A stretch of DNA of 64,000 nucleotides from the NCBI GenBank assembly GCA_019636215.1, contig JAHBXZ010000015.1, positions 11,540 through 75,539 on the forward strand, given 5' to 3'. Source of the DNA: Planctomycetota bacterium. Lineage in GTDB: Bacteria; Planctomycetota; UBA8742; UBA2392. The notes under the pieces are model-generated. The model was not told the origin of the DNA. It saw only the letters and a program-made list of their open reading frames with translations, and did not search any database. How positions within the stretch are numbered: the stretch's first letter is position 1; every line of letters begins with the position of its first letter. The translations under genes and the position numbers were made by a program. Positions 1 to 64,000 of the stretch are shown here, in pieces.

Positions 1-126
1 GGCGGCCTGCAGGCCCAGCCGCAACGGGTGATGGCAAAGGCCCACATAGTGGAGAAGCCCGGCGAGCTGCGCTTCTGCACCAGCCTGGACCAGGCAATTG
101 AGGAAGCCAAACGAGCAGCGGTTTGA
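1..126 (+). CDS. 3' end of a CDS truncated by the window edge (product unknown)
   Basis: Frame 1 is open from base 1 to TGA at 124-126 (...GELRFCTSLDQAIEEAKRAAV*). Too short to assign a family. Confidence 0.35.
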   Translation, partial: GGLQAQPQRVMAKAHIVEKPGELRFCTSLDQAIEEAKRAAV

Positions 127-298
127 AGGGCGGAGTCGTGTATCTGCAGCACGGCAAAACAGCAGGGCCTGGTGCGTCCCGCGGCGTTCAGCGTGCCGCC
201 ATTCACCACACGCCAGGCGCGAGACACCAGACACTGCAGTTCGCCCTGGCCAAAACCATTCCTTGCATCGCCCCTTGCGTACCCCTATAAGCGTAAGC

Positions 299-330
299 GC
301 GTCGGGCGTGTTGCCGACGCTTATTTTTTT
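299..330 (+). terminator. Intrinsic terminator-like hairpin
   Basis: GCGTCGG (299-305) pairs with CCGACGC (314-320) around an 8-nt loop, followed by TTATTTTTTT (321-330). Confidence 0.55.
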
Positions 331-359
331 GCCCTCGCCATTGCGAAAGAGCCGAGACC

Positions 360-2615
360 ATGGTCAGCAGCCTGAATAAAGAGACAGCCCGCATCACCCA
401 ACTGATCAAGCAGGAGCAACTTGGCGAGATTGAATCCGCCTGGTCGGACGCCCTGCAGAAGGCCCCCAAGGAAATTGAAACCTTCCTCAGCCTGGCCGAC
501 AAACTGACCCGCAGCGGCCATGGCGAAAAGGCCGGCACCCTGCTGGAACAGGTGGTCTCCAAGCTGGATTCGCTGTCCGAGCCGCGTCTGGCCGCTGAAG
601 TGCTGGCCGAGCTTGCCAAAGTCGCGCCGCGCAACGCCAACCAGAAGGCGCTGGCTCTTACCGTGTTCACCAATGCCTATGGCGCCCAGCCCGGCTTTGA
701 AAAGGCCATCGAGCGCGCCGAGACCGCATCCAAGGAAAACGAAAACCGCTTCGTCAAGGCGCTGTGCAACGAGATGGCGTTTCAGCCCGGCGACTGGCTG
801 CACCACGACGCCGGCTGGGGCCTGGGCCAGGTCAAGTCCATGGATGTGGGCGCGGCCGAGCTGATCATCGACTTCAAGGAAAAAACCGGCCACAAGGTCA
901 AGATGGGCGCGGCCGCCAACTTCTTCAAGAAGTTGCCGCCCGAGGACATCATGGTCCAGCGCGAGGCCGACATTGATGCCCTCAAGCGCCGCTGCAAGGA
1001 CGACCCGCAGGCGGTGATCCTTGGCATTCTCAAGGGCCACGACAACAAGAGCAATCTCAAGCGCATCAAGGCGGAACTGGTGCCGCGGGTGATTGACGCC
1101 AAGTCATGGACCAAGTGGTGGGCCAACGTGCGCAAGGACCTGGCGCGCCACCAGTACGTGCGCGTCGGCACCGGTGCCAACCCGGCGATTGAGCGCCTGG
1201 TGACGGCCATGACGCACGAGGACGAAACACGCGAACTGTTCGACAACGCCATCCGCCTGCCCCAGAAGCTGGCCGTGCTGCGGCGTTACCTGAAGGACAG
1301 CGCCGCTTCGGATGCCCGCAAGACGCTGCTGGAACACATTGGCGCGCAGGTGGCCGCCATCGTGCAGCGCGAAGGCGACCTGGATGCCCGCAACCGCGAC
1401 AGCGGCGCGTCGCTGGCCGGCGACCGCATTGTTGGCTGGTACATGATTGAAGACATCCGCAAGTGCGAACCCACGGCCAATGTGGGCTTGAACTACAGCA
1501 TTGACGACCTGGTGCGCGGCGCCGAAGACATCCTGCGCCGCATTGAGGAAGTGCGCGATTCCGATTACCAGGGCCGCGCCCTGCAGCAGCACACCAGGCT
1601 GGACAGCAACTGGCCGACCACATACGGCAAGGCGTTTCTCAAGAACCTTGCGTCGCTGTGGGACATGATTGCCCGCGCGCTGATTGACAATGGCAATGAA
1701 AAAGAACTGCACGACGCCCTGACCGCCGTGGCCGCCGACCCGGACGTCTACCCGTTGCAGTACCTGTGGTTCGCCAAGCGCGGCATCCTGGGCCAGTCGC
1801 TGCCCAAGTCCATCGCGTTGCCCACCGCGCAGGACCTGTTTGCCCGCATCCTGTGGGTGATGAACAAGGTGCTGACCCGCATCGAGCGCGGCGAAACCGG
1901 CATGAAGGAGACCCTGGCCACGCTGCGGGCCGCCATGACAGAGCGCAACTCACGCCTGCTGGCCACGGCCATTGAAGGCATTGCCGAGGAACGCGCGGCG
2001 CACCTGTTGCATGAGATTGACCGCTGCCGCGGGCTTTCGGACATCCATAACAGCACCCTGCGCGAGATTCTGCTGCGCAGCTTCCCCAACCTGCAGGCCA
2101 AGAAGGCAGCAGCACAGGCCGCGGAAGTCGAGGCCGAGGGCGGCGGGGAAATCCTGGCCACCGCAAACGGCCAGCGCAAGCGCGAGGCCGAGCTCAAGCG
2201 CATCCAGGAAGAAGAGCTGCCCGATGTGGCAAGGCAGATCGGCGAAGCGCTGGCGATGGGCGATATCTCGGAAAACGCCGAACTCGATGCCGCCCGCGAG
2301 CGCGAAGGACGCCTGAAGGAAGCCGCCAAGGGCATCATGGAAGAACTCAAGCGCGTGCGCGTGATTGAGTCCGGTGAAGTCGACCCCAGCAAGGCCGGCT
2401 TCGGCACCAAGGTCACCCTCAAGCGCGAGGACGGCAAGACCAAGGTCTACGAGATTTTCGGCCGTTACGAGGCCGATCTCGACCGCGGCATCATCAGCAT
2501 CGAGAGCCCGATCGCGCAGGGTATCCTGGGCAAGACCCCGGGCGAAAGCGCGCAGGTACAGACACCGGAGGGCGTCAAGAAGTACGACGTCATCAGCGTG
2601 GAACGCGCGTTCTAG
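360..2615 (+). CDS. Large GreA/GreB-domain protein: helical N-terminal region plus CarD/Tudor-like segment plus a complete C-terminal GreA-like module
   Basis: 751-aa ORF. The C-terminal ~150 aa read DISENAELDAAREREGRL...GFGTKVTLKREDGKTKVYEIFGRYEADLDRGIISIESPIAQGILGKTPGE, i.e. a GreA coiled coil plus FKBP-like domain. FQPGDWLHHDAGWGLGQVKSMD...LIIDF resembles the CarD_CdnL_TRCF RNAP-interacting domain. Confidence 0.85.
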   Translation: MVSSLNKETARITQLIKQEQLGEIESAWSDALQKAPKEIETFLSLADKLTRSGHGEKAGTLLEQVVSKLDSLSEPRLAAEVLAELAKVAPRNANQKALALTVFTNAYGAQPGFEKAIERAETASKENENRFVKALCNEMAFQPGDWLHHDAGWGLGQVKSMDVGAAELIIDFKEKTGHKVKMGAAANFFKKLPPEDIMVQREADIDALKRRCKDDPQAVILGILKGHDNKSNLKRIKAELVPRVIDAKSWTKWWANVRKDLARHQYVRVGTGANPAIERLVTAMTHEDETRELFDNAIRLPQKLAVLRRYLKDSAASDARKTLLEHIGAQVAAIVQREGDLDARNRDSGASLAGDRIVGWYMIEDIRKCEPTANVGLNYSIDDLVRGAEDILRRIEEVRDSDYQGRALQQHTRLDSNWPTTYGKAFLKNLASLWDMIARALIDNGNEKELHDALTAVAADPDVYPLQYLWFAKRGILGQSLPKSIALPTAQDLFARILWVMNKVLTRIERGETGMKETLATLRAAMTERNSRLLATAIEGIAEERAAHLLHEIDRCRGLSDIHNSTLREILLRSFPNLQAKKAAAQAAEVEAEGGGEILATANGQRKREAELKRIQEEELPDVARQIGEALAMGDISENAELDAAREREGRLKEAAKGIMEELKRVRVIESGEVDPSKAGFGTKVTLKREDGKTKVYEIFGRYEADLDRGIISIESPIAQGILGKTPGESAQVQTPEGVKKYDVISVERAF

Positions 2616-2660
2616 AGACAGCGGCAGAAACCCGCGCCCGGGGCCGTCCCCGGGCGCGCT

Positions 2661-5600
2661 TCATTTGCGCAGCCCCTTGAGGCGTTCGATCTGGGCACGG
2701 AACTCGTCGGCGTCAGGATCCTTGGGCCGCAGCTTGAGGTAGAGCTCAAGGTCGGCAATCGCGGCCTCGTAGTTGCCCAGTGCCTCATGGATGTCCGCGC
2801 GCAGGGTGAACAGCGGGGGCAGGCCTTCGCCTTCCAGGGCGTACACGGCGTTGGCATCAACCAGCGCGCCGCGGGCGTCGCCCTGCTGCAGTCGCGCCCC
2901 GGCGCGGTTGATCAGGCTCACCATCTGGTCAGGTGCCAGGTCAATCGCGCGGGTGTTGTCGCGGATCGCCGCGCCCCAGTCCTCCAGGGACGCGTGAAGC
3001 GCCGCGCGCAACTGCCAGTTCGCGGCGCTGTCCGGGTCGAGGTCCAGTGCCTTGTTCACCGAGGCCATGGCCTCGCGATTGAGGCCGAGCAGCCGCTGCA
3101 CTCCGGCCAGTTCGCGGTAGGTATCGGGAATGCGCGGCATCAGCAAGATCGCGGTTTCAAAGTCCTTCATCGCCCCGTGCGGGTCAATGGGGTCACGTGC
3201 GGCGCGGGTCGCGGGCAGGGCACGGTGCTGTGCACGCGAACGCCAGGTCATCCAGTCCTTGGGTGCCAGTGCCACGGCGCGGTCATGCATTTCCAGTGCG
3301 CGGGCGTTGCGGCTTTCCCAGGTTTCGGGCCCGGGCACGACGTGAATCAGCCTGGCCCGCAGGCTGAGCGCCCGGGCGAAGTTCGGGCGTTCCGCCAGCT
3401 GCTGGTCCAGGTTCCTGGCAATCACCGTGTTCGGCATGTCGTTGAAGATCGAGTGTGCGGACTGGGCAAAGATCATGCGTGGTTCTTCTTTGTCCGGCTG
3501 CAGAGCAATGGCCTTGCGCGCCAGGGCCGAGGCCGCGACGCGGTTGCCCTGCTCCAGGTGCAGCCGTGCCAGCAGCGCCAGCCCGTCAAAGTCTTCGGGC
3601 TCCACCAGGTTGGACGGCGCGGGTACGCGGCCGACGTGCCGGCGCACGCGGACCCAGACCAGCGACTCTACGCCGTGCTTTGCCAGCAGCTTCAGCAGCG
3701 GGTCAAAGGCCGCCTCGTGCCCCATCTTGCACAGGGTGATTGCGATGCGGATCGTCACTTCCTCGTCCGACAGCGCCAGCATGAGCTCTGCCAGCGCTGG
3801 CACGGCCTGCGCAGGGGCCGCTGCCAGCAGCAGTACCTCGCTGGCGAACTCGATCTCCAGGCGGCGGCGCGCGTCCAGCACGACCCACTCGCCGGCCGTG
3901 CTGCAGACGTCGGCAAGCGCAGCAATCAGCATCTGTGCCGTCTGTTCCTCCCGCCACGGGCCGACTTCGGCGACATACAGGCGCACCTGGTCGGCATTGA
4001 CGGACACTCCCGAGTCATCTTTGCCCCGGCGGATGAAGCCCAGGATCTCGTTGATCCGTGCCGCGCGCTTGCGCTGCAACGCCTGGCGCGCCTGCAAGAG
4101 GCTGTATCGCGCGTCTGCCAGCCGCTGTTCGGGGCCGTCGGTTCCGTCCAGGATCAATTCTGCCATCGCAAAGTCGTCGTTCAGCGATGCCAGCATCACC
4201 GCCAGAAGCCGGTCTTCCAGCAGCGCGCCGGCCAGTGCCGCAAGTTCGTTTTGCGGCAGCAGGTTCTCCGCGACTCCGGCCACCGGCTCGGTGGCCAGCC
4301 GATGCAGTTCGCGCCGTGCGTTGGCGATAGCCAGCAGCCGCGCGCAAGCCTGCGAGGCCTCCGGTCGCGGGCCGTAGTAGCGCCGCTGTTCGGGCGTCCG
4401 CGCCAGCAGCGAGTGCAGCAGTTCGCGGGCCTGGCGGTCGGATTCCTTTGGCTCCAGTGCCGCAAGGCGCGAAACCGCCCCGGCCACGGCTTCCTGCCGC
4501 TGCAGAACCAGTTCCGCGCGTTCACGCTTCTGGCGTGCCTGCAGGGCCTCGCGTTCGGCCTGTTCGGCGTCGGCCCGGGCCAGTGCATCGCGCGCGGCGT
4601 CGCGCTCACGCGCGACGTTGTAGATGCTGAAGCTGATCACGGTCACCAGTGCCATCGCCGCCAGCGCGCTGACCAGCGTGGCGGCACGGTTGCGCGCCAC
4701 AAACCGCCGCGCAAGTTCCAGCGAGCTGTAGTCGTACACGCTGAGGTTGCGGCCGTCGCGAAAGGCCTGCACTTCGCGCGCCAGGGCTTCGGCACTGGGC
4801 AGGCGGACGGAACGCTCGCGCTCCATGGCGCGTTCACACAGGCGCACCAGGTCAGGCGGCGCGCCGGGACTGGCCTGGGCCAGGGGCTCCGGCCGGCCGT
4901 TGACGACCTTTTCAAGGATGGAGTCCGCTCCCATGCCCTCAAAGGGCGGGCGGCCGGACAGCAGCTCGTACAGGATCGCGCCCAGCGAATACACGTCGCT
5001 CTTTTCGTCCACCAGTTCCAGTTGCCCCCGCGCCTGCTCGGGCGGCATGTAGGCCGGGGTGCCGATTACCGTGCCGTCCACGGTGTGGCTGTCGCGCCCG
5101 TTGCGCACCAGCGACGGCGACACCCGCGCGGGCCCGGCGGTGCTTTCTTCGTTGCCCACGCGGGCAAGCCCCCAGTCCAGCACCACGGTTTCGCCGAAAC
5201 TCCCCAGCATGATGTTCTGCGGCTTCAGGTCGCGGTGAATCACGCCGCGGCTGTGCGCATACGCAATCGCGTGACACACGGCCAGGAAGGACTCGATCAG
5301 CTGCAGGCGCATGGCGCGCTTGTCGGTGTCCGGGCGGCCGCTGTGGCGGATCTCGGCCAGCTTCTCGGCCAGGCTGCGGCCACGCACCAGCTTCATGGTG
5401 TAGAAGATGCTGCCGTCGTCGCGCCGGCAGATTTCATACACCGGCACGATGTTCGGGTGTTCCAGTTGGCCGGTTACTTTGGCTTCGCGAACAAAGCGTT
5501 CCACGGCCTGGGGATTGGGGTCGCTGCGCGCGCCCGAGCTGCCCTCGTGGGGGCCAAGGACTTCTTTCAACGCGACTTCGCGGCCCACGGCGGTGTCCAC

Positions 5601-6182
5601 GGCCACCAGGATGCGGCCCATGCCGCCGCGGGCGAACTCGCGCTTGATGGCATAGCGCCCGGCACCGCTGACAGGCAGTTGCGCGCGCAGTTCTTCCAGC
5701 CGCCCGCGCGCGACATCCGTCAGCGCCGCGCGGGCGCGCGTCTTGGCATCGCTGGCACCGGGCCGCAGCGAAAGCAGGGACTCAGCCTGCTGTTCGGAAA
5801 GGCCCAAGCCCTGCAGTGCCGAGCCACCCTGCTGCATCAGCGCATCCAGTTCCACGGTGAGGGTGCCGACATCGGCCCCGGGGTTGATGGCCAGCACAGT
5901 GCCGAAGTCGTCGGGGCTGGCCGGTGCGGGCGCGGCGGGGACGGGCGCGGCAGGCGCTGGCGTGTGGACTGGTGCGGGTGGGGCGTCCATAACGCCGTCA
6001 AGCATGGACATGGCGTCATCGGGAGAGATAAAGCCGCGTTTTACGGCCAGCACCGCGGCCAGCACGGCGCGGCGGCGTGATTCAGCGTCGTCGTTGCCGG
6101 TCATGACGGGCTCCGGGCGGTTGCCGCGCATCGGCAATAGTGTGGGGCGGCCTTTGCGGGGTTGCGAAGGCAGGATAAACAA
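2661..6182 (-). CDS. Ser/Thr protein kinase with a TM segment and long HEAT/TPR C-terminal region
   Basis: 1173-aa ORF with Hanks kinase motifs (VALKEV, HRDLKPQNIML, DWGLA, GTPAYMPPE). A hydrophobic segment (TLVSALAAMALVTVISFSIY) follows, then TPR-like repeats to the C-terminus. Start is uncertain (alternatives at 6131 and 6104). Confidence 0.9.
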   Translation of the reverse strand: MFILPSQPRKGRPTLLPMRGNRPEPVMTGNDDAESRRRAVLAAVLAVKRGFISPDDAMSMLDGVMDAPPAPVHTPAPAAPVPAAPAPASPDDFGTVLAINPGADVGTLTVELDALMQQGGSALQGLGLSEQQAESLLSLRPGASDAKTRARAALTDVARGRLEELRAQLPVSGAGRYAIKREFARGGMGRILVAVDTAVGREVALKEVLGPHEGSSGARSDPNPQAVERFVREAKVTGQLEHPNIVPVYEICRRDDGSIFYTMKLVRGRSLAEKLAEIRHSGRPDTDKRAMRLQLIESFLAVCHAIAYAHSRGVIHRDLKPQNIMLGSFGETVVLDWGLARVGNEESTAGPARVSPSLVRNGRDSHTVDGTVIGTPAYMPPEQARGQLELVDEKSDVYSLGAILYELLSGRPPFEGMGADSILEKVVNGRPEPLAQASPGAPPDLVRLCERAMERERSVRLPSAEALAREVQAFRDGRNLSVYDYSSLELARRFVARNRAATLVSALAAMALVTVISFSIYNVARERDAARDALARADAEQAEREALQARQKRERAELVLQRQEAVAGAVSRLAALEPKESDRQARELLHSLLARTPEQRRYYGPRPEASQACARLLAIANARRELHRLATEPVAGVAENLLPQNELAALAGALLEDRLLAVMLASLNDDFAMAELILDGTDGPEQRLADARYSLLQARQALQRKRAARINEILGFIRRGKDDSGVSVNADQVRLYVAEVGPWREEQTAQMLIAALADVCSTAGEWVVLDARRRLEIEFASEVLLLAAAPAQAVPALAELMLALSDEEVTIRIAITLCKMGHEAAFDPLLKLLAKHGVESLVWVRVRRHVGRVPAPSNLVEPEDFDGLALLARLHLEQGNRVAASALARKAIALQPDKEEPRMIFAQSAHSIFNDMPNTVIARNLDQQLAERPNFARALSLRARLIHVVPGPETWESRNARALEMHDRAVALAPKDWMTWRSRAQHRALPATRAARDPIDPHGAMKDFETAILLMPRIPDTYRELAGVQRLLGLNREAMASVNKALDLDPDSAANWQLRAALHASLEDWGAAIRDNTRAIDLAPDQMVSLINRAGARLQQGDARGALVDANAVYALEGEGLPPLFTLRADIHEALGNYEAAIADLELYLKLRPKDPDADEFRAQIERLKGLRK

Positions 6183-6241
6183 AACGCCAGGAATTCGCCT
6201 GCATTACCACGCGGTGAAAATCGGCGTGGTATAGTTCAGGC

Positions 6242-6434
6242 GTTGACAACATAAGACCAGTTTGCCGGCTCCTACGGGCTGTCTCCTTTTAAGGGGGGGA
6301 GATGGTTTTGGAGTCGGAACGCGCAGTCGGGCAGGATCGTGACTTCGGTTTTTAAGGGGGACTGAAGTTATCTCTGTTCGCCTGCGCACCTTATAAGCGG
6401 GCCGTCCTTCGGGGCGGCCCGCTGTCATTTTTTT
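6242..6434 (+). other. Candidate small independent transcript (sRNA or 17-codon mini-ORF 6302-6355)
   Basis: Extended -10-like TGgTATAGT at 6227-6235. SD-like AAGGGGGGGAG sits directly before ATG 6302 (MVLESERAVGQDRDFGF*). The region ends in a strong + strand terminator at 6397-6434. No + strand CDS is nearby. Confidence 0.3.
6397..6434 (+). terminator. Intrinsic terminator (11-bp stem, UUCG tetraloop, T7 tract)
   Basis: GCGGGCCGTCC-TTCG-GGGCGGCCCGC at 6397-6422, then TGTCA and TTTTTTT (6428-6434). The T-tract is present only in the + orientation. Confidence 0.7.
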
Positions 6435-6504
6435 CCGGCAGGTCGATGCCACCTCGGCGCTGACAGTCCGGGCAAGCAACGGCACCGCGCGCTTGCGGCT
6501 CCTG

Positions 6505-7506
6505 TTACACGCCAATCGAATAATCGCGCAGTTCGCGGCTGAGGGCTCTTAGATACATCGCCAGCACAAACCCCACGCACACCGCGTCGGGGGCTTCCTT
6601 CTTGAGGTCATAGCGCAGGCCCAGTGTGCGGCCCGCGTCGTCGTCCAGCGTGATCATCAGTTCGCCGTACCCGCCGCCTTCGCCCGCGCGGACGCGGATC
6701 ATGCGCCGCTGGCCCCGCGAGTATTCGGGGTTGGTGGCGTGCGAGAAATAGCGGTCCAGAAACTCGCGGTCCAGCTTGGCAAAGAAGTCCGACACAATCC
6801 CGGCGTGGCCGTGCTGGCTCCAATTCGTGTTCAGGTTGCCGGTGTTCTTGACCCAGTGCTTCAGCTGGTCCTCCAGCCGGTTGGCAACGACTTCGGTTTT
6901 GCGCACGTTGCTGCGCGTCAGCATCATGGTGCGGGCGCGCTGTTCGTGGCTCTTGCGCTGGGTGGACTCAATCTCGGCGCGCAGCTTGAACAATTCCTTA
7001 CCCTGTTCCTGCACCTGCTTTTTCAGCGCGTCGCGCTGGGCGTCCACTTCGCCCAGCAGTTCTTCGGCGGCACTCAGCTCCGTCTGCAACTGCGAAAGCT
7101 CGGCGTCGTGGGCGCCCAGGTCGCTTTCGTGCTTGCCCAGTTCGCGCGCCTTTTCGGCAAGTTCCTGGGCGCTGGCCAGCGCAATCGTCACGCCGGCGTC
7201 GCCCTTGCCGCCGATCGCGCCCAGGCCGTCCATCAGGCGCTTGCGTTCGGCCAGTGCCTTGTCGCGTTGCGCCTGCACGGCGGCAATGCGGGCCTTGAGT
7301 TCCTCCAGTGTGCCGGCTTGGACGGCGCGAGTGGCATCAAGCGCCGCGACATCGGGCACGGGTGCCGCGGCCTGCGCAGCGCGTGCGGCCGCAGCTTTTC
7401 GAGGCCCGCGCAGCACAACGAAGTACATCACCAGGCCGATCACGCCGCCGATGACAAGAAAACGCATGACTTCGCCGACTACCTGTCCCGTGTCGATGGC
7501 AAGCAT
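6505..7506 (-). CDS. Hypothetical membrane-anchored coiled-coil protein
   Basis: 333-aa ORF with an N-terminal TM helix (FLVIGGVIGLVMYFVVL), ~150 aa of heptad-like Ala/Glu/Leu/Lys-rich sequence and a globular C-terminus. No motif recognised. Confidence 0.7.
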   Translation of the reverse strand: MLAIDTGQVVGEVMRFLVIGGVIGLVMYFVVLRGPRKAAAARAAQAAAPVPDVAALDATRAVQAGTLEELKARIAAVQAQRDKALAERKRLMDGLGAIGGKGDAGVTIALASAQELAEKARELGKHESDLGAHDAELSQLQTELSAAEELLGEVDAQRDALKKQVQEQGKELFKLRAEIESTQRKSHEQRARTMMLTRSNVRKTEVVANRLEDQLKHWVKNTGNLNTNWSQHGHAGIVSDFFAKLDREFLDRYFSHATNPEYSRGQRRMIRVRAGEGGGYGELMITLDDDAGRTLGLRYDLKKEAPDAVCVGFVLAMYLRALSRELRDYSIGV

Positions 7507-7592
7507 GGCCGCAATCTAGCAGGCCAGGGGCCGACCCGAACACGTCAAGTTTGGCATTTGTAGCAGTGCGTAAGTGATGCTTGTGTAACTAG

Positions 7593-8108
7593 TTATGTGA
7601 AGTTCGAGGCCTCGCAAAGGCCTGTGCTTGTAATCGCAGCGGGTGCCAGAAACGCGCCACCCAGACCGCAACTGCCGGGCTGTTCTGTTGGCGGCACCAG
7701 GCGATAGGTTTTGCCATCGGCGCTCAGGCCTGTGGCGTCGCCGAACACTTCCACCCGCGTGGCCGTGGGCACGGCAAAGATGGTCAGGAAGCTGGGTTTT
7801 TCGACGTCGGCAATGATGGTCCACCCCACCATGTAACTCTGGAAATCCGCGCTTTCGTCGGTGAAGCCCGTGACCGTCAGGAACGGCACGTAATCCGGGT
7901 CATCGGTCCAGTTGCCGCCCGTCGTGTTGTCGCCGGTGTGGAAGTCATAGACCACAAACCCCTGGTTCTGCCCGTTCAGCGCCGCATACACCGGGGCCAA
8001 AGCCCCGCCCACATCGGCCACCACAACCGTGCTGGAGGTAGTGTCATCCACCCGCGCCGTGATGTAACGGTCGCCCGTGCTGCCCGGCCTTGAGGTCAGC
8101 AGTTCCAT
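7593..8108 (-). CDS. Toxin-less paralogue of the N-terminal domain of the RHS-core toxin (9654-10065), with a short unique 33-aa tail
   Basis: From MELLTSRPGSTGDRYITARV... to ...DATGLSADGKTYRLV it is ~85-90% identical to residues 4-140 of ORF 8650..10074. Homology starts exactly at the ATG (8108 versus 10065). The ORF track extends to 8141. Confidence 0.65.
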   Translation of the reverse strand: MELLTSRPGSTGDRYITARVDDTTSSTVVVADVGGALAPVYAALNGQNQGFVVYDFHTGDNTTGGNWTDDPDYVPFLTVTGFTDESADFQSYMVGWTIIADVEKPSFLTIFAVPTATRVEVFGDATGLSADGKTYRLVPPTEQPGSCGLGGAFLAPAAITSTGLCEASNFT

Positions 8109-8243
8109 TTCTGTCACCCGTCTGCTCGGTTCAACAAACAAAGTAGCCTGACGCCGTTAACCGCACTTCGTCAACGGGTTCGACAGACGCTTGACTGCGA
8201 TCCGTTGACCGCTACCAGTTTTCATGCGCTAAAGATGTCCTGA

Positions 8244-8729
8244 CTACGATTGCGGCTCTGTTGCACCGGCGCGAATCTCGCGCAACTTCTCGGTTACGCG
8301 AGTTCCAAAGTCGCTGAGGCTCTCATTCGGGTCCTCGATAAGTATGTCCCCGTTTTCTCGGCGAAGGACAAACTTTGGTGGATCACCCGAATACCGATCA
8401 ACGACAAATCGCTGTACGACCGTGCGGGCGGATTGATTGCCGTCACTGTGGCGCACCAAAACAAACTCCAAGGGGAAGGAGCCCCTATGGACCAGTTGCC
8501 CGATTTCAGCTTCCGAAAGAAGCGCGTCTGAGTTGTCAGGATGAGCCAGTACGAATCCCACAGCCTGTTTTGGTATGTGTGCAGAACTAGCGCACGCAAC
8601 ACCAGAAACAAGGAGCAGGACCAGGAATGCGCAAGTCTGAATTGCACGCCTATCTAAGCCATGCGTCAACGCCGGCATCGTGAATCTCCTGAGCTTTGCG
8701 ATTAATGTTAGTACGGTCTGCTCCTTCAA
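8244..8729 (-). CDS. Candidate immunity protein (lipoprotein-type signal peptide)
   Basis: 161-aa ORF immediately downstream of, and overlapping, the toxin 3' end (an alternative start at 8678 still overlaps). Signal/lipobox-like FLVLLLVSGVAC|ASS. Low GC like the toxin C-terminal module. Confidence 0.6.
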   Translation of the reverse strand: MKEQTVLTLIAKLRRFTMPALTHGLDRRAIQTCAFLVLLLVSGVACASSAHIPKQAVGFVLAHPDNSDALLSEAEIGQLVHRGSFPLEFVLVRHSDGNQSARTVVQRFVVDRYSGDPPKFVLRRENGDILIEDPNESLSDFGTRVTEKLREIRAGATEPQS

Positions 8730-10065
8730 GTACCACTTCTGTCGACCCGTCTGCCTTGATGCGTTTCAGAGTCTCTTTGTCTGTATCGCCGATCCACTCC
8801 TTGTAAGCCTTCCCGTAGTCACGTTGAGAGTCTCGGTCTGCACAGAGGATGCCGCCCCCGTCGGCATTGCCAAGATGCTCGTACTTGGACCTCCAGTTCA
8901 TGGGAGTCACTTTCTGCTTGGGGCCTCCGTTCTTGAAGTCAATCTCGCCTCCGATATGACCACACGTACAGGCATCACAGCCCGACGCCTCAACCTTGTA
9001 TACCTTCCATTCTTTGTCTTGGACAGTGTACTCTCGCTCCCGGCGGGAGACGATAAATCGATGAGATACAGTTGTGGCGCTTCCCTTCTGAAGGGCCGTT
9101 GTCTTTTCAACCTTCTTGGTGACCGTTAATCCTCCTCCCGCTCCCTTGTAGCTGCCTGCCAATTTGCCCGTAACCTCAGCCGAATCCGACTTAGACTCAA
9201 CATTTGTGACCTCTATCCGGGTGGACTTCTCGATTACGTCCACATCGGACTCGCGTGACACTCCAGTGGCTATGGCGCTCGACCACTTTCGCGGTGCTCG
9301 CTGGAAGCCTAGGTCTGTGATCGTGCACTCCAGTCCTGTTGCATCCACGAGTTGATTTGCACGGAGCATGCAGTAATCCCACAGATTCCCCCATGGCGTC
9401 GCCGCCGGGTCGGGCGTGGTCCACCGGCCCATGAACACGTCGTAGGTGCGGTTCCAGCAGTAGCAGGTGCCCAGCTCGTTGATGCCACCCTGGGCGCCGG
9501 TGGTGCTGCCGCCGCTTTCGTGGCCGACTTGTGGGGGCACGTACTGATAGCCAGACCACAGCCACTGGCAGCCGCGGTTGTTGGCGCGTTTGCTCAGCAC
9601 TGTGTTGGGTTTGCTCAAGGCCCCGGTCGTCGGGTCCACGCCCGGGGGTGCGACCAGGCGATAAGTTTTGCCATCAGCGCCCAAGCCGGTGGCGTCGCCG
9701 AACACTTCCACCCGCGTGGCCGTGGGCACGGCAAAGATGGTCAGGAAGCTGGGTTTTTCAACGTCGGCAATGATTGTCCACCCCACCATGTAACTCTGGA
9801 AATCCGCGTTTTCGTCGGTGAAGCGGGTGACATTCAGAAACGGCAAGTGGTTCGGGTCATCGGTCCACTCGCCGCCGGTCGTGTTGTCGCCGGTGTAGAA
9901 GTCATAGACCACAAACCCCTGGGTCTGCCCGTTCAGGGCCGCATACACCGGGGCCGAAGCCCCGCCCACATCGGCCACCACAATCGTGCTGGAGGTGGTG
10001 TCACTCACCCGCGCCGTGATGTAACGGTCGCCCGTGCTGCCCGGCCTTGAGATCACCAGTTCCAT
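8650..10065 (-). CDS. Polymorphic toxin: novel N-terminal domain plus RHS-repeat-associated core motif plus unrecognised ~226-aa C-terminal toxin domain
   Basis: YCWNRTYDVFMGRWTTPDPAATPWGNLWDYCMLRANQLVDATGLE matches the RHS core consensus (RYYDPxxGRFxxxDP...NLYxY...DPxGL). There are no YD repeats upstream. GC drops sharply right after DATGL (9331-9345). The ORF track start is 10074 (MARMEL...). Confidence 0.8.
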   Translation of the reverse strand: MELVISRPGSTGDRYITARVSDTTSSTIVVADVGGASAPVYAALNGQTQGFVVYDFYTGDNTTGGEWTDDPNHLPFLNVTRFTDENADFQSYMVGWTIIADVEKPSFLTIFAVPTATRVEVFGDATGLGADGKTYRLVAPPGVDPTTGALSKPNTVLSKRANNRGCQWLWSGYQYVPPQVGHESGGSTTGAQGGINELGTCYCWNRTYDVFMGRWTTPDPAATPWGNLWDYCMLRANQLVDATGLECTITDLGFQRAPRKWSSAIATGVSRESDVDVIEKSTRIEVTNVESKSDSAEVTGKLAGSYKGAGGGLTVTKKVEKTTALQKGSATTVSHRFIVSRREREYTVQDKEWKVYKVEASGCDACTCGHIGGEIDFKNGGPKQKVTPMNWRSKYEHLGNADGGGILCADRDSQRDYGKAYKEWIGDTDKETLKRIKADGSTEVVLEGADRTNINRKAQEIHDAGVDAWLR

Positions 10066-10259
10066 GCGTGCCATCCATCTGGCTGGTCTAAACTGGTAGG
10101 CGTCCGGACGATTCTAAAGGCCCGCGATTACGTGTCCCTCAATGCCCGAAGTCGGCGATGAAGTCGCCTAACTTCTAGAACCAATGAGAGGTTTGTCACC
10201 GCCAGCAGCGACGCAAGGACATATATGCCCCATTCCGATACGTATTCCATGGCTCCCGA

Positions 10260-10814
10260 TCACTCCCCCCAATGTGACTTCCATTGACCACGCATGTATC
10301 CAGGGACAGCCGATGCGGAATTGCTGCTCCGACTGTCGACCTCTGATTTGCCAAGATCCTCATCCCAGCTTCTTGGTTGTCCACCTGCACTTTCAATCTG
10401 ACCCGGACCGCCTTTGCACCGTCGATATGGGCATCTTGATGCATTGAGGCAATTGTACTGCCTGTCCGCCTCGTCTTTCGATGCAGCGAACGTGTACCTT
10501 GCAAACTTGGTCCATTGATTCTCCCAAGAATACGTAGTAACGCCGCCAACAACAGTCCACTTTTCATCCCATATGCGTCGCTCTCGGGTCAGCTCTTTTA
10601 CCAGGTCCCATACACCGAGACCCAGCCCACCAATGGCGACGATTGCCTCAAGCAATCTGCGAAGCGGGTTCTTATCTATAATGACTGCGACCAAAGCGAC
10701 AGCTCCGAACACTAAAGGGGTCAGGCTACTTTGTTTCGTCTGATTGACTGGCGGTTGTGAAGGTGACGCTCCTTGGCCGGTCGGTGTTTCAGGACTTCCG
10801 GTTGTGGGTGCCAT
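10260..10814 (-). CDS. Hypothetical membrane protein (low-GC island)
   Basis: 184-aa ORF with a Pro/Gly/Thr-rich N-terminus and two hydrophobic helices (LVFGAVALVAVII; AIVAIGGLGLGVW). It lies directly upstream of the toxin gene on the same strand. Confidence 0.5.
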   Translation of the reverse strand: MAPTTGSPETPTGQGASPSQPPVNQTKQSSLTPLVFGAVALVAVIIDKNPLRRLLEAIVAIGGLGLGVWDLVKELTRERRIWDEKWTVVGGVTTYSWENQWTKFARYTFAASKDEADRQYNCLNASRCPYRRCKGGPGQIESAGGQPRSWDEDLGKSEVDSRSSNSASAVPGYMRGQWKSHWGE

Positions 10815-10849
10815 CCCCTTGCTACTCCTGGTCCGCGTCCGCGCATCTA

Positions 10850-11400
10850 CCGTGACACCGCGGCCTGCATTCTACCCGGGCCTGAGGCCGCGTGCCAAGC
10901 TAACCGCGGTCCGGGCAGTGCCTCAGGTTGACCCACAGTCCGGGCGCAAGGCCGAGGGGCGGCGCTTGCCATGGCGTCGCCCCCGCCCTGGCAGGCGGGG
11001 CTGTCGGCGGCCCAAAGTCCATCGAGACACTTCCTGCGCCCCCTGGGGCGCGGGCACGGGGAACGCCGCATCCCCACGGCTGAAGCCGTGGGCGAGATTC
11101 CCGCGCCACTCCGTGGCCAAGGGCCTGCCTTGGGTTGTTGCCAAACCAACCAAGCAGGCCCGGGCAGTGGTGCCGGAGCTTGCCGTACTCTGTCGCCCCT
11201 GCCGGGGCTTGGGTTGGGTGAGGCCTGTTTCCCCGGGCTTCCGCCCGGGGCTACGTTCTGTCGGCCCAGTGGGCCTAAAGGATGTAAGGGCTTGTCCTGA
11301 GCCTGTCGAAGGGCGCTTCGTGCGCCTGTTCGCTGACCCTTCCCTTTCGCCAAGGCTTCTGCCGGCGGGTGGGGCTCTGGTTGGTGACGTGCGGTTTGGA
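10850..11400. repeat. Cluster of GC-rich REP-like palindromic units
   Basis: Non-coding stretch with hairpins such as CCCACGGC-TGAA-GCCGTGGG (11073-11092). Motifs include GGGCTACGTTCTGTCGGCCC and CCTGAGCCTGTCGAAGGGC, of the kind that produce spurious ...ATFCRPSGPKG... and ...PEPVEGR... ORFs in GC-rich genomes. Confidence 0.5.
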
Positions 11401-11406
11401 TTTCGG

Positions 11407-13191
11407 TCAGTGGTTGGTGCCGAACTCGGTGGTCATCAGCAGGGCGAACAGCAGGTCTTCGGCGGCCTGGGGTTTGTTGCCGTTGGCGGCCATGAAGTCG
11501 CCGGCGCGCCTGGCCTCGGCCTCGGTCGGTCGGCGAGACAGCACGTGCAGGTAAACGGCCTCGATGCGCCTGTCAGCGGCGAACTCGCGGGTGATGCGGC
11601 CCAGCAGGCCTTCGGGCGTATTGGCAGCAAGCCCGTTGGTGAACGCGCCGTTGAGCACCAGCAGGGCCTGGTCAATGCTGCCGGTGAAGCCCTCGCTGGC
11701 GTTCATTTCGTCGTCCTGGCTCAGTGCCGCAAAGCGCCCGGCGCCAAAGCGGGTGATGTAGGTGCGCGCCGGAATGGCCTTGAAGCCCTTGCTGAACTTG
11801 TCCCAGGCCTGCAGGTCGTACTTGTAGCGCGGGCGGTTGGGCTCGACCTTGCCTTCGTCGGCGGCCTGTTTGTTCCTGGCCAGTTCAGCGGCGAAGCGGT
11901 CCAGTGCGGCGTCGCGGGACTGCTTGACGTTGTCGGCGATCTGCCTGTCGCTCATCAGGTTCAGCAGCGCGCCGATGAACTGGTCGGCAGAAAGTTGCCG
12001 CACCGGGTAGGCCGCGAAGTGCCAGGGCTGGGCCTTTTTGTCGGCCCCTGCACTGGAAAGCTGGTAGGCGCGCGAGTTCAGCATTGCGCGGTACAGCGCG
12101 CGCAGGTTCCAGCCGCTGTCGCGCAGCAGGTCGGCCAGCCAGTCCAGCAGCTCGGGGTGGCTGGCGCTATTGACGGGCGTGAAGTCGTCCACCGGGTTCA
12201 CGATGCCGCTGCCGAACGCGAAGCTCCACAGCCGGTTGGCGACATAGCGCCGGGTCTGGATGTTGTCGTCGCTTACCAGCCAGTCGGCGTAGGTGGTGCG
12301 CCATGATGCGGCGTCTTTGTGCTCGGCCTTGGCGCCGTCGGGCGTGCTGGGCTGGATGAAGCGCCAGTAGGTCTCGACCTGTTCGCGCTGGTCAGCGCGC
12401 AGGGTCATGCGTTTGTTGTAAAGGTCCACCACACGTTTCACGGCGCCTGGTTCCTCAAACACAAAAGCCCGGGCAGGCTGAATGCCGTTGTCCACCTGGG
12501 CGCGGGTGACGGCAAACCAGCTGGCGTAGCCCTCAAAGACTTTCTGGGTCAGCGCCGGGTCATAGTGGTGGTCGTGGCACTGGGCGCACTGGATCTGCAC
12601 CCCGCGCAGGCCGCGCGAAAGCTTGCCTACAAGGTCGGCCAGCTGGATGCCCTGGCCGTCGGCAAAGTAAGGCACAATCGCGGGGTTGTCGGCAAGGTCG
12701 CCCTGTGCTGTGACAATCCGCCGCATGATCTTGTCAAAGCCGGTGCCGTTGTTCAGTTCGCCCGCAATCCAGCTGGCAAACCACTGGTTGCCCGAAAGCG
12801 GGTTGCCGTCGCGGTTGGAAAGCAGCAGCGCCCACTGGGTGCCGAAGTGCTGGCCCCAGCGCGGGTCCATCAACAGGTCGTTGATCAGCCGCGCACGCTT
12901 GTCGGGGGCCCGGTCATCAAGGAAGGCCAGGGCCTCGGCATAGCTGGGCGGCGCGCCCACGGTGTCCAGGTACACGCGGCGCAGGAACTCCTCGTCGCTG
13001 GCGGGTTTGGCGGGCTTGATGCCGTCGCGTGCCCAGACGCGGGCGATCTCGGCGTCAATGGAAAGGGGCGCGGGTTCGGCGCGGGTGTTGCCGGCATCGG
13101 CCTGTGGCGCGGGGGCATCCTGGGCCAAGGAGATGGCCGCACCGCAACAAAGCAGACAGCCAAGGGCGCTCAACGCCAGCAGGGTACGCAT
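11407..13191 (-). CDS. DUF1549/DUF1553 domain protein (planctomycete PSD-type)
   Basis: 594 aa with a signal peptide. FLRRVYLDTVGAPPSYAEALAFLDD is the DUF1549 signature. QCAQCHDHHYDP is present, with a DUF1553-like C-terminal half. Confidence 0.9.
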   Translation of the reverse strand: MRTLLALSALGCLLCCGAAISLAQDAPAPQADAGNTRAEPAPLSIDAEIARVWARDGIKPAKPASDEEFLRRVYLDTVGAPPSYAEALAFLDDRAPDKRARLINDLLMDPRWGQHFGTQWALLLSNRDGNPLSGNQWFASWIAGELNNGTGFDKIMRRIVTAQGDLADNPAIVPYFADGQGIQLADLVGKLSRGLRGVQIQCAQCHDHHYDPALTQKVFEGYASWFAVTRAQVDNGIQPARAFVFEEPGAVKRVVDLYNKRMTLRADQREQVETYWRFIQPSTPDGAKAEHKDAASWRTTYADWLVSDDNIQTRRYVANRLWSFAFGSGIVNPVDDFTPVNSASHPELLDWLADLLRDSGWNLRALYRAMLNSRAYQLSSAGADKKAQPWHFAAYPVRQLSADQFIGALLNLMSDRQIADNVKQSRDAALDRFAAELARNKQAADEGKVEPNRPRYKYDLQAWDKFSKGFKAIPARTYITRFGAGRFAALSQDDEMNASEGFTGSIDQALLVLNGAFTNGLAANTPEGLLGRITREFAADRRIEAVYLHVLSRRPTEAEARRAGDFMAANGNKPQAAEDLLFALLMTTEFGTNH

Positions 13192-13336
13192 GGGAATCTC
13201 CGTGCCCGGTTATTGTGACTTGGAACCAGGGGATTTCGCCGGGAAAAGGCGATGGCGCGACCGAGAATGGCCGCGCGGACCTGTCGCCATGTGACGTGGC
13301 ATCGGCGTCCCGCCGATGCGTCTGCAGGCGCGTCCC

Positions 13337-13378
13337 GCCCCTGCCCCTGCCCCTGCCCCTGCCCCTGCCCCTGCCCCT
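13337..13378. repeat. Perfect hexanucleotide microsatellite (GCCCCT)x7
   Basis: Read directly at 13337-13378, in the divergent intergenic region between the DUF1549 gene start (13191) and the proS start (13672). Confidence 0.97.
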
Positions 13379-13671
13379 GCTCATGGCCCTCCCGGTAACA
13401 CTGTGCGTTGCCGGGGCGTTGCTGCGCAACCGGCGATGCCACGCACGCCACCGGGGCGGCGCCCACACCCAGGTCTTGACACGTCAACACCGCACGCTAT
13501 TCTGCACCCATGCGCCACACGATTTCCAGCCGCGCCATGACTGCCCGACCGTGAAGCCGGCCGCGTCATCCTTTCAACCCTTGTAATTGAACCCATCAAG
13601 GCAACAATCCGCGCCTCGCGCCGGGGTTGCCGCTTTGGCACCGGCACCGCCCGTGCCACGAAAGGCCTGTC

Positions 13672-15204
13672 ATGGCAAAGAACATCAAGACCCGCGCCGA
13701 AGACTACGCGCAATGGTATCTCGACGTCATCAAGGCCGCGCAACTGGCCGATTATTCGCCCGTGCGCGGCTGCATGGTGATCCGGCCCGATGGATTCGCG
13801 ATCTGGGAAGCCATACAGCGCGAACTCGACCGGCGCTTCAAGGAAACCGGCCACGTCAACGCGTACTTCCCCCTGCTGATCCCCCAGAGCTTCCTGACCA
13901 AAGAAGCCCAGCACATTGAGGGCTTCGCGATGGAATGCGCGATTGTCACGCATTCCAAACTGGAGAAAGGCCCCGATGGCAAGCTGGCCCCCGCCGGCGA
14001 ACTGGAAGAACCCCTGATCATCCGCCCCACCAGTGAAACGGTGATCGGGCACATGTACGCCCAGTGGGTGCAAAGCTATCGCGACCTGCCCGTGCTGATC
14101 AACCAGTGGTGCAACGTGATGCGCTGGGAGATGCGCACCCGCCTGTTTCTGCGCACCGCCGAGTTCCTGTGGCAGGAAGGCCACACCGCGCACGAGACCG
14201 AACAGGAAGCCCAGGAAGAAACCCTGCGCATGCTCGAGGTCTACCGCGAGTTCGCCGAAGACGTGCTGGCGATTCCCGTCATCAAGGGCCGCAAGACCGA
14301 GGCCGAAAAGTTCCCCGGCGCGGACGTCACTTACACGATTGAAGGCCTGATGCAGGACGGAAAGGCCCTGCAATGCGGGACCAGCCATAACCTGGGGCAG
14401 AACTTCTCAAGGGCCTTTGACATCAAGTTCACCGGCCGCGACCAGAAGCTGCAGCACGCCTGGACCACAAGCTGGGGAGTCAGCACAAGGCTGATCGGCG
14501 CGATGATCATGGCCCACAGTGACGATGAGGGGTTGATTCTGCCCCCCCGCGTTGCGCCCTGCGTGGCGGTGATCATTCCCATCTTCAAGACCGACGACGA
14601 ACACAAGAAGGTCGCCGAGGCCTGCCTGAAGCTGGCCGGGCAACTATGCGGCGAAACCGAAGTCGAAGCCGCCCGCAAGCGCCAGGGCGGGCGCGACCTG
14701 CTGAGCGTGTTCTTTGACAAGCTGACCGGCCAGACCGTGATCATTGACAACCGCGACATGCGCCCCGGCGACAAGCAGTACCACTGGGAACAGCGCGGCC
14801 TGCCCTTCCGCATCGAGATCGGCCCCCGCGACGTGGATGGCGGGGCGTTTGTGCTCAAGCGCCGACTGGACCGCGGCAAGGAAACTGTGCAGTTCGGCGC
14901 GGCCACGCGGGACTGGCTGCGCACCAAGCTGGATGAAGCCCACGGGGCGATTCACGCCCGCGCCCGTGAGCACCAGCAGCGCAGTATCAGCGACGCCGCC
15001 AGCTACGAGGAACTCAAGCAGAAGCTGGCCGGCGGCGGCTTCGTGCGCTGCTTCTTCAGGCCTGACAAGGCCACGGAGGCGCGCATCAAGGAAGAAACCA
15101 AGGCCACCGTGCGCTGCATACCCCTGGAGACCGAGCACGAACGCGGCAAGTGTGTCGTAAGCGGGCAAGAAGGCCAGAAGGTGCTGTTCGCCGTGGCGTA
15201 TTAG
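13672..15204 (+). CDS. proS: Prolyl-tRNA synthetase (archaeal/eukaryote-like class II form)
   Basis: MAKNIKTRAEDYAQWYLDVIKAAQLADYSPVRGCMVIRPDGFAIWE..., class II motifs, terminal ...VLFAVAY. The ORF track starts at 13627; the ATG at 13672 fits family N-termini. Confidence 0.95.
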   Translation: MAKNIKTRAEDYAQWYLDVIKAAQLADYSPVRGCMVIRPDGFAIWEAIQRELDRRFKETGHVNAYFPLLIPQSFLTKEAQHIEGFAMECAIVTHSKLEKGPDGKLAPAGELEEPLIIRPTSETVIGHMYAQWVQSYRDLPVLINQWCNVMRWEMRTRLFLRTAEFLWQEGHTAHETEQEAQEETLRMLEVYREFAEDVLAIPVIKGRKTEAEKFPGADVTYTIEGLMQDGKALQCGTSHNLGQNFSRAFDIKFTGRDQKLQHAWTTSWGVSTRLIGAMIMAHSDDEGLILPPRVAPCVAVIIPIFKTDDEHKKVAEACLKLAGQLCGETEVEAARKRQGGRDLLSVFFDKLTGQTVIIDNRDMRPGDKQYHWEQRGLPFRIEIGPRDVDGGAFVLKRRLDRGKETVQFGAATRDWLRTKLDEAHGAIHARAREHQQRSISDAASYEELKQKLAGGGFVRCFFRPDKATEARIKEETKATVRCIPLETEHERGKCVVSGQEGQKVLFAVAY

Positions 15205-15216
15205 GTTGACGATTTT

Positions 15217-15245
15217 GCTAACGCCCGCCCAAGGCGGGCGTTAGC
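15217..15245 (+). terminator. Hairpin terminator after proS
   Basis: GCTAACGCCCGCC-CAA-GGCGGGCGTTAGC is a perfect 13-bp stem 13 nt after the stop codon. The T-tract is weak (CTTTAAT). Confidence 0.6.
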
Positions 15246-15304
15246 CTTTAATCACCCCTCGAACAGCTCTGTGTCAGTCAAAGCAGGCCCCCGACCAGGA
15301 TGAG

Positions 15305-15895
15305 TTGGCCATGAAGATGTGGCGTTGGATTCTGCTGGCGCAACTGGTGGTCTTGCCTGGGCTGGCCTTGGTCCTGTGGCTTGGTTCGGCTGACCAGCCC
15401 GTCAACGAAGGCCCTGAACACCAACCGGCGGTGGCCGATGAAACCCAGCCGATTCCAACTGATCCCGGCGAGCTGAAGCAGCCCGTGGTTGTCTGGACGT
15501 CCAAAGGCTCCTTCGACCCCATGCACGTGCGGAACCTGGACGCGGTTGATCCGCGCCGAGTTCGTGTCGCTGGCATCAGTTGGGCTGGCACCGAGGGGGC
15601 AGAGAAAGGAGACGAACTTGTTGCCGCCATTAATGAGCTGTGGCGCGCTTTCAAAGCTGGCGACAAGTCTGCGGTGGACGCAATTCTCGAAAGGGAACGC
15701 GACGTCGTCCGGCTCGGGTACGAGATTGTGGATGTCGATGAGACAGGTGTGCGACTCACGGCGCGCTCAGGACGGTCCGGCAGGTTCAACCCGGATGGCG
15801 AACCTGTGGGCAACAACGGCCAGGTCGAACCCATGCCCTTTGGTCGCCACACGTTCGGCCCCTGGGACACCGGGCGCGCTGTAGAGCTACGCTGA
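15305..15895 (+). CDS. Hypothetical secreted protein
   Basis: 196-aa ORF with a signal-peptide-like N-terminus (WRWILLAQLVVLPGLALVLWLGSA). No motif recognised. Confidence 0.55.
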   Translation: MAMKMWRWILLAQLVVLPGLALVLWLGSADQPVNEGPEHQPAVADETQPIPTDPGELKQPVVVWTSKGSFDPMHVRNLDAVDPRRVRVAGISWAGTEGAEKGDELVAAINELWRAFKAGDKSAVDAILERERDVVRLGYEIVDVDETGVRLTARSGRSGRFNPDGEPVGNNGQVEPMPFGRHTFGPWDTGRAVELR

Positions 15896-15960
15896 GCGCG
15901 CACAGGGGCGGAGCAGTTTCAGCGCAACCCGGCCGCGCGGCGAAAGTCGCGGGAACCATG

Positions 15961-15994
15961 GCAAGGCCCCGGGCGTACTTGCCTGGGGCCTTGC
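15961..15994. terminator. Hairpin between convergent genes (possible bidirectional terminator)
   Basis: GCAAGGCCCC (15961-15970) pairs with GGGGCCTTGC (15985-15994). Confidence 0.4.
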
Positions 15995-16042
15995 GGTTGG
16001 CGTTGCATCAGGGGGCGGGCTGTTGGCTTATGCAATCGCCGG

Positions 16043-16852
16043 TTACCTGCCGAAATCTGCGCGGCTGAGTGTGGTTTCCAGCTCCAGCCCGGCCTTGGCA
16101 GGTCTGCGAGCCGGCCTGGCCGGGCCGTCGCGTTCGATGTCTTTGCCGATCAGCATGGCGCCGATGCGAGCCGAGCCACCCTTGTAGAAGCCGACCTCGC
16201 CCTGGTAGGCAGCCGGGTTGCGGAAGGTGCCGAACACCATGTCCCACAACGGCAGGTCGGCGTAGTTGTAGCGATGCACACGACGCCCATGGTGAACCGC
16301 GTGCGACTCCGGGCGCTGGATGATGTAACCCAGCCAGCGCGGAGTGCGGATGTTGGCGTGCTGGAACATGGCAAAGAACGTCAGCGCCACGGCCATCAGG
16401 CCGCCGGCCTCCGGTGACAGGCCCAGCAGCGGGTACCCGACCAGCGTGGCCAGCAGCGTGAAGACCGTGGCATCAATGGGCGAGATGTAGTAGGCGCCGA
16501 AGGCATCCAGCGATTCCGCGCTGTGGTGCATCTGGTGCGAGAATCGCCACAGGGGCCGCCAGGTGTGCGACGCCCGGTGAAACCAGTAGTGCCCGAACTC
16601 GTACACGAATACGCCCACGGCGGCGCCGCCCAGCATGCCCCAGCCGCTGAGGTCAAACAGTGTCATGCCCGGCCAGAATTCGCCGAACCACACACCCACC
16701 TGGTAGGTCAGCACGACAATGGCGGCCGTCACGATGAACGAGTACAGGCGCCAGAATCGCGGCGTGTCGAACCTGCGCGCCTTCACAAAAAAGTCCAGCA
16801 GCAGAAACGCGGGGATAAGCCCCAGCGCAACCCATCCAAGAATCTCAGCCAT
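16043..16852 (-). CDS. Fatty acid hydroxylase / sterol desaturase superfamily membrane protein
   Basis: Histidine boxes HYWFH, HQMHH and HAVHHG, plus several TM helices. Confidence 0.85.
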   Translation of the reverse strand: MAEILGWVALGLIPAFLLLDFFVKARRFDTPRFWRLYSFIVTAAIVVLTYQVGVWFGEFWPGMTLFDLSGWGMLGGAAVGVFVYEFGHYWFHRASHTWRPLWRFSHQMHHSAESLDAFGAYYISPIDATVFTLLATLVGYPLLGLSPEAGGLMAVALTFFAMFQHANIRTPRWLGYIIQRPESHAVHHGRRVHRYNYADLPLWDMVFGTFRNPAAYQGEVGFYKGGSARIGAMLIGKDIERDGPARPARRPAKAGLELETTLSRADFGR

Positions 16853-16887
16853 GGCGACAATCTCCTTATCAGTTCTGGTTCGTATCT

Positions 16888-16905
16888 ATACCGACTAGTT
16901 GGTAT
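16888..16905. promoter_or_regulatory. 18-bp near-palindrome, candidate TetR operator
   Basis: ATACCGACTAGTTGGTAT (16 of 18 positions symmetric) in the divergent desaturase/tetR intergenic region. Confidence 0.4.
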
Positions 16906-17036
16906 CCTACGAATGGCGCCCCGTCCAGAAGAATTTCCATTTTTCGCCTGAGTTTCTGGCTGATCGCCATAGATGCCGATGTTCAGGCGGTTAAAGCAGC
17001 ACGGGCCGGACACCGCCCGGGCCCTTGCGGAAACAA

Positions 17037-17051
17037 ACTAAACAGTCTAGT
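17037..17051. promoter_or_regulatory. 15-bp near-palindrome, second candidate operator overlapping a -10-like TATAAG
   Basis: ACTAAACAGTCTAGT shares the ACTAG core with 16888-16905. TATAAG at 17051-17056 lies only 3 nt before the ATG at 17060, so the mRNA may be leaderless. Confidence 0.35.
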
Positions 17052-17059
17052 ATAAGCCC

Positions 17060-17719
17060 ATGCCCCGAGACGGCAGCAAAACTCGCAGCCACATCCTGGA
17101 TGTCACCCGCGACCTGGTGATGGAACACGGCATGGCCGGGACTTCACTTGACCAGGTGATCACCCGCGCCGGCCTGACCAAGGGCGCGTTCTTCTACCAC
17201 TTCAAGGGCAAGGACGAGCTGGCGTTTGAACTGGTCAAGCGGTTTGCCCAGCAGGACGAGGCCCTGCTGCGCGACGTGATGCAGAAGGCCGAAGGCCTGA
17301 GCCGCGACCCCCTGCAGCAGGTGCTGCTGATGGTGGGGCTGGTTGCCGAGATGTTCCGCGGCCTCGGCGGCGCCAACCCGGGCTGCCTGTTTGCCAGCTT
17401 CTGCTACGAGGGTGACCTGTGGGGCGAAGAGTTCCGCAGGCTGTGCGCGGCCAACTTCCGGCTGTGGCGCGACAGCATTGCGGCCAAGCTGCGACAGGCC
17501 GCCAAGGCCACACCGCCGCGGATCAGCGTGGACATCGACACCGTGGCTGACATGGCCACGGGCGTGATTGAGGGTGCGTACATCATGGCCCGCACCTATG
17601 CCGATACATCGGTGATTGTCGGCCAGTTGATGCAGTACCGCAATTACCTTGAACTGCTGTTTGCGCCGCAGGACAAGCCGGCGAAATCGCCAAGGCGCCG
17701 CGCGTCCCCCCGATCATGA
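17060..17719 (+). CDS. TetR/AcrR family transcriptional regulator
   Basis: N-terminal HTH (SHILDVTRDLVMEHGMAGTSLDQVITRAGLTKGAFFYHFKGKDEL). Confidence 0.9.
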   Translation: MPRDGSKTRSHILDVTRDLVMEHGMAGTSLDQVITRAGLTKGAFFYHFKGKDELAFELVKRFAQQDEALLRDVMQKAEGLSRDPLQQVLLMVGLVAEMFRGLGGANPGCLFASFCYEGDLWGEEFRRLCAANFRLWRDSIAAKLRQAAKATPPRISVDIDTVADMATGVIEGAYIMARTYADTSVIVGQLMQYRNYLELLFAPQDKPAKSPRRRASPRS

Positions 17720-17792
17720 GTGTTGGCGGGCACCCGGTGCAAGGCTCGTTGCCACCCGAGCGCGCGCAAGGGCCCCAAAGTAGGATGCGCCC

Positions 17793-19094
17793 GTGAGCTC
17801 GGCCGAGATCGCATACCTGTTCCGGCATGCCCTGCTGCGTGATGCCGCTTACGAATTGCAATTGCCCGCCGATCGCATGGGCCTGCACGCCCTTGCCCTG
17901 GAGTTGATCGAGCAATCACTCGGCGGGCGCGCCCCGGAGCCGCCGCCGTTGGACTCGCCCGACCACGCCGCGGCAGCTCCCCATGTCACGGATTCCATCG
18001 CCGCAGAGCTTGCCTGGCATGCCGGCCAGGCCGCGAAGCTGCAACCGGAGTTCCTGGCCCTTCAGCGCCTCTATCTGCGACGCGCGGCCGATCATGCCGA
18101 GGCGCAGTACAAACCCGCCGAAGCCGCTTCGCATTGGCAGGCACTTGCGTCGCTGCTGGCAGGCCCGCCTCGCCTCGCGGCGTTGCGATTCTGGGGCGTC
18201 GTGTTGCACCAGAGTGGACTGCTGCCGGAGGCCGAAAGTGTGTACCGCCAGGCGCTTGAGGAGCACCCGCATATCGACTTTGAGCACGGCAAGGCCGCCA
18301 TACTGCGCTGTATGGGCACCCTGATGCGCGAGCGCGGTCGAATGCGCGATGCCGAGGCGCTTCTCGGGCAGGCGCTGCAGCTTTCGCGCCAGTTGGGCGA
18401 CCGTTGGTGCGAGGCGACTACCCTGAGCAATCTAGGATCCCTGTGCCTTGTGGCCGGGCGGCTTGAAGAATCGGAAGACTTCCTTCAGCGAAGCTGTGCG
18501 CTCTTGCGCGAGCTCGGGGACTTCCGCACCGAGACAAGCGTTCTTGGCATGCTGGCAAACCTCCGGCTGCGCGCCGAGCGAATCGATGAAGGCGAAGCCC
18601 TTTACCTCCAGGTGCTGGATAGCTGCCGCAAAACCGGCGATCGGCGTACCGAGGGCGCTACCCTTACAAACCTGGGTGTGCTGTACGCCAGTTTCGGCCG
18701 ATCCGCAGAGGCAGAGCGTGTGTATGCCCAGGCATTGGCAATACACCGTGAGATCGGAAACCAGCGGTTCGTGGGCGTAACCTTGGGGAACCTGGGATGC
18801 TCCTACTACGCCCAGAACCGGTTTTCCGATGCGCTGCCGTTGCTGCTGGAGGCCGTGGACATTCACCGCCAGCTGGGGCACCGGAGTTTCGAGGGCGAAC
18901 ATCAGGCCTTTGCGGGCCTGTGCCTGGTGGGACTCGGTCGCGCCGACGACGGCATGCACCGCTGGCACCAGGGCCTTACTATTCTGCATGAGGTCGGAGA
19001 AACCGACTCGGCGCAGGAATTGGTCTCGGCCATGAACCGGCATCGCGACAAAAGCGGCTTGCCCCCGCTTGCCAATCCCATAGGCAAGCCTTGA
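17793..19094 (+). CDS. TPR-repeat protein (STAND-type sensor arm without an NTPase)
   Basis: 433 aa with a GTG start. Begins YLFRHALLRDAAYELQ, a motif that normally follows an AAA_16/NACHT ATPase. Repeated TPR_12-like units follow (ATTLSNLGSLCLVAGRLEESE...). Confidence 0.8.
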   Translation: MSSAEIAYLFRHALLRDAAYELQLPADRMGLHALALELIEQSLGGRAPEPPPLDSPDHAAAAPHVTDSIAAELAWHAGQAAKLQPEFLALQRLYLRRAADHAEAQYKPAEAASHWQALASLLAGPPRLAALRFWGVVLHQSGLLPEAESVYRQALEEHPHIDFEHGKAAILRCMGTLMRERGRMRDAEALLGQALQLSRQLGDRWCEATTLSNLGSLCLVAGRLEESEDFLQRSCALLRELGDFRTETSVLGMLANLRLRAERIDEGEALYLQVLDSCRKTGDRRTEGATLTNLGVLYASFGRSAEAERVYAQALAIHREIGNQRFVGVTLGNLGCSYYAQNRFSDALPLLLEAVDIHRQLGHRSFEGEHQAFAGLCLVGLGRADDGMHRWHQGLTILHEVGETDSAQELVSAMNRHRDKSGLPPLANPIGKP

Positions 19095-19106
19095 TCAAGC
19101 TGCGGC

Positions 19107-19649
19107 CTAGCGCCCGAAATCCGCGCGGGTGAACAGGGCCTCGAACTCGAGCCCGGCTTTGGTCAGGTTTTCCTGTGCGCCGCTGAGGCGGTCCACAATC
19201 GCCATCACCTTGACCACTTTGGGCTTGTACTGGGCCATCAGCTTTTCAATCGCGGTGATCGCGCTGCCGCCGCTGGTCACCACGTCCTCGACAATCACCA
19301 CCCGGTCGCCATCGCGCAGGGCCGGGCCTTCCACCAGCTTCTGCATGCCGTGGCCCTTGGCTTCTTTGCGGATGATAAAGCCGTTCATGTGTTCGCCGTG
19401 GCGCGCGGCCTCCTGCATGATGCCGGCGATGATAGGGTCCGCGCCCATAGTGGGCCCGCCCACGGCCACAATGTTCAGGCCGCGGATGCGTTCGTACATC
19501 AGGCGCGAAACCAGCTCCAGGCCGCGGCCGGAAAGCGAGGTCAGGCGGCCGTCGATGTAGAAGTCGCTGGTTGCGCCGCTGGCCAGCTTCACGGGGCCTT
19601 CGGCAATCGTGCGCTTGACCAGCTGCTTGAGTTCTTCGCGTTCGCTCAT
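19107..19649 (-). CDS. pyrE: Orotate phosphoribosyltransferase
   Basis: DFYIDGR motif and PRPP-binding loop VVIVEDVVTSGGS. Confidence 0.92.
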   Translation of the reverse strand: MSEREELKQLVKRTIAEGPVKLASGATSDFYIDGRLTSLSGRGLELVSRLMYERIRGLNIVAVGGPTMGADPIIAGIMQEAARHGEHMNGFIIRKEAKGHGMQKLVEGPALRDGDRVVIVEDVVTSGGSAITAIEKLMAQYKPKVVKVMAIVDRLSGAQENLTKAGLEFEALFTRADFGR

Positions 19650-20740
19650 TGGTACTCCTCCTGCGCGGCGCGGCTGCGGATTTCGGCCACGTCCAGCGCC
19701 AGTTGCTGTTTCAGTTGATCCAGCCCTGCAAACTTCTGTTCCGGCCGCACATGGAACAGAAACTCGACTTCCAGCTCGCGGCCGTACAGGTCGCCGTCAA
19801 AGTCCAACAGGTGCACTTCCAGCAGCGGGGCCCGCCGCGCCGGGTCGACCGTGGGCCGGGTGCCGATGTTGGCTGCCCCCAGATGCCACGTGCCGTCCAC
19901 CTTTACGCGCACGCCATACACGCCCAGCGGCGGGTACGCCAGACCCTCCAGCGGCAGGTTGGCCGTGGGAAAGCCGATCGTGCGCCCGCGCTTGTCGCCG
20001 TGCTGTACCAGGCCACCGATGCTGTAGGGCCGGCCCAGCAGTTTGCGCGCCCACAGGAAATCGCCGGCCGCCACATGGCTGCGGATCGCGCTGCTGCTCA
20101 TGGCCTGGCCGCTTACGGTCACGGGGTCACCCTGGCGCACTTCGACCCCGTGCTGCAGGCCAAGCTCGCGCAGCCGGTCGAACGTTCCCTCGCCGTCCTT
20201 GCCGATTCGATTGTTGAAGCCCACCAGCATGCCGCGCGCGTTCAGGTCGTTCTTGATCACATCCACCAGGAAGCGTTCAGCGCTGAGGTTGCGCACGGAT
20301 TCGTCAAAATCGACCATCACCACGGCGTCGATGCCGGATTTGAACAGCAGCCGCAGCTTGTGTTCGGGCGAGTTCAACGAAGGCATGTCGCGGCCCAGGG
20401 TGATGGCGCGCGGGTGGCGGCGGAAGGTGACGACCACGGCCGGGGCATGTTCGCGCCGGGCCCATTCCACCAGCTCGTTCAGCAGGTACTGGTGGCCCAG
20501 GTGCACGCCGTCGAAACTGCCCACGCTGACCACGGGTCGCAAGTCGCGCAAACGGGCGCCCTGGTCGCGGAACTCGGCAAAGCCGGCAAATGTGTGGCCT
20601 CGATGCGGCACACCGCGAATATGCCCTGCCACGCCGCCACGGCAACAGGTGGCTGGCAAGCTGTGACCCCTGACAAGCTGCCGGGCAGCCTGTGTGCTTC
20701 GGCCTGCGCTGATGCGCGAGTTCTGTGCCAAACTCGGCAT
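19646..20740 (-). CDS. ribF: Bifunctional riboflavin kinase / FAD synthetase
   Basis: VSVGSFDGVHLGHQYLL and GDKRGRTIGFPTANL motifs. ATGA overlap with pyrE. The N-terminus is probably shorter than the ORF-track start. Confidence 0.9.
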   Translation of the reverse strand: MPSLAQNSRISAGRSTQAARQLVRGHSLPATCCRGGVAGHIRGVPHRGHTFAGFAEFRDQGARLRDLRPVVSVGSFDGVHLGHQYLLNELVEWARREHAPAVVVTFRRHPRAITLGRDMPSLNSPEHKLRLLFKSGIDAVVMVDFDESVRNLSAERFLVDVIKNDLNARGMLVGFNNRIGKDGEGTFDRLRELGLQHGVEVRQGDPVTVSGQAMSSSAIRSHVAAGDFLWARKLLGRPYSIGGLVQHGDKRGRTIGFPTANLPLEGLAYPPLGVYGVRVKVDGTWHLGAANIGTRPTVDPARRAPLLEVHLLDFDGDLYGRELEVEFLFHVRPEQKFAGLDQLKQQLALDVAEIRSRAAQEEYQ

Positions 20741-20783
20741 TGCGCCCTTCTTGCGGGGCCCCCAACGCGGGTAGCATCACGCC

Positions 20784-22688
20784 ATGCGCGAGCCCACGCA
20801 CCGCATCAGTGATCTCACCAGCGCCGAGACGGTGTATGTGTTCCGCCACGCGGTGATGCGCGATGCGTCTTACCAGCTTCAGCCGCTGACACTGCGCGCC
20901 GGCCTGCATCGCGCGGCGGCGGACCTGATTGAACAGGCATTCGGCCCAGGCGAGGACCGGCTTGCGCCTGTGGCCCATGAACTGGCCGACCACCTGGCAC
21001 TGGCAATTGAGGGCCTGCCCGCCGAGGCCGCGGCGCTGGGTGCGCGCGAGCTGCGATTCCTGCGCGCTGCCGCCCGTTACGCCCAGAAACAGGTCGATTT
21101 TGCCACGGCCGAGGCCCTTTGGCGGCGCTGCCTCGGGCGCGGGGCTGACGCTGACGCAGAACTTGAGGCGCGGCAGGCCCTTGCCGGCGTACTGCATGAA
21201 CTTGGGCGCGGCCGCGAGAGCGACGAGGTGCTGCAATCTGCGCTGGACCTGGAACCCGCCGCCACCCGCCCCGTGCTGCGCGCCAGCGTGCTGCTGCATG
21301 CCGCGATCCAGCTTCAGGGCGTCGCGCACACCGGCCATCTGCCACGCGCGCTGGATCTCGCCCGTGCCGGCAACGACCCCCTGCTGGCCGCCAGCATTCT
21401 GCACCGAATGGCCGGGCCCAACGACCCGCCTGATATCGCGCTTGCCCGGCTGGACGAAGCCGAGCAGGCCTTTGCGGGTGCCAACGACCTTGCCGGCCAG
21501 GCAAGAGTGCTTGCATCCCGCGCACAGATTCTGGCCTACGCCCGAAAACAGCCTGATGCCGCCGCAGCCCTGTTGCAGCAAGCCGCCGAGCTGGCCCGCG
21601 GCAGCGGCGACCGGGTTGCTGCCGCCGATATGGCCATCGCGCTGGGCGTGCACTACGCGAATTTCGGCCAGCCGATCCCGGCCGAGGCCGCGTATCTCGA
21701 CGCGCTGGAACTGGTTGCCGGCACCGGCGCCCACTTCCTGGTCATGCGCGCCCAGGTGAACCTGGGCATGATCTACCTTTTCATGCTGGACCGTGTTCTC
21801 GACGCAGGCCGGATCTGGACACAGGCCCTCGCAATCATGCGCGAGCACGGCCGCGACACCGACATCGTGACGGGCCTGAACAACATGGGCCGCTGGCTTG
21901 TCGGAGTGGGCAGGTTCAAGCAGGCAGAACCCCTGTTGCGCGAGTGCCTGTCCCGCTGCGATCAGCCGGGCTGGCCCCGCGAGTCAGACTGGGTTACGGC
22001 CCGGGGCTATCTCGGCGTTGCCCTGGCCGAGCAAGGCCGAATGGAAGAAGCCCTGGATGTTCTGCAGCAGGCGTCCGGCCGCGCCACCAGCTGGGATCAC
22101 CAGAATGCGTGGCTGTTGGGGCGCGAACACGCCTGGGTGTTGTTCCGGCTTGCCCGGTTTGAAGAGGCCCGCCGGGCCATGGATGCTGCGCTGGGCCACA
22201 TGCGCAAGGGCTACAACTATGACAACCGGTTTATTGCCGCGGGCGTGGATGCCTCCATGCACATGCTGGAAGGCGACATGGCCGGCGCCCGGGCGGCAAT
22301 TGCCCCGTGGGAGAAGATGACAGGCCGCTGGCGCACGTTCTCGTGGCTACTGCCCAGCCTGCGGCTGATGGCGGCAGGCGAAGTGCGCGGCGCAGAGCAG
22401 GCCGCAACGGCCGCCGACATGCAGCGCGAGATCGAACAGGTCGCCGCACAGGGCGACAGCATGGAACTTCTGGCCACTCGCCGCGGTGTCGAGACCGCGA
22501 GGCGCCTGGTGGCCGACATCGCCAGTGACTCCTCCCAGACCTGGCGCGGCCATTTCGCAGACGAGCTTCCCGCCGCATGCCGGTCGAAGCTGTTGCAAAC
22601 CCTGAGCCCCCCGGATGCCGCAAGATTCAAGGACTCCCGGCCCGAGGCCTGGCGCGCCTGGACCGCCAACCGAGGCACAAGGCCATGA
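20784..22688 (+). CDS. TPR-repeat protein, paralogue of 17793..19094
   Basis: 634 aa. N-terminus TSAETVYVFRHAVMRDASYQLQ...LIEQAFG is ~50% identical to the start of the 17793 ORF. Confidence 0.8.
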   Translation: MREPTHRISDLTSAETVYVFRHAVMRDASYQLQPLTLRAGLHRAAADLIEQAFGPGEDRLAPVAHELADHLALAIEGLPAEAAALGARELRFLRAAARYAQKQVDFATAEALWRRCLGRGADADAELEARQALAGVLHELGRGRESDEVLQSALDLEPAATRPVLRASVLLHAAIQLQGVAHTGHLPRALDLARAGNDPLLAASILHRMAGPNDPPDIALARLDEAEQAFAGANDLAGQARVLASRAQILAYARKQPDAAAALLQQAAELARGSGDRVAAADMAIALGVHYANFGQPIPAEAAYLDALELVAGTGAHFLVMRAQVNLGMIYLFMLDRVLDAGRIWTQALAIMREHGRDTDIVTGLNNMGRWLVGVGRFKQAEPLLRECLSRCDQPGWPRESDWVTARGYLGVALAEQGRMEEALDVLQQASGRATSWDHQNAWLLGREHAWVLFRLARFEEARRAMDAALGHMRKGYNYDNRFIAAGVDASMHMLEGDMAGARAAIAPWEKMTGRWRTFSWLLPSLRLMAAGEVRGAEQAATAADMQREIEQVAAQGDSMELLATRRGVETARRLVADIASDSSQTWRGHFADELPAACRSKLLQTLSPPDAARFKDSRPEAWRAWTANRGTRP

Positions 22689-22845
22689 ATGTCCTGGTGG
22701 AGGCCGGCGTTCAGAAGCTGGCCGCACCGGCGGAGGATGAAATGCGCCGTCTGTGCCTGCAGCACAAGGTGCCGCTTCTGGACAGCGGAGACGCGAACGA
22801 CCCGCACCCGTTATGAAATGTCGCATGCCGTGGTAGAAGCATGCC

Positions 22846-25794
22846 ATGCCCCTGACCCACATCACGATTCGCGGCGCACGGGAACACAACCTGAAGGGTG
22901 TGAACCTTGAACTGCCGCGCGACCAGCTGATTGTCATCACCGGCCTTTCGGGCAGCGGCAAGTCTTCGCTGGCCTTTGACACCATCTATGCCGAGGGCCA
23001 GCGCCGTTACATCGAGTCCCTGAGCGCCTACGCCCGCCAGTTCCTGGGCCAGATGCAGAAGCCCGATGTTGAAGGCATTGAGGGCCTGCCGCCCACCATC
23101 GCCATCGAGCAGCGCCAGGCCGGCCACAACCCGCGCAGCACCGTGGCGACGACCACCGAGATCTACGACTACCTGCGTTTGCTGTACGCGCGCATTGGCG
23201 TGCCGCATTGCCCGATCTGCGCGCGCGAAGTCACGCGCCAATCCGCCGAGCAGATTGTCGACACCGTGATGCAGTGGCCCGAGTCCAGCAAGCTGATGGT
23301 ACTGGCGCCGATTGTGCGCGGCCGCAAGGGCGAACACCGCGACGTGTTTCTGCGCGTGATGAAAGACGGCTTTGTGCGCGCCCGCCTGGACGGCGAGATC
23401 ACCGAGGTCGGCCCCAAGACCCAGTGCGCCGACAAGAACAAAAAGCACGACATTGACGTGGTGGTGGACCGCATCGTGCTGGACAAGGACGCGCGCTCGC
23501 GCCTGAACGAAGCAATCGAGGTCGCGCTCAAGCTCGCTGACGGCCTGTGCGTAGTCGCCAAGCAGGAAACAGGAGCCCGAAGCGCAAGCGAGGGTGCCGT
23601 TGGAGCCCGAAGCGTAAGCGACGGGGCAGCCTGGCACGACCACCAGTTCTCCGCCCGCATGTTCTGCCCCGATCACCCCGAGGCCGAAATGGGCGAGCTT
23701 GAGCCGCGCCTTTTCTCGTTCAACTCGCCCTGGGGCGCATGCCCCAAATGCACCGGCCTGGGCATCCACACCGAGCTTGACCCCAAGCTGATCGTGCCCG
23801 ACCCCGACAAAACGCTTGAACAGGGCGCGCTGCAGGGCTGGAACAAGCCCCACGAGGCCTTCTGGTACAAGCGTGCGCTGAAAAAGCATTGCCCGCGACT
23901 GGGCATCAACCTGAACACGCCGTTCAAGAAGCTGCCGCAGAACCAGCAGCAGGTGCTGCTGTACGGCGAGCCGGGCACCAACGGCAAATGGGGCTACAAG
24001 GGTTCGCGCGGCTTTCCCGGCGTGATCCCGGACCTGCAGCATCGCTTTGGCAACAGCCAGAGCGACAGCGTCAAGCAATGGGTGATGGGATTCATGGCCG
24101 AACGCGAATGCCCGGCCTGCCACGGCTCGCGCCTTGGACCCTTTGCCAGCGGCGTGACCGTGGCCGGCAAGGGCATCAGCGAAATCGCGCGCATGAACGT
24201 GCGCGCGGCCATGCGCTGGATCAACGGCATGAAACTCAGTGCCGAACACACCGTGATTGCCAAGGCCGTGGTGAAAGAGATCAGCGCGCGGCTGGGCTTC
24301 ATGGACAACGTCGGCATTGGTTACCTGACGCTGGACCGCAAATCCGGCACGCTTTCTGGCGGCGAGGCCCAGCGCATCCGCCTGGCAACACAGGTGGGAA
24401 GCGGCCTGGTGGGCGTGTGCTATGTGCTGGACGAGCCCAGCATCGGCCTGCACCAGCGCGACAACGAAATGCTGCTGGGCACACTGAAGCAACTGCGCGA
24501 CATCGGCAACACCGTGCTGGTCGTCGAGCACGACGAAGACACGATCCGCGCGGCCGATTATGTGGTGGACCTTGGCCCCGGCGCCGGCGCCCACGGCGGC
24601 AATGTGGTCTACGCGGGGCCCGCCGGCGGCATCGCCAAGGCGGGCTCGCTGACTGCGGACTACATCACCGGCCGGAGATCCATACCGCTGCCAGAGACCA
24701 CACGGCCTGTCAGCAGGAAAGACGCCATCTGGCTGCGCGGTTGTGCTGAGAACAATTTAAAGAACATCGATGTGGCTTTCCCGCTTGGGGGACTCGTGTG
24801 CGTGACAGGAGTGAGCGGCAGCGGCAAGAGCACGCTGGTCACCGACATTCTGGCCCGGGCCCTGGCGCGCGAGCTTCACGCCGCGCAGGCCGAACCAGGC
24901 AAGCACAGTAAAGTCGAGGGTCTGCAGCGCATTGACAAGATCATCGAGATCGACCAGTCGCCGATTGGCCGCACGCCGCGCAGCAACCCGGCGACATACA
25001 CCAACGTGTTCGGGCTGATCCGCGACCTGTTTGCCAAATCGCCCGAGGCCAAGATGCGCGGCTATGAACCCGGGCGCTTTTCCTTCAACGTCCCCGGCGG
25101 GCGCTGCGAAGTCTGCGAAGGCCAGGGCGTGAAGTTGATCGAAATGCACTTCCTGCCCGACATCCAGGTGATTTGCGAAACCTGCAAGGGCGCGCGCTTC
25201 AACCGCGAAACCCTTGAGGTGAAGTACCGCGGCAAGAGCATCGCCGACGTGCTGGACATGACCATTGAGGAAGCCCAGTCGTTCTTTGAGAACCACCCGG
25301 GGATTCACAAGATCGTGCAGACCCTGCACGCCGTGGGCCTGGATTACGTCAAGCTGGGCCAGCCCAGCACGACACTCAGCGGCGGCGAGGCCCAGCGCGT
25401 GAAGCTGGCCACCGAGCTTGCAAGGCCGGACACCGGCCACACTCTGTACATCCTGGACGAACCTACCACCGGCCTGCACTTTCACGACGTGGCAAGGCTG
25501 ATCGAGGTCGTGCAGCGGCTGGTGGGCAAGGGCAACACGGCGGTTGTCATCGAGCACAACCTCGACGTGATCAAGTGCGCGGACTGGATCATTGACCTTG
25601 GGCCTGAGGGCGGCGACGAAGGCGGCCAGATCATCGCCGAAGGCCCACCCAGCGAAGTCGCCAGGGTGCAAGGCAGCTACACCGGCAAGTACCTGAGCCG
25701 GTACTTCAGCCCCGCACGTAAGGGCGGGGGCGATTCCAAACCCGCAAAGACACCCGCCAAGAAACAAAAACCCCGCAAGAAACAACCGGCGTAA
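22846..25794 (+). CDS. uvrA: Excinuclease ABC subunit A
   Basis: [50 protein letters not shown]..., two ABC modules and zinc-finger cysteines. Confidence 0.97.
23572..23631 (+). repeat. In-frame 2 x 30-bp tandem duplication inside uvrA
   Basis: GGAGCCCGAAGCGCAAGCGAGGGTGCCGTT / GGAGCCCGAAGCGTAAGCGACGGGGCAGCC encode [10 protein letters not shown] / [10 protein letters not shown]. Confidence 0.9.
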
Positions 25795-25945
25795 AGCGGC
25801 GTGCAAGCACTTCCGGCGTCGAACGCCGGTCACGTGTCGTCAGTCCGCCTGTACCGCAATGCGCTTTCAACTTGAATCTCACCTTCGTTGTGACTTCAGT
25901 ACAGCAGCTACCACAGTTACAAGTGCCGTACCGAGGGGGCGGAAC

Positions 25946-27295
25946 ATGGATGCAAATCAGCGCGACAAGGTACAGCAATACTTGCGGCAAGTCCTAGGCG
26001 GTTCGGAAGTTCACTTACGGACCGAGAAGCCGAAACTTCATGAGCTGCGACGGACGTTTGAGACATCGGGGAACCCGATTTGCCTGAGCATCGATTGGAG
26101 TGCAGATCGCGCACTAGTTGATCTAGTGTCGTATCTTTCGAAGATCACGGCGAACAAGGTCGGGGAGGCTAAGATACTGTCCATTGTTAGCACCCACTTG
26201 CACGGGCTTGCGAAAGCCGCTGGCGCATTACCACAGATCAGCGACCACAATTCTCAGCCCTTGTGGCAAGCTGTTGATGGGTTAGTCGCATCGGCTCCGG
26301 GGAAGTGGTTGCTTTGCGTACCAATCGTTGGCCTTCAAATGAACACAGGGCACGCATCGCTGCTCGGGGCTACCTATTGCGCGCCGGACTTAGAGTCGCT
26401 TTCCCGTGCTACATCGGCGAATGGCTTCGAGCCCAAAGCAATACTGGAAGGGCTTCAGCAAACGCTTCAGCAGTATGCCGGCCGCTTCAGCTTTAGCGGG
26501 TTTGGTATCGTCCTCGGTGTTGGGGACAGCAGCGCCGTTACGGCGTCCGCAGAAGAGATTGTGCGAAACGCGGCGTATGCCGCAAATGCCCTACTTTACT
26601 TCTGCGGCCTGATGCCGCCATGCAGACTGGCGCTCCCCGATGATGACTATGCGGGAGTGCTTCCCACATTTGGACAGTCGGATACTGGTGGCGGGATTTG
26701 GTCTTGGGGTAGCAGGGGCAGGGAAATGGGCGGAAGGGTTTACGGTCTGCCACTTTCTAAGCCTGATGTACAGGAGCAGCTGACGGCACATCCTGCATCG
26801 ACGAATCTTACGACGTGCTTTTCAGAGTTCTATGAGGGCCGTGCGAGTGAGCCACGTGTCAACCTATGTGCCATGTGGTCAATGCTCGGTCGGGCGGTCA
26901 GTTCGCGAAGTCGTCTCGACTCCTTGGTCTACTCGGTTATCTCTATGGAGACAGCATTCGGGCTGAACGCCAAGTTCAACTTGCGCGCCTGTGTTTCGAG
27001 CTTCGGAGGCGCCCTTGTCTCATCTAGTCGGAGTGACTACGAAGCCAATAAGAAGCGAATAGGCAGTTTGTATGACGAGAGGAGCACTTTTGTTCATGCT
27101 GGGCGTGGTGCTATCAGTAAGGCACGGCAGGACATGGCACTGGACTTCGCACATCGCATTGCAAAAGAACTTGTTCCGTTGGCAATGAATTGCGCAGATC
27201 GCCAGTCACTGCATAACACGCTGCGGGAGAGAGTGGTCGCACTTGGAGGGGACGACTCAAAGCTTGGCGAAGTTTTGCGTCTGCAGGAGAGTTGA
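25946..27295 (+). CDS. Orphan low-GC protein with a C-terminal HEPN-like domain (candidate defence RNase)
   Basis: 450 aa from ATG 25946 (ORF track 25859). C-terminal helical region contains SLYDERSTFVHAG: R at 27080-27082 and H at 27095-27097 form an Rx4H motif. GC is visibly lower than in the flanks. Confidence 0.65.
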   Translation: MDANQRDKVQQYLRQVLGGSEVHLRTEKPKLHELRRTFETSGNPICLSIDWSADRALVDLVSYLSKITANKVGEAKILSIVSTHLHGLAKAAGALPQISDHNSQPLWQAVDGLVASAPGKWLLCVPIVGLQMNTGHASLLGATYCAPDLESLSRATSANGFEPKAILEGLQQTLQQYAGRFSFSGFGIVLGVGDSSAVTASAEEIVRNAAYAANALLYFCGLMPPCRLALPDDDYAGVLPTFGQSDTGGGIWSWGSRGREMGGRVYGLPLSKPDVQEQLTAHPASTNLTTCFSEFYEGRASEPRVNLCAMWSMLGRAVSSRSRLDSLVYSVISMETAFGLNAKFNLRACVSSFGGALVSSSRSDYEANKKRIGSLYDERSTFVHAGRGAISKARQDMALDFAHRIAKELVPLAMNCADRQSLHNTLRERVVALGGDDSKLGEVLRLQES

Positions 27296-27375
27296 AACGT
27301 CGCGCGGTTCCGGCTGGGGTGCGCCAACCTGTTGTTGGTAACGCACTGTGCATGTACGGGGCCAAGGCTGAAAAG

Positions 27376-28857
27376 CTATGGCTTTACGGTCAACCTTGCC
27401 GTGTAGGCCTCGCCTGTGTTGCGCATGTCCCAGGCGGTTTGGGCGAGAATGCCCTGGTCGCGCTTTACGGTGACCGGCTCGCGTTCCTTGGCGTTCACGA
27501 CCAGCCGGATCGGCTTGTTCAGGTCCACCAGCCCGTCGTGCAGCCACAGCACAAGTTCAGTCACGCCTTCGGTAGTCACCGTGATCAGGTTCTCGGCCTT
27601 GTTGATGGTGACGCTGGCAATGCCGCCGGCGGCCTGCTTTTCTGGCCAGTCGCCGCGCTTGCCTTGCCAGCTTTGCTGCTTGATCTCAAGCCAGCCGTGG
27701 CGGCTGTTGCCAGGGTTGTCGTCGTCTTTCATGCCGCGTGCGGTGACTTCGACCGGGTTGGGGTCGCGCTTGTGTTGCAGCATTTCGCCCAGTGCCTGCG
27801 CGATCAACTCGACCTTGGCGCTGCCGTGAAAGCCCTCATACTCGTGAAACTGCAGCGGCAGCTTGGCGGCCTGCATTTCGTCGCGGGCCTTGCGCGCCCA
27901 GGCGGTGGGGTACTTCTTGTCGTCGTTGGCGTGCACCCAGGTGACGGGAATGTTGCGGTGGCAATCCAGCCACGGAAACTCGACCGCTTGCTCGCCCAGT
28001 TTGCCCGTCGCGCGCAGGTCGTCGATCTTTTTGGCCTCGGTGGGCTTGATCTCGGTCAGGTAATGCATCGGCAAAGCATCCCGCACGCAGATCGCCGCGA
28101 ACTGCGAAGGCCGCAGCTGCGCCAGCCGGAAGCAGGCCTCGCCGCCCATTCCGCCGCCGGTGATGTAAATCCGGTCGCGGTCAATGTTGAAGTCGCGCAC
28201 AAGGCCGTCAACCAGGTTCAGCACGGAGTCGACACCCTCCGGTGAAGGGCCCCAGCCGAAGTAGGCCTGGATACCGGGCGGGTTGGTGGTGGGGTCGTGC
28301 GAGGCCAGCCCGCGATTGAGCGCCATCGGGCAGGCCAGGATGCAATCGGCCAGCCCGGCGGCCCCGCCGCGCAGGCAGGTGCGCAGGCCGGAAAGTTCAT
28401 ACCAGGCCGTGCCCTTTTCACTGTGCAGCCCGATCACCAGCGGCACAGGTTTGGCGGCACTGATGCCCTTGGGCAGGTCAAGCATTGCATAGGTGTTGTA
28501 GACCGTGCGCTTGGTGCGCACCTGATAGTTGTAATCCAGTGCACCCTCGTGCACTTCTTTCAGGTCGGGCAGCCTGGCAGGGGCGCGGCGCTGCAGGGCC
28601 AGGGCGTGATCACGCGCCGAAGGGTCGGCCAGTTCGCGGCCGTTCAGGCCGGCAATCAGCTTGTCGCGGGTCTTGTCGTCTTTGGCGGCAAACACGGCCT
28701 CCAGCGACGACTGGGCCGTGCCCTGCGCCAGCGCAAGCCCGGCCACAAGCGTCAACAGAATGCAAAGCCCGAATCGAACTGCCGGAGTCATGGCGTCTGT
28801 GTGGGGCTGCATCGGGCAACTTTCTCGACGGCAGTCTGGGCTGATCTGCCGCATCAC
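27376..28857 (-). CDS. Secreted alpha/beta-hydrolase-fold protein (esterase/peptidase-like) with the nucleophile Ser replaced by Gly
   Basis: PLVIGLHSEKG... and DRIYITGGGMGGEA align with the GxSxGG nucleophile elbow, but the Ser position is GGA (28150-28152). A signal peptide follows the alternative start at 28791. Confidence 0.75.
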   Translation of the reverse strand: MMRQISPDCRRESCPMQPHTDAMTPAVRFGLCILLTLVAGLALAQGTAQSSLEAVFAAKDDKTRDKLIAGLNGRELADPSARDHALALQRRAPARLPDLKEVHEGALDYNYQVRTKRTVYNTYAMLDLPKGISAAKPVPLVIGLHSEKGTAWYELSGLRTCLRGGAAGLADCILACPMALNRGLASHDPTTNPPGIQAYFGWGPSPEGVDSVLNLVDGLVRDFNIDRDRIYITGGGMGGEACFRLAQLRPSQFAAICVRDALPMHYLTEIKPTEAKKIDDLRATGKLGEQAVEFPWLDCHRNIPVTWVHANDDKKYPTAWARKARDEMQAAKLPLQFHEYEGFHGSAKVELIAQALGEMLQHKRDPNPVEVTARGMKDDDNPGNSRHGWLEIKQQSWQGKRGDWPEKQAAGGIASVTINKAENLITVTTEGVTELVLWLHDGLVDLNKPIRLVVNAKEREPVTVKRDQGILAQTAWDMRNTGEAYTARLTVKP

Positions 28858-29777
28858 TGGTACAGGTCGGGGTACAGCTGCTGCAACTGCTGCTTCAGCG
28901 CCGCGTGCATCTCGAACAAGAACAGCTCTGCGTAGGGCGGATCCACTGGTTTGCCGTAACCCATGCGGGTCGCCAGCGCGGCTGCGGCCGCCATGGCCGC
29001 CTGCTGCCGTGCGGCGTTGCTGATGGTGCTCAGCCTTGACCCGAACTCCTCCAGCCGCACGTAATCGTCGGGCGTCAGCTTGCTCATCTCGATGTGGCTC
29101 AGCGGGAAGTAATGGTGCGGCAACTGAAAATACAGCGGCACGTGCGGCCGGTTGGTGGCCAGCGTCGGCGGACGCTGGCTGATCACCATCGTGCCGGCCA
29201 CGAAGTCCGACAACGACCTGCCCTTGCGGTCAATGAACATCAGCAGGCCCAGCGCCGAAAAAGGGGCCATGGCCATCAGCCATTCCGCGTTGAAGTACCC
29301 GATCACCAGCAGCGCCGGCATCGGGCCGATCACCACAAGCCGCATGAATGCCCGGGTGATGCCCTCGCGCGGGCCGATTTCCTGCCCGGTTTCGGTAATC
29401 ACGCGCAGGCGCAGCAGGGACTTGCCCGGCGTCTGGCCTGAAAACATGCCCTCGAACAGAAAGAAGTAGCCCACATTGAAAAACATGAACAGCAGGATCA
29501 GCAGCGTCCATGTCAGCAGCGGCGAACTGCCCGACATCAACGCCGAGATCGTGCTGACCACAAACACCAGCATCAGGACCAGGCACCCCAGCACAATGAT
29601 CCCCAGGTCAATCAGCGTGGCCCACACCCGCGAAACCGGGTTGGCAACCTCAAAGGCGGCCTCGACGTCTTCGGGCAGCGGCACGCGGTGCATGTGCAGC
29701 ATCGTGCCCACGCGGTCGGCCTGGGGCACAGGACGGGTGGCGTCAGTGAATTGGGCCGAGTAAGCTATGTTCGTCAT
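28854..29777 (-). CDS. RDD-family membrane protein
   Basis: RVWATLIDLGIIVLG... RDD-type N-terminal helix region with multiple TM segments. Confidence 0.75.
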   Translation of the reverse strand: MTNIAYSAQFTDATRPVPQADRVGTMLHMHRVPLPEDVEAAFEVANPVSRVWATLIDLGIIVLGCLVLMLVFVVSTISALMSGSSPLLTWTLLILLFMFFNVGYFFLFEGMFSGQTPGKSLLRLRVITETGQEIGPREGITRAFMRLVVIGPMPALLVIGYFNAEWLMAMAPFSALGLLMFIDRKGRSLSDFVAGTMVISQRPPTLATNRPHVPLYFQLPHHYFPLSHIEMSKLTPDDYVRLEEFGSRLSTISNAARQQAAMAAAAALATRMGYGKPVDPPYAELFLFEMHAALKQQLQQLYPDLYQ

Positions 29778-30792
29778 GACCGGACTGCCTCACCACCACA
29801 CAAGCTGGGCTTCGCGCGCCATGGACCGCTGGCGCTTTCTGGCCATGGAAGGCATGCGCTGGTCCAGGCCTTTGGCCCGTCCCCGCACACTGCAACAGGT
29901 GGAACAGTTTACCAGCGCCTACCGCCAGGCCGCCACAGAGCTGGCGCGCGTGCGCGCATTTTCGCCCGACAAACGCCTGGCTGAATACATTGAACAATCC
30001 GTGGCCACGGCGCACTTTGCCGTGTACCGCCAGCGGCGCCCGGCGCTTTCGCGCGTGCTGTACGGGGCGCTGTTTGCTTTTCCTGCCGCGGTGCGACGCC
30101 ACTGGAAGTACCACCTGGCGGCGCTGCTGCTGACCGCACTGCCCACGCTGGTGGCGTTTGTGGCCGTGGCCCACAACCCCGACAACTACTACCTGTTTGT
30201 CGACCGCGACCTGGCGGCCGGCCGCGACCCTTCGGCCAGCCGTGACTACCTGGCGTCCGGCCTTGGCGCGGAGGACACCGACATGGACATGGACATCTTC
30301 TTTTCGCAGTTCCTGTTCACGCACAACACCAGGGTGGCGTTTCTGTGTTACGCGTTCGGCGCGCTGCTGGGCCTGCCAACGATTTACCTGCTGGCCAAAA
30401 ACGGGCTGATGCTGGGCGCCTTTACGGCGCTGTTCGTCGACAAGGGGCTGGCGGTGCCGTACTTCGCGTGGATTCTGCCCCACGGCGTGCCCGAGTTCGG
30501 CGCAATCATCCTGTGCGGCGGCGCGGGCCTGCTGCTTGGTCACCGGGTGCTGAACCCCGGCGGCAAGTCGCGCAAAGACGCGCTGCGCCTGGCCGCGCAG
30601 GATGCAAGCGTCACGGCCATGGGCTGTGTGCCCCTGCTGCTGCTGGCCGGCCTGATTGAGGGCATCTTCCGCCAGAGCCACGCGTCCACCGGGTTGCGTT
30701 ACGCGCTGTTTGCCGCGCTTACGCTGGGGCTGGGGGCCTGGATTGCCTTTGCCCGGGCCAAACCCAGACCAGATTGGCTGGCCGGCTCCTGA
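29767..30792 (+). CDS. Stage II sporulation protein M-like (DUF95) membrane protein
   Basis: FTHNTRVAFLCYAFGALLGLPTIYLLAKNGLMLGA and ILPHGVPEFGAIILCGGAG motifs. The start may be at 29821. Confidence 0.8.
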   Translation: MFVMTGLPHHHTSWASRAMDRWRFLAMEGMRWSRPLARPRTLQQVEQFTSAYRQAATELARVRAFSPDKRLAEYIEQSVATAHFAVYRQRRPALSRVLYGALFAFPAAVRRHWKYHLAALLLTALPTLVAFVAVAHNPDNYYLFVDRDLAAGRDPSASRDYLASGLGAEDTDMDMDIFFSQFLFTHNTRVAFLCYAFGALLGLPTIYLLAKNGLMLGAFTALFVDKGLAVPYFAWILPHGVPEFGAIILCGGAGLLLGHRVLNPGGKSRKDALRLAAQDASVTAMGCVPLLLLAGLIEGIFRQSHASTGLRYALFAALTLGLGAWIAFARAKPRPDWLAGS

Positions 30793-30796
30793 TCGT

Positions 30797-31483
30797 TCAA
30801 ACCGTGTTCAAGGTGGTCTCGCCCACGGCGTACAGGTACATCACGCCCCACAGGTCGCCCGGTTGCAGCATTTCCGCCATGCGCTTGGCGTACTTTTCAG
30901 CGCCCTTCTTGTCGCCCTCGCGTTTGGCCCTCAGGTGCCGCGCAAAATGCACCGGCATGGCCTCGGCCACGTTCTTGGGCATGGCCAGCAGTTGCGTCAG
31001 ACCGGGCTTGGCAAAGTACATGCTCAGCGGGCTCTTGAGTTCCTTGACCGGGGCCAGGCGCTTCAGCCAGGCTTCGGCGTCACTCACCTTGTACAGGTGT
31101 TCCAGGCAGGTTGCGGGAAGCAGCCACAGGGTGCTGGGCGGGCTGCGGTGCTTGATGAGTTCCTCCACGGCGGCCTTGCAAGGCTCGGCCTCGTGCTTGC
31201 CGCCGTAAATGGTGCGAATGGCGTGGGCCAGGGCGCGCAGTTCGTTGACTTCGTTGCGTTGTTCCTGGGTGCCGTACTCGCGGTTGGCCCAATCGGCGGC
31301 ATCCAGGTCCACCATGGCCTGGGCGCCGTCGCCGGCCATCAGGAACACGCGGGCGTGAATGACATAAGCCGGCCCGAAGTCCCGAAACTTCGCCAGCAGG
31401 GGATCCAGCAGTTCCACAGCGCCCTGAAGATCGCCCTGGTTGGCCAGTTGCGCGGCCTTGTTGCAAACTTCCAGTGGTTCCAC
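30797..31483 (-). CDS. Hypothetical helical (TPR-like) protein
   Basis: 228-aa ORF with coding-like composition and an N-terminal TPR-like hairpin (AAQLANQGDLQGAVELLDPLL). Confidence 0.55.
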   Translation of the reverse strand: MEPLEVCNKAAQLANQGDLQGAVELLDPLLAKFRDFGPAYVIHARVFLMAGDGAQAMVDLDAADWANREYGTQEQRNEVNELRALAHAIRTIYGGKHEAEPCKAAVEELIKHRSPPSTLWLLPATCLEHLYKVSDAEAWLKRLAPVKELKSPLSMYFAKPGLTQLLAMPKNVAEAMPVHFARHLRAKREGDKKGAEKYAKRMAEMLQPGDLWGVMYLYAVGETTLNTV

Positions 31484-31617
31484 GTTCTGTTCCTGGCGGG
31501 GGTAACGCCAGCTGGAGTATAGGGCGAAGGCAAGGGCGGTGCCACCGGCTGCGCGGTGGTGATGCGAAAGGGCGCGTGCCTTTGGCGCGCGCCCTTTGGC
31601 TGGTTGGGTGGTTTGGG

Positions 31618-32427
31618 TCAGTTCAGGTCGATCTGCACGCGGTAGTTTCCGCTGCCGCTGCTGGCGCCTACGCGCACCACATAGGTGCCGGGTGCCAGGG
31701 CGATGTTGATCGCGGCCGGGTCGGCAATGCCCGTGGGGTCGGCCCAGGCAAGTTCTTCGCCGTACTCGTTCAGGATCTGCAGATTGCCGTCGAAGCTACC
31801 GCTGGTGCGGGTCAGGTACACATCAAGGACCGCACTGTGATTCACCGTGAAGATGTAGCTGTCCACGTCGCTGGCGTTGCTCAGGCTGGCGTTGTCAATC
31901 GCCGTCGCAGGCACGCCCAGCACGCCGAAGTCCGCGCCACCGGTGGGCTCAATCATGATGTCCACGGCATAGTTGCCCACGCTGCCGGCCGCGCCGCCCA
32001 CCACAATGAAGTAGTTGCCCGGGGCCAGTGTGCCCACTACCACGGCATCCAGGCCGGGGCCGCCGTCGTCGTCGCCGAACAGAAACAGAAAGTCGCCGCG
32101 GTAGACATCAAGAAAGCCGTCAAAGCCGCCCTGGCCGGTCAGGGTGATCAGCACCACGCTGGTTTCGGCCAGGCTGAACTCAAAGCCGTCCAGGTCGTGG
32201 CTGTCGGAAATGTCGCGCTCTGCAAAATCATGGTCAAAGGTCAGCATCAACCCGAAATCGCGGCCGCCGGCCGGCACGTGGTCGATCACGACAACGTTAT
32301 GGTCTTCTTCTTCGCGGTGATGGTCGTCGCAGCCGGCCAGCAGCAGCAGGGGCGCGGCCAGCAGCAGGGCGAGTCGGTGCTTCAGCAGGTTCTTCATGTT
32401 TGGCCCTCGGTTAGTCCTGACACGCAA
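31618..32427 (-). CDS. Lipoprotein with two pre-peptidase C-terminal (PPC)-like domains
   Basis: Lipobox LLLLAGC, followed by two repeats of the D.D.F.F......V.I.L...G..D..L.........DD......Y.V.V PPC pattern (...GNYAVDI, ...GNYRVQI). Confidence 0.7.
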   Translation of the reverse strand: MRVRTNRGPNMKNLLKHRLALLLAAPLLLLAGCDDHHREEEDHNVVVIDHVPAGGRDFGLMLTFDHDFAERDISDSHDLDGFEFSLAETSVVLITLTGQGGFDGFLDVYRGDFLFLFGDDDGGPGLDAVVVGTLAPGNYFIVVGGAAGSVGNYAVDIMIEPTGGADFGVLGVPATAIDNASLSNASDVDSYIFTVNHSAVLDVYLTRTSGSFDGNLQILNEYGEELAWADPTGIADPAAINIALAPGTYVVRVGASSGSGNYRVQIDLN

Positions 32428-32545
32428 AAGGTACCCCGTGTCAAGCAGCGTTTCGCCGCAAATCTTCCGGCAGGTGCGGGCACGAGTGCCAGAAAACAGG
32501 CAAGGGGCGGCACAGGGCCGCCCCTTGGTTTGTCTTCTGCAGTAC

Positions 32546-33259
32546 TTACTTGCCCTTCAGGATCTGCAGGGCGTCGTTGATGTCCTTCGTCAACTCGGTG
32601 CCCTTGTAGGTCTTCTGCATATCCTTCAGGCGCTTCTCGCCGTCCTTGGGCTTGTCAGCCAGGATCGTGTCTACTTCCTGCCGGGCCTTGTCCAGCGTAC
32701 TGCGGTAGGCACGGATGGTGTCTTCCTGCGCGGAAAGGCCGACCACGCCTTCCTTGAAGTTCTTCATGACAGACTTCAGGAACCCGACGGTGTCCTTGGC
32801 TTCCAGCAGCTTGTTGGCTTCATCAAGATTCTTCTGCAGACGCTTGTTGACGATCTCCATCGCGTCCTTCACTTCGTCAACCTTGGTTGCCAACTGCTTG
32901 CCATCGGGCGCGCGGGTGAAGCGCGAGTACTCGTTGCCGTGATAGTCGCAGACCAGCCAGGCCGGCACAGTCGTGATGTTGTAGTCACGGCTTGGGTTGG
33001 GGCTGCTGAGCTTGCTGGAAGGAATCGGCGTACCGGTGTCCAGTGAAGGAGTACGGTCGTTGTTGTACTCAATCAGGATGAAGACGGCCTTTTCCTTGGA
33101 CAGCTTGGAGATGTCCTCGCCGTTCAGCAGCTTGGTAGCGCCGGTGGCGTCCATGCCTTCCTCAAGGAAGAACAGAACCACGGCCTTCTTGTCTTTGGCT
33201 GCTTTCTCGAGCGTCTTGTTGTCGGGCTTTTCCCAGACCGGGCGCTTTTCTTCGGGCAC
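32546..33259 (-). CDS. Thioredoxin-fold protein lacking CxxC
   Basis: KKAVVLFFLEEGMDATGATKLL sits at the position of the Trx active site. GTG start as in the ORF track. The frame is open and in frame for a further 66 Gly/Lys-rich codons upstream. Confidence 0.75.
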   Translation of the reverse strand: MPEEKRPVWEKPDNKTLEKAAKDKKAVVLFFLEEGMDATGATKLLNGEDISKLSKEKAVFILIEYNNDRTPSLDTGTPIPSSKLSSPNPSRDYNITTVPAWLVCDYHGNEYSRFTRAPDGKQLATKVDEVKDAMEIVNKRLQKNLDEANKLLEAKDTVGFLKSVMKNFKEGVVGLSAQEDTIRAYRSTLDKARQEVDTILADKPKDGEKRLKDMQKTYKGTELTKDINDALQILKGK

Positions 33260-33457
33260 CAGCTCTTCAATGCCGCCCTTGCCGTAATCCGGCTTGCCGG
33301 TCGACTTGCTGCCGGAAGACCCGGCCTTGCCGTACTTGTCTTTTTCAAGGGCAGCCTTGGCTACACCCTTGCCGCCGCCGCTGGCTGTTGCACCACCGCC
33401 GCCGCCTGCCGGGCCGGCACCACCGCCTGAGGGAGAACCTCCCCCTCCGCCGCCGCC

Positions 33458-33547
33458 TCATCACTGTGCCGCAAGGGGCTGGGCCATGATCCCAGCGAGG
33501 GCAAACGCGCCGATTCCCAGCGCGAGTGCAGTAAGCCTCTTGTTCAT
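33458..33547 (-). other. 28-codon signal-peptide ORF ending in tandem TGA TGA, in frame with the downstream Trx-fold CDS
   Basis: ATG at 33547 encodes MNKRLTALALGIGAFALAGIMAQPLAAQ, then TGA (33463-33461) and TGA (33460-33458). 33547 minus 33259 is 288, which is divisible by 3. Confidence 0.6.
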
Positions 33548-33726
33548 TGCTTCCTCCAGGTTTTTGACTGCCCTAAACGCGGGGACAGGCTAACAGATTA
33601 TGTGTAAGAACCCACAGTTACCACACTCAGTTTTTCCGAATTCATTAACACCAAACCCGGCATGCGTGAAAACGGAAACTGTCAAAAACAACGCAACTCA
33701 TTGTTGCAAAACAACTTGCAAAAAGA

Positions 33727-34335
33727 CTAGCCCTTCTTGGCGCGTTCCCAGCGCTGGCGCAGCGGCATGTAGTCCTTGATCACCCGGTCCCGGCCAATCA
33801 ACTCAATCAGCAATTCCAGGCCTCGCTGGTGCATGCCCAGGCCGCGATGGCTGCCGCAGAACTCGGCAAACACCATGGGCTCAACGCCGCGTTCAAACAG
33901 GTCGAGTGCCGTCTTCATGATCTGGCACTCTGTGTCGGCACCCACAATGTAGATGCCGGTGTTGTCGAGGTTGAGCTCTGACAGCAGCTCCTCAAACTCC
34001 GGCGTCACGGCACTGTAGACGTTCTTGGTAAGCAGATAGCGCTTGGCGCCATAGTTTTCGCCAAGATCAGTGACGCCGTAGGCATCAAGGCCGGGCACGG
34101 AAGCGCCCATGACTTCGGCAATTTTGGGGTCCATGCCGGCGGTCATGAAATCGGCAAAGTCTTTCTGTTCAAGGAACAGCCGGGCCGGGCAATCCGCAGT
34201 GTTCACGTAGCGCGTGAAGATGATCGGGTTGAAAAGTTCGGCCTTGACCAGGCTTGCGATGCTGGACGGGGCAAAGCGGTTGTATTCGCTTACATTGCCG
34301 CGCTGCATGTCCACGATCATTAGCGGTCTTTGCAT
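33727..34335 (-). CDS. Isochorismatase-like cysteine hydrolase
   Basis: LMIVDMQ and IYIVGADTECQ motifs. Confidence 0.8.
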   Translation of the reverse strand: MQRPLMIVDMQRGNVSEYNRFAPSSIASLVKAELFNPIIFTRYVNTADCPARLFLEQKDFADFMTAGMDPKIAEVMGASVPGLDAYGVTDLGENYGAKRYLLTKNVYSAVTPEFEELLSELNLDNTGIYIVGADTECQIMKTALDLFERGVEPMVFAEFCGSHRGLGMHQRGLELLIELIGRDRVIKDYMPLRQRWERAKKG

Positions 34336-34438
34336 GGCATTCCCTCAGGGCAGGGCAAGCAGTAGAAGCTGGCAAGGGGTGGGTCAGAATAGTGCCGCCG
34401 GGCACCGCGAACAAGGGTGCCCGCCGCACGGAGCCAAA

Positions 34439-35902
34439 ATGCAAGTGCCGGACAGCCGCGTTGCCCTGCGCAATCACGCGCCGGTTCGCCCTGAACGCAA
34501 CTTTGTGCTGTATTGGATGATCGCCGCGCGGCGAACAACGGCCAACTTTGCCTTGCAGCACGCTGCAAACCTGGCCGCCAAACTGGGCAAGCCGCTGCTT
34601 GTGCTGGAGCCGCTGCGCTGCGATTACCCCTGGGCCAGCGACCGGCTGCACAGGTTTGTCCTGCAGGGCATGGCCGACAACGCCGCGGCCCTTGCGGCCA
34701 CCAACACGGCCTATCTTCCTTATGTGGAACCTGCGCCGGGCGCGGGCCGAGGTCTGCTGGCGGCGCTGGGCAAGCAGGCCTGCGCTGTGGTGACCGACGA
34801 CTGGCCCTGTTTCTTTCTGCCGCGCATGGTGGATGCCGCCGCCAAGCAACTGGATTGCGCGCTGGAGGCCGTGGACGGCAACGGCCTCTACCCGTTGCAT
34901 GCCGCACAGCGGGCGTTTCACACCGCAGCGTCGTTTCGCATCCACCTGCACAAGCAGTTGCGCCCGCACCTGTTTGAGTTCCCGGAACCCGACCCGTTGC
35001 AGGGCCGCAAGCTGCCCGGCGGCACCATCCCGCCTGAGGTGCTGCGGCGCTGGCCGGCGGCCGACCTTGCCAGCCCGAATCTTGCCGGCCTGCCGATTGA
35101 TCACACAGTCAGCGCCGTGGAAACCTGCGGCGGGGCCAGGGCGGCGCGGCAGGCCCTGGGCGCGTTTTTGCGCCACCGGCTGTCGCGCTATGCCGAGGAC
35201 CGCAACCAGCCCGACGATTGCGCGGCCAGCGGGCTTTCGCCCTGGCTTCACTTCGGCCACATCGGCGCCCACGAAGTCGCCCGGGCGGTGTTTGAGCACT
35301 GCGACTGGACGCCTGATCGCGTGGTGGGCAAGCCGGTCGGAAAACGCCACGGCTGGTGGGGCCTGCCCGAAAACGCGGAGAGTTTCCTGGACGAGCTGGT
35401 CACCTGGCGCGAGTTGGGCTTTCACTTTTGCCGGGCGTTTCCGGACAGCTATGACCGCCTGGAGAACCTGCCAGCCTTTGCGCGGCGCACGCTGGCCGAA
35501 CACGCCGCCGACCGGCGCGAGCACTTGTACTCGCCCGCCCAGTTTGAAGCCGCCGAAACCCACGACGAAGTCTGGAACGCCGCCCAGCGGGAACTGGTTC
35601 ACAGCGGGCGCATGCACAACTACCTGCGCATGTTGTGGGGCAAGAAGATTCTGCAGTGGTCGCCGACCCCGCAGGCCGCGGTGGCAACCATGATCCAGCT
35701 GAATAACCGGTACGCGCTGGATGGCCGCGACCCCAACAGTTACAGCGGCATTTTCTGGTGCCTGGGGCGCTTTGACCGCGCCTGGGGGCCGCAGCGGCCG
35801 GTGTTCGGCAGTGTGCGCTACATGACCAGCGAAAGCACCCGCCGCAAGCTGCGCCTGGAGGAGTACCTGCAGCGCTGGGGCCCGCGCCGCAGCCTGTTCT
35901 GA
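34439..35902 (+). CDS. phr: Deoxyribodipyrimidine photolyase, class II
   Basis: FVLYWMIAARRTTANFALQHA... and GRMHNYLRMLWGKKILQWS are class II signatures. ATG at 34439 (ORF track 34214). Confidence 0.9.
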   Translation: MQVPDSRVALRNHAPVRPERNFVLYWMIAARRTTANFALQHAANLAAKLGKPLLVLEPLRCDYPWASDRLHRFVLQGMADNAAALAATNTAYLPYVEPAPGAGRGLLAALGKQACAVVTDDWPCFFLPRMVDAAAKQLDCALEAVDGNGLYPLHAAQRAFHTAASFRIHLHKQLRPHLFEFPEPDPLQGRKLPGGTIPPEVLRRWPAADLASPNLAGLPIDHTVSAVETCGGARAARQALGAFLRHRLSRYAEDRNQPDDCAASGLSPWLHFGHIGAHEVARAVFEHCDWTPDRVVGKPVGKRHGWWGLPENAESFLDELVTWRELGFHFCRAFPDSYDRLENLPAFARRTLAEHAADRREHLYSPAQFEAAETHDEVWNAAQRELVHSGRMHNYLRMLWGKKILQWSPTPQAAVATMIQLNNRYALDGRDPNSYSGIFWCLGRFDRAWGPQRPVFGSVRYMTSESTRRKLRLEEYLQRWGPRRSLF

Positions 35903-35929
35903 ACCGGCAGGCGCCGCTACCATCCCGCC

Positions 35930-36394
35930 ATGCGAGTGCCTGCCCTGCTGGTTTGCGTGGTTCTGCTGTGTGGCGGCTGCATGGCCGTGCTGGGCTATGA
36001 GCCGACCGACGAAGAACTTGAGGCAATCCGCCGCGGCGAGGACCCCCGCGCCAACGAAGGCAAACCGGGCAACGAAAAGCCCGGGCCCGCCGACAACCGC
36101 CCCCGCGCCCCCGAGCCCGAGCCCGACAGGCAGCCCGGCCCGGACCGCGGCGTGGTGCTGCGCTGGGTGGACGCCAGCACCGTGGTGATTGAAGCCGACG
36201 CCCGCAGCATGGTGGTGCGCATTCCCGGCGAGTTTGCATCCATCGAGGCCGAGTCGCGGGCCTTCAACGACCGCATGAACAAGTGGACGTACGGCACGGA
36301 GGTGCGCCTGGTGTACCCGCTGCGCGACGCCGGCGGCCAGCCGAAGTACCGCGACGCTGAGGGCAACCTGCTGGCCGAGATCCATGCCCCGTGA
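35930..36394 (+). CDS. Hypothetical lipoprotein
   Basis: Lipobox VVLLCGGC, a Pro/Glu/Arg-rich linker and a small beta-rich C-terminal domain. Confidence 0.6.
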   Translation: MRVPALLVCVVLLCGGCMAVLGYEPTDEELEAIRRGEDPRANEGKPGNEKPGPADNRPRAPEPEPDRQPGPDRGVVLRWVDASTVVIEADARSMVVRIPGEFASIEAESRAFNDRMNKWTYGTEVRLVYPLRDAGGQPKYRDAEGNLLAEIHAP

Positions 36395-36449
36395 TTGACA
36401 CTCCCCCCTTTGCCGCTACCATCCCGCCACGTTTGTACGGAGCCTTGGC

Positions 36450-37553
36450 TTGCGTTTGACCCGATTTGCCATCCCTGGATTGCTGGTAGCCGGCGTGGCC
36501 GCCCTGGTGGTCAGCTTTGCTGCCGCCCAGGCGCGCGAGCCCTACGACTTCAGCGTTGACCTGGAAAAGCAGGACATCACCGCGGCGGCGGGCGAACTTG
36601 TCATTGAGCCGCGTTTTCGCGCCGTGGCCGATGACCGCTTTCCCTACGAGGTGTACTTCAACGCGCACCGCCGCGGCCACAGCACCCAGGACGGCAAGGC
36701 GATTGACGCGTTTGTGCGCCACGAAAACTTCACCGGCCTGGTGATGCTGGAACTGGCCGAAGACGAACAGGAAGGCCGGTCGGACCTGCGCCTGGCCATG
36801 CAGTACGAACAGTGGAGCCTGCTGGTAGACAACGGCCGCGCGCGCTACAGCGGCTATGTCGGGCCTGCCCGCGACGGCCGCACCGCCAAGTTCCAGGAGA
36901 TCCATGCCGACGGCACCCGCACCGATGTGGCCAACATTCCCGGCTGGGTGGGCGTGAATGCCGGCACCATGGAAGGCAAGCGCAGCAACCAGGCGTTGCC
37001 CGGTTCCGGGTCTGCGTTTTTCAGCGTGGACGACCAGGGCCGCCTTTACAACACACAGTACTTTGGCGACTACAACGACGCCGACGCGCGCAACCACCCC
37101 GGCAACCTGATTGACCCGGTGCACGTGGCGCTTGGCATGAATGCCGAGTTCGCCAAGGGCGCCAGGCTGAAGATCGGCGAAACCACAGAGGTCACCCGCC
37201 GGTTTGCCCTGGGCGTGCTGCCCGGCGCAACGGCCGAGTACCGGTTTGTGTACAAGCTGGAACGCCTGTACGGCACGCTGGCCGAACCCACGGCGGCAAA
37301 GTTCAGCTTCACGGCCACGCCGCTGGTGGCCCAGCACACGCAGACAGTCAACGGCATGCAGGTGTCGTTTGCAGCACCCGAGATCAAGGAAGGCATGCTG
37401 GTGTATGACCTTGCCAAGGGCGTGGCGGCCGACGTGACATGGAAGGTGTCCGTGGCCGGCACGGTGGCACAGGGCAGTTCACTGCGCACCGAGTTTCATG
37501 TGGATTCTGATTATCGTGCCTCTCTGCGGCGCAAGCCGAAGACGGCTGGTTAA
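36450..37553 (+). CDS. Hypothetical secreted protein
   Basis: 367 aa with a TTG start and signal peptide (GLLVAGVAALVVSFAAAQA). No motif recognised. Confidence 0.65.
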   Translation: MRLTRFAIPGLLVAGVAALVVSFAAAQAREPYDFSVDLEKQDITAAAGELVIEPRFRAVADDRFPYEVYFNAHRRGHSTQDGKAIDAFVRHENFTGLVMLELAEDEQEGRSDLRLAMQYEQWSLLVDNGRARYSGYVGPARDGRTAKFQEIHADGTRTDVANIPGWVGVNAGTMEGKRSNQALPGSGSAFFSVDDQGRLYNTQYFGDYNDADARNHPGNLIDPVHVALGMNAEFAKGARLKIGETTEVTRRFALGVLPGATAEYRFVYKLERLYGTLAEPTAAKFSFTATPLVAQHTQTVNGMQVSFAAPEIKEGMLVYDLAKGVAADVTWKVSVAGTVAQGSSLRTEFHVDSDYRASLRRKPKTAG

Positions 37554-37678
37554 CACGGCGGCCGTTACGGGCCGCCTTTACAATTTTACGGACGGGGCGG
37601 TTGTTCCGTCCGGGAGACGAGAAGGATCAGCGGTTTCACGGTTGGCTCGCGTCGCCCGCGAGTGCCGTAGACGAAGCC

Positions 37679-38368
37679 ATGGCCATCAGCAGGTACCGGG
37701 TGCGCTTTGAAAAACGCGACGCACTGCGTTTCATCAGCCACCACGATCTCATGCGGGTCTTCGAGCTGGCCTTGCGCCGTTCGGGGCTGAAAGTGGCCTT
37801 TACCCAGGGGTTCAACCCGCACCCCCGGCTTTCGTTTGCGCTTGCCCTGCCGCTTGGGGTCGAGAGTTTCGACGAACTTGTCGACATCGACCTCGAGCAC
37901 GGGGCGCAGCCACTGGATCCCGCGCAGCTTGTGCAGGTTCTCGGTCTGCAGATGCCGTCCGGCCTTGTGCTGCTGGACGCGCGGATTGCAACCGGGCGCC
38001 CGCATGTGGTTGCCGCGGAATACCACTGCGAGCTGCCGCCAGGCCGCGATCCCGTCGAGTTGCAGGCCAGGCTGGACGCCTTTCTGTCCGGCACAAGCCA
38101 CCCGTATTCGCGTTCGCGCGGAGACGACAAGGCGGCACGCAACTTTGACGCGCGGGCCTTTGTGCTTGCGGCCTCGATTGGGCAGGGGCGGCTTTTCATG
38201 CGCCTGCGCACCGGCGCATCGGGCGGCATGAAGCCGTCGGACCTGCTGACAATCCTGGGGCTCGATCCTCTGGCCGTGCTGGTCACAAAGACCCGCACCG
38301 TGCTGGACGAAACTCTCCCGGGCACCGCCTCCAGCGAGCCTGAAAATACGGCTCAGCAAGGGGAGTAA
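37679..38368 (+). CDS. DUF2344 / radical-SAM-linked protein family
   Basis: RYRVRFEKRDALRFISHHDLMRVFELALRRSGLKVAFTQGFNPHPRLSFALALPLGVES. Its stop abuts the RNase E/G start (TAAATG). Confidence 0.85.
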   Translation: MAISRYRVRFEKRDALRFISHHDLMRVFELALRRSGLKVAFTQGFNPHPRLSFALALPLGVESFDELVDIDLEHGAQPLDPAQLVQVLGLQMPSGLVLLDARIATGRPHVVAAEYHCELPPGRDPVELQARLDAFLSGTSHPYSRSRGDDKAARNFDARAFVLAASIGQGRLFMRLRTGASGGMKPSDLLTILGLDPLAVLVTKTRTVLDETLPGTASSEPENTAQQGE

Positions 38369-41300
38369 ATGGCCCGCAGGATTCTGATGAACGTCGCCGA
38401 TGGCGATGAATGCCGTATCGCGGTAATCGAAGACAACCGGCTGTTTGAATACTTCGTGGACCGGCCCAGCCAGCTCAAGCACGTCGGCAACATCTACAAG
38501 GGCATGATCCAGAACGTCGAGCCCGGCATCCAGGCCGCGTTTGTGGACATCGGCCTGGAGCGCAACGGCTTTCTGCACGTCAGCGACGTGCTGTATGCCT
38601 ATGAGGGCAACCCGCCGCTTTCGCAGCTTTTCCCGCGCACCCTGCGCATTCGCGAGCCGCTGCCCGACGACGCCATGCTGGCTGGTTCCGGCGAACAGGA
38701 CGTAGAAGAAGTGCACGAGTTCGTGGGCGACGGCCAGGCCGCCCAGCAACGCCACGACGAAGGCAGCAACGGCGATGCCGCCGCGGAAAACGGGGGCCCG
38801 CGCGAGGCCGAGTTCCTGGACAAGCTGAACGAAACCCAGACCGGCCACCGCGTCACGGATTCACCCCTGAATGTTCCCCCGGTGGCACCAGAGCCCATGC
38901 CGGAAAATTCAAACCCGGCCCCGGCGCAACAGGCAGATGACCAAGGCGATGGCGACGACGACGATGACGATGATGACGCCACCGAGGACGGCAACCAGCC
39001 GCCGGCCGCCCAGAGTGGCCCCGGCGGTGTGAACCCGCCCCCGCAGCTTGGGCCCGACGGCCTGCCTCTGCGCAAACGTCGCCGGCGCGGTCGCCGTGGC
39101 GGGCGCCGCCGTCGCGAGGCCCGCGAAGCCGCAGCCCGCACGGACCAGCCGGGAACTTCCGCGCCGGCCCCCGTGCAGCAGGCCGGTGAGCATCGGCCCG
39201 CGCCGCAGGCACAGCAGTCGCCGGAGCCAGTTGCCCCGCCGCAGCCGCCGCAAAGCACGCAGGCGCCACAGCAACCCGCGCCGGAAAACACTGCCCCCGT
39301 GGCGCCCCAGGAGGCGCCATCGGCGGAGCGTGAAGACGCATCCAACCGCCCCAGAAGGCGCCGCCTGCCCAAGAAACGCGGCGGCCACCTGCCCAAGCGC
39401 CTGTTTGAAACCGCCGATCCCGAGACCCTTCCGCCCGGCACCCAGCCGCCGGCGTCTTCTTCCGGTGGCGACGGCCTGCCGCCGCCCGATGGCCCGGCCC
39501 TGCGCTTTCACCGCGGCCCGCTGCCCAAGATCCAGGGCCTGCTGCGCCGTGACCAGGAAGTCGTGGTGCAGGTAGCCAAGGCCAGCCAGGGCGGCAAGGG
39601 CCCCGGCCTTACCAGCATGATCAGCCTGCCCGGCCGTTACATGGTGCTGACGCCCAACAGCCAGCGCGGCGGTGTAAGCCGCAAGATTGAAGACGGCGGC
39701 GCGCGCAATGAACTGCGCAAGATCCTGGACCGCCTGCCGGTGCCTGAAGGCATGGGCGTGATCATTCGTACTGCGGCGATCAACCGCAGCTTTGAAGATT
39801 TGAACCGCGACCTGACGTACCTGCTGCGCCTGTGGAATGTCATCACAACGCGCATTGCGGAGGCCCCCGCCCCGGCACTGCTGTACAGCGACAGCGACCC
39901 GGCCATCCGCACCGTGCGCGATTACTTCACGGCCGAAACCGACGAAATCGTGATTGACGACCGTGCGGTCTACGAGCGCGTGCTGGGTTTCTTTGACCAG
40001 TTGATGCCCAGCTTCAAGGATCGCGTGAAGCTGTACGACAAAGATGTGCCGCTGTTCTTTGCCGAAGGCATGGAAGGCCAGATTGACCGCATCTTTGACA
40101 AGAAGATCAACCTGAAGTCCGGCAGCTATCTGTTTGTGGAACAGACCGAGGCGCTGGTCAGCATTGACGTCAACAGCGGCAAGTTCACGTCCGCCGGCGA
40201 CGCCGAGCGCACGGCGTACCTGACCAACATGGAGGCCATACCGGAAATCTGCCGCCAGCTTCGGCTGCGGGACCTGGCCGGCATCGTGTGCTGCGACTTC
40301 ATCGACATGATGAGCGCCAAGCACCGCGCCGACGTCGAAAACACCCTGCGCCGCGAATTGCGCAAGGATCGCGCCCGCACCAAGGTGGCCCGCATGAGCC
40401 CCTTTGGCGTGATTGAAATGACCCGCCAGCGCATCCGGCCCAGCATCAAGAGTTACACCTACGTCAGTTGCCCCACCTGCAGCGGCTTTGGCATGGTGCA
40501 TTCGGCCGAGACCATGTGCCTGAGCCTGCTGCGCAAGATGAAGCTGGCACTGGGCGAAGACCGTGTGGTGGAACTGGTGGTGCAGGTTCACCCGCACGTG
40601 CTGTCGCACCTGCACAGCGAGTTCCGCGAAGACATCGACCTGCTTGAGGAAGAGTACGAAAAGCGCATCCTGTTCGAGTACGCCCGCGACCTCACACTCG
40701 GCCAGCAGCGCTTTTACTACCTGAACGACCGCCAGGCCCGAGTGGTCTATGACATGGACCAGCGCATCAACTCTTTCGTGCGCGACGAGGCCGCCAAGGT
40801 GCGCAGCAACGTGCCGGTGCCGATTGCCGCAACCGGGGCTTCGGGCACCACGTTCGGCGGTGAACGCCGCGATGGCAAGCGCCGCAGGCGCGGCGGCAGG
40901 CGCCAGCGCGAGCGCGAACAGGAACGCGCCAGCCGCGGCCAGCGCATACAGCAGGAATCCGACAAGGCCGTCAGCTTCGGCGCCGAACTGCCCGAATTGC
41001 CGCCCATGGAAGTAATCCGCGAACCTGCGGCGCAGGCCGCAGGCGGGCCCGACCACCGCGGGCAACGTCCGCAGGGTGACCGCCCGCAGGGTGACCGCCC
41101 GCGCGACGGCGGCCGCCGGGGTCGCCGCGGGCGCGGACGCGACCGTGGCCGCGACCGCGATCGCAACCGCCCGCCACAGCAGGCCGGGCAAGGCCCCGCT
41201 TCGCAGGGACAGAGCCCGGCCGGGGACGCGGCAGCCCGCACCGAGGCACCGGCACCGGCACCGGCCCAGGCCCAGCCGTCTTCGGCACCGGCCGAAAACC

Positions 41301-41536
41301 GGCCGTCCGCGGAACCTGCCGGCAAGAGCGGCGACCGCCAGACCAGCCGCCGGCGCAAGCCCGTCGCCGAGGCCAAGCCCCGCACCGGCAAACCCAAGGC
41401 CGAGGCCGCAGCGCCCAAGCCCGCAGCCAAGCCCGCCGCGCGGCGCAAGCCGGCGGCCAGGCCCGCAGGCAAGGCCGCAGCCGACAAGCCCAAGAAGCCC
41501 GCCGCAAGGCGCGCCCCGAAAAAGAAGGCCGAGTAG
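38369..41536 (+). CDS. rne: Ribonuclease E/G family protein with a giant disordered insertion in the S1 domain and an Arg/Pro-rich tail
   Basis: GNIYKGMIQNVEPGIQAAFVDIGLERNGFLHVSDV ... (about 317 aa of low-complexity sequence) ... LRRDQEVVVQVAKASQGGKGPGLTSMISLPGRYMVLTP, followed by the catalytic core (SIDVNSGKF, CDFIDM). Confidence 0.92.
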   Translation: MARRILMNVADGDECRIAVIEDNRLFEYFVDRPSQLKHVGNIYKGMIQNVEPGIQAAFVDIGLERNGFLHVSDVLYAYEGNPPLSQLFPRTLRIREPLPDDAMLAGSGEQDVEEVHEFVGDGQAAQQRHDEGSNGDAAAENGGPREAEFLDKLNETQTGHRVTDSPLNVPPVAPEPMPENSNPAPAQQADDQGDGDDDDDDDDATEDGNQPPAAQSGPGGVNPPPQLGPDGLPLRKRRRRGRRGGRRRREAREAAARTDQPGTSAPAPVQQAGEHRPAPQAQQSPEPVAPPQPPQSTQAPQQPAPENTAPVAPQEAPSAEREDASNRPRRRRLPKKRGGHLPKRLFETADPETLPPGTQPPASSSGGDGLPPPDGPALRFHRGPLPKIQGLLRRDQEVVVQVAKASQGGKGPGLTSMISLPGRYMVLTPNSQRGGVSRKIEDGGARNELRKILDRLPVPEGMGVIIRTAAINRSFEDLNRDLTYLLRLWNVITTRIAEAPAPALLYSDSDPAIRTVRDYFTAETDEIVIDDRAVYERVLGFFDQLMPSFKDRVKLYDKDVPLFFAEGMEGQIDRIFDKKINLKSGSYLFVEQTEALVSIDVNSGKFTSAGDAERTAYLTNMEAIPEICRQLRLRDLAGIVCCDFIDMMSAKHRADVENTLRRELRKDRARTKVARMSPFGVIEMTRQRIRPSIKSYTYVSCPTCSGFGMVHSAETMCLSLLRKMKLALGEDRVVELVVQVHPHVLSHLHSEFREDIDLLEEEYEKRILFEYARDLTLGQQRFYYLNDRQARVVYDMDQRINSFVRDEAAKVRSNVPVPIAATGASGTTFGGERRDGKRRRRGGRRQREREQERASRGQRIQQESDKAVSFGAELPELPPMEVIREPAAQAAGGPDHRGQRPQGDRPQGDRPRDGGRRGRRGRGRDRGRDRDRNRPPQQAGQGPASQGQSPAGDAAARTEAPAPAPAQAQPSSAPAENRPSAEPAGKSGDRQTSRRRKPVAEAKPRTGKPKAEAAAPKPAAKPAARRKPAARPAGKAAADKPKKPAARRAPKKKAE

Positions 41537-41542
41537 GCGCAA

Positions 41543-41580
41543 CCGCCCCGCGGCACGGATCTGTCCCGTGCCGCGGGCGG
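41543..41580 (+). terminator. GC-rich hairpin after rne
   Basis: CCGCCCCGCGGCACGG-ATCTGTC-CCGTGCCGCGGGCGG. No T-tract. Confidence 0.5.
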
Positions 41581-41623
41581 CTGCCATGCACCGGCCTGTC
41601 CCGGCCCCTGTTATCCTGAAGCC

Positions 41624-42163
41624 ATGGCCCGTCCGCACACATCCGGCACATTCATAGACCCGCCGCCGGGCGACTTTGTGGCACTGGACTTTGAGACCAG
41701 CGCGACACACCCCGGCAGCGCCTGCAGCATCGGCATTGTACGCGTTGAGCGCGGGCGCATCGCGCGCCGTGTGCGGCAGTTGATCCGCCCGCCCAATCAC
41801 GAAATCGGCTTTACGTACATCCACGGCCTGACCATGGCCGACCTGCACGACAAGCCCAGCTTCGGCCAGGCCTGGAAGATCCTGCGCGAGCTGTTTGAGG
41901 GCGTGGGGTTTCTGGCCGCGCACAACGCCGGCTTTGACCGCCGGGTGCTGGAGGCCTGCTGCCACGAGGCCGGTCACGACGTGCCCGACCTGCCCTGGGT
42001 GTGTACCGTGCGCCAGGCGCGCCGCGCGCTGGGCATCCGCCCGGCCAGCCTGGACAACGTGGCCCGGGTGATGGGCATCAAGCTGAACCACCACGACGCG
42101 CTGAGCGACGCCGAGGCCTGCGCGCGCATTGTGATGGCGGCGCGCAAGGCGCTGCGTTCATAG
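41624..42163 (+). CDS. DEDDh 3'-5' exonuclease (DnaQ/epsilon-like)
   Basis: Exo motifs ALDFETS, AHNAGFD and HHDALSDA. Confidence 0.85.
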   Translation: MARPHTSGTFIDPPPGDFVALDFETSATHPGSACSIGIVRVERGRIARRVRQLIRPPNHEIGFTYIHGLTMADLHDKPSFGQAWKILRELFEGVGFLAAHNAGFDRRVLEACCHEAGHDVPDLPWVCTVRQARRALGIRPASLDNVARVMGIKLNHHDALSDAEACARIVMAARKALRS

Positions 42164-42931
42164 CCCAAGGACGCCGCTGGCCGTGGCGGTGGTGCGGCGG
42201 GCTGTTTCTTCCAGGCTCAGGCCCCAGATCTCGGCCAGTTTCTCGGCCGTGTGGCGCACAAAGCCGGGCTCGTTGCGCCTGCCGCGTTGCGCCTGCGGGG
42301 CCAGGAACGGCGCGTCGGTTTCAATCACGACGTCTTCGGGCGTCAGGGCTGCGGCCGCGGCGCGAATCGGGTCGCATGACCTGTTCTTGAAGGTGATCTG
42401 CCCGGCAAAGCTCACCTTGAAGCCGAGTTCCTTCCAGCCCAGCGCTTCTTCGGGCCCGTCGCTGAAGCAGTGGGCAAAGCCCTTCCAGCCTCGCGGGTGC
42501 ACGCGGCGAATCAGCCGCTGGCAGATGCCAAAGGCCTCGCGGCTGTGGATGCACACGGGCTTGTCCGTTTCGCCGGCCAGTTCCAGCTGGCGTTCAAAGG
42601 CGGCCTCCTGCGCCGGCAGCGGCGAAGGCGACTTGACCGTATCAATGCCCATTTCGCCAAACAGGATGACTTCAGGTTCGCGCAGCAGGGCGCGGAACTC
42701 GGCGGCCACGGTGTCGGTGTAATGCACGGCGTCGTAGGGGTGGCAGCCGACGCTGGCGTAGACAAAGCCGGGGTGCGCGCGCGCCAGCGCAAGGGCCTGG
42801 CGTCCGCCCTGGGGCAGCATGCCGATGCACACCAGCCGTGTCACGCCCATGGCCCGGGCGCGGGCCAGCATCTCGTCGCGGTCGGCGGCGTAGTCTTCAA
42901 AGTTGATGTGGCAGTGGGTGTCAAACAGCAT
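42158..42931 (-). CDS. tatD: TatD-family metal-dependent hydrolase
   Basis: MLFDTHCHINFEDY... plus conserved His/Asp positions. Confidence 0.92.
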   Translation of the reverse strand: MLFDTHCHINFEDYAADRDEMLARARAMGVTRLVCIGMLPQGGRQALALARAHPGFVYASVGCHPYDAVHYTDTVAAEFRALLREPEVILFGEMGIDTVKSPSPLPAQEAAFERQLELAGETDKPVCIHSREAFGICQRLIRRVHPRGWKGFAHCFSDGPEEALGWKELGFKVSFAGQITFKNRSCDPIRAAAAALTPEDVVIETDAPFLAPQAQRGRRNEPGFVRHTAEKLAEIWGLSLEETARRTTATASGVLGL

Positions 42932-42971
42932 CGGGTTGACAGTCTACGGTTGATGGTTGACGGTCAAAGCC

Positions 42972-43125
42972 CCGGCCCGGCCCGCGCATCGGTCTGAACG
43001 CGACGCGCAAGCAAGCGCCATGGCCCCGGCATTGTCACCACGCCGGCCCGCGCATCGGTCTGAACGCGAAGCGTAAGCAAGCGCCATGACCCGGCATTGT
43101 CACCACGCCGGCCCGCGCATCGGGT
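42972..43125. repeat. Tandem repeat of about 65 bp, about 2.3 copies
   Basis: GGCCCGCGCATCGGTCTGAACGCGA(C/A)GCG(C/T)AAGCAAGCGCCATG(G/A)CC(C)CGGCATTGTCACCACGCC starts near 42979, 43045 and 43110. The last partial copy is the 3' end of ORF 43100..43903. Confidence 0.9.
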
Positions 43126-43903
43126 CCCAGAAGAACGTGCGCAGGTTCCCCCATTGAAAGCTGAAGCCCAGCGTAAATCCGTGCGTGGAAAGACCGTCGC
43201 CGTCCACGTTCATCCAGCGCCAGCCCGCGGCAACAAACAGGTGCCGGAGCACCTGCACGTGGGCACGGGCCGAAAAGTCGTTCACGCCGGTGCCGTCAAA
43301 AAACTGCGCGCGGCTTGCCCCGGCCTCCAGTTCCAGCGGCCACACCGGGTAGATGCTCAGACTGGCGCGAAAGGTCAGGCCGATGCGCGAAATGCCGGGT
43401 GTGTGGTCAAAGCCGGCCGCGCCCACGCCGAAGTCAGCATAGCCCAGCACCGGGATCGGCACCGTCACGCCGAAGTGCCCGCGCGCGTCGGTCACCTGCG
43501 CCCAGTTCTCCACGCGCCCGGCGTCGATGTAGTCGTGGTGCCGCATGCGGGCCAGTTGCAAGTAGCTGACATCAACAAAGAACAGCCCAATCCGCGCGCG
43601 CATCATCATGGATGCCCCGCGCAGGTGGTTGGGTGTCAGCCACAGGTCGGCCGTGAAATCGAACCAGATGTCCCGGGCCACCAGGTCGTCGGCCACGTCG
43701 ATGCCCACCGGCCCGTCATAATACGGGTACGGCGCGCGGTTGGCCCACAGGCCCCAGGGCGGCTTGATGGCCTGGCTGGGTTCGCGCAGGTCGTCGTCCA
43801 CGGCCAGCAGCGCGCGGCCTGCGCGGGCCGGCAGGCTGAACCCCTGTGCGCACAACGCACCGGGGGCAGCCAACAACAGGATCGCCAGAAGTCGCAAGGC
43901 CAT
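43100..43903 (-). CDS. Hypothetical outer-membrane beta-barrel-like protein
   Basis: Signal peptide MALRLLAILLLAAPGALCAQG, alternating beta-strand-like pattern and an aromatic C-terminal residue (...GPAW). Confidence 0.6.
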   Translation of the reverse strand: MALRLLAILLLAAPGALCAQGFSLPARAGRALLAVDDDLREPSQAIKPPWGLWANRAPYPYYDGPVGIDVADDLVARDIWFDFTADLWLTPNHLRGASMMMRARIGLFFVDVSYLQLARMRHHDYIDAGRVENWAQVTDARGHFGVTVPIPVLGYADFGVGAAGFDHTPGISRIGLTFRASLSIYPVWPLELEAGASRAQFFDGTGVNDFSARAHVQVLRHLFVAAGWRWMNVDGDGLSTHGFTLGFSFQWGNLRTFFWDPMRGPAW

Positions 43904-44009
43904 GAAGGGCCGGAGTATAGGCAGGATTGCCCGCCGCGGGCGGGCTTAAAGTTCTGCCATTGCCATCGCGGGTTCTGATACAATCGCTGGCCGCTCGCCG
44001 GAGACCTGC

Positions 44010-45875
44010 ATGCCCCTGATCGGACACCTTGCCCGCACGGCCGCCCTGGCGGCACCTTTCTTCCTCTTTAGTGCCCAGCCGCTGGCCCAGCCGCCCCAGC
44101 CCTCAAGCCAGAGCCTGCTGCAGGCTGCGCTGGAGGGACAGGAACTTGCCGCAGGCAAAGATGTCGCGGCCGGCACCCGCGTCAAATCGAGCGTTACAGG
44201 CCTGGGCTTCAAGTTGCCCGAGGGCCTCAGCGCCAGCTTCAGCCCTGCAGGCAACGCGTTGCTGCTGAAGGGCAGCGGAAAATGGGGCGTTGTGGTGGCG
44301 CGCACCGGGATGTCCGCCGACGAAATCAGCGCCATGTTCACCGAAGAAATGGACCTTACGTCCATGCACGACGACGCCTGGGCGGAGCGCGTGGGCGCAC
44401 CCAAGGTTGACGGCAAGAAAGTGTCCGCCACCTACGAGGGCGACGAAGTTTACGGCACCGCGCGCGGGCAGGTCGGGGCCGACGGCCAGGGCTTTGCCGT
44501 GCTGGTGCTGGCGCGTTCCAAGGCAGGCGCCGCCGCGGATGTGGCCGCCATCATGGATTCCCTGGCCTGGGCCGCGCCGCAGCACGAAAAGGCCCGCATG
44601 CACTGGCTGGGCCTGCTGGAGAACCAGCGCCTGTCCATCACCGAAGGCAGCGAAAGCCTGAATGTCGACCTGCGCAAGGACGGCACCTACACGCTGGTCT
44701 ACAAGGCCGAAAGTGAGTACCGCGAGGCCGGCAAGTGGCGCATCGAAATCGGCCCGGCCTGCGGCAACCTGGTGATGTCGCCGGATGGTGGCACAACCAA
44801 ATCGCTGTACCTGGCCGCCGAAGGCGACAAGGTCATTGTGGACGGCGCAAAGTACACCCGCGCACCGCTGGATGGCTCCAGGCCCGCAGAGGGCGGCACT
44901 GCCAAGACTGAACCCCGCCCCGCCGAGGCCGACGACAAAGGCAAGGCCCGCAAGGTCGAGGACGACCCGAACTGGAAAACCGACCAGAAAGAAGTCGATA
45001 AGCTCGATGGCACCGAACTCACCTTTGGCGTGGGCCACGAGGGCGGAAAGCGCCTCAAGACGGACTTTCTGGGACTATCGTTTGTGGTTCCCGCGGGTGT
45101 AAAGGGCGCGGGCGACGGCAAGGCCCCGATGTTCCTGATGCGCCCCGACGACCAGCGCGGGCTGGGCCTGGTGGTGATGCAGACAGGCATGACGGCGGCC
45201 TCGGGCGCAGCGTTTCTGCACGACGACATGGATCTGTCCAGCATCGAACAAGGCGTGGTGCTGAAGCCGCAGGGCCAGGCGCGCGTGGAGGGTGGCCGGA
45301 TCACGCAGGACTACGGCAATGAAACCTACACGGCCCGCGCCGTGATGGTGATCGGCCCAAGCGCCAACGCGCTTGGGGTGACGTTTGTGGGCGCCAAGGG
45401 CGACCGCGAGAAGCTGCACGGCTATGTCGATGCCGTGGTCAAATCCGTGCAGTTCGCCAAGCCGCAGGCCGAAACCCGGCGCGCCGAGCTGAGCAAACAA
45501 CTGCACGGCAAGTGCCTGCACATTTATCGGTACAAGCAATCCGGCAGCGGCGCCAACAGCTCCAGCTGGGAAACCAAAATCTGGTACCACTTCGGCAGCG
45601 ATGGCAGCTACTTCTACCAGTACAAGTTTGTCAGCGACCATTACGTCAAGGGCACCGACGGCGGCGGCAACGACACATTCCGCGGCGGCGCGGCCCAGGA
45701 CAACTACCGCGAAGAAAAGGGCAACTGGTCGATCGAGTTCAACATGACCGGCGTCGCGCTGGTGCTGAAGGCCGAGAACGGCACACAGGTCACCCACCAG
45801 TTGCGGGTGGAAGCCAGCAAGGTGTTCATGAACGAAGAAGAAGTCACCGTGGGCAACAGCGACAAAAAGCGCTGA
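44010..45875 (+). CDS. Hypothetical secreted protein
   Basis: 621-aa ORF with a signal peptide. No motif recognised. Confidence 0.65.
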   Translation: MPLIGHLARTAALAAPFFLFSAQPLAQPPQPSSQSLLQAALEGQELAAGKDVAAGTRVKSSVTGLGFKLPEGLSASFSPAGNALLLKGSGKWGVVVARTGMSADEISAMFTEEMDLTSMHDDAWAERVGAPKVDGKKVSATYEGDEVYGTARGQVGADGQGFAVLVLARSKAGAAADVAAIMDSLAWAAPQHEKARMHWLGLLENQRLSITEGSESLNVDLRKDGTYTLVYKAESEYREAGKWRIEIGPACGNLVMSPDGGTTKSLYLAAEGDKVIVDGAKYTRAPLDGSRPAEGGTAKTEPRPAEADDKGKARKVEDDPNWKTDQKEVDKLDGTELTFGVGHEGGKRLKTDFLGLSFVVPAGVKGAGDGKAPMFLMRPDDQRGLGLVVMQTGMTAASGAAFLHDDMDLSSIEQGVVLKPQGQARVEGGRITQDYGNETYTARAVMVIGPSANALGVTFVGAKGDREKLHGYVDAVVKSVQFAKPQAETRRAELSKQLHGKCLHIYRYKQSGSGANSSSWETKIWYHFGSDGSYFYQYKFVSDHYVKGTDGGGNDTFRGGAAQDNYREEKGNWSIEFNMTGVALVLKAENGTQVTHQLRVEASKVFMNEEEVTVGNSDKKR

Positions 45876-45878
45876 CGC

Positions 45879-47378
45879 ATGAGGCGAGTTCTTCCATTCC
45901 TGTGCGTGCTGGCCGCCTTGGCGGCCTGCCGCGAAAGCGAACCCGGCGACCCGGCCGAGCCCGGCTATTCGTACTTTACCCTCTCGCCAGCCACACTGCC
46001 CTCGGCCCTGGAAGACACGCCCTACAGCGCGCAGATGCTGGCCGGCGGCAAGCTGGCCGATGCCGACCAGCAGCCCCTGGAATGGAGTATCGGCTGGGGC
46101 TCGCTGCCGCCGGGCATGTCACTGCCGGCTTCTTCAACCACAACCAACTACCTGCAAGGCTCGCCGACCACACCGGGGCTGTACCATTTCGGCATCCGTG
46201 TGAAGTCGCAGTTCGGCAGCGCCGACGTCACCTTTGACCGCACCCTGAACGTCGTGCCGCCGGGCAACCTTGTCATCACCACCGTCGGCCTTGCCTCCGG
46301 CACACAGGGAAGCGCGTACAGCGAAAGCCTTTCTGCCGCCGGCGGTACCGGCGTGGGATACACCTGGAGCATCATTTCGGGTGCCCTGCCACCCGGCCTT
46401 GCACTGGATAGCCGCAACGGGGCGCTGAACTGGGGCAGCTTCAGCCAGAGCGGTCAACTCGACCAAGGCCAGGGCGGGGGCATGCTGGCCGAGGCCAGCG
46501 GCATCTGCGCCTCGCGCCGCAACCCCGGCATCTACTGGGTGCATGACGACAGCGGCGCGACGGCCGAGCTGTTCGCCGTCGACGCCACCGGCAACGTACG
46601 CCAGCGGTACAGCCTGGGCTACACGCCCACTGATTGGGAAGACATTGCCATTGGCCCCGGGCCGGACCCGCTGCGCGAGTACCTTTACATCGGCGACTTC
46701 GGCGACAACGGGCTTTCGCGAGGCGACTGTCACCTGGTGCGCGTGGAGGAACCGCTGATTCCGGCCACGCCCGGCAGCCCGATTGCGCTTTCGCACGAGC
46801 GCTTTTACTTCATGTACTCCGGCGGCGCGCAGAACTGTGAATCACTGCTGATCGACTGGGACACCGGCACGCCCTACCTGGTCGAGAAAACCGCCGGCGC
46901 CCCGCGCGTGCAGAAGTTCCCGATGCCACTGAGCGCCGCATGGACCGCCGGCAACCCCGTGACGCTGGTTTCGGTGCCGGTGGGGTCGGGCCTGCCGTCC
47001 ACGCTCACGGCCGCTGACGCCAGCCGCGACGCCCGCCGCGTGGTCTTGCGCGGTTACTCCGGTGGTGTGGAGATCGCCCGGCCCCAGGGTGCTTCATTTG
47101 ACAGCATCTTCATGGCTTCGCCCACCGCCGTGGCCATGCCCGGCGGCCAGCAGCACGAGGCGCTGTGCTATTCGGCCGACGGTGAGTTGCTGGTTACCAC
47201 GACCGAGATTGCGTCGGGCACCAGCGCGCCAATCCATGTTTCTGCGGCGGCCCCTGACCCGGGCTTTACTACGATCAGCGGCACACCCGCGGCCGTGGGC
47301 CTGTATTCGTTCATCGTGCAGGTGCGCGACAGCGCGGGCAACACGGCCCTGCGCGGGTTTGTCATCACCATCCAGTAG
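45879..47378 (+). CDS. Lipoprotein with putative Ig-like (He_PIG-type) domains flanking a central beta-rich domain
   Basis: Lipobox LAALAAC. Repeated G(S/T)P..PG.Y.F...V.D and GALPPGLALDSRNGAL motifs. Confidence 0.7.
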   Translation: MRRVLPFLCVLAALAACRESEPGDPAEPGYSYFTLSPATLPSALEDTPYSAQMLAGGKLADADQQPLEWSIGWGSLPPGMSLPASSTTTNYLQGSPTTPGLYHFGIRVKSQFGSADVTFDRTLNVVPPGNLVITTVGLASGTQGSAYSESLSAAGGTGVGYTWSIISGALPPGLALDSRNGALNWGSFSQSGQLDQGQGGGMLAEASGICASRRNPGIYWVHDDSGATAELFAVDATGNVRQRYSLGYTPTDWEDIAIGPGPDPLREYLYIGDFGDNGLSRGDCHLVRVEEPLIPATPGSPIALSHERFYFMYSGGAQNCESLLIDWDTGTPYLVEKTAGAPRVQKFPMPLSAAWTAGNPVTLVSVPVGSGLPSTLTAADASRDARRVVLRGYSGGVEIARPQGASFDSIFMASPTAVAMPGGQQHEALCYSADGELLVTTTEIASGTSAPIHVSAAAPDPGFTTISGTPAAVGLYSFIVQVRDSAGNTALRGFVITIQ

Positions 47379-47384
47379 GCACGC

Positions 47385-47600
47385 AAAGGCACCAGACCAG
47401 GGTGCCTGACTGGGGTGGTCAGGCAAGGATTCCAATGCACCTGTGACGGCCGAACCCGGCCAGTGGTTCGTGCAGGTTGAAAGCACGGGTGGCACGGGCG
47501 TCTCGCCCGTGTAAAAAAGTCGCAGGGGCGTTTCGCTCCTGCCGGCAGGGCCGAGACGGCCGTGGCACTTTTTACTTGGGCGAGACGCCCAAGCCACAGA
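47385..47600. repeat. REP-like palindromic units in the intergenic region
   Basis: CACGGGCG-TCT-CGCCCGTG (47493-47511) and CTTGGGCG-AGA-CGCCCAAG (47575-47593), plus GGCACC...GGTGCC and TGCCTGAC...GTCAGGCA hairpins. Confidence 0.55.
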
Positions 47601-47608
47601 TTCAACCT

Positions 47609-49270
47609 CTAGTCCTTCAGTTCGTCGGCGTACTTTTTGGCCTGCTGGCGGATCAGCGGCTGGGGGTCGTTGTTGGCGACATTGAGAAAGTACGGCCGCA
47701 GTTTCTTGTCGTTCATTTCGCCCAGGCGAGTCAGTGCGGCCTGTCGCACGCGCGGGCTGGCGTCTTCGTCGATTACCTTTTTAAGCCGGTCGGTGTTCTT
47801 GGCCGGGATGTGCGCCACGGCCACGGCCCGCACGGCGGCGTCGCGGTCAGGGCCCAGGTAACTTTCGACAATCGTTTCGGCCTTGCGCGGGTCGCGGGCC
47901 AGCAGCGCGCCCAATGCCTGCGACTGTGTGCCGGGGTTTGCGCCTTGCTCGATGATGCGGGCGAGTTCAGCCGCGGCTTCGGGCAGCGGGCATTGGCGCA
48001 GGCCCTCAATCGCGCCGGTGGCGGTGGCAGAGTCAGCGGCGGCGGCCGACTCGGCCAGCAGCTTGAGATCTTCGGTGGTCCGGGCGCGATAACCCCAGGC
48101 GGCCAGGTAATCACCCAGGTTGGCGTCTTTGCGCTGCAGGCCGGTCTCCAGAAGCTCGCGGGCCTTGGGCAGTTCGGTGCGGCACAGTCGCTGGATCAGC
48201 AGTTGCTTTTCAGCCTGCGGCGCATTGCCCGCCAGCACCCGGGCGACCAGTGCCGAAACAGCGTCGCCTTGCTGGATCACCCGGTCGCCCAGCGGTGTGC
48301 GCACCAGCGAACCAGCCTTGAGCTGACCCGGCGGGGTGTACACCGGGAACATCTGCACCAGGGTCGCGGTGTAAGGCCGCAACCAGGGCGCGTCCATCTG
48401 GGCCAGCAGCGCGGGCACGTCCGCCTGTGCGGTTGCGTAGACGGCAAAGGCCTGCTCTCGCAGTTTCAGGTCGGCGGTGCCGCGTTCCAGCAGGCGGCGC
48501 ACTTCCTGCTCAAACTCGCGCGCGAGCTCGGGCCGGTCGGTCAGGATCGCGGCTTCAGTGATGTGCCACAGTGTGAGTTCAAGCGCCCAGGCCGGGATTT
48601 GCGTGTCCAGCGCGTTGCGGGCAAATGCCAGCGGGCGCGGGTCGGCGGTGGGTTCGGAAGACTGCATCTGCAGCACCAATCGGCGCAGCAGCGTGTGGGC
48701 ATAGGCCTTGAGCTCGTCTTCTTCGCCGGGGTCATAGATTTCGTCGGTGCCCAGGAACTTGCCGGCGCGAAGTTCCAGCGCGCGCGCGGCCCAGCCCAGG
48801 GCGGGCTCCTGGGCGTGAAATGCCGCAAAGAACTGCGTGCGCACAAAGGCGCTGCGCTCGGGTTCCAGGGCTGCCTGCACGCGCTCGTCGACAAGTTCGT
48901 GCGGCCGACAATTGCGCAGGGCTTGGTGGGCAAGGTTGATGCCGCGCCCGTCATTCACCTTGGTCGCGTGGGCCAACTGACCCAGGTAGATGTCGATTTC
49001 GCGGGCGCTGTTGGCCTGTTCCTCAACGGGGGGCTCGCCGCCCTCTGGTTCGGGGCCGGGCGGCCTGTCGGTTTCGGATTCGTTGGCCGGGGCATTCTCG
49101 GCAGGCAGGTCGCGGCCCCGGCTGCCAAGGTCGGCAACTTTTGGCCCGTTGCCTGCGCCGGGCGCGGCTTCATTGACCGCGCCGGGGCGCCTGGGCGCAA
49201 TCCACACAAAGGCCAGCACCGCCGCCACAGGCAGCAGAAACAACGGCCAAAGGTGTTTGCGACCCGACAT
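47609..49270 (-). CDS. HEAT-repeat protein with an N-terminal TM anchor
   Basis: LWPLFLLPVAAVLAFVWIA TM segment and C-terminal PBS-lyase-type HEAT units (DAAVRAVAVAHIP..., ASPRVRQAALTRLGEM). Confidence 0.8.
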   Translation of the reverse strand: MSGRKHLWPLFLLPVAAVLAFVWIAPRRPGAVNEAAPGAGNGPKVADLGSRGRDLPAENAPANESETDRPPGPEPEGGEPPVEEQANSAREIDIYLGQLAHATKVNDGRGINLAHQALRNCRPHELVDERVQAALEPERSAFVRTQFFAAFHAQEPALGWAARALELRAGKFLGTDEIYDPGEEDELKAYAHTLLRRLVLQMQSSEPTADPRPLAFARNALDTQIPAWALELTLWHITEAAILTDRPELAREFEQEVRRLLERGTADLKLREQAFAVYATAQADVPALLAQMDAPWLRPYTATLVQMFPVYTPPGQLKAGSLVRTPLGDRVIQQGDAVSALVARVLAGNAPQAEKQLLIQRLCRTELPKARELLETGLQRKDANLGDYLAAWGYRARTTEDLKLLAESAAAADSATATGAIEGLRQCPLPEAAAELARIIEQGANPGTQSQALGALLARDPRKAETIVESYLGPDRDAAVRAVAVAHIPAKNTDRLKKVIDEDASPRVRQAALTRLGEMNDKKLRPYFLNVANNDPQPLIRQQAKKYADELKD

Positions 49271-49646
49271 GCTTCCTTAGTTAACGACGACCCAGCGACA
49301 ATGGCAGGGGAAAGAGGTGCGAAGTGTGGAGTTTGGGGGCGGGAGTTGGGAGGCCGGAGTTAACAGCAAAACGGGACACAGGTTGAGTCGTTGCAGCTAC
49401 TCGCGCCTCCGGCCTCCCGCCTGCGAACTGCGCCGCGCGCTGGCGCTTGCGGCTCTTGTTCTGAGCCAAGCGCCAACCTCGCGACACCCCTGTTTGCGAA
49501 TCGGGTTACATGCTTCCCCCGAAGTGAATTGCGCAAAACGGGTTGCGTGGCAAACCTTGCGGCCTTCATGACTTGGGCATAGACTTGCCCGCGCTGCACT
49601 AACCCCCAACTTATGCGCCGGCCTGCGTAGTGCCGGACGGTCTTCC

Positions 49647-52600
49647 ATGCCCCGAATCACCTTCAAGAAGTCAGAACGCCCCCCGGTTGACCTGCACGAA
49701 GCGGCCACGGTCGGCCGTTCTGAGCAGCACGCCAACGTGGTGGTGAAAGACAACCGCCTGTCGCGGGCCCATTGCCGGTTTGAGCCCCGCGAAGACGGCA
49801 CCTGGGCGATCGTGGACCTGGACAGCCAGAACGGCACCTTCCTCAATGGTCGCCGCATCAAGGAAGCACTGGTCAAACCGGGCGACGTCGTCACCATCGG
49901 CGCCTGCGACATGGTGTTTGAGGCCAACAGCGGCCCGGGTGCCAGCACAGTCATGGCCGGTGTGCAATCCTCGCGCGCCGGCGCGGCGGACTTTTCGGCC
50001 GTGGGCGAAGACAAGCCGCGCAAGGAAGACAGCAACAAGGTCGACAGCACCCGCACCGTTGTCGCCCCCGCTGCCCTGGTGCTGATTGAGGGTAGCCTGG
50101 CCGACAAGATTCACCCGATCACGCAGGATGTCTTCACCATCGGCCGCAAGAAGGACAACCACCTGTGTCTGGAAGGCGACACCAAGGCCAGCGGCCACCA
50201 CGCGCACATCAAGCGCGACGGCCTGACCTACGTGCTGGAAGACCTGAAAAGCATGAACGGGGTGTCGGTCAATGGCACGCGCATCACTGCGCCGGTCAGC
50301 CTGAAGCCCGGCAATCGCGTTGAAATCGGTTTGCAGACCTTCGAGTTTCAGCTTCAGGGCAAGCCGAACATTTCCAGCGGCATGACGGCGCCCAAGCTGG
50401 CGCGCGAGGACATCAAGGCCCGCCTGAGTGCCCCCGGTGCGGCCGGCGAACAGGACGACCTGGACGAACTTGACCCCGGCGCGGCAGCCACCGGCGCCGA
50501 AGCCACCGGCGAGTCCACCGCCCAGCTTGACGCCCACGACCGCGCGGCCCTGACCCAGAAAGTGGCCAAGGTTTCCAGCGGCGCGGTGTTCGGCATCATT
50601 GAAGTGATCGTGGTGCTGGCGATTGCCGGCGGTGTGCTGTACGCGGCCTGGATGCTGTCGCGCGACGAAGGCGAACAGATCGGCGGCGATGGCCAGGGCA
50701 ACTACGGCCCGGCGCGGCCGGGCGGGATGATCACCGTCAACTCCAGCTTTGATGAAAAGGACGAAGGCGGGTTTGCCAAGGGATGGCGCTATGAAGTCGC
50801 GGGCACGGACAGCTTTGCGCTGGTCGAAGGCGCCCGCGGCGGCCAGTACGCGATGCAGCTTGCGCGGTACTCACCGGGCAACTCGGCCAGCTATGTGGTC
50901 AGCGCGGCCATGGAGCTTGGCGGCGCCAAGGGCATCAAGGCCTCGGCCTTTGCGGTGAACAGCGAGTTCAGTGTGGACCGGTTCGGCGTTGCGGTGGTTT
51001 CCATTTTCTGGCTGGAACACCCGCGCGACCGCGACCCGATCCTGGTGACGCCGGTGGCGTTCAAGACGCGCATCGACAAGTGGACGGAACTAGCGGGGTC
51101 TGCCGCCGCGCCGCCGGGCGCCCGCGCCTTTGCCGTGGCGGTGGGCATCTGCGGCGCCAGCGGCAGCGTGGCCTTTGACGACGTGACGGCCGAAAAAGAC
51201 GACACCGCACCGCGCTGGTGGCAGCCCTACACACTGAAAACCGTCGAGGGCATGACCTGGTCCATCAGCAACGACGGCAGCATCGGGCTGGAGGGCCGCG
51301 AGGGCACCCTGCTGCGCGGCGGCCGCATCACCATGCACCAGGCCGACGGCCGCGTAGATGGCCTGGACGCCCTGACCATGCTGGCCGGGCCTCCCGCCGT
51401 AACGGTAAGTGATTCGCGCATCACCGCGGCCTTTGACTACTTTGACCCGCTGGCCGAACGCCGCGTGCGCCTGAACCTTGAACTGGGCGGCGAAGGCAAG
51501 GCCGCGGTCATCAACGCGCGCCTGGCAGCCACAGCCGACGGCCCGCTGGAAGGCGCGGCCAAGCGCGTGGCGCTGCACGTTCTGGCCACGCCGGCGTTTG
51601 CCCCGGCCGAACTGCTGCGGTTTGAGGGCGGCGCGCTGATGGAGTACCGCAGTGAAATCGGCAGCCCCACGGTGCGCAAGCCGATCGGCACCCTGACGGC
51701 CTCCAACACCGGCACAGGCAACACACTGTCGGCAGCCGCGGGCCTGGGCGCGACACTTTCGGCCACACAGCACCCCGGCGGGCGCGAACTGTTCATCCAG
51801 AATCCGCAGGGAATTTCGTTATCCATCGCCCAGGGCGAGGGCCTGGACGAACTGCAGCAGACGGTCGCGCTGCTGGCCGGCGTGCAGCAGGGCGAAGACC
51901 AGGTAGACCGCGTACAGCGCGCCCTGGAGATCTTCCGGCGATTTCCCTACTGCCAGCCGGAGCTTGCGACGGCGGCGCTGGCGATTGACGGCGCGGCCAA
52001 GGACTACAAGCTGCGGCTGGTCGAACTGCGCGACGGCATCAATGTGCCGCAGTTGACCCGCAACGAACGCCTGTACCGCAGCGCCATGGAACAGGCCATT
52101 GCCATCTCCACGCGGCTGTCGGCCATGCGCACAAGCTGGGAGGCCGAGTCGCTGGAAACCCTGCGCCAGGCCGGGCAGGCCGCCATGAGCGCCGCCACCA
52201 AGGAAGCCGCCGAGCGCGCCCGCATCGGGCTGGTGCAGCTGATTGACGTGGCCAACGACTTTGTGGGCCTGGGCGAAACCGCGCGCAAGAACCTGTTTCT
52301 GCTTGAGATCGACGTGCAGCAGCGCGACAGCGAACCGTTTGTGGTTTCGGCGCGCGACTTTCTGGCCGGCGGCCAGTACGTGCAGGGCATGCTGAAGCTG
52401 CGCACCGTCGTCACCAACCACCCGCGTTGCCTGCGCGGCATTGAGGCCAAGGAGCGGCTGGTCGACGTGGCCGAACGCCTGATTGCCGAGGCGGCGGACT
52501 ACAGCAAGCAGGGGCTGAAGAACATTGCGACCGACCGGGGTGTGCAGGCGCGCTCGCAGTTGAACCTGGCCGACAAGCAGCTTCTGGCGCGGATCCTGAG

Positions 52601-52751
52601 TGACCAGGAAAAAGGCTGGCTGATGCGCGCCAAGTTCGGCGACGGCAGCCTGGGCAAGGACTGGATGGACCGCGAAAACGCGCTGTTGCGGCGCATCACC
52701 GAACTTCGGGGCAAGCTGCCGACCGGGCTTCCGGCCGACACGGGGGAATAG
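49647..52751 (+). CDS. Double-FHA-domain membrane protein with a periplasmic jelly-roll (CBM-like) domain and a helical domain
   Basis: FHA1 is TVGRSEQHANVVVKDNRLSRAHCRF...DLDSQNGTFLNGRRI. FHA2 is FTIGRKKDNHLCLEGDTKASGHHAHI...DLKSMNGVSVNGTRI. TM segment is AVFGIIEVIVVLAIAGGVLYAAWML. Confidence 0.88.
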   Translation: MPRITFKKSERPPVDLHEAATVGRSEQHANVVVKDNRLSRAHCRFEPREDGTWAIVDLDSQNGTFLNGRRIKEALVKPGDVVTIGACDMVFEANSGPGASTVMAGVQSSRAGAADFSAVGEDKPRKEDSNKVDSTRTVVAPAALVLIEGSLADKIHPITQDVFTIGRKKDNHLCLEGDTKASGHHAHIKRDGLTYVLEDLKSMNGVSVNGTRITAPVSLKPGNRVEIGLQTFEFQLQGKPNISSGMTAPKLAREDIKARLSAPGAAGEQDDLDELDPGAAATGAEATGESTAQLDAHDRAALTQKVAKVSSGAVFGIIEVIVVLAIAGGVLYAAWMLSRDEGEQIGGDGQGNYGPARPGGMITVNSSFDEKDEGGFAKGWRYEVAGTDSFALVEGARGGQYAMQLARYSPGNSASYVVSAAMELGGAKGIKASAFAVNSEFSVDRFGVAVVSIFWLEHPRDRDPILVTPVAFKTRIDKWTELAGSAAAPPGARAFAVAVGICGASGSVAFDDVTAEKDDTAPRWWQPYTLKTVEGMTWSISNDGSIGLEGREGTLLRGGRITMHQADGRVDGLDALTMLAGPPAVTVSDSRITAAFDYFDPLAERRVRLNLELGGEGKAAVINARLAATADGPLEGAAKRVALHVLATPAFAPAELLRFEGGALMEYRSEIGSPTVRKPIGTLTASNTGTGNTLSAAAGLGATLSATQHPGGRELFIQNPQGISLSIAQGEGLDELQQTVALLAGVQQGEDQVDRVQRALEIFRRFPYCQPELATAALAIDGAAKDYKLRLVELRDGINVPQLTRNERLYRSAMEQAIAISTRLSAMRTSWEAESLETLRQAGQAAMSAATKEAAERARIGLVQLIDVANDFVGLGETARKNLFLLEIDVQQRDSEPFVVSARDFLAGGQYVQGMLKLRTVVTNHPRCLRGIEAKERLVDVAERLIAEAADYSKQGLKNIATDRGVQARSQLNLADKQLLARILSDQEKGWLMRAKFGDGSLGKDWMDRENALLRRITELRGKLPTGLPADTGE

Positions 52752-52753
52752 GC

Positions 52754-54421
52754 ATGGCCTTTGGGCTGGACATCGGTGCTTCGCTTTCCGCGCTGGCGGG
52801 CCTGTCCCGCCGCGGCGGCACCTGGCGGCTGGACCACGCGCTGGTGCTGCCGGGCTTCCGGCGCGACCCCGAGGCCAAGGCCGAGGCCTATGCCGACGCC
52901 CCGCTGGCCAGCACGTTTCGCGCGCTTTCCAGCCTGGGCGTGCGCCCGGGCAGCCCCGCGGTGCTGGTGCATGGGCGCGACGTGTTCTACCGGTTTACGC
53001 CCAGCGGCACCGACCCGCGCATGATCGAGCGCCAGGTGCAGCTGGAAGCCGACGAGCTTTCCGGCGAAGAAGGCAAAGTGCTGGCCGACCACGTAAGCGG
53101 CTGCGACTTTGACTATTCGCCCGTGATCCATATCGGGCTTGCGCGCGAGAACGTGATTGACCACTTCGCGGGCTGCCTGCGCGCCATGGGCATATCGTTT
53201 GGCCCGCTGACGCCGGGCTGCCCGGCGCTGTTTTCGGCCTACCAGGTTTCGGGCGATACCGACAGCGAAACGGTGTACCTGATTGCCAACATCGGCGACG
53301 AAAACACCGACATCATCATGGTGCGCGAGGGCAGCCTGCTGTACGCGCGCGACATCGGCGTGGGCGTGGAAGACTTCATCACCCGGCTGCTGCCGGAATA
53401 CGGCGGCGACCGCGACGCCGTGCGCCGCGTGCTGTTCAACGAAATCGACCTGCGCCCGGCCATTGCCGCCGACAACCTGCAGGGCAACCGCGGCGTCGAT
53501 GCCGGCCAGGAAGTCGCCGCGCGGCTTTTCCAGCAGATCACCAGCACGATCATGCTGGCCAAGGGGGCGCACAAGGCACCCAAACTGGATGCCGGCAAGA
53601 TCCTGCTGTGCGGCCCTGGCGCGGGCATTCCGGGCCTGCGCGAGTTGATGATGAACCGCACGCGCAAGCAGGTTGAGATTTTCGACCCGCTGGAAAAAGT
53701 CAGCCTGGACGGGCTTTCCGACCGCAGCCAGGAAACCGTCAACGCCTACCGCCCCGCACTGGCGCTGGCCGTGGGGCTTGCGCGCATCAACGCCGACCGC
53801 CGCGCCGAACGCATCGCGTTTCTGCCCGCCAGTGTGCGCAAACGCCGCGAGTTCCTGAACAAGAGCCTGTTTCTGTACCTGGCCGCGGCCGCGGTGCTGG
53901 CGGTGCTGGTGCCGCTGTACCTGCTTTCCTCGCGCGCTGCGACCACGGCTGCCGATGAACTCAAGCGCCGCCAGCAGGCGCCGATCGGGCGCTACCTGAA
54001 CGCCAGCAAGGAGATTGAGGTCTACAAGAAAGGCAACATCCGCGCCCAGCAGCGCGCCGATGCCTCCGACCTTGCGACCGCGCCCGGCCGCGTTTCAACC
54101 GCGATTCTCACCCAGCTTGCCAAGGTGCGACCGGACACCGCCCGTGTGCGCAGCGCGGTCCTGGAAACCCAGACCGGCAACCCCACAGGCGACAAGAACT
54201 TCGTGCCGCGCACGGTGCTGAAGATGAGTTTCTTTCTGGAAAGCCAGGAAGGCGCCGACCCGATCAAGGTCAAAGACGAACTGCGCGACGCCATCAAGAA
54301 GATCCCCGGCGTGAAAGCCGTGGTTCCCGGCGCCGCATCGCCCAGCGCCACAGTGCCGGGCATGAACGTGGAATACACCATCGAGCTTGACCTCGGGCCG
54401 GCCGGCAAGGGGGGCGCGTAA
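52754..54421 (+). CDS. PilM-like actin-fold ATPase fused to a PilN-like TM/periplasmic domain (GspL-like architecture)
   Basis: AFGLDIGAS..., IANIGDENTDIIMV and ILLCGPGAGIPGL are actin-like phosphate and adenosine motifs. They are followed by RKRREFLNKSLFLYLAAAAVLAVLVPLYLL and a ~170-aa periplasmic domain. Confidence 0.8.
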   Translation: MAFGLDIGASLSALAGLSRRGGTWRLDHALVLPGFRRDPEAKAEAYADAPLASTFRALSSLGVRPGSPAVLVHGRDVFYRFTPSGTDPRMIERQVQLEADELSGEEGKVLADHVSGCDFDYSPVIHIGLARENVIDHFAGCLRAMGISFGPLTPGCPALFSAYQVSGDTDSETVYLIANIGDENTDIIMVREGSLLYARDIGVGVEDFITRLLPEYGGDRDAVRRVLFNEIDLRPAIAADNLQGNRGVDAGQEVAARLFQQITSTIMLAKGAHKAPKLDAGKILLCGPGAGIPGLRELMMNRTRKQVEIFDPLEKVSLDGLSDRSQETVNAYRPALALAVGLARINADRRAERIAFLPASVRKRREFLNKSLFLYLAAAAVLAVLVPLYLLSSRAATTAADELKRRQQAPIGRYLNASKEIEVYKKGNIRAQQRADASDLATAPGRVSTAILTQLAKVRPDTARVRSAVLETQTGNPTGDKNFVPRTVLKMSFFLESQEGADPIKVKDELRDAIKKIPGVKAVVPGAASPSATVPGMNVEYTIELDLGPAGKGGA

Positions 54422-55341
54422 TGGACTTCCTGAAGAAACACGCGCGCTTTCTGGTCGTGCTGGTCGTGCTGGCCGTGCTGCTGTTCTTTGCCAACCGCGA
54501 ACTGGCCGATTCCTCGCGCCGCGTCGAGGCCGCGCGCGGCAGCACCGCGTCACTGCTCAAGGCCAACTACAGCGCGCTGTTCAAGGACGCCAAGGCCTAC
54601 AATGGCGAGCCCGCTGTGGTGGAGGGTCGCAAGATCCAGGACCGCACCCAGAACCTTCAGCAGGTGGAGTCCGCCCGCAACCAGATGCTGACTTTTGAGA
54701 CCGACCCGCAGTACACCCTGGCGTCGCTGGGCGCCGATGCCGGGGACGACGACAAGGTGCAGTACTACCGCAACAAGGCATCGCAGCTTTCCCGCGAACT
54801 TGCCTTCAAGCGCTACTTCCGGCCCGAAGGCGACACCGCGCTGGGCTTCAAGGCCGGCGAAGACCGCATTGCGGCCGCGCGTGTGCCGGACCTGCTGCGC
54901 CGGCTGGACATCGTGGCCACGGTAAGTGCCAGCGTGGGCCGCACCGGCGTGACATGGCTGAACAAACTGGCGTTCAAGGCCGTGGACAAAGACCTGGAGG
55001 CCCGCCGCCTGCCCGCAGTGCCCACGGCCGACGGCGAGGCCCCGTACCTGCAATCGGAGGGCCTGGAGATTGAGGTGCAGGCCGGCGAGCAGGCGCTGTA
55101 CAACTTCCTGCTGGACCTGCAGCGCCCGATGAAGGGCGACTCGCGCACGCGTTACCTGGCCGTCGAGCGCTTCAAACTGGAAAAGGCCGACCTGCTGGAC
55201 CCGGCCGACAACCTGATCACGGCAACAGTCCTGATCGTGGCCTACCGCGTGAATGAATCCAGCAGCTACCCGGTGGACCGCAGCGCGCCGGAATCACAGC
55301 AGAGCAAAGTCGGGCAACCCCGTTCGTTCCGGGACAGGTAA
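54421..55341 (+). CDS. PilO/GspM-like bitopic membrane protein
   Basis: N-terminal TM (FLVVLVVLAVLLFF), a coiled region and an alpha/beta C-terminus. The start overlaps the upstream stop (TAATG). Confidence 0.55.
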   Translation: MDFLKKHARFLVVLVVLAVLLFFANRELADSSRRVEAARGSTASLLKANYSALFKDAKAYNGEPAVVEGRKIQDRTQNLQQVESARNQMLTFETDPQYTLASLGADAGDDDKVQYYRNKASQLSRELAFKRYFRPEGDTALGFKAGEDRIAAARVPDLLRRLDIVATVSASVGRTGVTWLNKLAFKAVDKDLEARRLPAVPTADGEAPYLQSEGLEIEVQAGEQALYNFLLDLQRPMKGDSRTRYLAVERFKLEKADLLDPADNLITATVLIVAYRVNESSSYPVDRSAPESQQSKVGQPRSFRDR

Positions 55342-55346
55342 CAGCC

Positions 55347-55847
55347 ATGGATACAGACACCATTTTGCGCAAGCTGTCCGAGTGGAAAGAGAGAATCCTC
55401 TTCTGCGCGGTGCTGCTGTGCGTGCTGTACGTGGCCCGCAATGCGACTCTGACCGGCGCGGGCATCGACACCATTGACCGCGAAACCCGCCAGGCCGCAA
55501 TCGGGGCCTCGGGCGTTGACGAACAGACGGGCATGCGCGCGCTGGAACGCCTGCAGAAGCCGCCCGATATCTCGCCCACGCCGCCTGACCCGGCACAGGT
55601 GAACCGCCTGTTCTACGACGAGCGCGATGTGTACCGCCTGCCCCGGCCCTCGGGCTGGATGCTGGGCCAGGAAAACTTCGAGCGCCTGCCGCCGCTGCCG
55701 ATTTCGGTTCCGGACTACCCGTTGCTGACGGATTTTGACATGCCCACCGGCACCATGCCTGATCTGTCGCGTGCCCGGGGCATTGTGCCGCGCGACCTGC
55801 GCAAGGTTACGCTGTCTGACACTGACACCAGCGAGTTCAAGGACTAG
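55347..55847 (+). CDS. Small bitopic membrane protein (occupies the PilP/GspC position)
   Basis: 166 aa with TM segment ILFCAVLLCVLYV. Begins 5 nt after the upstream stop. Confidence 0.55.
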   Translation: MDTDTILRKLSEWKERILFCAVLLCVLYVARNATLTGAGIDTIDRETRQAAIGASGVDEQTGMRALERLQKPPDISPTPPDPAQVNRLFYDERDVYRLPRPSGWMLGQENFERLPPLPISVPDYPLLTDFDMPTGTMPDLSRARGIVPRDLRKVTLSDTDTSEFKD

Positions 55848-55855
55848 GAGACGCC

Positions 55856-58792
55856 GTGAACACGCGAACTGCCCTGCTTGGCTTGCTTGTGCTGCTTACC
55901 GCCGCGCCATTGTGCGCGCAGACCGCGATCACCGAAAAACCGCGCAATTACCTGGTAATCCAGGCCGATGGCGCCAACCGCGAATGGGAAGTGCGCCCGG
56001 TGCGCTTTTCCGACAAAGGCGGCAGTACGCTGCTGGGCGCCAGCGAAGGCGAGTTCCAGCTCAAGATCGACCGCTGGGAACGCACCGGCCTTGCGCGCCG
56101 TTACGTGACCAAACCCTGGAAGGACGCTTTTGCGCGCTATGGTGCGCCCGCCAGCCCGCCGGACGCGCGGTTTTATTTTTACGCCATCAACCCGCGCCAG
56201 CCGCTGGCCGAAGGCAAGCTTACGGTGGTGGACGCCAAGCGCCGGCTGTACTGGGTGCCGCTGGCCGGTGTGCGCGTGATCGGATACCCGCAGACCTGGG
56301 TCGATGTATGGGAGGGTTACGTCAACCAGTTCCAGGGCGAGCAGCGCCAGCAGGCCGTCAAGGAATGGGAAACCGCAAGGCGCGACCTGATTCGCAACGA
56401 CCCCAACGTGGCCGGCGGCTTCACGCCCGAAGAACGCAACGAGTTCGCGCGCTTTTACCAGCAGCAGTTTGTCTACATCCGCGACCGCAGCCCGCTGCTG
56501 CCCGGCATTTACGACGAGCTGGCGGCGTTCTTCAAGGAACGCGGCAACCTGGACGCCGAGCTTTCGACCTACCTCGACGCGCTGCGCGCCCGTGACCAGT
56601 CCGGCGCGACCATCCCAAGCCCCGACCGCGAGCGTTTCCGCCTGGCCGTCGGGCGCATACTGGTCGAGCGCCTGCAGCTTTACTTCGATGCCCGCGAACA
56701 CCTGGCGGCCGCGCGCAACTTTGCAGAGTCGCGCTATCTGCTGGCGCTGTGCCACCTGCGCCTTGGCGACACCGAAAAGGCCCGCGAGGAACTGGCCGCG
56801 CTGGTCACCCTGCTGCAGACCCCGCCGCCCGAAGGCGCGCTGATTTCCGACCTGTCCCCCGAGGAAGAACTCGGGCGCGCCAACCTGCTGCTGGGCGAAG
56901 TCGAACTTGGGCTGGGCAACTTCGGCGCGGCCAACTCCGCACTGGACCGTGTGCCGCCGGCCAGCCGCTTTTTCCAGGATTCACGGCTGATGTTCGCGGC
57001 CATGCTGCTGTACCGCAACGAGCGCGGCGCAACCGCCGGCGACCACGATACCCAGAAGGTACGCGACACCCTCAAGGCCCTGCCGCTGTGGGCCGAGGCC
57101 CAGGCCTTTTTCAACCCCAAGCCCGACACCGTGTTTCCGCTGCGGCCCGACATCGCCCGCGCGCTGGTTCTGCACGTGCAGGCCGATGACGCCCTGCGCA
57201 ACCCGGCCACGGTGGCCCAGCGCCCGGCACCTGACCTGCTGCGGTACCTGGCGTCGGCCAAGGCGCTGGACCCGCTTTCGGCAGACCCGTACTACGCCGA
57301 GGGTCGCCTGTACCAGCACTTCGGCATGTTCCGCGAGGCCATGGCCGCCTTCACCGCGGGGCTTGATGTAAACCCCCGCGACGTGCTGTGCAACTACCGC
57401 GTGGCCGACCTGAACTTCAAGGCCGGCGTGTTTTCGGCGGCCAAGGATTACCTTTCGCGCTGCCTGAAAGTCAGCCCGAACTTTTACCCGGCGCTGACCC
57501 GGCTGGGCGAAATCTCGGTGCTGGAGATTGAGGGCATCCGCGACGCGCTGGCGATCAAAATCCAGGGCGGCGAAAAGGTGGATTACGCCGGCGAACTGGT
57601 TCCGCCGATGAAAGAGGCCGCGGCCTTCTGGTCGGCCAGCCTGGGTATTTATGCCAACCAGCCCGCGACGCAGCTTTCGCTGGCCACGCTGTACCTGCAG
57701 CTGGCGGAACTTGCGCCGCTGGCCATTGCCGACCGCGCCGATGCCATGGAGGTCAAGCGCGCGTACCTGACCAAGGCCCGCGAACTCAGCTTCGCGCTGG
57801 TGCTGGCCGCACGCGAGTACGCCCGCACCGCAAAGTCCCGCAGCCCCGACCCGCGCCAGCGCGCCGAGGCCCCCAGCCTTGCGGCCTTCAACGCCTGGGC
57901 GTTTTCGATGTACGCGCTGGGCGACTACGCGGCCGCCAAGGCGGCGTTTGAGGAACACCTGGAGGCCTCCAAGGTGTCCGAGTTCTTCCCGGACACGCAA
58001 AGCCGGGGCGCCTACCAGTCATCGTCGGCGCTGGCCTATGCCGCCACATGGCTGCAGCGCATCAATGAAAACGACCGCCGCTACTTTGAAATCATTGAGT
58101 TCAAGAAAGACAGCACCGCGGATTACTTCGGCGAATGGGTGCCGCGCATGAAGCCCAAGCCCGACAGCGGCTTTTCGGGCGCCACGACCATCCGCTCGGG
58201 CATTCTGAACCTGGGTGTGAACCAGGCCGAAACCGGCGTGATCTCGCGGCTGGAGGTCGAAAAACCCCATACCACGCTGGCGGTGTTCGAGGCCGAGTTC
58301 GTGCGCACCGGCGACGCCTACATGAACCGCGGCATTGAACTGACCAAGTGCAGCGCTGCGGCAACCGGGGAATCCCAGCCGGTGGCGTCGGTGCTGCTGG
58401 GCGTGGACACCGAGGGCCGGGTGTACTACGAGACGCGGCGCTTCCGGCTTGATAACGCCGCCAAGCCTGAAGAACAGAAGGATTACGCGCTGATCGACGT
58501 GCGCAGCTACGGCGGCATTCCCCTGAACAAGGATGAGAAGCTGACATTGGCCCTTCGCCGCCAGCTTTCGACGGACCTCAGCGCGATTGAATACTGGGCC
58601 GTGATCAACGGCTATGAGGTCAAGCTGAACGTGACGATCGGCGACCTGACCAGCCAGGACGTCAAGCAAAGCCAGTTCAAGCAGCGCTGCGCGTTCTTTG
58701 CCCAGGCGGTGGCGGGCGTAAAGGCCACCGTGCAGGTGCGGCGCGTGCGCTTCATCTATGACAGCGGCCTGGGCGGAAAGGCCGGTAACTGA
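55856..58792 (+). CDS. Secreted 978-aa TPR protein with a C-terminal beta-sandwich (lectin/jelly-roll-like) domain
   Basis: Signal peptide ALLGLLVLLTAAPLCAQ, multiple TPR units (YLLALCHLRLGDTEKAREEL, YYAEGRLYQHFGMFREAMAAF...), and a beta-rich last ~270 aa. Confidence 0.8.
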   Translation: MNTRTALLGLLVLLTAAPLCAQTAITEKPRNYLVIQADGANREWEVRPVRFSDKGGSTLLGASEGEFQLKIDRWERTGLARRYVTKPWKDAFARYGAPASPPDARFYFYAINPRQPLAEGKLTVVDAKRRLYWVPLAGVRVIGYPQTWVDVWEGYVNQFQGEQRQQAVKEWETARRDLIRNDPNVAGGFTPEERNEFARFYQQQFVYIRDRSPLLPGIYDELAAFFKERGNLDAELSTYLDALRARDQSGATIPSPDRERFRLAVGRILVERLQLYFDAREHLAAARNFAESRYLLALCHLRLGDTEKAREELAALVTLLQTPPPEGALISDLSPEEELGRANLLLGEVELGLGNFGAANSALDRVPPASRFFQDSRLMFAAMLLYRNERGATAGDHDTQKVRDTLKALPLWAEAQAFFNPKPDTVFPLRPDIARALVLHVQADDALRNPATVAQRPAPDLLRYLASAKALDPLSADPYYAEGRLYQHFGMFREAMAAFTAGLDVNPRDVLCNYRVADLNFKAGVFSAAKDYLSRCLKVSPNFYPALTRLGEISVLEIEGIRDALAIKIQGGEKVDYAGELVPPMKEAAAFWSASLGIYANQPATQLSLATLYLQLAELAPLAIADRADAMEVKRAYLTKARELSFALVLAAREYARTAKSRSPDPRQRAEAPSLAAFNAWAFSMYALGDYAAAKAAFEEHLEASKVSEFFPDTQSRGAYQSSSALAYAATWLQRINENDRRYFEIIEFKKDSTADYFGEWVPRMKPKPDSGFSGATTIRSGILNLGVNQAETGVISRLEVEKPHTTLAVFEAEFVRTGDAYMNRGIELTKCSAAATGESQPVASVLLGVDTEGRVYYETRRFRLDNAAKPEEQKDYALIDVRSYGGIPLNKDEKLTLALRRQLSTDLSAIEYWAVINGYEVKLNVTIGDLTSQDVKQSQFKQRCAFFAQAVAGVKATVQVRRVRFIYDSGLGGKAGN

Positions 58793-59496
58793 TGGCGCGC
58801 CGGGGTTCACGCGGCTTCACGCTGATCGAACTGATGATCGTCATCGGCATCATCCTGCTGCTTGTGGGTGTGCTGGTGGTCAGCTTCGGCGGTGTGTTCG
58901 CCAAGCGCGACAACGCCCGCGCCACGGCCACGATTGAAACCCTTAAGGCCAACATCGCGTCCTTTGAAAGCCGCTGGGGCCAGGCCCCGCCGGGCAGCCT
59001 GCGCGAACTGGGCGACCTGACCCGCACCCTGAACCTGCTGGAAGTCAACGACACCAACCGGGGCAATGAGGCCCTGGTGCTGGCCCTGCGTTCGCGCCGC
59101 GAGGGCGGGCCGTACCTGGACCAGAACCTGTTCGGCGATGCCTCGCGCATGGGCAACCTGGACAACGACACCTTTCTGGCCGACGCGATTGCATCCAGTG
59201 CGCTGGACTTGCCCGACACCGCCAGCACGGACCTGTTTGAAGTGCTGGACCCCTGGGGCAACCCGTTCATTTACGTCAACATCATCGACGTTCGCGCGGG
59301 TACCGTGGCCGACAAGATCACACTGATCGACGGCAGCGTCATTGAAATCACCGCCCAGGATTGCCAGGAAAAGCTGCGCCACCCTGTCACCGGCGATTAC
59401 CCGCAGGGCTTTGCCCTGTGGAGCGTGGGCGAAAACGGCATCAACGAATACGGCCGCGGCGACGACATCACCAGCTGGCCGAAGTACGAAAGCTAG
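58792..59496 (+). CDS. Type II secretion / type IV pilus pseudopilin (prepilin-type N-terminal methylation domain)
   Basis: RG|FTLIELMIVIGIILLLVGVLV. The start overlaps the upstream stop (TGATG). Confidence 0.88.
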   Translation: MARRGSRGFTLIELMIVIGIILLLVGVLVVSFGGVFAKRDNARATATIETLKANIASFESRWGQAPPGSLRELGDLTRTLNLLEVNDTNRGNEALVLALRSRREGGPYLDQNLFGDASRMGNLDNDTFLADAIASSALDLPDTASTDLFEVLDPWGNPFIYVNIIDVRAGTVADKITLIDGSVIEITAQDCQEKLRHPVTGDYPQGFALWSVGENGINEYGRGDDITSWPKYES

Positions 59497-59545
59497 CCCC
59501 GGTCACCGGCAGCACGGGTACTCCACATTGCGCGCGGGGCGCTGC

Positions 59546-59575
59546 TGCAAACGAACTGTGAAAATGCTCTATACT
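59546..59575 (+). promoter_or_regulatory. Sigma70-like promoter candidate for the heparinase-like gene
   Basis: TGCAAA (59546-59551), 18-nt spacer, TATACT (59570-59575), 25 nt before ATG 59601. Confidence 0.3.
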
Positions 59576-59600
59576 GGTGCCGCCTGTCCCGGAGCCGCCT

Positions 59601-61640
59601 ATGCACCGCCTGCTGATCCCGCTGGCCTTGCTTGTCTGGCTTGGTTTTGCCCCGGCCTCGGCCCAGCGCCAGAAGCTGAAAGACCCCGAGATCCCCAAAC
59701 CCGCGCCCGCCGTCAAATCCGGCGCCTGGGCCGAAGTGCTCAAGGCCAGTCAGCCCCGCACACTGGGGCCGGTGGCCTGGCTCAAGCAACGGGCCAGGGA
59801 TTACCCCGAGCTTTACAAGCGCGTCCAGGGCTGCGCCGGCGATACCCTGCAGGCCGCGGGCATCGTCGCGGCCGTGGAGGGGCTCACGCCGGATCGGGTC
59901 AAGCCGTTTCTCGACCAGGCCCGGGCCGATGCCAAACGCGGCGCGACCAACGTGCACCAGGACACCTGGGTCTGGATGCAGCGCGTGGCCCTGTGCTTTG
60001 ACTACTTTCGCGACCACCTGACCGACGACGACCGCAAGCAGTTCATCCAGTTTCTCAACGCCAACTTCGACAGCTTCACCGACGACGAAAACGCCTTTCA
60101 CAACAGCACGATGACCAAGATCCTGGTCTATCTGCAGATCGCCTACGCCACATGGACGGAAAACCCCCGGGCCAAGGAGTTCCGCGACAAGGCCCTTTCT
60201 TTTCTTTATGAACAGCGCGTGCTGCCGGTACTGATGGAGTTCGGGCGCGGCGGCGGCGGAACGGAATGCGGCTGGTACCTCAAGGGTGCGCTGTGGGCCC
60301 TGTGCCAGGGGCTGGAGCTGGCCCGGCGCGTGGAGGGCTATGAGGGCATGGCCAAGGCCGAGCGTTTTTTCTACCAGCGCCTGGCCTATGAGCTGTTCCA
60401 GTGCTACCCGGGCAAACACAAGGACTGGTACGGCGCCGAACGCTACCCGCTGGAGGGCGACGCCGCAGCCATGTACGGCGGCCACAACGAGTTCCCGATG
60501 AACACGCGGGTGCTGCTGGCGGCGCACTTTCGGGGCAGCGAACTGGCCCGCGCTTGTGCCAACTTCCGGCGCCGGGGCGGCAACGCCCAGTCGGACGTGC
60601 AGCTGTTCCTGTGGGACGACAAGCCCGACGACCCGCTGCCGCTGGCACAGCTTCCGCTGGCCCATGCCGCGCTGGGCATCGGCAAAGTGTTTGCCCGCAG
60701 CAGCTGGGCCGACGACGCCACGTGGTTCCGGTTTGAGTGCAGCGACTATTACTGCGCGCACCAGCACTTTGACGCCGGCAACTTTGAGATCTTCCGGCAC
60801 GAATCGCTGGCCACGGAAAGCGGCGAGTACCACGACTGGGGTTCAGGCCACGCCATGAATTGGCTGGTGCGCACGATTGCCCACAACTGTGTGCTGGTAC
60901 ACGACCCCGCCGAAACCTGGAAGCAGATGCGCGATGGCGGCCGGGTGCTCTACGCCAACGACGGCGGCCAGGCCAAGAAATGGCAGTGGCCGGTGGCGGA
61001 CCTCGAAACCTGGAAGAAGCGGCAATCGGAGTTCGAACGCGGCGACATTGTCGCCTATGCCAACACCGATGCGGCGTTGTTCGTGGCCGCCGACGTGACG
61101 GCCGCCTACTCGCCCGCCAAGCTGAAACTGTGGACGCGCCAGATTGTCTTCCTGCGCCCCGGGCTGTTCGTGATTCTTGACCACGTCGAAAGCACCCAGC
61201 CCGAGTTTGCCAAGACCTGGCTGATCCATTGCCGCAACGAACCCCAGCTGAAGGGCAACCTGTTCACCATCAAGGATGGCGCCGGTGAACTGCACGGCCA
61301 GTGCCTGCTGCCCGCCGACGCGAAGCTGGCAAGCGTGAACGGTTACACTTACGGCGGCCAGACCTTCGACCCACCGCAAAGCGGGCACAGCCAGTTTGCC
61401 TGCAAGTGGCGCCTGGAAACCACGCCCGGCAAGGCAGCCGCCGGCGACGTGTTCCTGCACGTGCTGTCCACCGATGGCCCCGTGGACGCCGAACTCAAGG
61501 ACGCCGGGGGCAGGCTGACGGTAAAGGTCAGCAAACCTGTGCGCGCCGAGATCACCTTTGCCCAAGACATCGGCGCCACCGTCAAGGCCGGCAAGATCAC
61601 CGAATTCAAGCGCGAGATCGTCGCCGGCAAGTTCGAGTAG
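59601..61640 (+). CDS. Heparinase II/III-like family protein (secreted)
   Basis: Signal peptide MHRLLIPLALLVWLGFAPASAQ. YYCAHQHFDAGNFEIFRHESLATESG is typical of the heparinase II/III C-terminal domain. Confidence 0.82.
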   Translation: MHRLLIPLALLVWLGFAPASAQRQKLKDPEIPKPAPAVKSGAWAEVLKASQPRTLGPVAWLKQRARDYPELYKRVQGCAGDTLQAAGIVAAVEGLTPDRVKPFLDQARADAKRGATNVHQDTWVWMQRVALCFDYFRDHLTDDDRKQFIQFLNANFDSFTDDENAFHNSTMTKILVYLQIAYATWTENPRAKEFRDKALSFLYEQRVLPVLMEFGRGGGGTECGWYLKGALWALCQGLELARRVEGYEGMAKAERFFYQRLAYELFQCYPGKHKDWYGAERYPLEGDAAAMYGGHNEFPMNTRVLLAAHFRGSELARACANFRRRGGNAQSDVQLFLWDDKPDDPLPLAQLPLAHAALGIGKVFARSSWADDATWFRFECSDYYCAHQHFDAGNFEIFRHESLATESGEYHDWGSGHAMNWLVRTIAHNCVLVHDPAETWKQMRDGGRVLYANDGGQAKKWQWPVADLETWKKRQSEFERGDIVAYANTDAALFVAADVTAAYSPAKLKLWTRQIVFLRPGLFVILDHVESTQPEFAKTWLIHCRNEPQLKGNLFTIKDGAGELHGQCLLPADAKLASVNGYTYGGQTFDPPQSGHSQFACKWRLETTPGKAAAGDVFLHVLSTDGPVDAELKDAGGRLTVKVSKPVRAEITFAQDIGATVKAGKITEFKREIVAGKFE

Positions 61641-61695
61641 CGCTTGTGCCGGCCATGCTGCCTTGTCAACCTGTACGCCCCATTTCGGAGAACCC

Positions 61696-62286
61696 ATGAA
61701 CAACCGCATACGCACCGCTTTGCTGGCCGTCGTCACGCTGGCGCTGGTCGGCATCGTCCCGGCCTCGTCGCAGGAACAGAAGCCCGAAAAACCCTCGCTG
61801 CTTGGGCCGGCCCACAAGCTGCTGGGCAGCCTGGTGGGCGACTTTGACACCGACACACGCATGTGGATGAAGCCCGATGCCGAGCCCGTGGCCAGCAAAA
61901 GCAGCGTCAAGCGCGTGGCCCTGCTGGATGGCCTGTTCCTGCGTGAAAACTATGAGGTCAAGGACGGCCCCTATGCCCACAAGGGCGAAATCAACTGGGG
62001 CTACAACAGCGCCACCGGCAAAGCCCAGTACGTGCAGCTGGTCTCAAGCTCTCCGGCCATGAACATCTATGAAGGCGAGTTCGACGAAAAAGCCGGGGCA
62101 TTCACCGTGCGCTCGGCCTACAAGATGACCTGGGGCGGGACTGAGTACGACGTGAAGACCCGCATCCTGCTGACAGTGGAAAGCGCCGACAAACAGAAGC
62201 TGGAGATCTTCAGCGCCTATGAGCACAAGGACGGCAAGATCCCTGAGTACCGCGAGATCGAGGTTACGTACACCCGCAAGAAATAG
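61696..62286 (+). CDS. DUF1579-like secreted protein
   Basis: Signal peptide, then LVGDFDTDTRMWMKPDAEP...LDGLFLRENYEV...GEINWGYNSATGKAQYVQLVSSSPAMNIYEG pattern. ATG at 61696 (ORF track 61558). Confidence 0.65.
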   Translation: MNNRIRTALLAVVTLALVGIVPASSQEQKPEKPSLLGPAHKLLGSLVGDFDTDTRMWMKPDAEPVASKSSVKRVALLDGLFLRENYEVKDGPYAHKGEINWGYNSATGKAQYVQLVSSSPAMNIYEGEFDEKAGAFTVRSAYKMTWGGTEYDVKTRILLTVESADKQKLEIFSAYEHKDGKIPEYREIEVTYTRKK

Positions 62287-62303
62287 TGCATCACGGGTTG
62301 TTG

Positions 62304-62329
62304 CAACGCCCCCGCAAGCGGGGGCGTTG
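62304..62329. terminator. Hairpin between convergent genes
   Basis: CAACGCCCCC-GCAAGC-GGGGGCGTTG. Confidence 0.5.
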
Positions 62330-62346
62330 TGCGTTCATGCGGGCGT

Positions 62347-62652
62347 TTATGCCAGCCGCAGCTCATTGCTGTCGTCGGGCGGGGGTTCGGGTTTTCGCGG
62401 CGCGGGCGGCTTTTCTTCGCGCATGGGCATGGTGACGTCCGGGTCGAACTGTTCCAGCGGCTTGGGCGGCTTGCGCGATTCGCTTTCTTCACCCACCAGC
62501 TCGGCCGCCGAAAGGTACTTGCCGGTGGACAGGTCCAGCAGCCGGGCGCTCAGGGGTATCTGCGCGCTGGTGATGGCCTTGATGACAGAGCTTTTCTGGT
62601 ACGGGCCCTTCAGCCCGCCCTTGGTAAGCACCTTGTAACCCGGTATCGGCAC
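62347..62652 (-). CDS. Small protein, GYF_2/DUF4339-like N-terminal domain plus Pro-rich tail (tandem paralogue 1)
   Basis: MPIPGYKVLTKGGLKGPYQKSSVIKAITSAQIPLSARLLDLSTGKYLSAAELVGE... Confidence 0.6.
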   Translation of the reverse strand: MPIPGYKVLTKGGLKGPYQKSSVIKAITSAQIPLSARLLDLSTGKYLSAAELVGEESESRKPPKPLEQFDPDVTMPMREEKPPAPRKPEPPPDDSNELRLA

Positions 62653-62736
62653 GGCGTTCCTCGCAGGCCGGCATTATACGCAAATCGGCCCGGCCGTCAG
62701 GCCGGCATCCAGCGAGCGCCGGTACAACGGGCAGGC

Positions 62737-63159
62737 TCAGGCCGCGGGGTTGTCCAGGTTGAGTTCCTGCGCGCCGTCCAGCAGCTTGCGCGGGTTGCGG
62801 CGCGCCGGCATGCGCACCTGCTTGTTGCGCAGCAGCGGGGTCTTGCCGGTCAGGAACACGCGGGGTGCTTCGCCGTTGTCGGCCTTGGGGCCGGTGGATT
62901 CAGCCAGGGTCAGTGCCGGGCCCTGGTCCTGCTGCATGGGCACGGTGACATCGGGGTCTACTTCGCGCAGCAGCTTGGGCGCGCTGCGGCGGTCGCTCTG
63001 CTCACCCACAAGTTCGGCGGCTGAGACGTACTTGCCGGTTTCAAGGTCCAGCAGCCGGGCATCCAGCGGAATCACCGCGCTGGTGATGGCCTTGATCACG
63101 CTGCATTTCAGAAAGGGACCCTTCAGGCCGTCCTTGGCAAGCACCTTGAAGCCAATCAT
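62737..63159 (-). CDS. Small protein, tandem paralogue 2 of 62347..62652
   Basis: MIGFKVLAKDGLKGPFLKCSVIKAITSAVIPLDARLLDLETGKYVSAAELVGE... is ~70% identical over the first ~55 aa. ORF track start is 63198. Confidence 0.6.
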   Translation of the reverse strand: MIGFKVLAKDGLKGPFLKCSVIKAITSAVIPLDARLLDLETGKYVSAAELVGEQSDRRSAPKLLREVDPDVTVPMQQDQGPALTLAESTGPKADNGEAPRVFLTGKTPLLRNKQVRMPARRNPRKLLDGAQELNLDNPAA

Positions 63160-63310
63160 GGGGTTCTCCGCACAGTAGACCCCCCAAGTGTACCCCACGC
63201 GCCACCCTGCGCGCAGTTTCGCGAGGCATTATTGCCAACCATGTTCGCGGATCGACAATGGGCGTTCGCGGGTTTGCAACGGCTGACTTCGGCGTACGGC
63301 GAAGGCTGGC

Positions 63311-63378
63311 TCTCGCAGAGGCGCAGAGGCGCGAAGTCCAGGCTTGGCAGTTCTCCGCGACTCCGCGCCTCTGCGAGA
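63311..63378. repeat. Long imperfect hairpin with a 14-bp perfect terminal inverted repeat
   Basis: TCTCGCAGAGGCGC (63311-63324) and GCGCCTCTGCGAGA (63365-63378). Inner arms GGCGCGAAGTC and GACTCCGCGCC pair with one mismatch. Confidence 0.8.
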
Positions 63379-63438
63379 GACGCCGTGCCATGCTGAATCA
63401 GTTGACGCGGGACACAGAACACGGCACACAGGAAGCCC

Positions 63439-64000
63439 ATGGCCAACTTCACTACACGCACCACCCGCGGCCAGCCCCTGCGCACCAAGATTGTGTGCAC
63501 GCTGGGCCCGGCCTCGCGCTCGCCCGAGGTCATTGGCGCGCTGATTGACGCCGGCCTGGGCGTGGCGCGTCTGAACATGAGCCACGGCGACCACGAAGTG
63601 CATCGCCAGACGTTTGAGACCGTGCGGCGCGTAGCATCTGAGCGCGCCCGCCAGGTCGCGATCATGTTTGACCTGAGTGGCCCCAAAATCCGCCTGCGCG
63701 AGATCGAGGGTGGCAGCTTCGTGCTGGGCGTGGGCGAAAAGATCGCCTTTGTGCGCGGCGAAGCCCTTGGCAACGCCCGCGAGCTGACCTGCAGCTATGA
63801 TCGCTTTATCGACGACGTGAACCCCGGCGAGCCGATTTTCATCAACGACGGGGCGATTCGCCTGAGTGTGCTGGAAAAATCGCCCGACCGGCTGCTCTGT
63901 GTGGCCGATGTGGGCGGCCTGGTCAGCAGCCGCAAGGGCATCAACCTGCCGGGCACGAACGTTTCAAGCCCGGCGCTGACACCCAAGGACATTGCCGACC
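63439..64000 (+). CDS. pyk: Pyruvate kinase (5' part, runs off the window)
   Basis: RTKIVCTLGPASRSPEVIGALIDAGLGVARLNMSHGDHEVHRQTFETVR...KGINLPG. The frame is open to the end of the window. Confidence 0.9.
   Translation, partial: MANFTTRTTRGQPLRTKIVCTLGPASRSPEVIGALIDAGLGVARLNMSHGDHEVHRQTFETVRRVASERARQVAIMFDLSGPKIRLREIEGGSFVLGVGEKIAFVRGEALGNARELTCSYDRFIDDVNPGEPIFINDGAIRLSVLEKSPDRLLCVADVGGLVSSRKGINLPGTNVSSPALTPKDIAD

Follow-up and report, generated by a model that had tools for sequence, protein, structure and literature searches.

The window analysed here is a 64,000-nucleotide stretch of a Planctomycetota genome (JAHBXZ010000015.1, positions 11,540 to 75,539). In part of it, the 3' end of an rhs gene stands as a separate ORF, accompanied downstream by a small candidate immunity ORF and a truncated second copy of its own first part, and upstream by another low-GC ORF (Table 1). 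The 474-aa frame of the rhs-like ORF is intact. The preliminary description of this DNA regarded it as a minimal RHS-core polymorphic toxin without a YD-repeat shell or any known trafficking domain. Both absences are confirmed: the Pfam search yielded neither RHS_repeat nor any other family, hence no YD/RHS repeat shell (PF05593), and neither a signal peptide nor PAAR or another delivery domain was detected by Pfam, NCBIfam and the hydrophobicity of the first 40 residues, which include no hydrophobic segment. The N-terminal plug is absent as well. The GC content is 0.671 in the linker and core, 0.540 in the C-terminal domain, 0.547 in the immunity ORF and 0.533 in ORF 10260-10814, compared with 0.648 for the window. 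A fall in GC directly after DATGL had been described; the fall is real, but it begins about 11 codons before this motif, at the homology breakpoint NLWDY.

Table 1. Features of the rhs-like module and its surroundings (positions within the window)
Feature	Position	Strand	Remarks
Beheaded Rhs C-terminal module	8650..10074	-	474 aa; 471 aa from MELVIS start at 10065
Promoter-like site GGGACA-16-TAGAAT	10111..10138	-	37 nt upstream of ATG at 10074; consensus scan only
Lineage-specific beta-rich insert domain, residues 4-140; G-D-A-x-x-L motif 126-131	9653..10065	-	Alignment A1, AF2
Linker and Rhs plug / aspartyl autoprotease core, residues 141-248 (R209, D222, D244)	9331..9652	-	TIGR03696 partial match, profile matches
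DATGL, variant of DPxGL autocleavage motif, residues 244-248	9331..9345	-	Alignment with relatives
Variable toxin tip, residues 249-474 (226 aa), GC 0.54	8650..9330	-	No detectable relatives
Immunity candidate, 144-161 aa, N-terminal export signal	8244..8729	-	Likely start ATG 8678
3'-truncated second copy of conserved block	7593..8141	-	Homology 7696-8124 to 9653-10081, 91.6%
Low-GC ORF, 184 aa, two hydrophobic segments	10260..10814	-	GC 0.533
REP-like motif copy (AAAAGGGGTCAGGCTACTTTGTT)	8136..8159	.	24-nt inverted repeat with 10713-10736
REP-like motif, second inverted copy	10713..10736	.	24-nt inverted repeat with 8136-8159

The plug and autoprotease portion proper covers residues ~170-248. 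TIGR03696 aligns to residues 200-248 over model positions 27-76 (E = 2e-5; 25 bits, under the cut-off of 32.5), and a profile of the conserved block matches the C-terminal plugs of solved Rhs, TcC and Tse5 proteins (7q97, E = 9e-8; YenC2, 2e-7; TccC3, 4e-7). R209, D222 and D244 align with R650, D663 and D686 of YenC2. The profile matches and the catalytic residues concur in identifying this segment, as judged by homology, as a true Rhs plug. The RHS core that the preliminary description had recognised, and had proposed to check by profile search, is thereby corroborated, and with it the assignment to an Rhs-core polymorphic-toxin module. DATGL likewise stands where it had been placed; it aligns with DPSGL, DSSGL, DPTGL, DASGL and DPDGL of the relatives and with DPDGM of YenC2, and cleavage is predicted after L248.

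The beta-rich domain in front of the plug was modelled by AF2 with a 16-row alignment. The model consists of beta strands (pLDDT 60-90), its confident part being limited to the small beta structure of residues ~70-140. Foldseek gave no significant PDB match for the domain; its best hit (E 0.06), chains from ATP synthase structures, is uninformative. Within the same genus and family, giant RHS proteins with a signal peptide contain homologues of the domain in their C-terminal region, as does the 5,273-aa RHS encoded on contig C2 of this genome. In the full-length giants it comes after Y-x-Y-T-D-Y-G, with the last YD repeat before it and the plug behind it. Moreover, residues 4-250 as a whole are homologous to the C-terminal end of RHS frames of 3,700-5,500 aa; this conserved block closes such frames within the genus and family (e.g. 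67% identity to the 3,789-aa frame of G001) and is also present in the protein on C2. Giant RHS relatives carry N-terminal Sec signal peptides. Since the beta domain is homologous to the interior of giant proteins, the ORF is a beheaded fragment and not a minimal architecture, and neither the proposed minimal RHS-core toxin nor a new N-terminal trafficking domain is upheld. A second DATGL, earlier compared with the autocleavage site, is indeed present at residues 127-131 inside the beta domain. However, it belongs to the conserved G-D-A-x-x-L motif, in which T and G are replaced by HN, ST, DT or AA in aligned relatives; hence nothing points to cleavage here, and we rejected it as a cleavage site.

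The first residues of the module, MELVISRP, are internal in the longer relatives, where ...NGLELVISRP or ...NGCELVISRP follows YVYTDYG. Our own reading of alignment A3 suggests that the ATG of this lineage was created by an 8-nt insertion. An ATG at the same position is found in C7a, C7b, C23a and C23b of this genome and in P0157 and P0159 of other assemblies, with different upstream contexts. Three promoter-like sites occur in the region where 0.7 are expected, by consensus scan only.

No family match to the tip was found in Pfam, NCBIfam, PADLOC or PDB sequences, and no relatives among 1.84e9 representative proteins or 5.8e9 clusters, in agreement with the earlier view that these ~226 residues fall outside the recognised toxin families. 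Its single-sequence AF2 model (pLDDT 35) is unusable. Neither the 5.8e9-cluster search nor 23 family genomes yielded a homologue of ORF 8244-8729. The likelier start of this ORF, at 8678, gives an overlap of 29 nt with the toxin ORF, and it contains a strong hydrophobic segment, CAFLVLLLVSGVACA. A lipoprotein-type signal had been proposed for it. The overlapping ORF exists and looks exported, but its lipobox is loose (G-V-A-C) and, by our own motif reading, signal peptidase I could cut just as well at A-C-A|S. Both tip and immunity candidate look horizontally acquired, and we infer that residues 249-474 would be the toxin and ORF 8244-8729 its immunity. The low-GC membrane ORF noticed upstream is as described; it has no counterpart in the 23 family genomes, being unique to this one, and might just possibly be a solitary immunity gene that has outlasted an older cassette.

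ORF 7593-8141 went unmentioned in the preliminary description. The beta domain of the module and this ORF are the upstream and downstream copies of a direct repeat; the latter retains the 5' part of the block, whereas classical displaced orphans keep the 3' part. It would be either a downstream homology arm or a remnant of a neighbouring module, and the same layout with a truncated downstream copy recurs at the C23 and C1 loci and in the sister strain. The 24-nt inverted repeat was considered as the ends of a mobile element and rejected, because its arms are a dispersed REP-like motif with six other genome sites. One REP-like site has an IS200/RAYT-like gene directly downstream (C30 256899-257843), and three others have a common downstream sequence. 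Island borders could not be drawn from synteny either: the two flanking genes lie ~1 Mb apart in both same-genus genomes, which places the island at a rearrangement point, a synteny breakpoint with no empty site. The Pfam search revealed no transglutaminase-like partner or adjacent shell gene in the island, and with no RHS-repeat gene in the window region there is no plug-less shell gene beside the module.

Our survey of the conserved block in 24 related genomes gave 79 core-bearing matches: 23 belong to frames of 1,800 aa or more and 55 to frames shorter than 900 aa. In the short frames the 5' limit of homology falls anywhere between residue 1 and residue 205, and the same variable truncation is visible in the 1.84e9-protein search; for 15 of the 55 a long frame is no more than 25 kb away, for instance in the G013 array. 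Judged from these alignments, the scattered limits are the pattern of orphan rhs-CT modules. Several of the relatives' modules contain internal stops. Nine tips behind the block represent at least eight unrelated sequence groups, so the different C-terminal domains that the preliminary description wished to see surveyed in relatives do occur, and at least four different tips stand behind the headless MELVISRP form.

A paralogous locus, C23, has the order rpoD, CT398-like gene, module, immunity gene and remnant, and is syntenic in the sister strain, where a different tip and immunity gene lie between the same conserved blocks. Between the two strains dS is 0.02-0.07 in the flanking genes versus 0.28 in the conserved block, with a mosaic of identity. 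The comparison shows that the whole tip-plus-immunity cassette has been exchanged. The conserved block has a dN/dS of 0.2-0.4, a value explicable by recombination from elsewhere; as the block is mosaic and imported, the ratio does not discriminate for translation, and we rejected it as a test thereof. The C23 counterpart of the truncated downstream copy is under relaxed constraint (dN/dS = 0.53).

No main rhs gene is found on the contig of the module. The G001-type main gene is represented in this genome only by a 235-aa YD (shell) fragment on contig C30, 77% identical to residues 2648-2834 of the G001 protein, and matches to PF05593 are confined to C2, C10, C16 and C30. A main gene similar enough for recombination was not found in the assembly, which is 91% complete, metagenome-derived and divided into 34 contigs, some small ones of which (e.g. 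C16) break inside RHS genes. The presumption that the organism has no T6SS must be abandoned: a complete cluster lies on contig C31. With the parent proteins Sec-exported and a T6SS in the genome, the export paradox raised previously disappears.

We consider it likely that the module is a stranded orphan Rhs-CT/immunity cassette of giant Sec-exported planctomycete RHS toxins. This is carried by direct observation of its homology and anatomy, the scattered truncation points, the tip diversity, the cassette exchange at the C23 locus and the main-gene relic; the module itself would presumably be silent or undelivered. Its product would join the beta domain (residues 4-140), the plug/autoprotease (~170-248) and a horizontally acquired tip (249-474), with ORF 8244-8729 as the exported immunity protein of the tip, and such export would imply an envelope or periplasmic target for the toxin. 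Because both shell and signal peptide are missing, the product would be incapable of delivering itself. The cassette would nevertheless keep the immunity gene in the genome and act as a spare warhead, whose tip could be fused to a full-length rhs gene by homologous recombination via the conserved block. The truncated downstream copy (7696-8124) would supply a second homology arm and thereby make the whole tip-plus-immunity cassette exchangeable. Since only a relic of the matching full-length gene survives here, the module would be stranded. Counting against this reading are the module's own ATG, the promoter-like site, the intact frame, the dN/dS of 0.2-0.4, the atypical downstream copy, the lack of a main gene and the want of relatives for either the toxin or the immunity protein.

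Several of these points would suit an autonomous shell-less toxin, in which MELVISRP modules are translated from their own ATG and act without a cocoon, be it inside the cell as a pair resembling toxin-antitoxin systems, through transport by the T6SS or some other exporter, or by loading in trans into another RHS shell. The ATG and the intact frame leave room for autonomous expression, the ATG position is shared by six modules (C7a, C7b, C23a, C23b, P0157 and P0159) in differing upstream contexts, a promoter-like site precedes it, the frames are intact with the block under purifying selection, and at least four different tips were kept behind the headless form; the genome has a complete T6SS, and in Salmonella internal promoters drive expression of orphan and main Rhs tips, which behave like type II TA modules (PMC7043789). 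We nonetheless deem such a toxin unlikely. It would have no signal peptide, PAAR or other delivery domain and no plug-less shell gene nearby, solved Rhs structures show the plug as a domain folded within the barrel (PMC8636562), a toxin in the cytoplasm would escape neutralisation by an immunity protein that is exported, import of mosaic sequence confounds the low dN/dS, and family-wide the 5' limits are scattered rather than fixed. Improbable to us is also its wider form, in which the MELVISRP lineage would be a self-standing class of shell-less Rhs-plug toxins. Given an ATG by the 8-nt insertion, such modules would have spread and swapped at least four tips at loci without a main gene, and their product would be translated, cleave itself without a cocoon, and then act internally or leave the cell by a route such as the T6SS or loading in trans into another RHS shell.

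The module might instead be a decaying leftover of main-gene loss, its toxin part having no present role, with only the immunity gene or genes still useful and the intact frame reflecting recent acquisition. The relic state of the main gene, the truncated downstream copy with its relaxed C23 counterpart (dN/dS = 0.53), the internal stops in several relatives and the flanks at a synteny breakpoint with REP-like repeats agree with such decay. Yet the 474-aa frame is unbroken, with the three catalytic residues all in place, and cassettes at the sister locus were recently exchanged between close strains, so that such loci are still active in exchange; we hold decay to be rather improbable. That a false join in a repeated Rhs segment produced the short gene as a chimera, as 34 contigs with some breaking inside RHS genes (C16) might suggest, is scarcely credible, because no repeat edge common to another contig coincides with its 5' boundary at 10081 and headless MELVISRP-start modules are present in independent JGI and ENA assemblies; on the latter ground we rejected an assembly artefact.

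The apparently new "minimal Rhs toxin" resolves into a putative detached spare cassette of a known kind. It introduces a planctomycete RHS protein family whose members have a hitherto undescribed beta domain immediately ahead of the plug, and a 226-aa tip and exported immunity candidate, both without detectable relatives, as raw material for toxin discovery. The C23 locus adds a clear natural example of cassettes swapped between close strains at a locus without a delivery gene, which bears on why orphan cassettes persist.

That rhs-CT modules occur as orphans, and become active when they recombine with the main gene, is established (PMC3967940, PMC3150448). Like the orphan rhs-CT/rhsI pairs of Enterobacteriaceae (Poole 2011, PMC3150448; Koskiniemi 2014, PMC3967940), the module is a 3'-end rhs fragment with a partial conserved region, a variable tip and a linked immunity gene (here a candidate), it lacks the delivery part, and the same block carries different tips in different strains, with exchange by homologous recombination. 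Those classical orphans are usually devoid of initiation signals and follow the main gene (PMC3967940), whereas the present module comes with an ATG of its own and a promoter-like site, and only a relic of its cognate main gene is left, at another place in the genome. Further differences are the lineage-specific beta insert within the conserved block, the direct repeats of the block's 5' part that bracket the cassette, and the parents, which are Sec-exported giants of 3,700-5,500 aa instead of T6SS PAAR-Rhs proteins. With the cocoon toxins (Photorhabdus laumondii Rhs1, PMC8636562; 7q97; YenC2; TccC3) it shares the autoprotease plug and a DPxGL-type site directly before the toxin. Unlike full-length Rhs/TcC proteins, it has no YD-repeat shell, N-terminal plug or trafficking domain, matches only positions 27-76 of TIGR03696, below cut-off, and bears the beta domain upstream of the plug. 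It also differs from split Rhs or Tc-type systems, having no adjacent plug-less shell gene and no signal peptide on the cartridge. As in the internal Rhs TA pairs of Salmonella Typhimurium (Starsta 2020, PMC7043789), an orphan without delivery could still be expressed and act in the producing cell, but the immunity candidate here appears exported and fits a cytoplasmic antitoxin poorly.

Together with its partner gene, the 474-aa ORF (471 aa with the start at MELVIS chosen by gene callers) probably represents a stranded orphan Rhs-CT/immunity cassette of a known kind. Its beta domain, which the preliminary description took for an N-terminal domain, belongs instead to the interior of giant RHS proteins. 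The same genome has several paralogues of the first 250 residues: a truncated copy immediately downstream, two copies on contig C23, one on C1 (32% identical) and, on C2, the C-terminal part of an RHS frame of 5,273 aa. Both this C2 protein and a 3,774-aa RHS encoded by another genome of the genus (G001) have the domain between the last YD repeat (…YDYTDYG and …YVYTDYG) and the plug; by inspection, both giants begin with a Sec-type signal peptide. The counterpart of MELVISRP is internal in longer relatives (…LNGLELVISRP or …LNGCELVISRP), and in our reading of an alignment with RHS-internal DNA (A3) an 8-nt insertion would have created the ATG of this lineage.

The Rhs core with DATGL and the accompanying fall in GC, both noticed earlier, are confirmed by profile matches and composition. 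Pfam gave no match to the 474-aa ORF; NCBIfam matched residues 200-248 to the latter part of the Rhs-associated core and gave nothing else (TIGR03696 positions 27-76; E 2e-5, 25 bits, under the 32.5-bit cut-off). In the full-length C2 protein this match is likewise restricted (positions 28-76), yet reaches 49 bits, above the cut-off. A profile of the conserved block (alignment A1, the 474-aa protein and 15 relatives) matches Rhs, TcC and Tse5 proteins of solved structure at their C-terminal plug (7q97, E 9e-8; YenC2, 2e-7; TccC3, 4e-7) and aligns R209, D222 and D244 with YenC2 R650, D663 and D686, which we take to be catalytic residues and to have the same role here. From this alignment, and because residue 690, directly past DPDGM, is the last of the solved YenC2 chain (4igl_B), the cut is predicted after L248. 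DATGL is a variant of DPxGL, and relatives in A1 have DPSGL, DSSGL, DPTGL, DASGL or DPDGL. Linker and core have a GC content of 0.671, against 0.540 for the C-terminal domain and 0.547 for the ORF that follows; the drop starts about 11 codons ahead of the cut site, at NLWDY, where paralogue homology stops.

Features of the module, its surroundings and related loci (window's own genome unless stated)
Feature	Location	Strand	Remarks
Headless Rhs module, 474 aa	window 8650-10074	minus	ORF reading
Truncated block copy	window 7593-8141	minus	
Immunity candidate	window 8244-8729	minus	likeliest start ATG at 8678, 29-nt overlap with toxin ORF
Low-GC ORF	window 10260-10814		two hydrophobic segments; unique to this genome
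AAAAGGGGTCAGGCTACTTTGTT, inverted copies	window 8136-8159, 10713-10736		dispersed REP-like motif, ~24 nt
AAAAGGGGTCAGGCTACTTTGTT, further copies	C4:178, C29:11932, C29:153280, C30:256930, C32:7119, C32:60574		
GC-rich block (0.69)	window 10850-11400		no credible ORF; between low-GC island and DUF1549/1553-type gene
Short direct repeats in this block	window 11108-11137 / 11187-11216		
C23 locus			rpoD, CT398-like gene, short module, immunity candidate, truncated block copy, 246-aa gene
LRR proteins directly after Rhs modules	C23 35274-36794; L024 (further locus) 6608-7912, 9430-10740; L014 (G001 contig C6)		
Third headless module	C1 87276-90679	plus	32% identical; last YD repeat retained; HExxH-containing tip; 148-aa lipoprotein partner (LLSSC lipobox); truncated block copy
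YD-repeat frame, 235 aa	C30 253803-254507	minus	
IS200/RAYT-like gene	C30 256899-257843		
Three tandem genes, ~850-890 aa, with 1,403-aa RHS frame	C10 12950-24878	minus	
T6SS cluster	C31 ~187,000-210,000		
VipB-like match, second and weaker	C29:147899-148693		
Stand-alone short module with flanking secreted proteins	L016 (relative, G013:C1:1336000-1344000) 2726-6015		
Frame shift in 3,774-aa main RHS	L013 (G001:C1) ~12790-13342		at PWG/NLWDY

Different C-terminal domains do occur behind the same block in relatives, as the preliminary description had proposed to check: nine tips compared include only one related pair and thus form at least eight groups. Pfam assigned no family to the six other tips scanned or to the window tip. 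In a very close strain, a contig syntenic with the C23 locus has another tip and another partner gene; flanking genes have a dS of 0.02-0.07, the conserved block a dS of 0.28 and a mosaic identity profile. The cassette was thus imported by recombination, with crossovers within the block. The window (contig C7), C23 and C1 share the layout of module, partner gene and 3'-truncated block copy, the last of which presumably acts as a second homology arm or is the stump of a neighbouring module. The frame shift in the G001 main RHS, at the same point as tip exchange, reflects a sequencing error or else a scar of recombination. The LRR proteins that recur after Rhs modules probably form a family of LRR-type immunity proteins.

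The window's genome assembly, which is 91% complete and may thus lack a copy, contains no orthologue of the G001-type main gene. The sole trace of that gene, the YD-repeat frame on C30, shares 77% identity with residues 2648-2834 of the G001 protein and is what remains of the lost gene. It lies between unrelated genes, next to a low-GC 698-aa gene and the IS200/RAYT-like gene. The other RHS genes (C2, C10, C16) are too divergent for recombination with the window module. The tandem genes on C10 each encode a signal peptide and an N-terminal part that differs from the others, and all share one ending (…ALGRVQQTTGRE, then stop). Downstream of them is an RHS frame of 1,403 aa whose core is full and canonical. 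The arrangement suggests a series of alternative N-terminal pieces for RHS; C16 has two more such pieces.

Searches of 5.8e9 clusters, 1.84e9 representatives, PDB sequences and PADLOC returned no relatives of the tip (residues 249-474), and structure models were unusable for assigning its activity; homologue searches with the immunity candidate were also empty. The lipoprotein-type signal ascribed to this candidate holds as a strongly hydrophobic N-terminal segment that probably directs export, but by our motif reading its lipobox would be loose and A-C-A/S would suit signal peptidase I just as well. Export of the partner suggests a toxin target in the periplasm or envelope. The low-GC ORF upstream may be a lone immunity gene left by an earlier cassette, and the island sits at a synteny breakpoint relative to both same-genus genomes. 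At four AAAAGGGGTCAGGCTACTTTGTT sites the same conserved sequence comes next, at C30 the start of the IS200/RAYT-like gene, and copies also lie within Rhs cassette loci of G013.

The premise that a T6SS is lacking fails, since C31 holds a complete cluster with TssC (443 bits), TssF, ClpV, VgrG, DUF2169, DUF3540, TagF, TssM and TssL. A pentapeptide protein is also encoded there, and DUF2169 has the DUF2169-pentapeptide form. Given their signal peptides, the full-length parent RHS proteins are likely exported via Sec.

The module could alternatively be an autonomous toxin that works without a shell. Its reading frame and catalytic residues are intact, a promoter-like site precedes it by 37 nt, the domain-boundary ATG is common to six modules across three assemblies, and Salmonella Rhs tips, an orphan among them, are expressed from internal promoters (PMC7043789). 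The dN/dS of the conserved block (0.2-0.4) points the same way, but this signal is confounded by recombination; moreover, the ORF has no delivery signal, and solved structures show the plug as a domain set within the barrel (PMC8636562). We consider such autonomy unlikely and favour the orphan cassette.

The conserved block is present in 24 of 41 related genomes. Among 79 matches reaching the plug, 23 belong to frames of 1,800 aa or more and 55 to frames below 900 aa. The short frames share no single 5' boundary, their homology limit being scattered from residue 1 to 205, and 15 of them have a long frame within 25 kb. Some relatives' modules have internal stops. In G013, six short modules, distributed over both strands, come after a 3,946-aa gene; the stand-alone module at L016 sits between two paralogous secreted proteins of ~320 aa, each with a Cys-containing, sorting-signal-like hydrophobic C-terminal tail. 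When 1.84e9 representatives were searched exhaustively, 233 matched; among the 150 listed the best match is always inside residues 2-301, truncation varies in the same manner, and a few giants reach as much as 5,962 aa. This family-wide pattern of short, variably truncated frames matches that of the orphan rhs-CT modules described in Enterobacteria (PMC3150448, PMC3967940).

Follow-up and report, generated by a model that had tools for sequence, protein, structure and literature searches.

A conserved six-gene operon of a Planctomycetota bacterium probably encodes part of a type IV filament machine, namely its inner-membrane assembly (alignment) platform and its fibre subunit; the motor and prepilin peptidase would be provided in trans, and assembly would be under the control of FHA domains. 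Type IV filament machines are a superfamily to which both type IV pili and type II secretion systems (T2SS) belong, and the one considered here is restricted to a single clade of uncultured Planctomycetota. The operon occupies positions 49647-59496 of the window, that is, the whole stretch of 64,000 nucleotides that was analysed, in which six ORFs on the + strand, here called g1 to g6, were recovered exactly as first read. Their predicted products are as follows:

49647-52751, + strand: g1, 1034 aa, bitopic protein of the inner membrane: two FHA domains in the cytoplasm, then an acidic linker, a single TM helix and ~700 aa in the periplasm
52754-54421, + strand: g2, 555 aa, actin-like PilM domain in the cytoplasm, followed by a PilN-type motif, a TM helix and a periplasmic domain of ~160 aa
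54421-55341, + strand: g3, 306 aa, bitopic protein with a TM helix, long helices and two alpha-beta-beta units at aa 152-277
55347-55847, + strand: g4, 166 aa, short bitopic protein, anchored by a TM helix at its N-terminus, the tail in the periplasm being rich in proline
55856-58792, + strand: g5, 978 aa with a GTG start, Sec-exported periplasmic scaffold of beta domain, TPR and beta domain, ~950 aa of which is exported
58792-59496, + strand: g6, 234 aa, type IV prepilin or pseudopilin with the class III signal peptide MARRGSRG/FTLIELM (cleavage at the slash) and a globular domain of ~165 aa

The tight packing noticed in the sequence-only reading was reproduced in coordinates and junctions: gaps of 2, 5 and 8 nt separate g1 from g2, g3 from g4 and g4 from g5, respectively, and overlaps of 1 nt join g2 to g3 (TAATG) and g5 to g6 (TGATG), with a purine-rich SD-like stretch ahead of every junction. 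A GC3 of 0.83-0.87 in a window of 65% GC indicates that all six are real coding frames. Order and strand of the g1-g6 orthologues are kept in all 20 full-length loci, which come from different Planctomycetota MAG species and share 36-81% aa identity, although the flanking genes differ or are unrelated between the loci. This conservation, which extends to upwards of twenty uncultured species, is far above chance expectation. The small spacing is also kept, g2 and g3 overlapping by either 1 nt or 4 nt in every one of 21 loci. Judged from gene order, g1-g6 thus appear as one conserved operon inherited as a unit. All carriers are uncultured MAGs.

The surroundings of the operon are more variable, and the following features bear on its expression and possible input:

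47609-49270, divergent from g1: HEAT-repeat gene (Pfam)
49271-49646, + strand: leader/promoter region of 376 nt between the divergent HEAT gene and g1
2661-6182, - strand: Ser/Thr kinase with TPR repeats, 43 kb from the operon

Neither a sigma-70-like promoter nor a terminator excess nor an Rfam family was found in the leader. A near-identical strain carries a 4.95-kb insertion in it, between window positions 49307 and 49482, with a 5-kb WD40 gene between the HEAT gene and g1. It had been suggested that the HEAT protein and the kinase could provide phospho-Thr input to the FHA domains. Both genes are indeed present, but a conserved partnership is not, since the HEAT gene adjoins the operon only in the two nearest relatives and the kinase lies far off.

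The first gene encodes the double-FHA membrane protein that had been read from the sequence, as Pfam detects FHA twice (E 2.5e-35) and the product has one hydrophobic segment:

49698-49925, + strand: FHA domain 1, aa 18-93 (Pfam)
50055-50351, + strand: FHA domain 2, aa 137-235 (Pfam, PDB profile)
50580-50654, + strand: TM helix, ~aa 312-336, within a hydrophobic segment at ~aa 305-340 (Kyte-Doolittle window maximum 2.64)

Among 19 orthologues, G23-R24, S39-x-x-H42 and N62-G63 of the first domain and G166-R167, S182, H185 and N204-G205 of the second are invariant. These G-R, S-x-x-H and N-G residues are the canonical phospho-Thr-binding positions of FHA domains, and both domains keep them intact. 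PDB profile matches of g1 are limited to the FHA domains; the periplasmic part matches neither a Pfam family (19 orthologues) nor a PDB profile, and its residues 317-553 are kept in the distant locus L033 (E 8e-9). The jelly-roll first read in this part thus gained no support from these searches.

The second protein, g2, scores 43.2 bits with Pfam PilM_2 (cut-off 27). Residues 3-344 of its family profile align with the entire PilM of Myxococcus (3jc8_M, E 1.7e-13), the profile also aligns with PilM of P. aeruginosa, and aa 282-437 match NCBIfam Amuc_1101_fam (E 2.4e-16). The single TM segment (~aa 367-397) is preceded by a short conserved motif:

53813-53944, + strand: PilN-type N-terminal motif I354-A-F-L-P358 with basic R362, R364 and R365, then the TM helix

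Across 16 homologues, F356, P358, R362, R364, R365 and F367 do not vary, and the pattern I-x-[FL]-L-P resembles the PilM-binding motif 'INLLP' of PilN in the PilM:PilN structures (2YCH, 5EOU). In g2, a PilM domain is thus joined to a periplasmic domain by way of a PilN-type motif and a TM helix, in the GspL-like topology first proposed.

The PilO-like nature claimed for g3 is upheld by structure only. No match to g3 was found by sequence in Pfam, NCBIfam or PDB, nor did sequence and profile searches link g3 to PilO or g4 to PilP. However, when an AF2 model of g3 (pLDDT 76.9) was submitted to Foldseek, each of the top 10 hits was Amuc_1100 (E from 8e-7 to 9e-6; TM on target, 0.57-0.71), and PilO came next (2rjz, 3e-4; then 3jc8_O). 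The model thus points to a PilO/Amuc_1100 fold. The protein encoded next, g4, has one TM segment and is kept in 20 orthologues with the invariant tail LPP...P...D...G..P...PRD.R.V.L; it is missing from the most distant variant of the operon, L034. The assignment of g4 as PilP/GspC-like is unsupported, as it has a proline-rich periplasmic part, no lipobox and no family or PDB match (Pfam, NCBIfam, PDB profile).

The putative fibre subunit is g6. That it is a prepilin is upheld by Pfam N_methyl (E 4e-7) and by the cleavage motif, glycine followed by FTL[IV]E, in 19 of 19 orthologues; in NCBIfam, its N-terminus matches the GspG model best, at 4e-9, under the model cut-off. Full-length homologues occur in distant loci (E 2e-33 and 3e-18). 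The distant loci L030, L032/L033 and L034 retain the set FHA2-PilM-g3-TPR-pilin. L032 and L034 have an extra pilin that combines N_methyl with Laminin_G_3, a concanavalin-like lectin domain. The PilM-like and g3-like proteins of L034 match Amuc_1101_fam (1e-27) and Amuc_1100_fam (1.1e-3), respectively.

An alternative is a T2SS-like machine, in which g6 forms a short periplasmic pseudopilus that expels folded proteins, e.g., glycan-degrading enzymes, via a secretin encoded in trans, with g2 as GspL and g3 as GspM. This is unlikely. The GspL topology of g2 would suit it, but g2 and g3 show no GspL or GspM similarity in Pfam, NCBIfam or profile comparisons, and g2 fits PilM models and structures. 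The GspG N-terminus is the best match not only of g6 but also of its distant homologues, and a giant downstream protein of L034 (1597 aa) matches GspK at its N-terminus (1e-8), with no hit for its 1748-aa counterpart in L032, a locus that covers only part of it; however, the GspG, GspK and pilM matches all fall under the curated cut-offs, and the only part of the g6 profile that matches PDB, the alpha-1 helix, fits T4 pilins as well as GspG. The globular domain of g6 has no conserved cysteines and hence no conserved disulphide, which would suit the T2SS-like reading. So would the heparinase-like lyase gene that comes next after the operon, both in the window and in L002, but this neighbour is not kept beyond the nearest relative, and GspC, GspD, GspE and GspF are not encoded nearby.

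The signal peptide of g5 was upheld, and the TPR region and the beta-rich C-terminus of the sequence-only reading were confirmed in an AF2 model (pLDDT 87.2):

55943-56290, + strand: N-terminal beta-rich domain, aa 30-145 (8 strands by DSSP of the model, pLDDT 78-92)
56297-58078, + strand: TPR/alpha-solenoid, aa 148-741, ~600 residues (sequence and AF2 model)
58079-58762, + strand: C-terminal beta domain, aa 742-969, ~13 strands (AF2 model)

Its sequence and fold matches are to TPR only. The C-terminal beta domain has no Pfam or PDB sequence match, and its comparison with LamG-domain pilins by hhalign was negative. The orthologues have AxA/Q-type signal peptides (slash, cleavage site), no terminal OMP beta-signal and no conserved Cys, so that g5 is not a lipoprotein; it is a soluble exported protein and not an outer-membrane barrel either. 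The idea that this TPR protein takes the place of a secretin was overstated: it is a positional analogy only and unproven, as TPR proteins are ordinary accessory factors in type IV filament systems and nothing indicates that a secretin could be dispensed with.

As first noticed, PilB/GspE, PilC/GspF, prepilin peptidase and secretin are absent from all called genes of the 64-kb window (Pfam), and phmmer comparison of the E. coli Gsp/Hof proteins with every stop-to-stop segment of 80 aa or more confirmed their absence. The 5 kb past the window end and the regions within ±10 kb of the 21 genome-scan loci were likewise devoid of an ATPase, platform protein, peptidase or secretin. A genome of the clade does, however, encode such an ATPase: the further relative L028 has a T2SSE ATPase with an MshEN domain, 5 kb upstream of the module. 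The parts are absent, but to call the platform incomplete overstates the case: operons of the pilMNOPQ type normally lack pilB, pilC and pilD, their motor and peptidase being encoded elsewhere, and the absence therefore mostly means that the motor is encoded in trans, on which the machine would depend.

Could g1 and g5 instead replace the outer-membrane part, giving a self-sufficient machine, free of a secretin, for periplasm-spanning capture or import of polymers that is switched by FHA-dependent phosphorylation? The loci always combine two very large periplasmic proteins that have beta domains, and no secretin was found in cis in ~25 loci, though pilQ usually closes pilMNOPQ operons. Planctomycetes are known to have uncharacterised fibre-bearing complexes that join both membranes and bind dextran (PMC5394234), and the Akkermansia relative is needed for the intracellular build-up of mucin products (PMC12418764). 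Nevertheless, such a machine is quite unlikely, as g5 lacks a membrane anchor, a lipobox and an OMP signal, and the prepilin cannot mature without a peptidase from elsewhere, so that the locus could not act on its own anyway. Moreover, just 30 clusters out of 1.84 billion proteins make up the g3 family, and its relatives traced to a contig all belong to MAG or metagenome assemblies, so that this is not the general crateriform machine of model planctomycetes.

A non-filament role, either as an envelope or division scaffold in FtsZ-less planctomycetes, built by an actin-like protein of the PilM/FtsA type together with its FHA and TPR partners, or as TPR-dependent exopolysaccharide export, is highly improbable: weak FtsA matches of g2 (Pfam, E 0.039; NCBIfam, E 0.0027), a g1 FHA part that just reaches the threshold of the mycobacterial FhaB/FipA model (125.3 versus 125, NCBIfam) and the TPR-plus-beta proteins known in polysaccharide export favour it, but every locus has a dedicated prepilin, distant ones have extra minor pilins, g3 has a predicted PilO fold, no glycosyltransferase or division gene is linked to the loci, and the g5 C-terminal domain has no porin features.

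An outline of the type IV filament machine as we envisage it is as follows: g2, g3 and g4 would form a ring within the cytoplasmic membrane. After cleavage by a prepilin peptidase encoded elsewhere, g6 would be polymerised by a trans-encoded PilB/GspE-family ATPase and PilC/GspF platform protein docked on the PilM domains. The wide planctomycete periplasm would be spanned, towards the wall and outer membrane, by the long TPR superhelix in g5 and by the ~700 periplasmic residues of g1, which might either dock on a trans-encoded secretin, like TPR accessory proteins elsewhere, or hold ligands. In the cytoplasm, g1 would tie assembly to Ser/Thr-kinase signalling through a phospho-threonine partner. 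As to the fibre, a pilus that adheres to surfaces or binds polymers seems the likeliest; in more distant versions, the operon goes on with the lectin-domain pilin and with a giant GspK-like tip pilin.

Parts of this arrangement are found in several known systems. GltG of Myxococcus gliding, YscD/PrgH of T3SS and TagH/Fha of T6SS, all bitopic parts of multi-protein envelope machines, share with g1 a cytoplasmic FHA domain, one TM helix and a large periplasmic part, but g1 matches the Yop-YscD_cpl, GltG and TagH models through its FHA domains alone (GltG 67 bits versus 650; TagH 63 versus 120), and its periplasmic region is unrelated; to our knowledge, none of these machines uses PilM/N/O. The T2SS pair GspL-GspM resembles g2 (actin-like domain, TM, periplasmic domain) and g3 (bitopic, ferredoxin-like) in topology. 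The Vibrio MSH operon mshI-J-K-L-M-N begins with a fused PilM/PilN-like gene, followed by a PilO-like and a small one, and includes the TPR protein MshN. Its gene content recalls g2-g5, and the MshEN-domain ATPase of L028 is a further similarity; however, MshN is much smaller than g5, the secretin MshL and the ATPase-like MshM lie between those genes, and there is no FHA protein. The type IVa PilM-PilN-PilO-PilP-PilQ system of P. aeruginosa and M. xanthus shares the PilM domain, the PilN-type motif with TM and the PilO fold, with the first three functions in the same gene order and the motor and peptidase elsewhere. Unlike it, the present operon has PilM and PilN fused, no PilP-type lipoprotein and no secretin; it additionally encodes a membrane protein with two FHA domains and a giant TPR protein, and includes the gene for the pilin.

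Among described systems, the pilus-like Amuc_1098-1102/MUL2 cluster of Akkermansia is the one to which the module is related. In MUL2 of A. muciniphila, amuc_1099 and amuc_1100 are accompanied by the PilM-like amuc_1101 and the pilin-like amuc_1102 (PMC13174399; PMC10688800), with the secretin Amuc_1098 adjacent (PMC10688800). Both clusters come from the PVC superphylum, and both have a fused PilM-like membrane protein of ~550-600 aa, then a bitopic Amuc_1100-fold protein, with a small protein and a pilin-like subunit next within the cluster (PMC13174399). The distance is considerable: the Amuc_1101_fam matches of g2 and L034 reach 59.7 and 97 bits against a cut-off of 650, the Amuc_1100_fam match 18.5 bits against 180, and identity to Amuc_1100 is 10-12%. 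As described, the Akkermansia cluster has a secretin adjacent but lacks both a double-FHA protein and a TPR protein of 978 aa, and its pilin-like protein is archaeal-type (PMC13174399), whereas g6 has a bacterial G/FTLIE prepilin N-terminus. Since the best fold match of g3 is Amuc_1100, and g2 and L034 match Amuc_1101_fam, the module is a distant relative of this cluster, and the earlier statement that no such system had been described was too strong.

The six ORFs on the plus strand at 49647–59496, here called g1 to g6 (1034, 555, 306, 166, 978 and 234 aa), lie exactly where the sequence-only reading had placed its operon and are as tightly packed as it described, with a 2-nt gap, a 1-nt overlap (TAATG), a 5-nt gap, an 8-nt gap and a 1-nt overlap (TGATG) at the successive junctions and a purine-rich stretch upstream of each start. 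GC content at the third codon position is 0.83–0.87 in all six genes (window GC, 65%), showing that these are true coding frames. A homologue search with g2 matched solely proteins of uncultured Planctomycetota MAGs, at 49–100% identity. When loci were scanned using one genome per species, 21 were obtained, and the order g1-g2-g3-g4-g5-g6 on a single strand is kept in 20 of the 20 that are long enough (36–81% aa identity). The overlap of g2 and g3 is 1 or 4 nt in 21/21 loci, and the other junctions have median gaps of 2–15 nt. No conserved flanking partner was found, the most widespread flanking family occurring in 8 of 22 loci. Because the six genes are kept together and their flanks are not conserved, they form a unit of inheritance. 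The identities of the components, their conservation and their co-inheritance are all matters of observation.

g2 carries the cytoplasmic actin-like (ASKHA) domain of PilM. It scores 43.2 bits with Pfam PilM_2 against a cut-off of 27, and in its family profile residues 3–344 align with the whole of Myxococcus PilM (3jc8_M, E = 1.7e-13) and with Pseudomonas PilM; with TIGR01175, the pilM subfamily model, its 59.5 lies below the cut-off of 133. Right after this domain come I354-A-F-L-P358, then R362, R364 and R365, and then a TM helix; F356, P358 and the three arginines do not vary. The I-A-F-L-P segment has what we take to be the shape of the N-terminal 'INLLP' peptide of PilN, which binds PilM in PilM:PilN complexes. 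Given a PilM domain, an INLLP-like motif and a TM helix in this order, g2 is best read as a PilM-PilN fusion with GspL-like topology. It has no PilN match in Pfam, and hhalign against HofN was negative in what is a weak test, the template being a single sequence.

For g3, no sequence match was found in Pfam, NCBIfam or a PDB profile search, and Pfam applied to 24 g3 homologues at E values up to 10 gave nothing relevant. Its AlphaFold (AF2) model, built on 24 homologues (pLDDT 76.9), contains two alpha-beta-beta units besides its TM helix and long helices. The top 10 Foldseek matches are structures of Amuc_1100, the bitopic protein of a pilus-like cluster in Akkermansia muciniphila, followed by PilO of P. 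aeruginosa (2rjz, E = 3e-4) and of Myxococcus (3jc8_O, 1.2e-3). By fold only, g3 is predicted to be a PilO-type bitopic protein with a coiled coil and a ferredoxin-like core. Its family is a narrow one that stays separate from ordinary PilO: the family profile found 30 clusters only among 1.84 billion representative proteins. A 383-aa protein in a further locus (P0131, L039:2532–3683) matches the g3 core with its C-terminal 150 residues (E = 8e-12) and adjoins a histidine kinase and a ZnuA-like gene outside any pilus-like operon. Since this context is unrelated, the weakest matches of the g3 profile are not all orthologous loci, and the g3-type domain may be used in other contexts too.

g4 has an N-terminal TM helix, a proline-rich tail and a conserved C-terminal motif, is without a conserved lipobox Cys, and has no Pfam, NCBIfam or PDB match. 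The features of PilP, a lipoprotein with a secretin-binding beta-sandwich, are not seen in its sequence. Alignment by hhalign of the families of g3, of the C-terminal and N-terminal parts of g2 and of g4 with single E. coli HofM/N/O/P and GspC/L/M gave probabilities below 3% throughout, a result that carries no information, the templates being single sequences. The domain order given by the sequence-only reading (two FHA domains, PilM fusion, PilO fold, TPR plus beta domain, prepilin) is essentially right, except for its PilP/GspC label for g4, which has nothing in its favour but operon position.

The model of g5, a confident one (pLDDT 87.2), comprises a signal peptide, a beta-rich domain (30–145), a TPR/alpha-solenoid of about 600 residues and, at 742–969, a beta domain with some 13 strands. 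In sequence and fold searches the TPR part alone was matched, Foldseek with the whole model returning generic TPR proteins only; hhalign of the C-terminal domain with LamG-domain pilins and a giant protein from distant variants of the operon (see below), and with the periplasmic segments of g1, gave no relationship. Across its orthologues, cleavage sites are of the AxA↓Q type, no cysteine is conserved and a terminal aromatic residue is lacking, which points to a soluble exported protein, neither a lipoprotein pilotin nor an outer-membrane barrel. The idea that this protein stands in for a secretin finds no support.

g1 consists of two FHA domains (Pfam E = 2.5e-35) with PDB profile matches to the FHA domains of EmbR, Rv1747 and GarA, an acidic linker, one TM helix (about 312–336) and about 700 periplasmic residues. 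In characterised FHA domains, phospho-threonine is bound by Arg, Ser-x-x-His and Asn-Gly positions. R24/S39/H42/N62 and R167/S182/H185/N204 (Arg in the beta3-4 loop, Ser-x-x-His in beta4-5, Asn in beta6-7) are invariant in 19 orthologues, as is the Asn-Gly position of both domains, and both domains are accordingly equipped, as far as their residues tell, for phospho-Thr binding. In none of 19 orthologues does the periplasmic part match a Pfam family; it has no PDB sequence match either, and its segments are unrelated by hhalign to the LamG-domain pilins, the g5 C-terminal domain and the giant protein.

g6 starts with MARRGSRG↓FTLIELM, and G↓FTL[IV]E is present in 19/19 orthologues; with a Pfam N_methyl score of 29.7 against 21.2, it is a prepilin with a class III signal peptide (G -1, F +1, E +5). 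Its globular part has no match and no conserved cysteine.

Are a motor, a prepilin peptidase and a secretin encoded beside the operon? All stop-to-stop segments of 80 aa or more, from the window and from 22 loci (L001–L022), were searched by phmmer using the E. coli proteins GspC/D/E/F/G/L/M/O, HofB/C/M/N/O/P/Q and PpdD, and the g6 orthologues were the sole matches. Neither the window nor the flanks of the 21 genome-scan loci yielded a PilQ-type secretin in searches by phmmer (queries GspD and HofQ), by Pfam for window genes and by precomputed Pfam for flanks, nor was an adjacent secretin of the Amuc_1098 type found by phmmer in the window and L001–L022. A PilB/GspE ATPase, a PilC/GspF platform protein and a prepilin peptidase are absent in cis by phmmer and Pfam, in agreement with the sequence-only reading of the 64 kb, and the 10 kb downstream of g5 on an 845-kb contig with an identical g5 hold no such genes either. 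Likewise, no complete pilBCQ or gspDEF set adjoins the operon in relatives. Pfam matches over all called window genes comprise the housekeeping genes ProRS, UvrA, RNase E/G, RibF and a GreA fusion, PSCyt2/PSD1 (typical of planctomycetes), TPR proteins and one Ser/Thr kinase (2661–6182). Among loci with precomputed Pfam, an MshEN-domain T2SSE ATPase gene (L028:1-1798, GCA_964267665.1) ends 5 kb upstream of g1, and a further small T2SSG-like gene lies 2 kb downstream in L027. Prepilin maturation requires an A24 peptidase, and every type IV filament that we know of needs a PilB/GspE ATPase and a PilC/GspF protein for its assembly; we therefore infer that the module must rely on genes elsewhere. 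Motor genes elsewhere in the genome are the normal arrangement for pilMNOPQ operons.

Several further features surround the operon. Between the L028 ATPase gene and g1 lie one 743-aa unknown gene and two VWA-domain genes, and a small extra FHA protein is encoded 3 kb downstream (19755–20186). The HEAT gene and the heparinase gene were rejected as system parts because they adjoin the operon only in one or two nearest relatives; for the same reason as regards the HEAT gene, its suggested role, with the kinase, as input to the FHA domains is not supported. The heparinase II/III-like gene, a neighbour of the operon in L002 and the window's strain group only, probably starts at ~59632 (the call on the 845-kb contig, 679 aa) and not at the GTG at 59577, which would leave a gap of ~135 nt after g6 (window 59497–59640). 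Two related MAGs have a 154-aa ORF in the g4–g5 interval (L010:13291-13755, L005:13302-13766), which was rejected as a seventh component, as it is an IS200-type (Y1_Tnp) transposase insertion. In L005, g5 is also split in two ORFs (13750–15171 and 15186–16844); either the operon is being inactivated there or the assembly contains a frameshift. In a 99%-identical strain (Logan SRR12908357), ~4.95 kb replaces ~175 nt of the interval that separates g1 from the HEAT gene (window 49307–49482; L001:1775-6728). This strain-level indel lies at the operon's promoter region, and the inserted DNA codes on its minus strand for a 1537-aa protein containing 32 WD40 repeats. Scans of window 47–62 kb for promoters, terminators and Rfam families gave nothing above background, and PADLOC found no defence-system family. 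In at least seven loci (L014:4415-6697, L015, L021, L008, L011, L016, L027:16920-18950) the module is adjoined by a TPR-containing class III adenylate/guanylate cyclase, which has a HAMP domain in L027. In three of these loci the cyclase gene has the same strand as the module and lies 159 nt upstream, and in the others it is placed elsewhere or on the opposite strand; it may provide cyclic-nucleotide input to the module. Elsewhere in the window, two low-GC stretches (8001–10000 and 26001–28000; 0.58 against ~0.65) contain long ORFs without Pfam match (8650–10074 minus, 474 aa; 25859–27295 plus, 478 aa) and may be foreign DNA. The 751-aa protein at 360–2615 ends in a complete GreA/GreB of 150 residues preceded by a ~600-aa extension without Pfam match, and its long start could reflect a genuine fusion or an artefact of ORF calling.

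Distant variants of the operon have the following composition:

L030: g3-like protein, g4-like protein, 1006-aa TPR protein
L032/L033: double-FHA protein, PilM, g3-like protein, g4-like protein, TPR protein, pilin
L034: double-FHA protein, PilM, g3-like protein, TPR protein, pilin; without g4

In phmmer searches, g1 periplasmic residues 317–553 match a distant-locus protein at 8e-9, g6 has full-length matches at 2e-33 and 3e-18, and g5 matches at 8e-84 (L030) and 5e-15 (L032), so that the homology of these loci extends beyond generic domains. The L032 and L034 operons continue with a second prepilin, one that bears a Laminin_G_3 (concanavalin-like) domain, followed by a giant protein of 1600–1750 aa, whose N-terminus in L034 matches the tip pseudopilin GspK at 1e-8; no GspK match was found for that of L032, which is only partly covered by the locus. 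Within 10 kb of the operon, the window's clade lacks these two genes (L034:11659-17510, L032:8431-13335). In L034, the double-FHA gene has immediately upstream of it a gene for an FHA-GAF-sigma54-activator-HTH regulator (L034:901-2859), which suggests sigma-54 control combined with phospho-Thr signalling.

The PilM-like protein of L034 scores 97 bits (1e-27, aa 46–457) with the Amuc_1101 family, better than with the generic pilM model, and its g3-like protein matches the Amuc_1100 family over nearly the whole length (18.5 bits, E = 1.1e-3). g2 itself scores 59.7 bits with the Amuc_1101 family model NF045709 (E = 2.4e-16, aa 282–437, the domain-TM junction; cut-off 650 bits), and g3 has no NCBIfam match to the Amuc_1100 family NF038287 (cut-off 180 bits). 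g2 and its L034 orthologue are homologous to the Amuc_1101 family without being members at equivalog level. Together with the fold of g3, the matches of L034 tie the planctomycete module to Akkermansia Amuc_1098-1102, and the claim that there is no described system of this kind is not supported; a literature search for a planctomycete FHA/PilM/TPR system found no description. In the Akkermansia cluster, Amuc_1101 is PilM-like, Amuc_1102 pilin-like and Amuc_1098 a PilQ secretin (PMC13174399, PMC10688800), and its genes are needed for mucin products to accumulate inside the cell (PMC12418764).

The module is probably an inner-membrane platform for a g6 fibre with a trans-encoded motor. The g2 fusion, g3 and g4 would constitute the platform, on which the motor would polymerise peptidase-processed g6; g5 and the periplasmic part of g1 would serve as long periplasmic connectors or docking elements, and g1 would make assembly conditional on a phospho-threonine signal. 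Every interaction among these components is one that we infer. The lectin-domain and GspK-like pilins of the distant variants favour an adhesive or polymer-binding fibre. A T2SS-like pseudopilus is a distinctly less probable product. The alpha-1 helix of g6 matches type IV pilins and GspG equally well; no module protein matches the GspL or GspM family models of Pfam or NCBIfam, and hhalign with E. coli GspL and GspM gave probabilities below 1%, a weak test with single-sequence templates. Slightly less probable again is a PVC-specific, envelope-spanning fibre machine truly without a secretin, for capture or uptake, in which g5 and the periplasmic part of g1 would form the periplasmic and outer part of a device that would catch polymers on the g6 fibre and take them into the periplasm under Ser/Thr-phosphorylation control. 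Planctomycetes do possess uncharacterised fibre-bearing complexes that link both membranes and bind dextran (PMC5394234), but the distribution of the g3 family is narrow and g5 is apparently soluble. If this reading were true, the module would be a molecular candidate for these uptake complexes and a model for the real role of the Akkermansia Amuc_1100 cluster. A non-filament scaffold or a polysaccharide-export role is highly improbable.

The module is a conserved seven-domain-type cassette (FHA2, PilM-N fusion, Amuc_1100/PilO fold, small bitopic protein, giant TPR protein and pilin) of a metagenome-only clade, and it offers concrete genes for studying polymer binding and import by planctomycetes (PMC5394234). 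Through it, a second and independent PVC lineage connects the much-studied Amuc_1100 with a platform role of the PilO type. g1 is the first candidate for a component with FHA domains that is integral to a type IV filament platform; if this role is confirmed, pilus assembly would be wired directly to Ser/Thr-kinase signalling. Compared with the PilMNOPQ subcomplex, the module shares PilM by sequence and PilO by fold, whereas a PilP-type lipoprotein and PilQ are not in its operon; the Akkermansia cluster has its secretin Amuc_1098 adjacent (PMC10688800), whereas the planctomycete module has none in cis. Its two conserved additions, the double-FHA bitopic protein and the giant beta-TPR-beta periplasmic protein, have no described counterpart in such platforms. 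In kind, the module is a platform of the PilM/N/O type from the type IV filament superfamily, related within the PVC group to the Amuc_1100 cluster.
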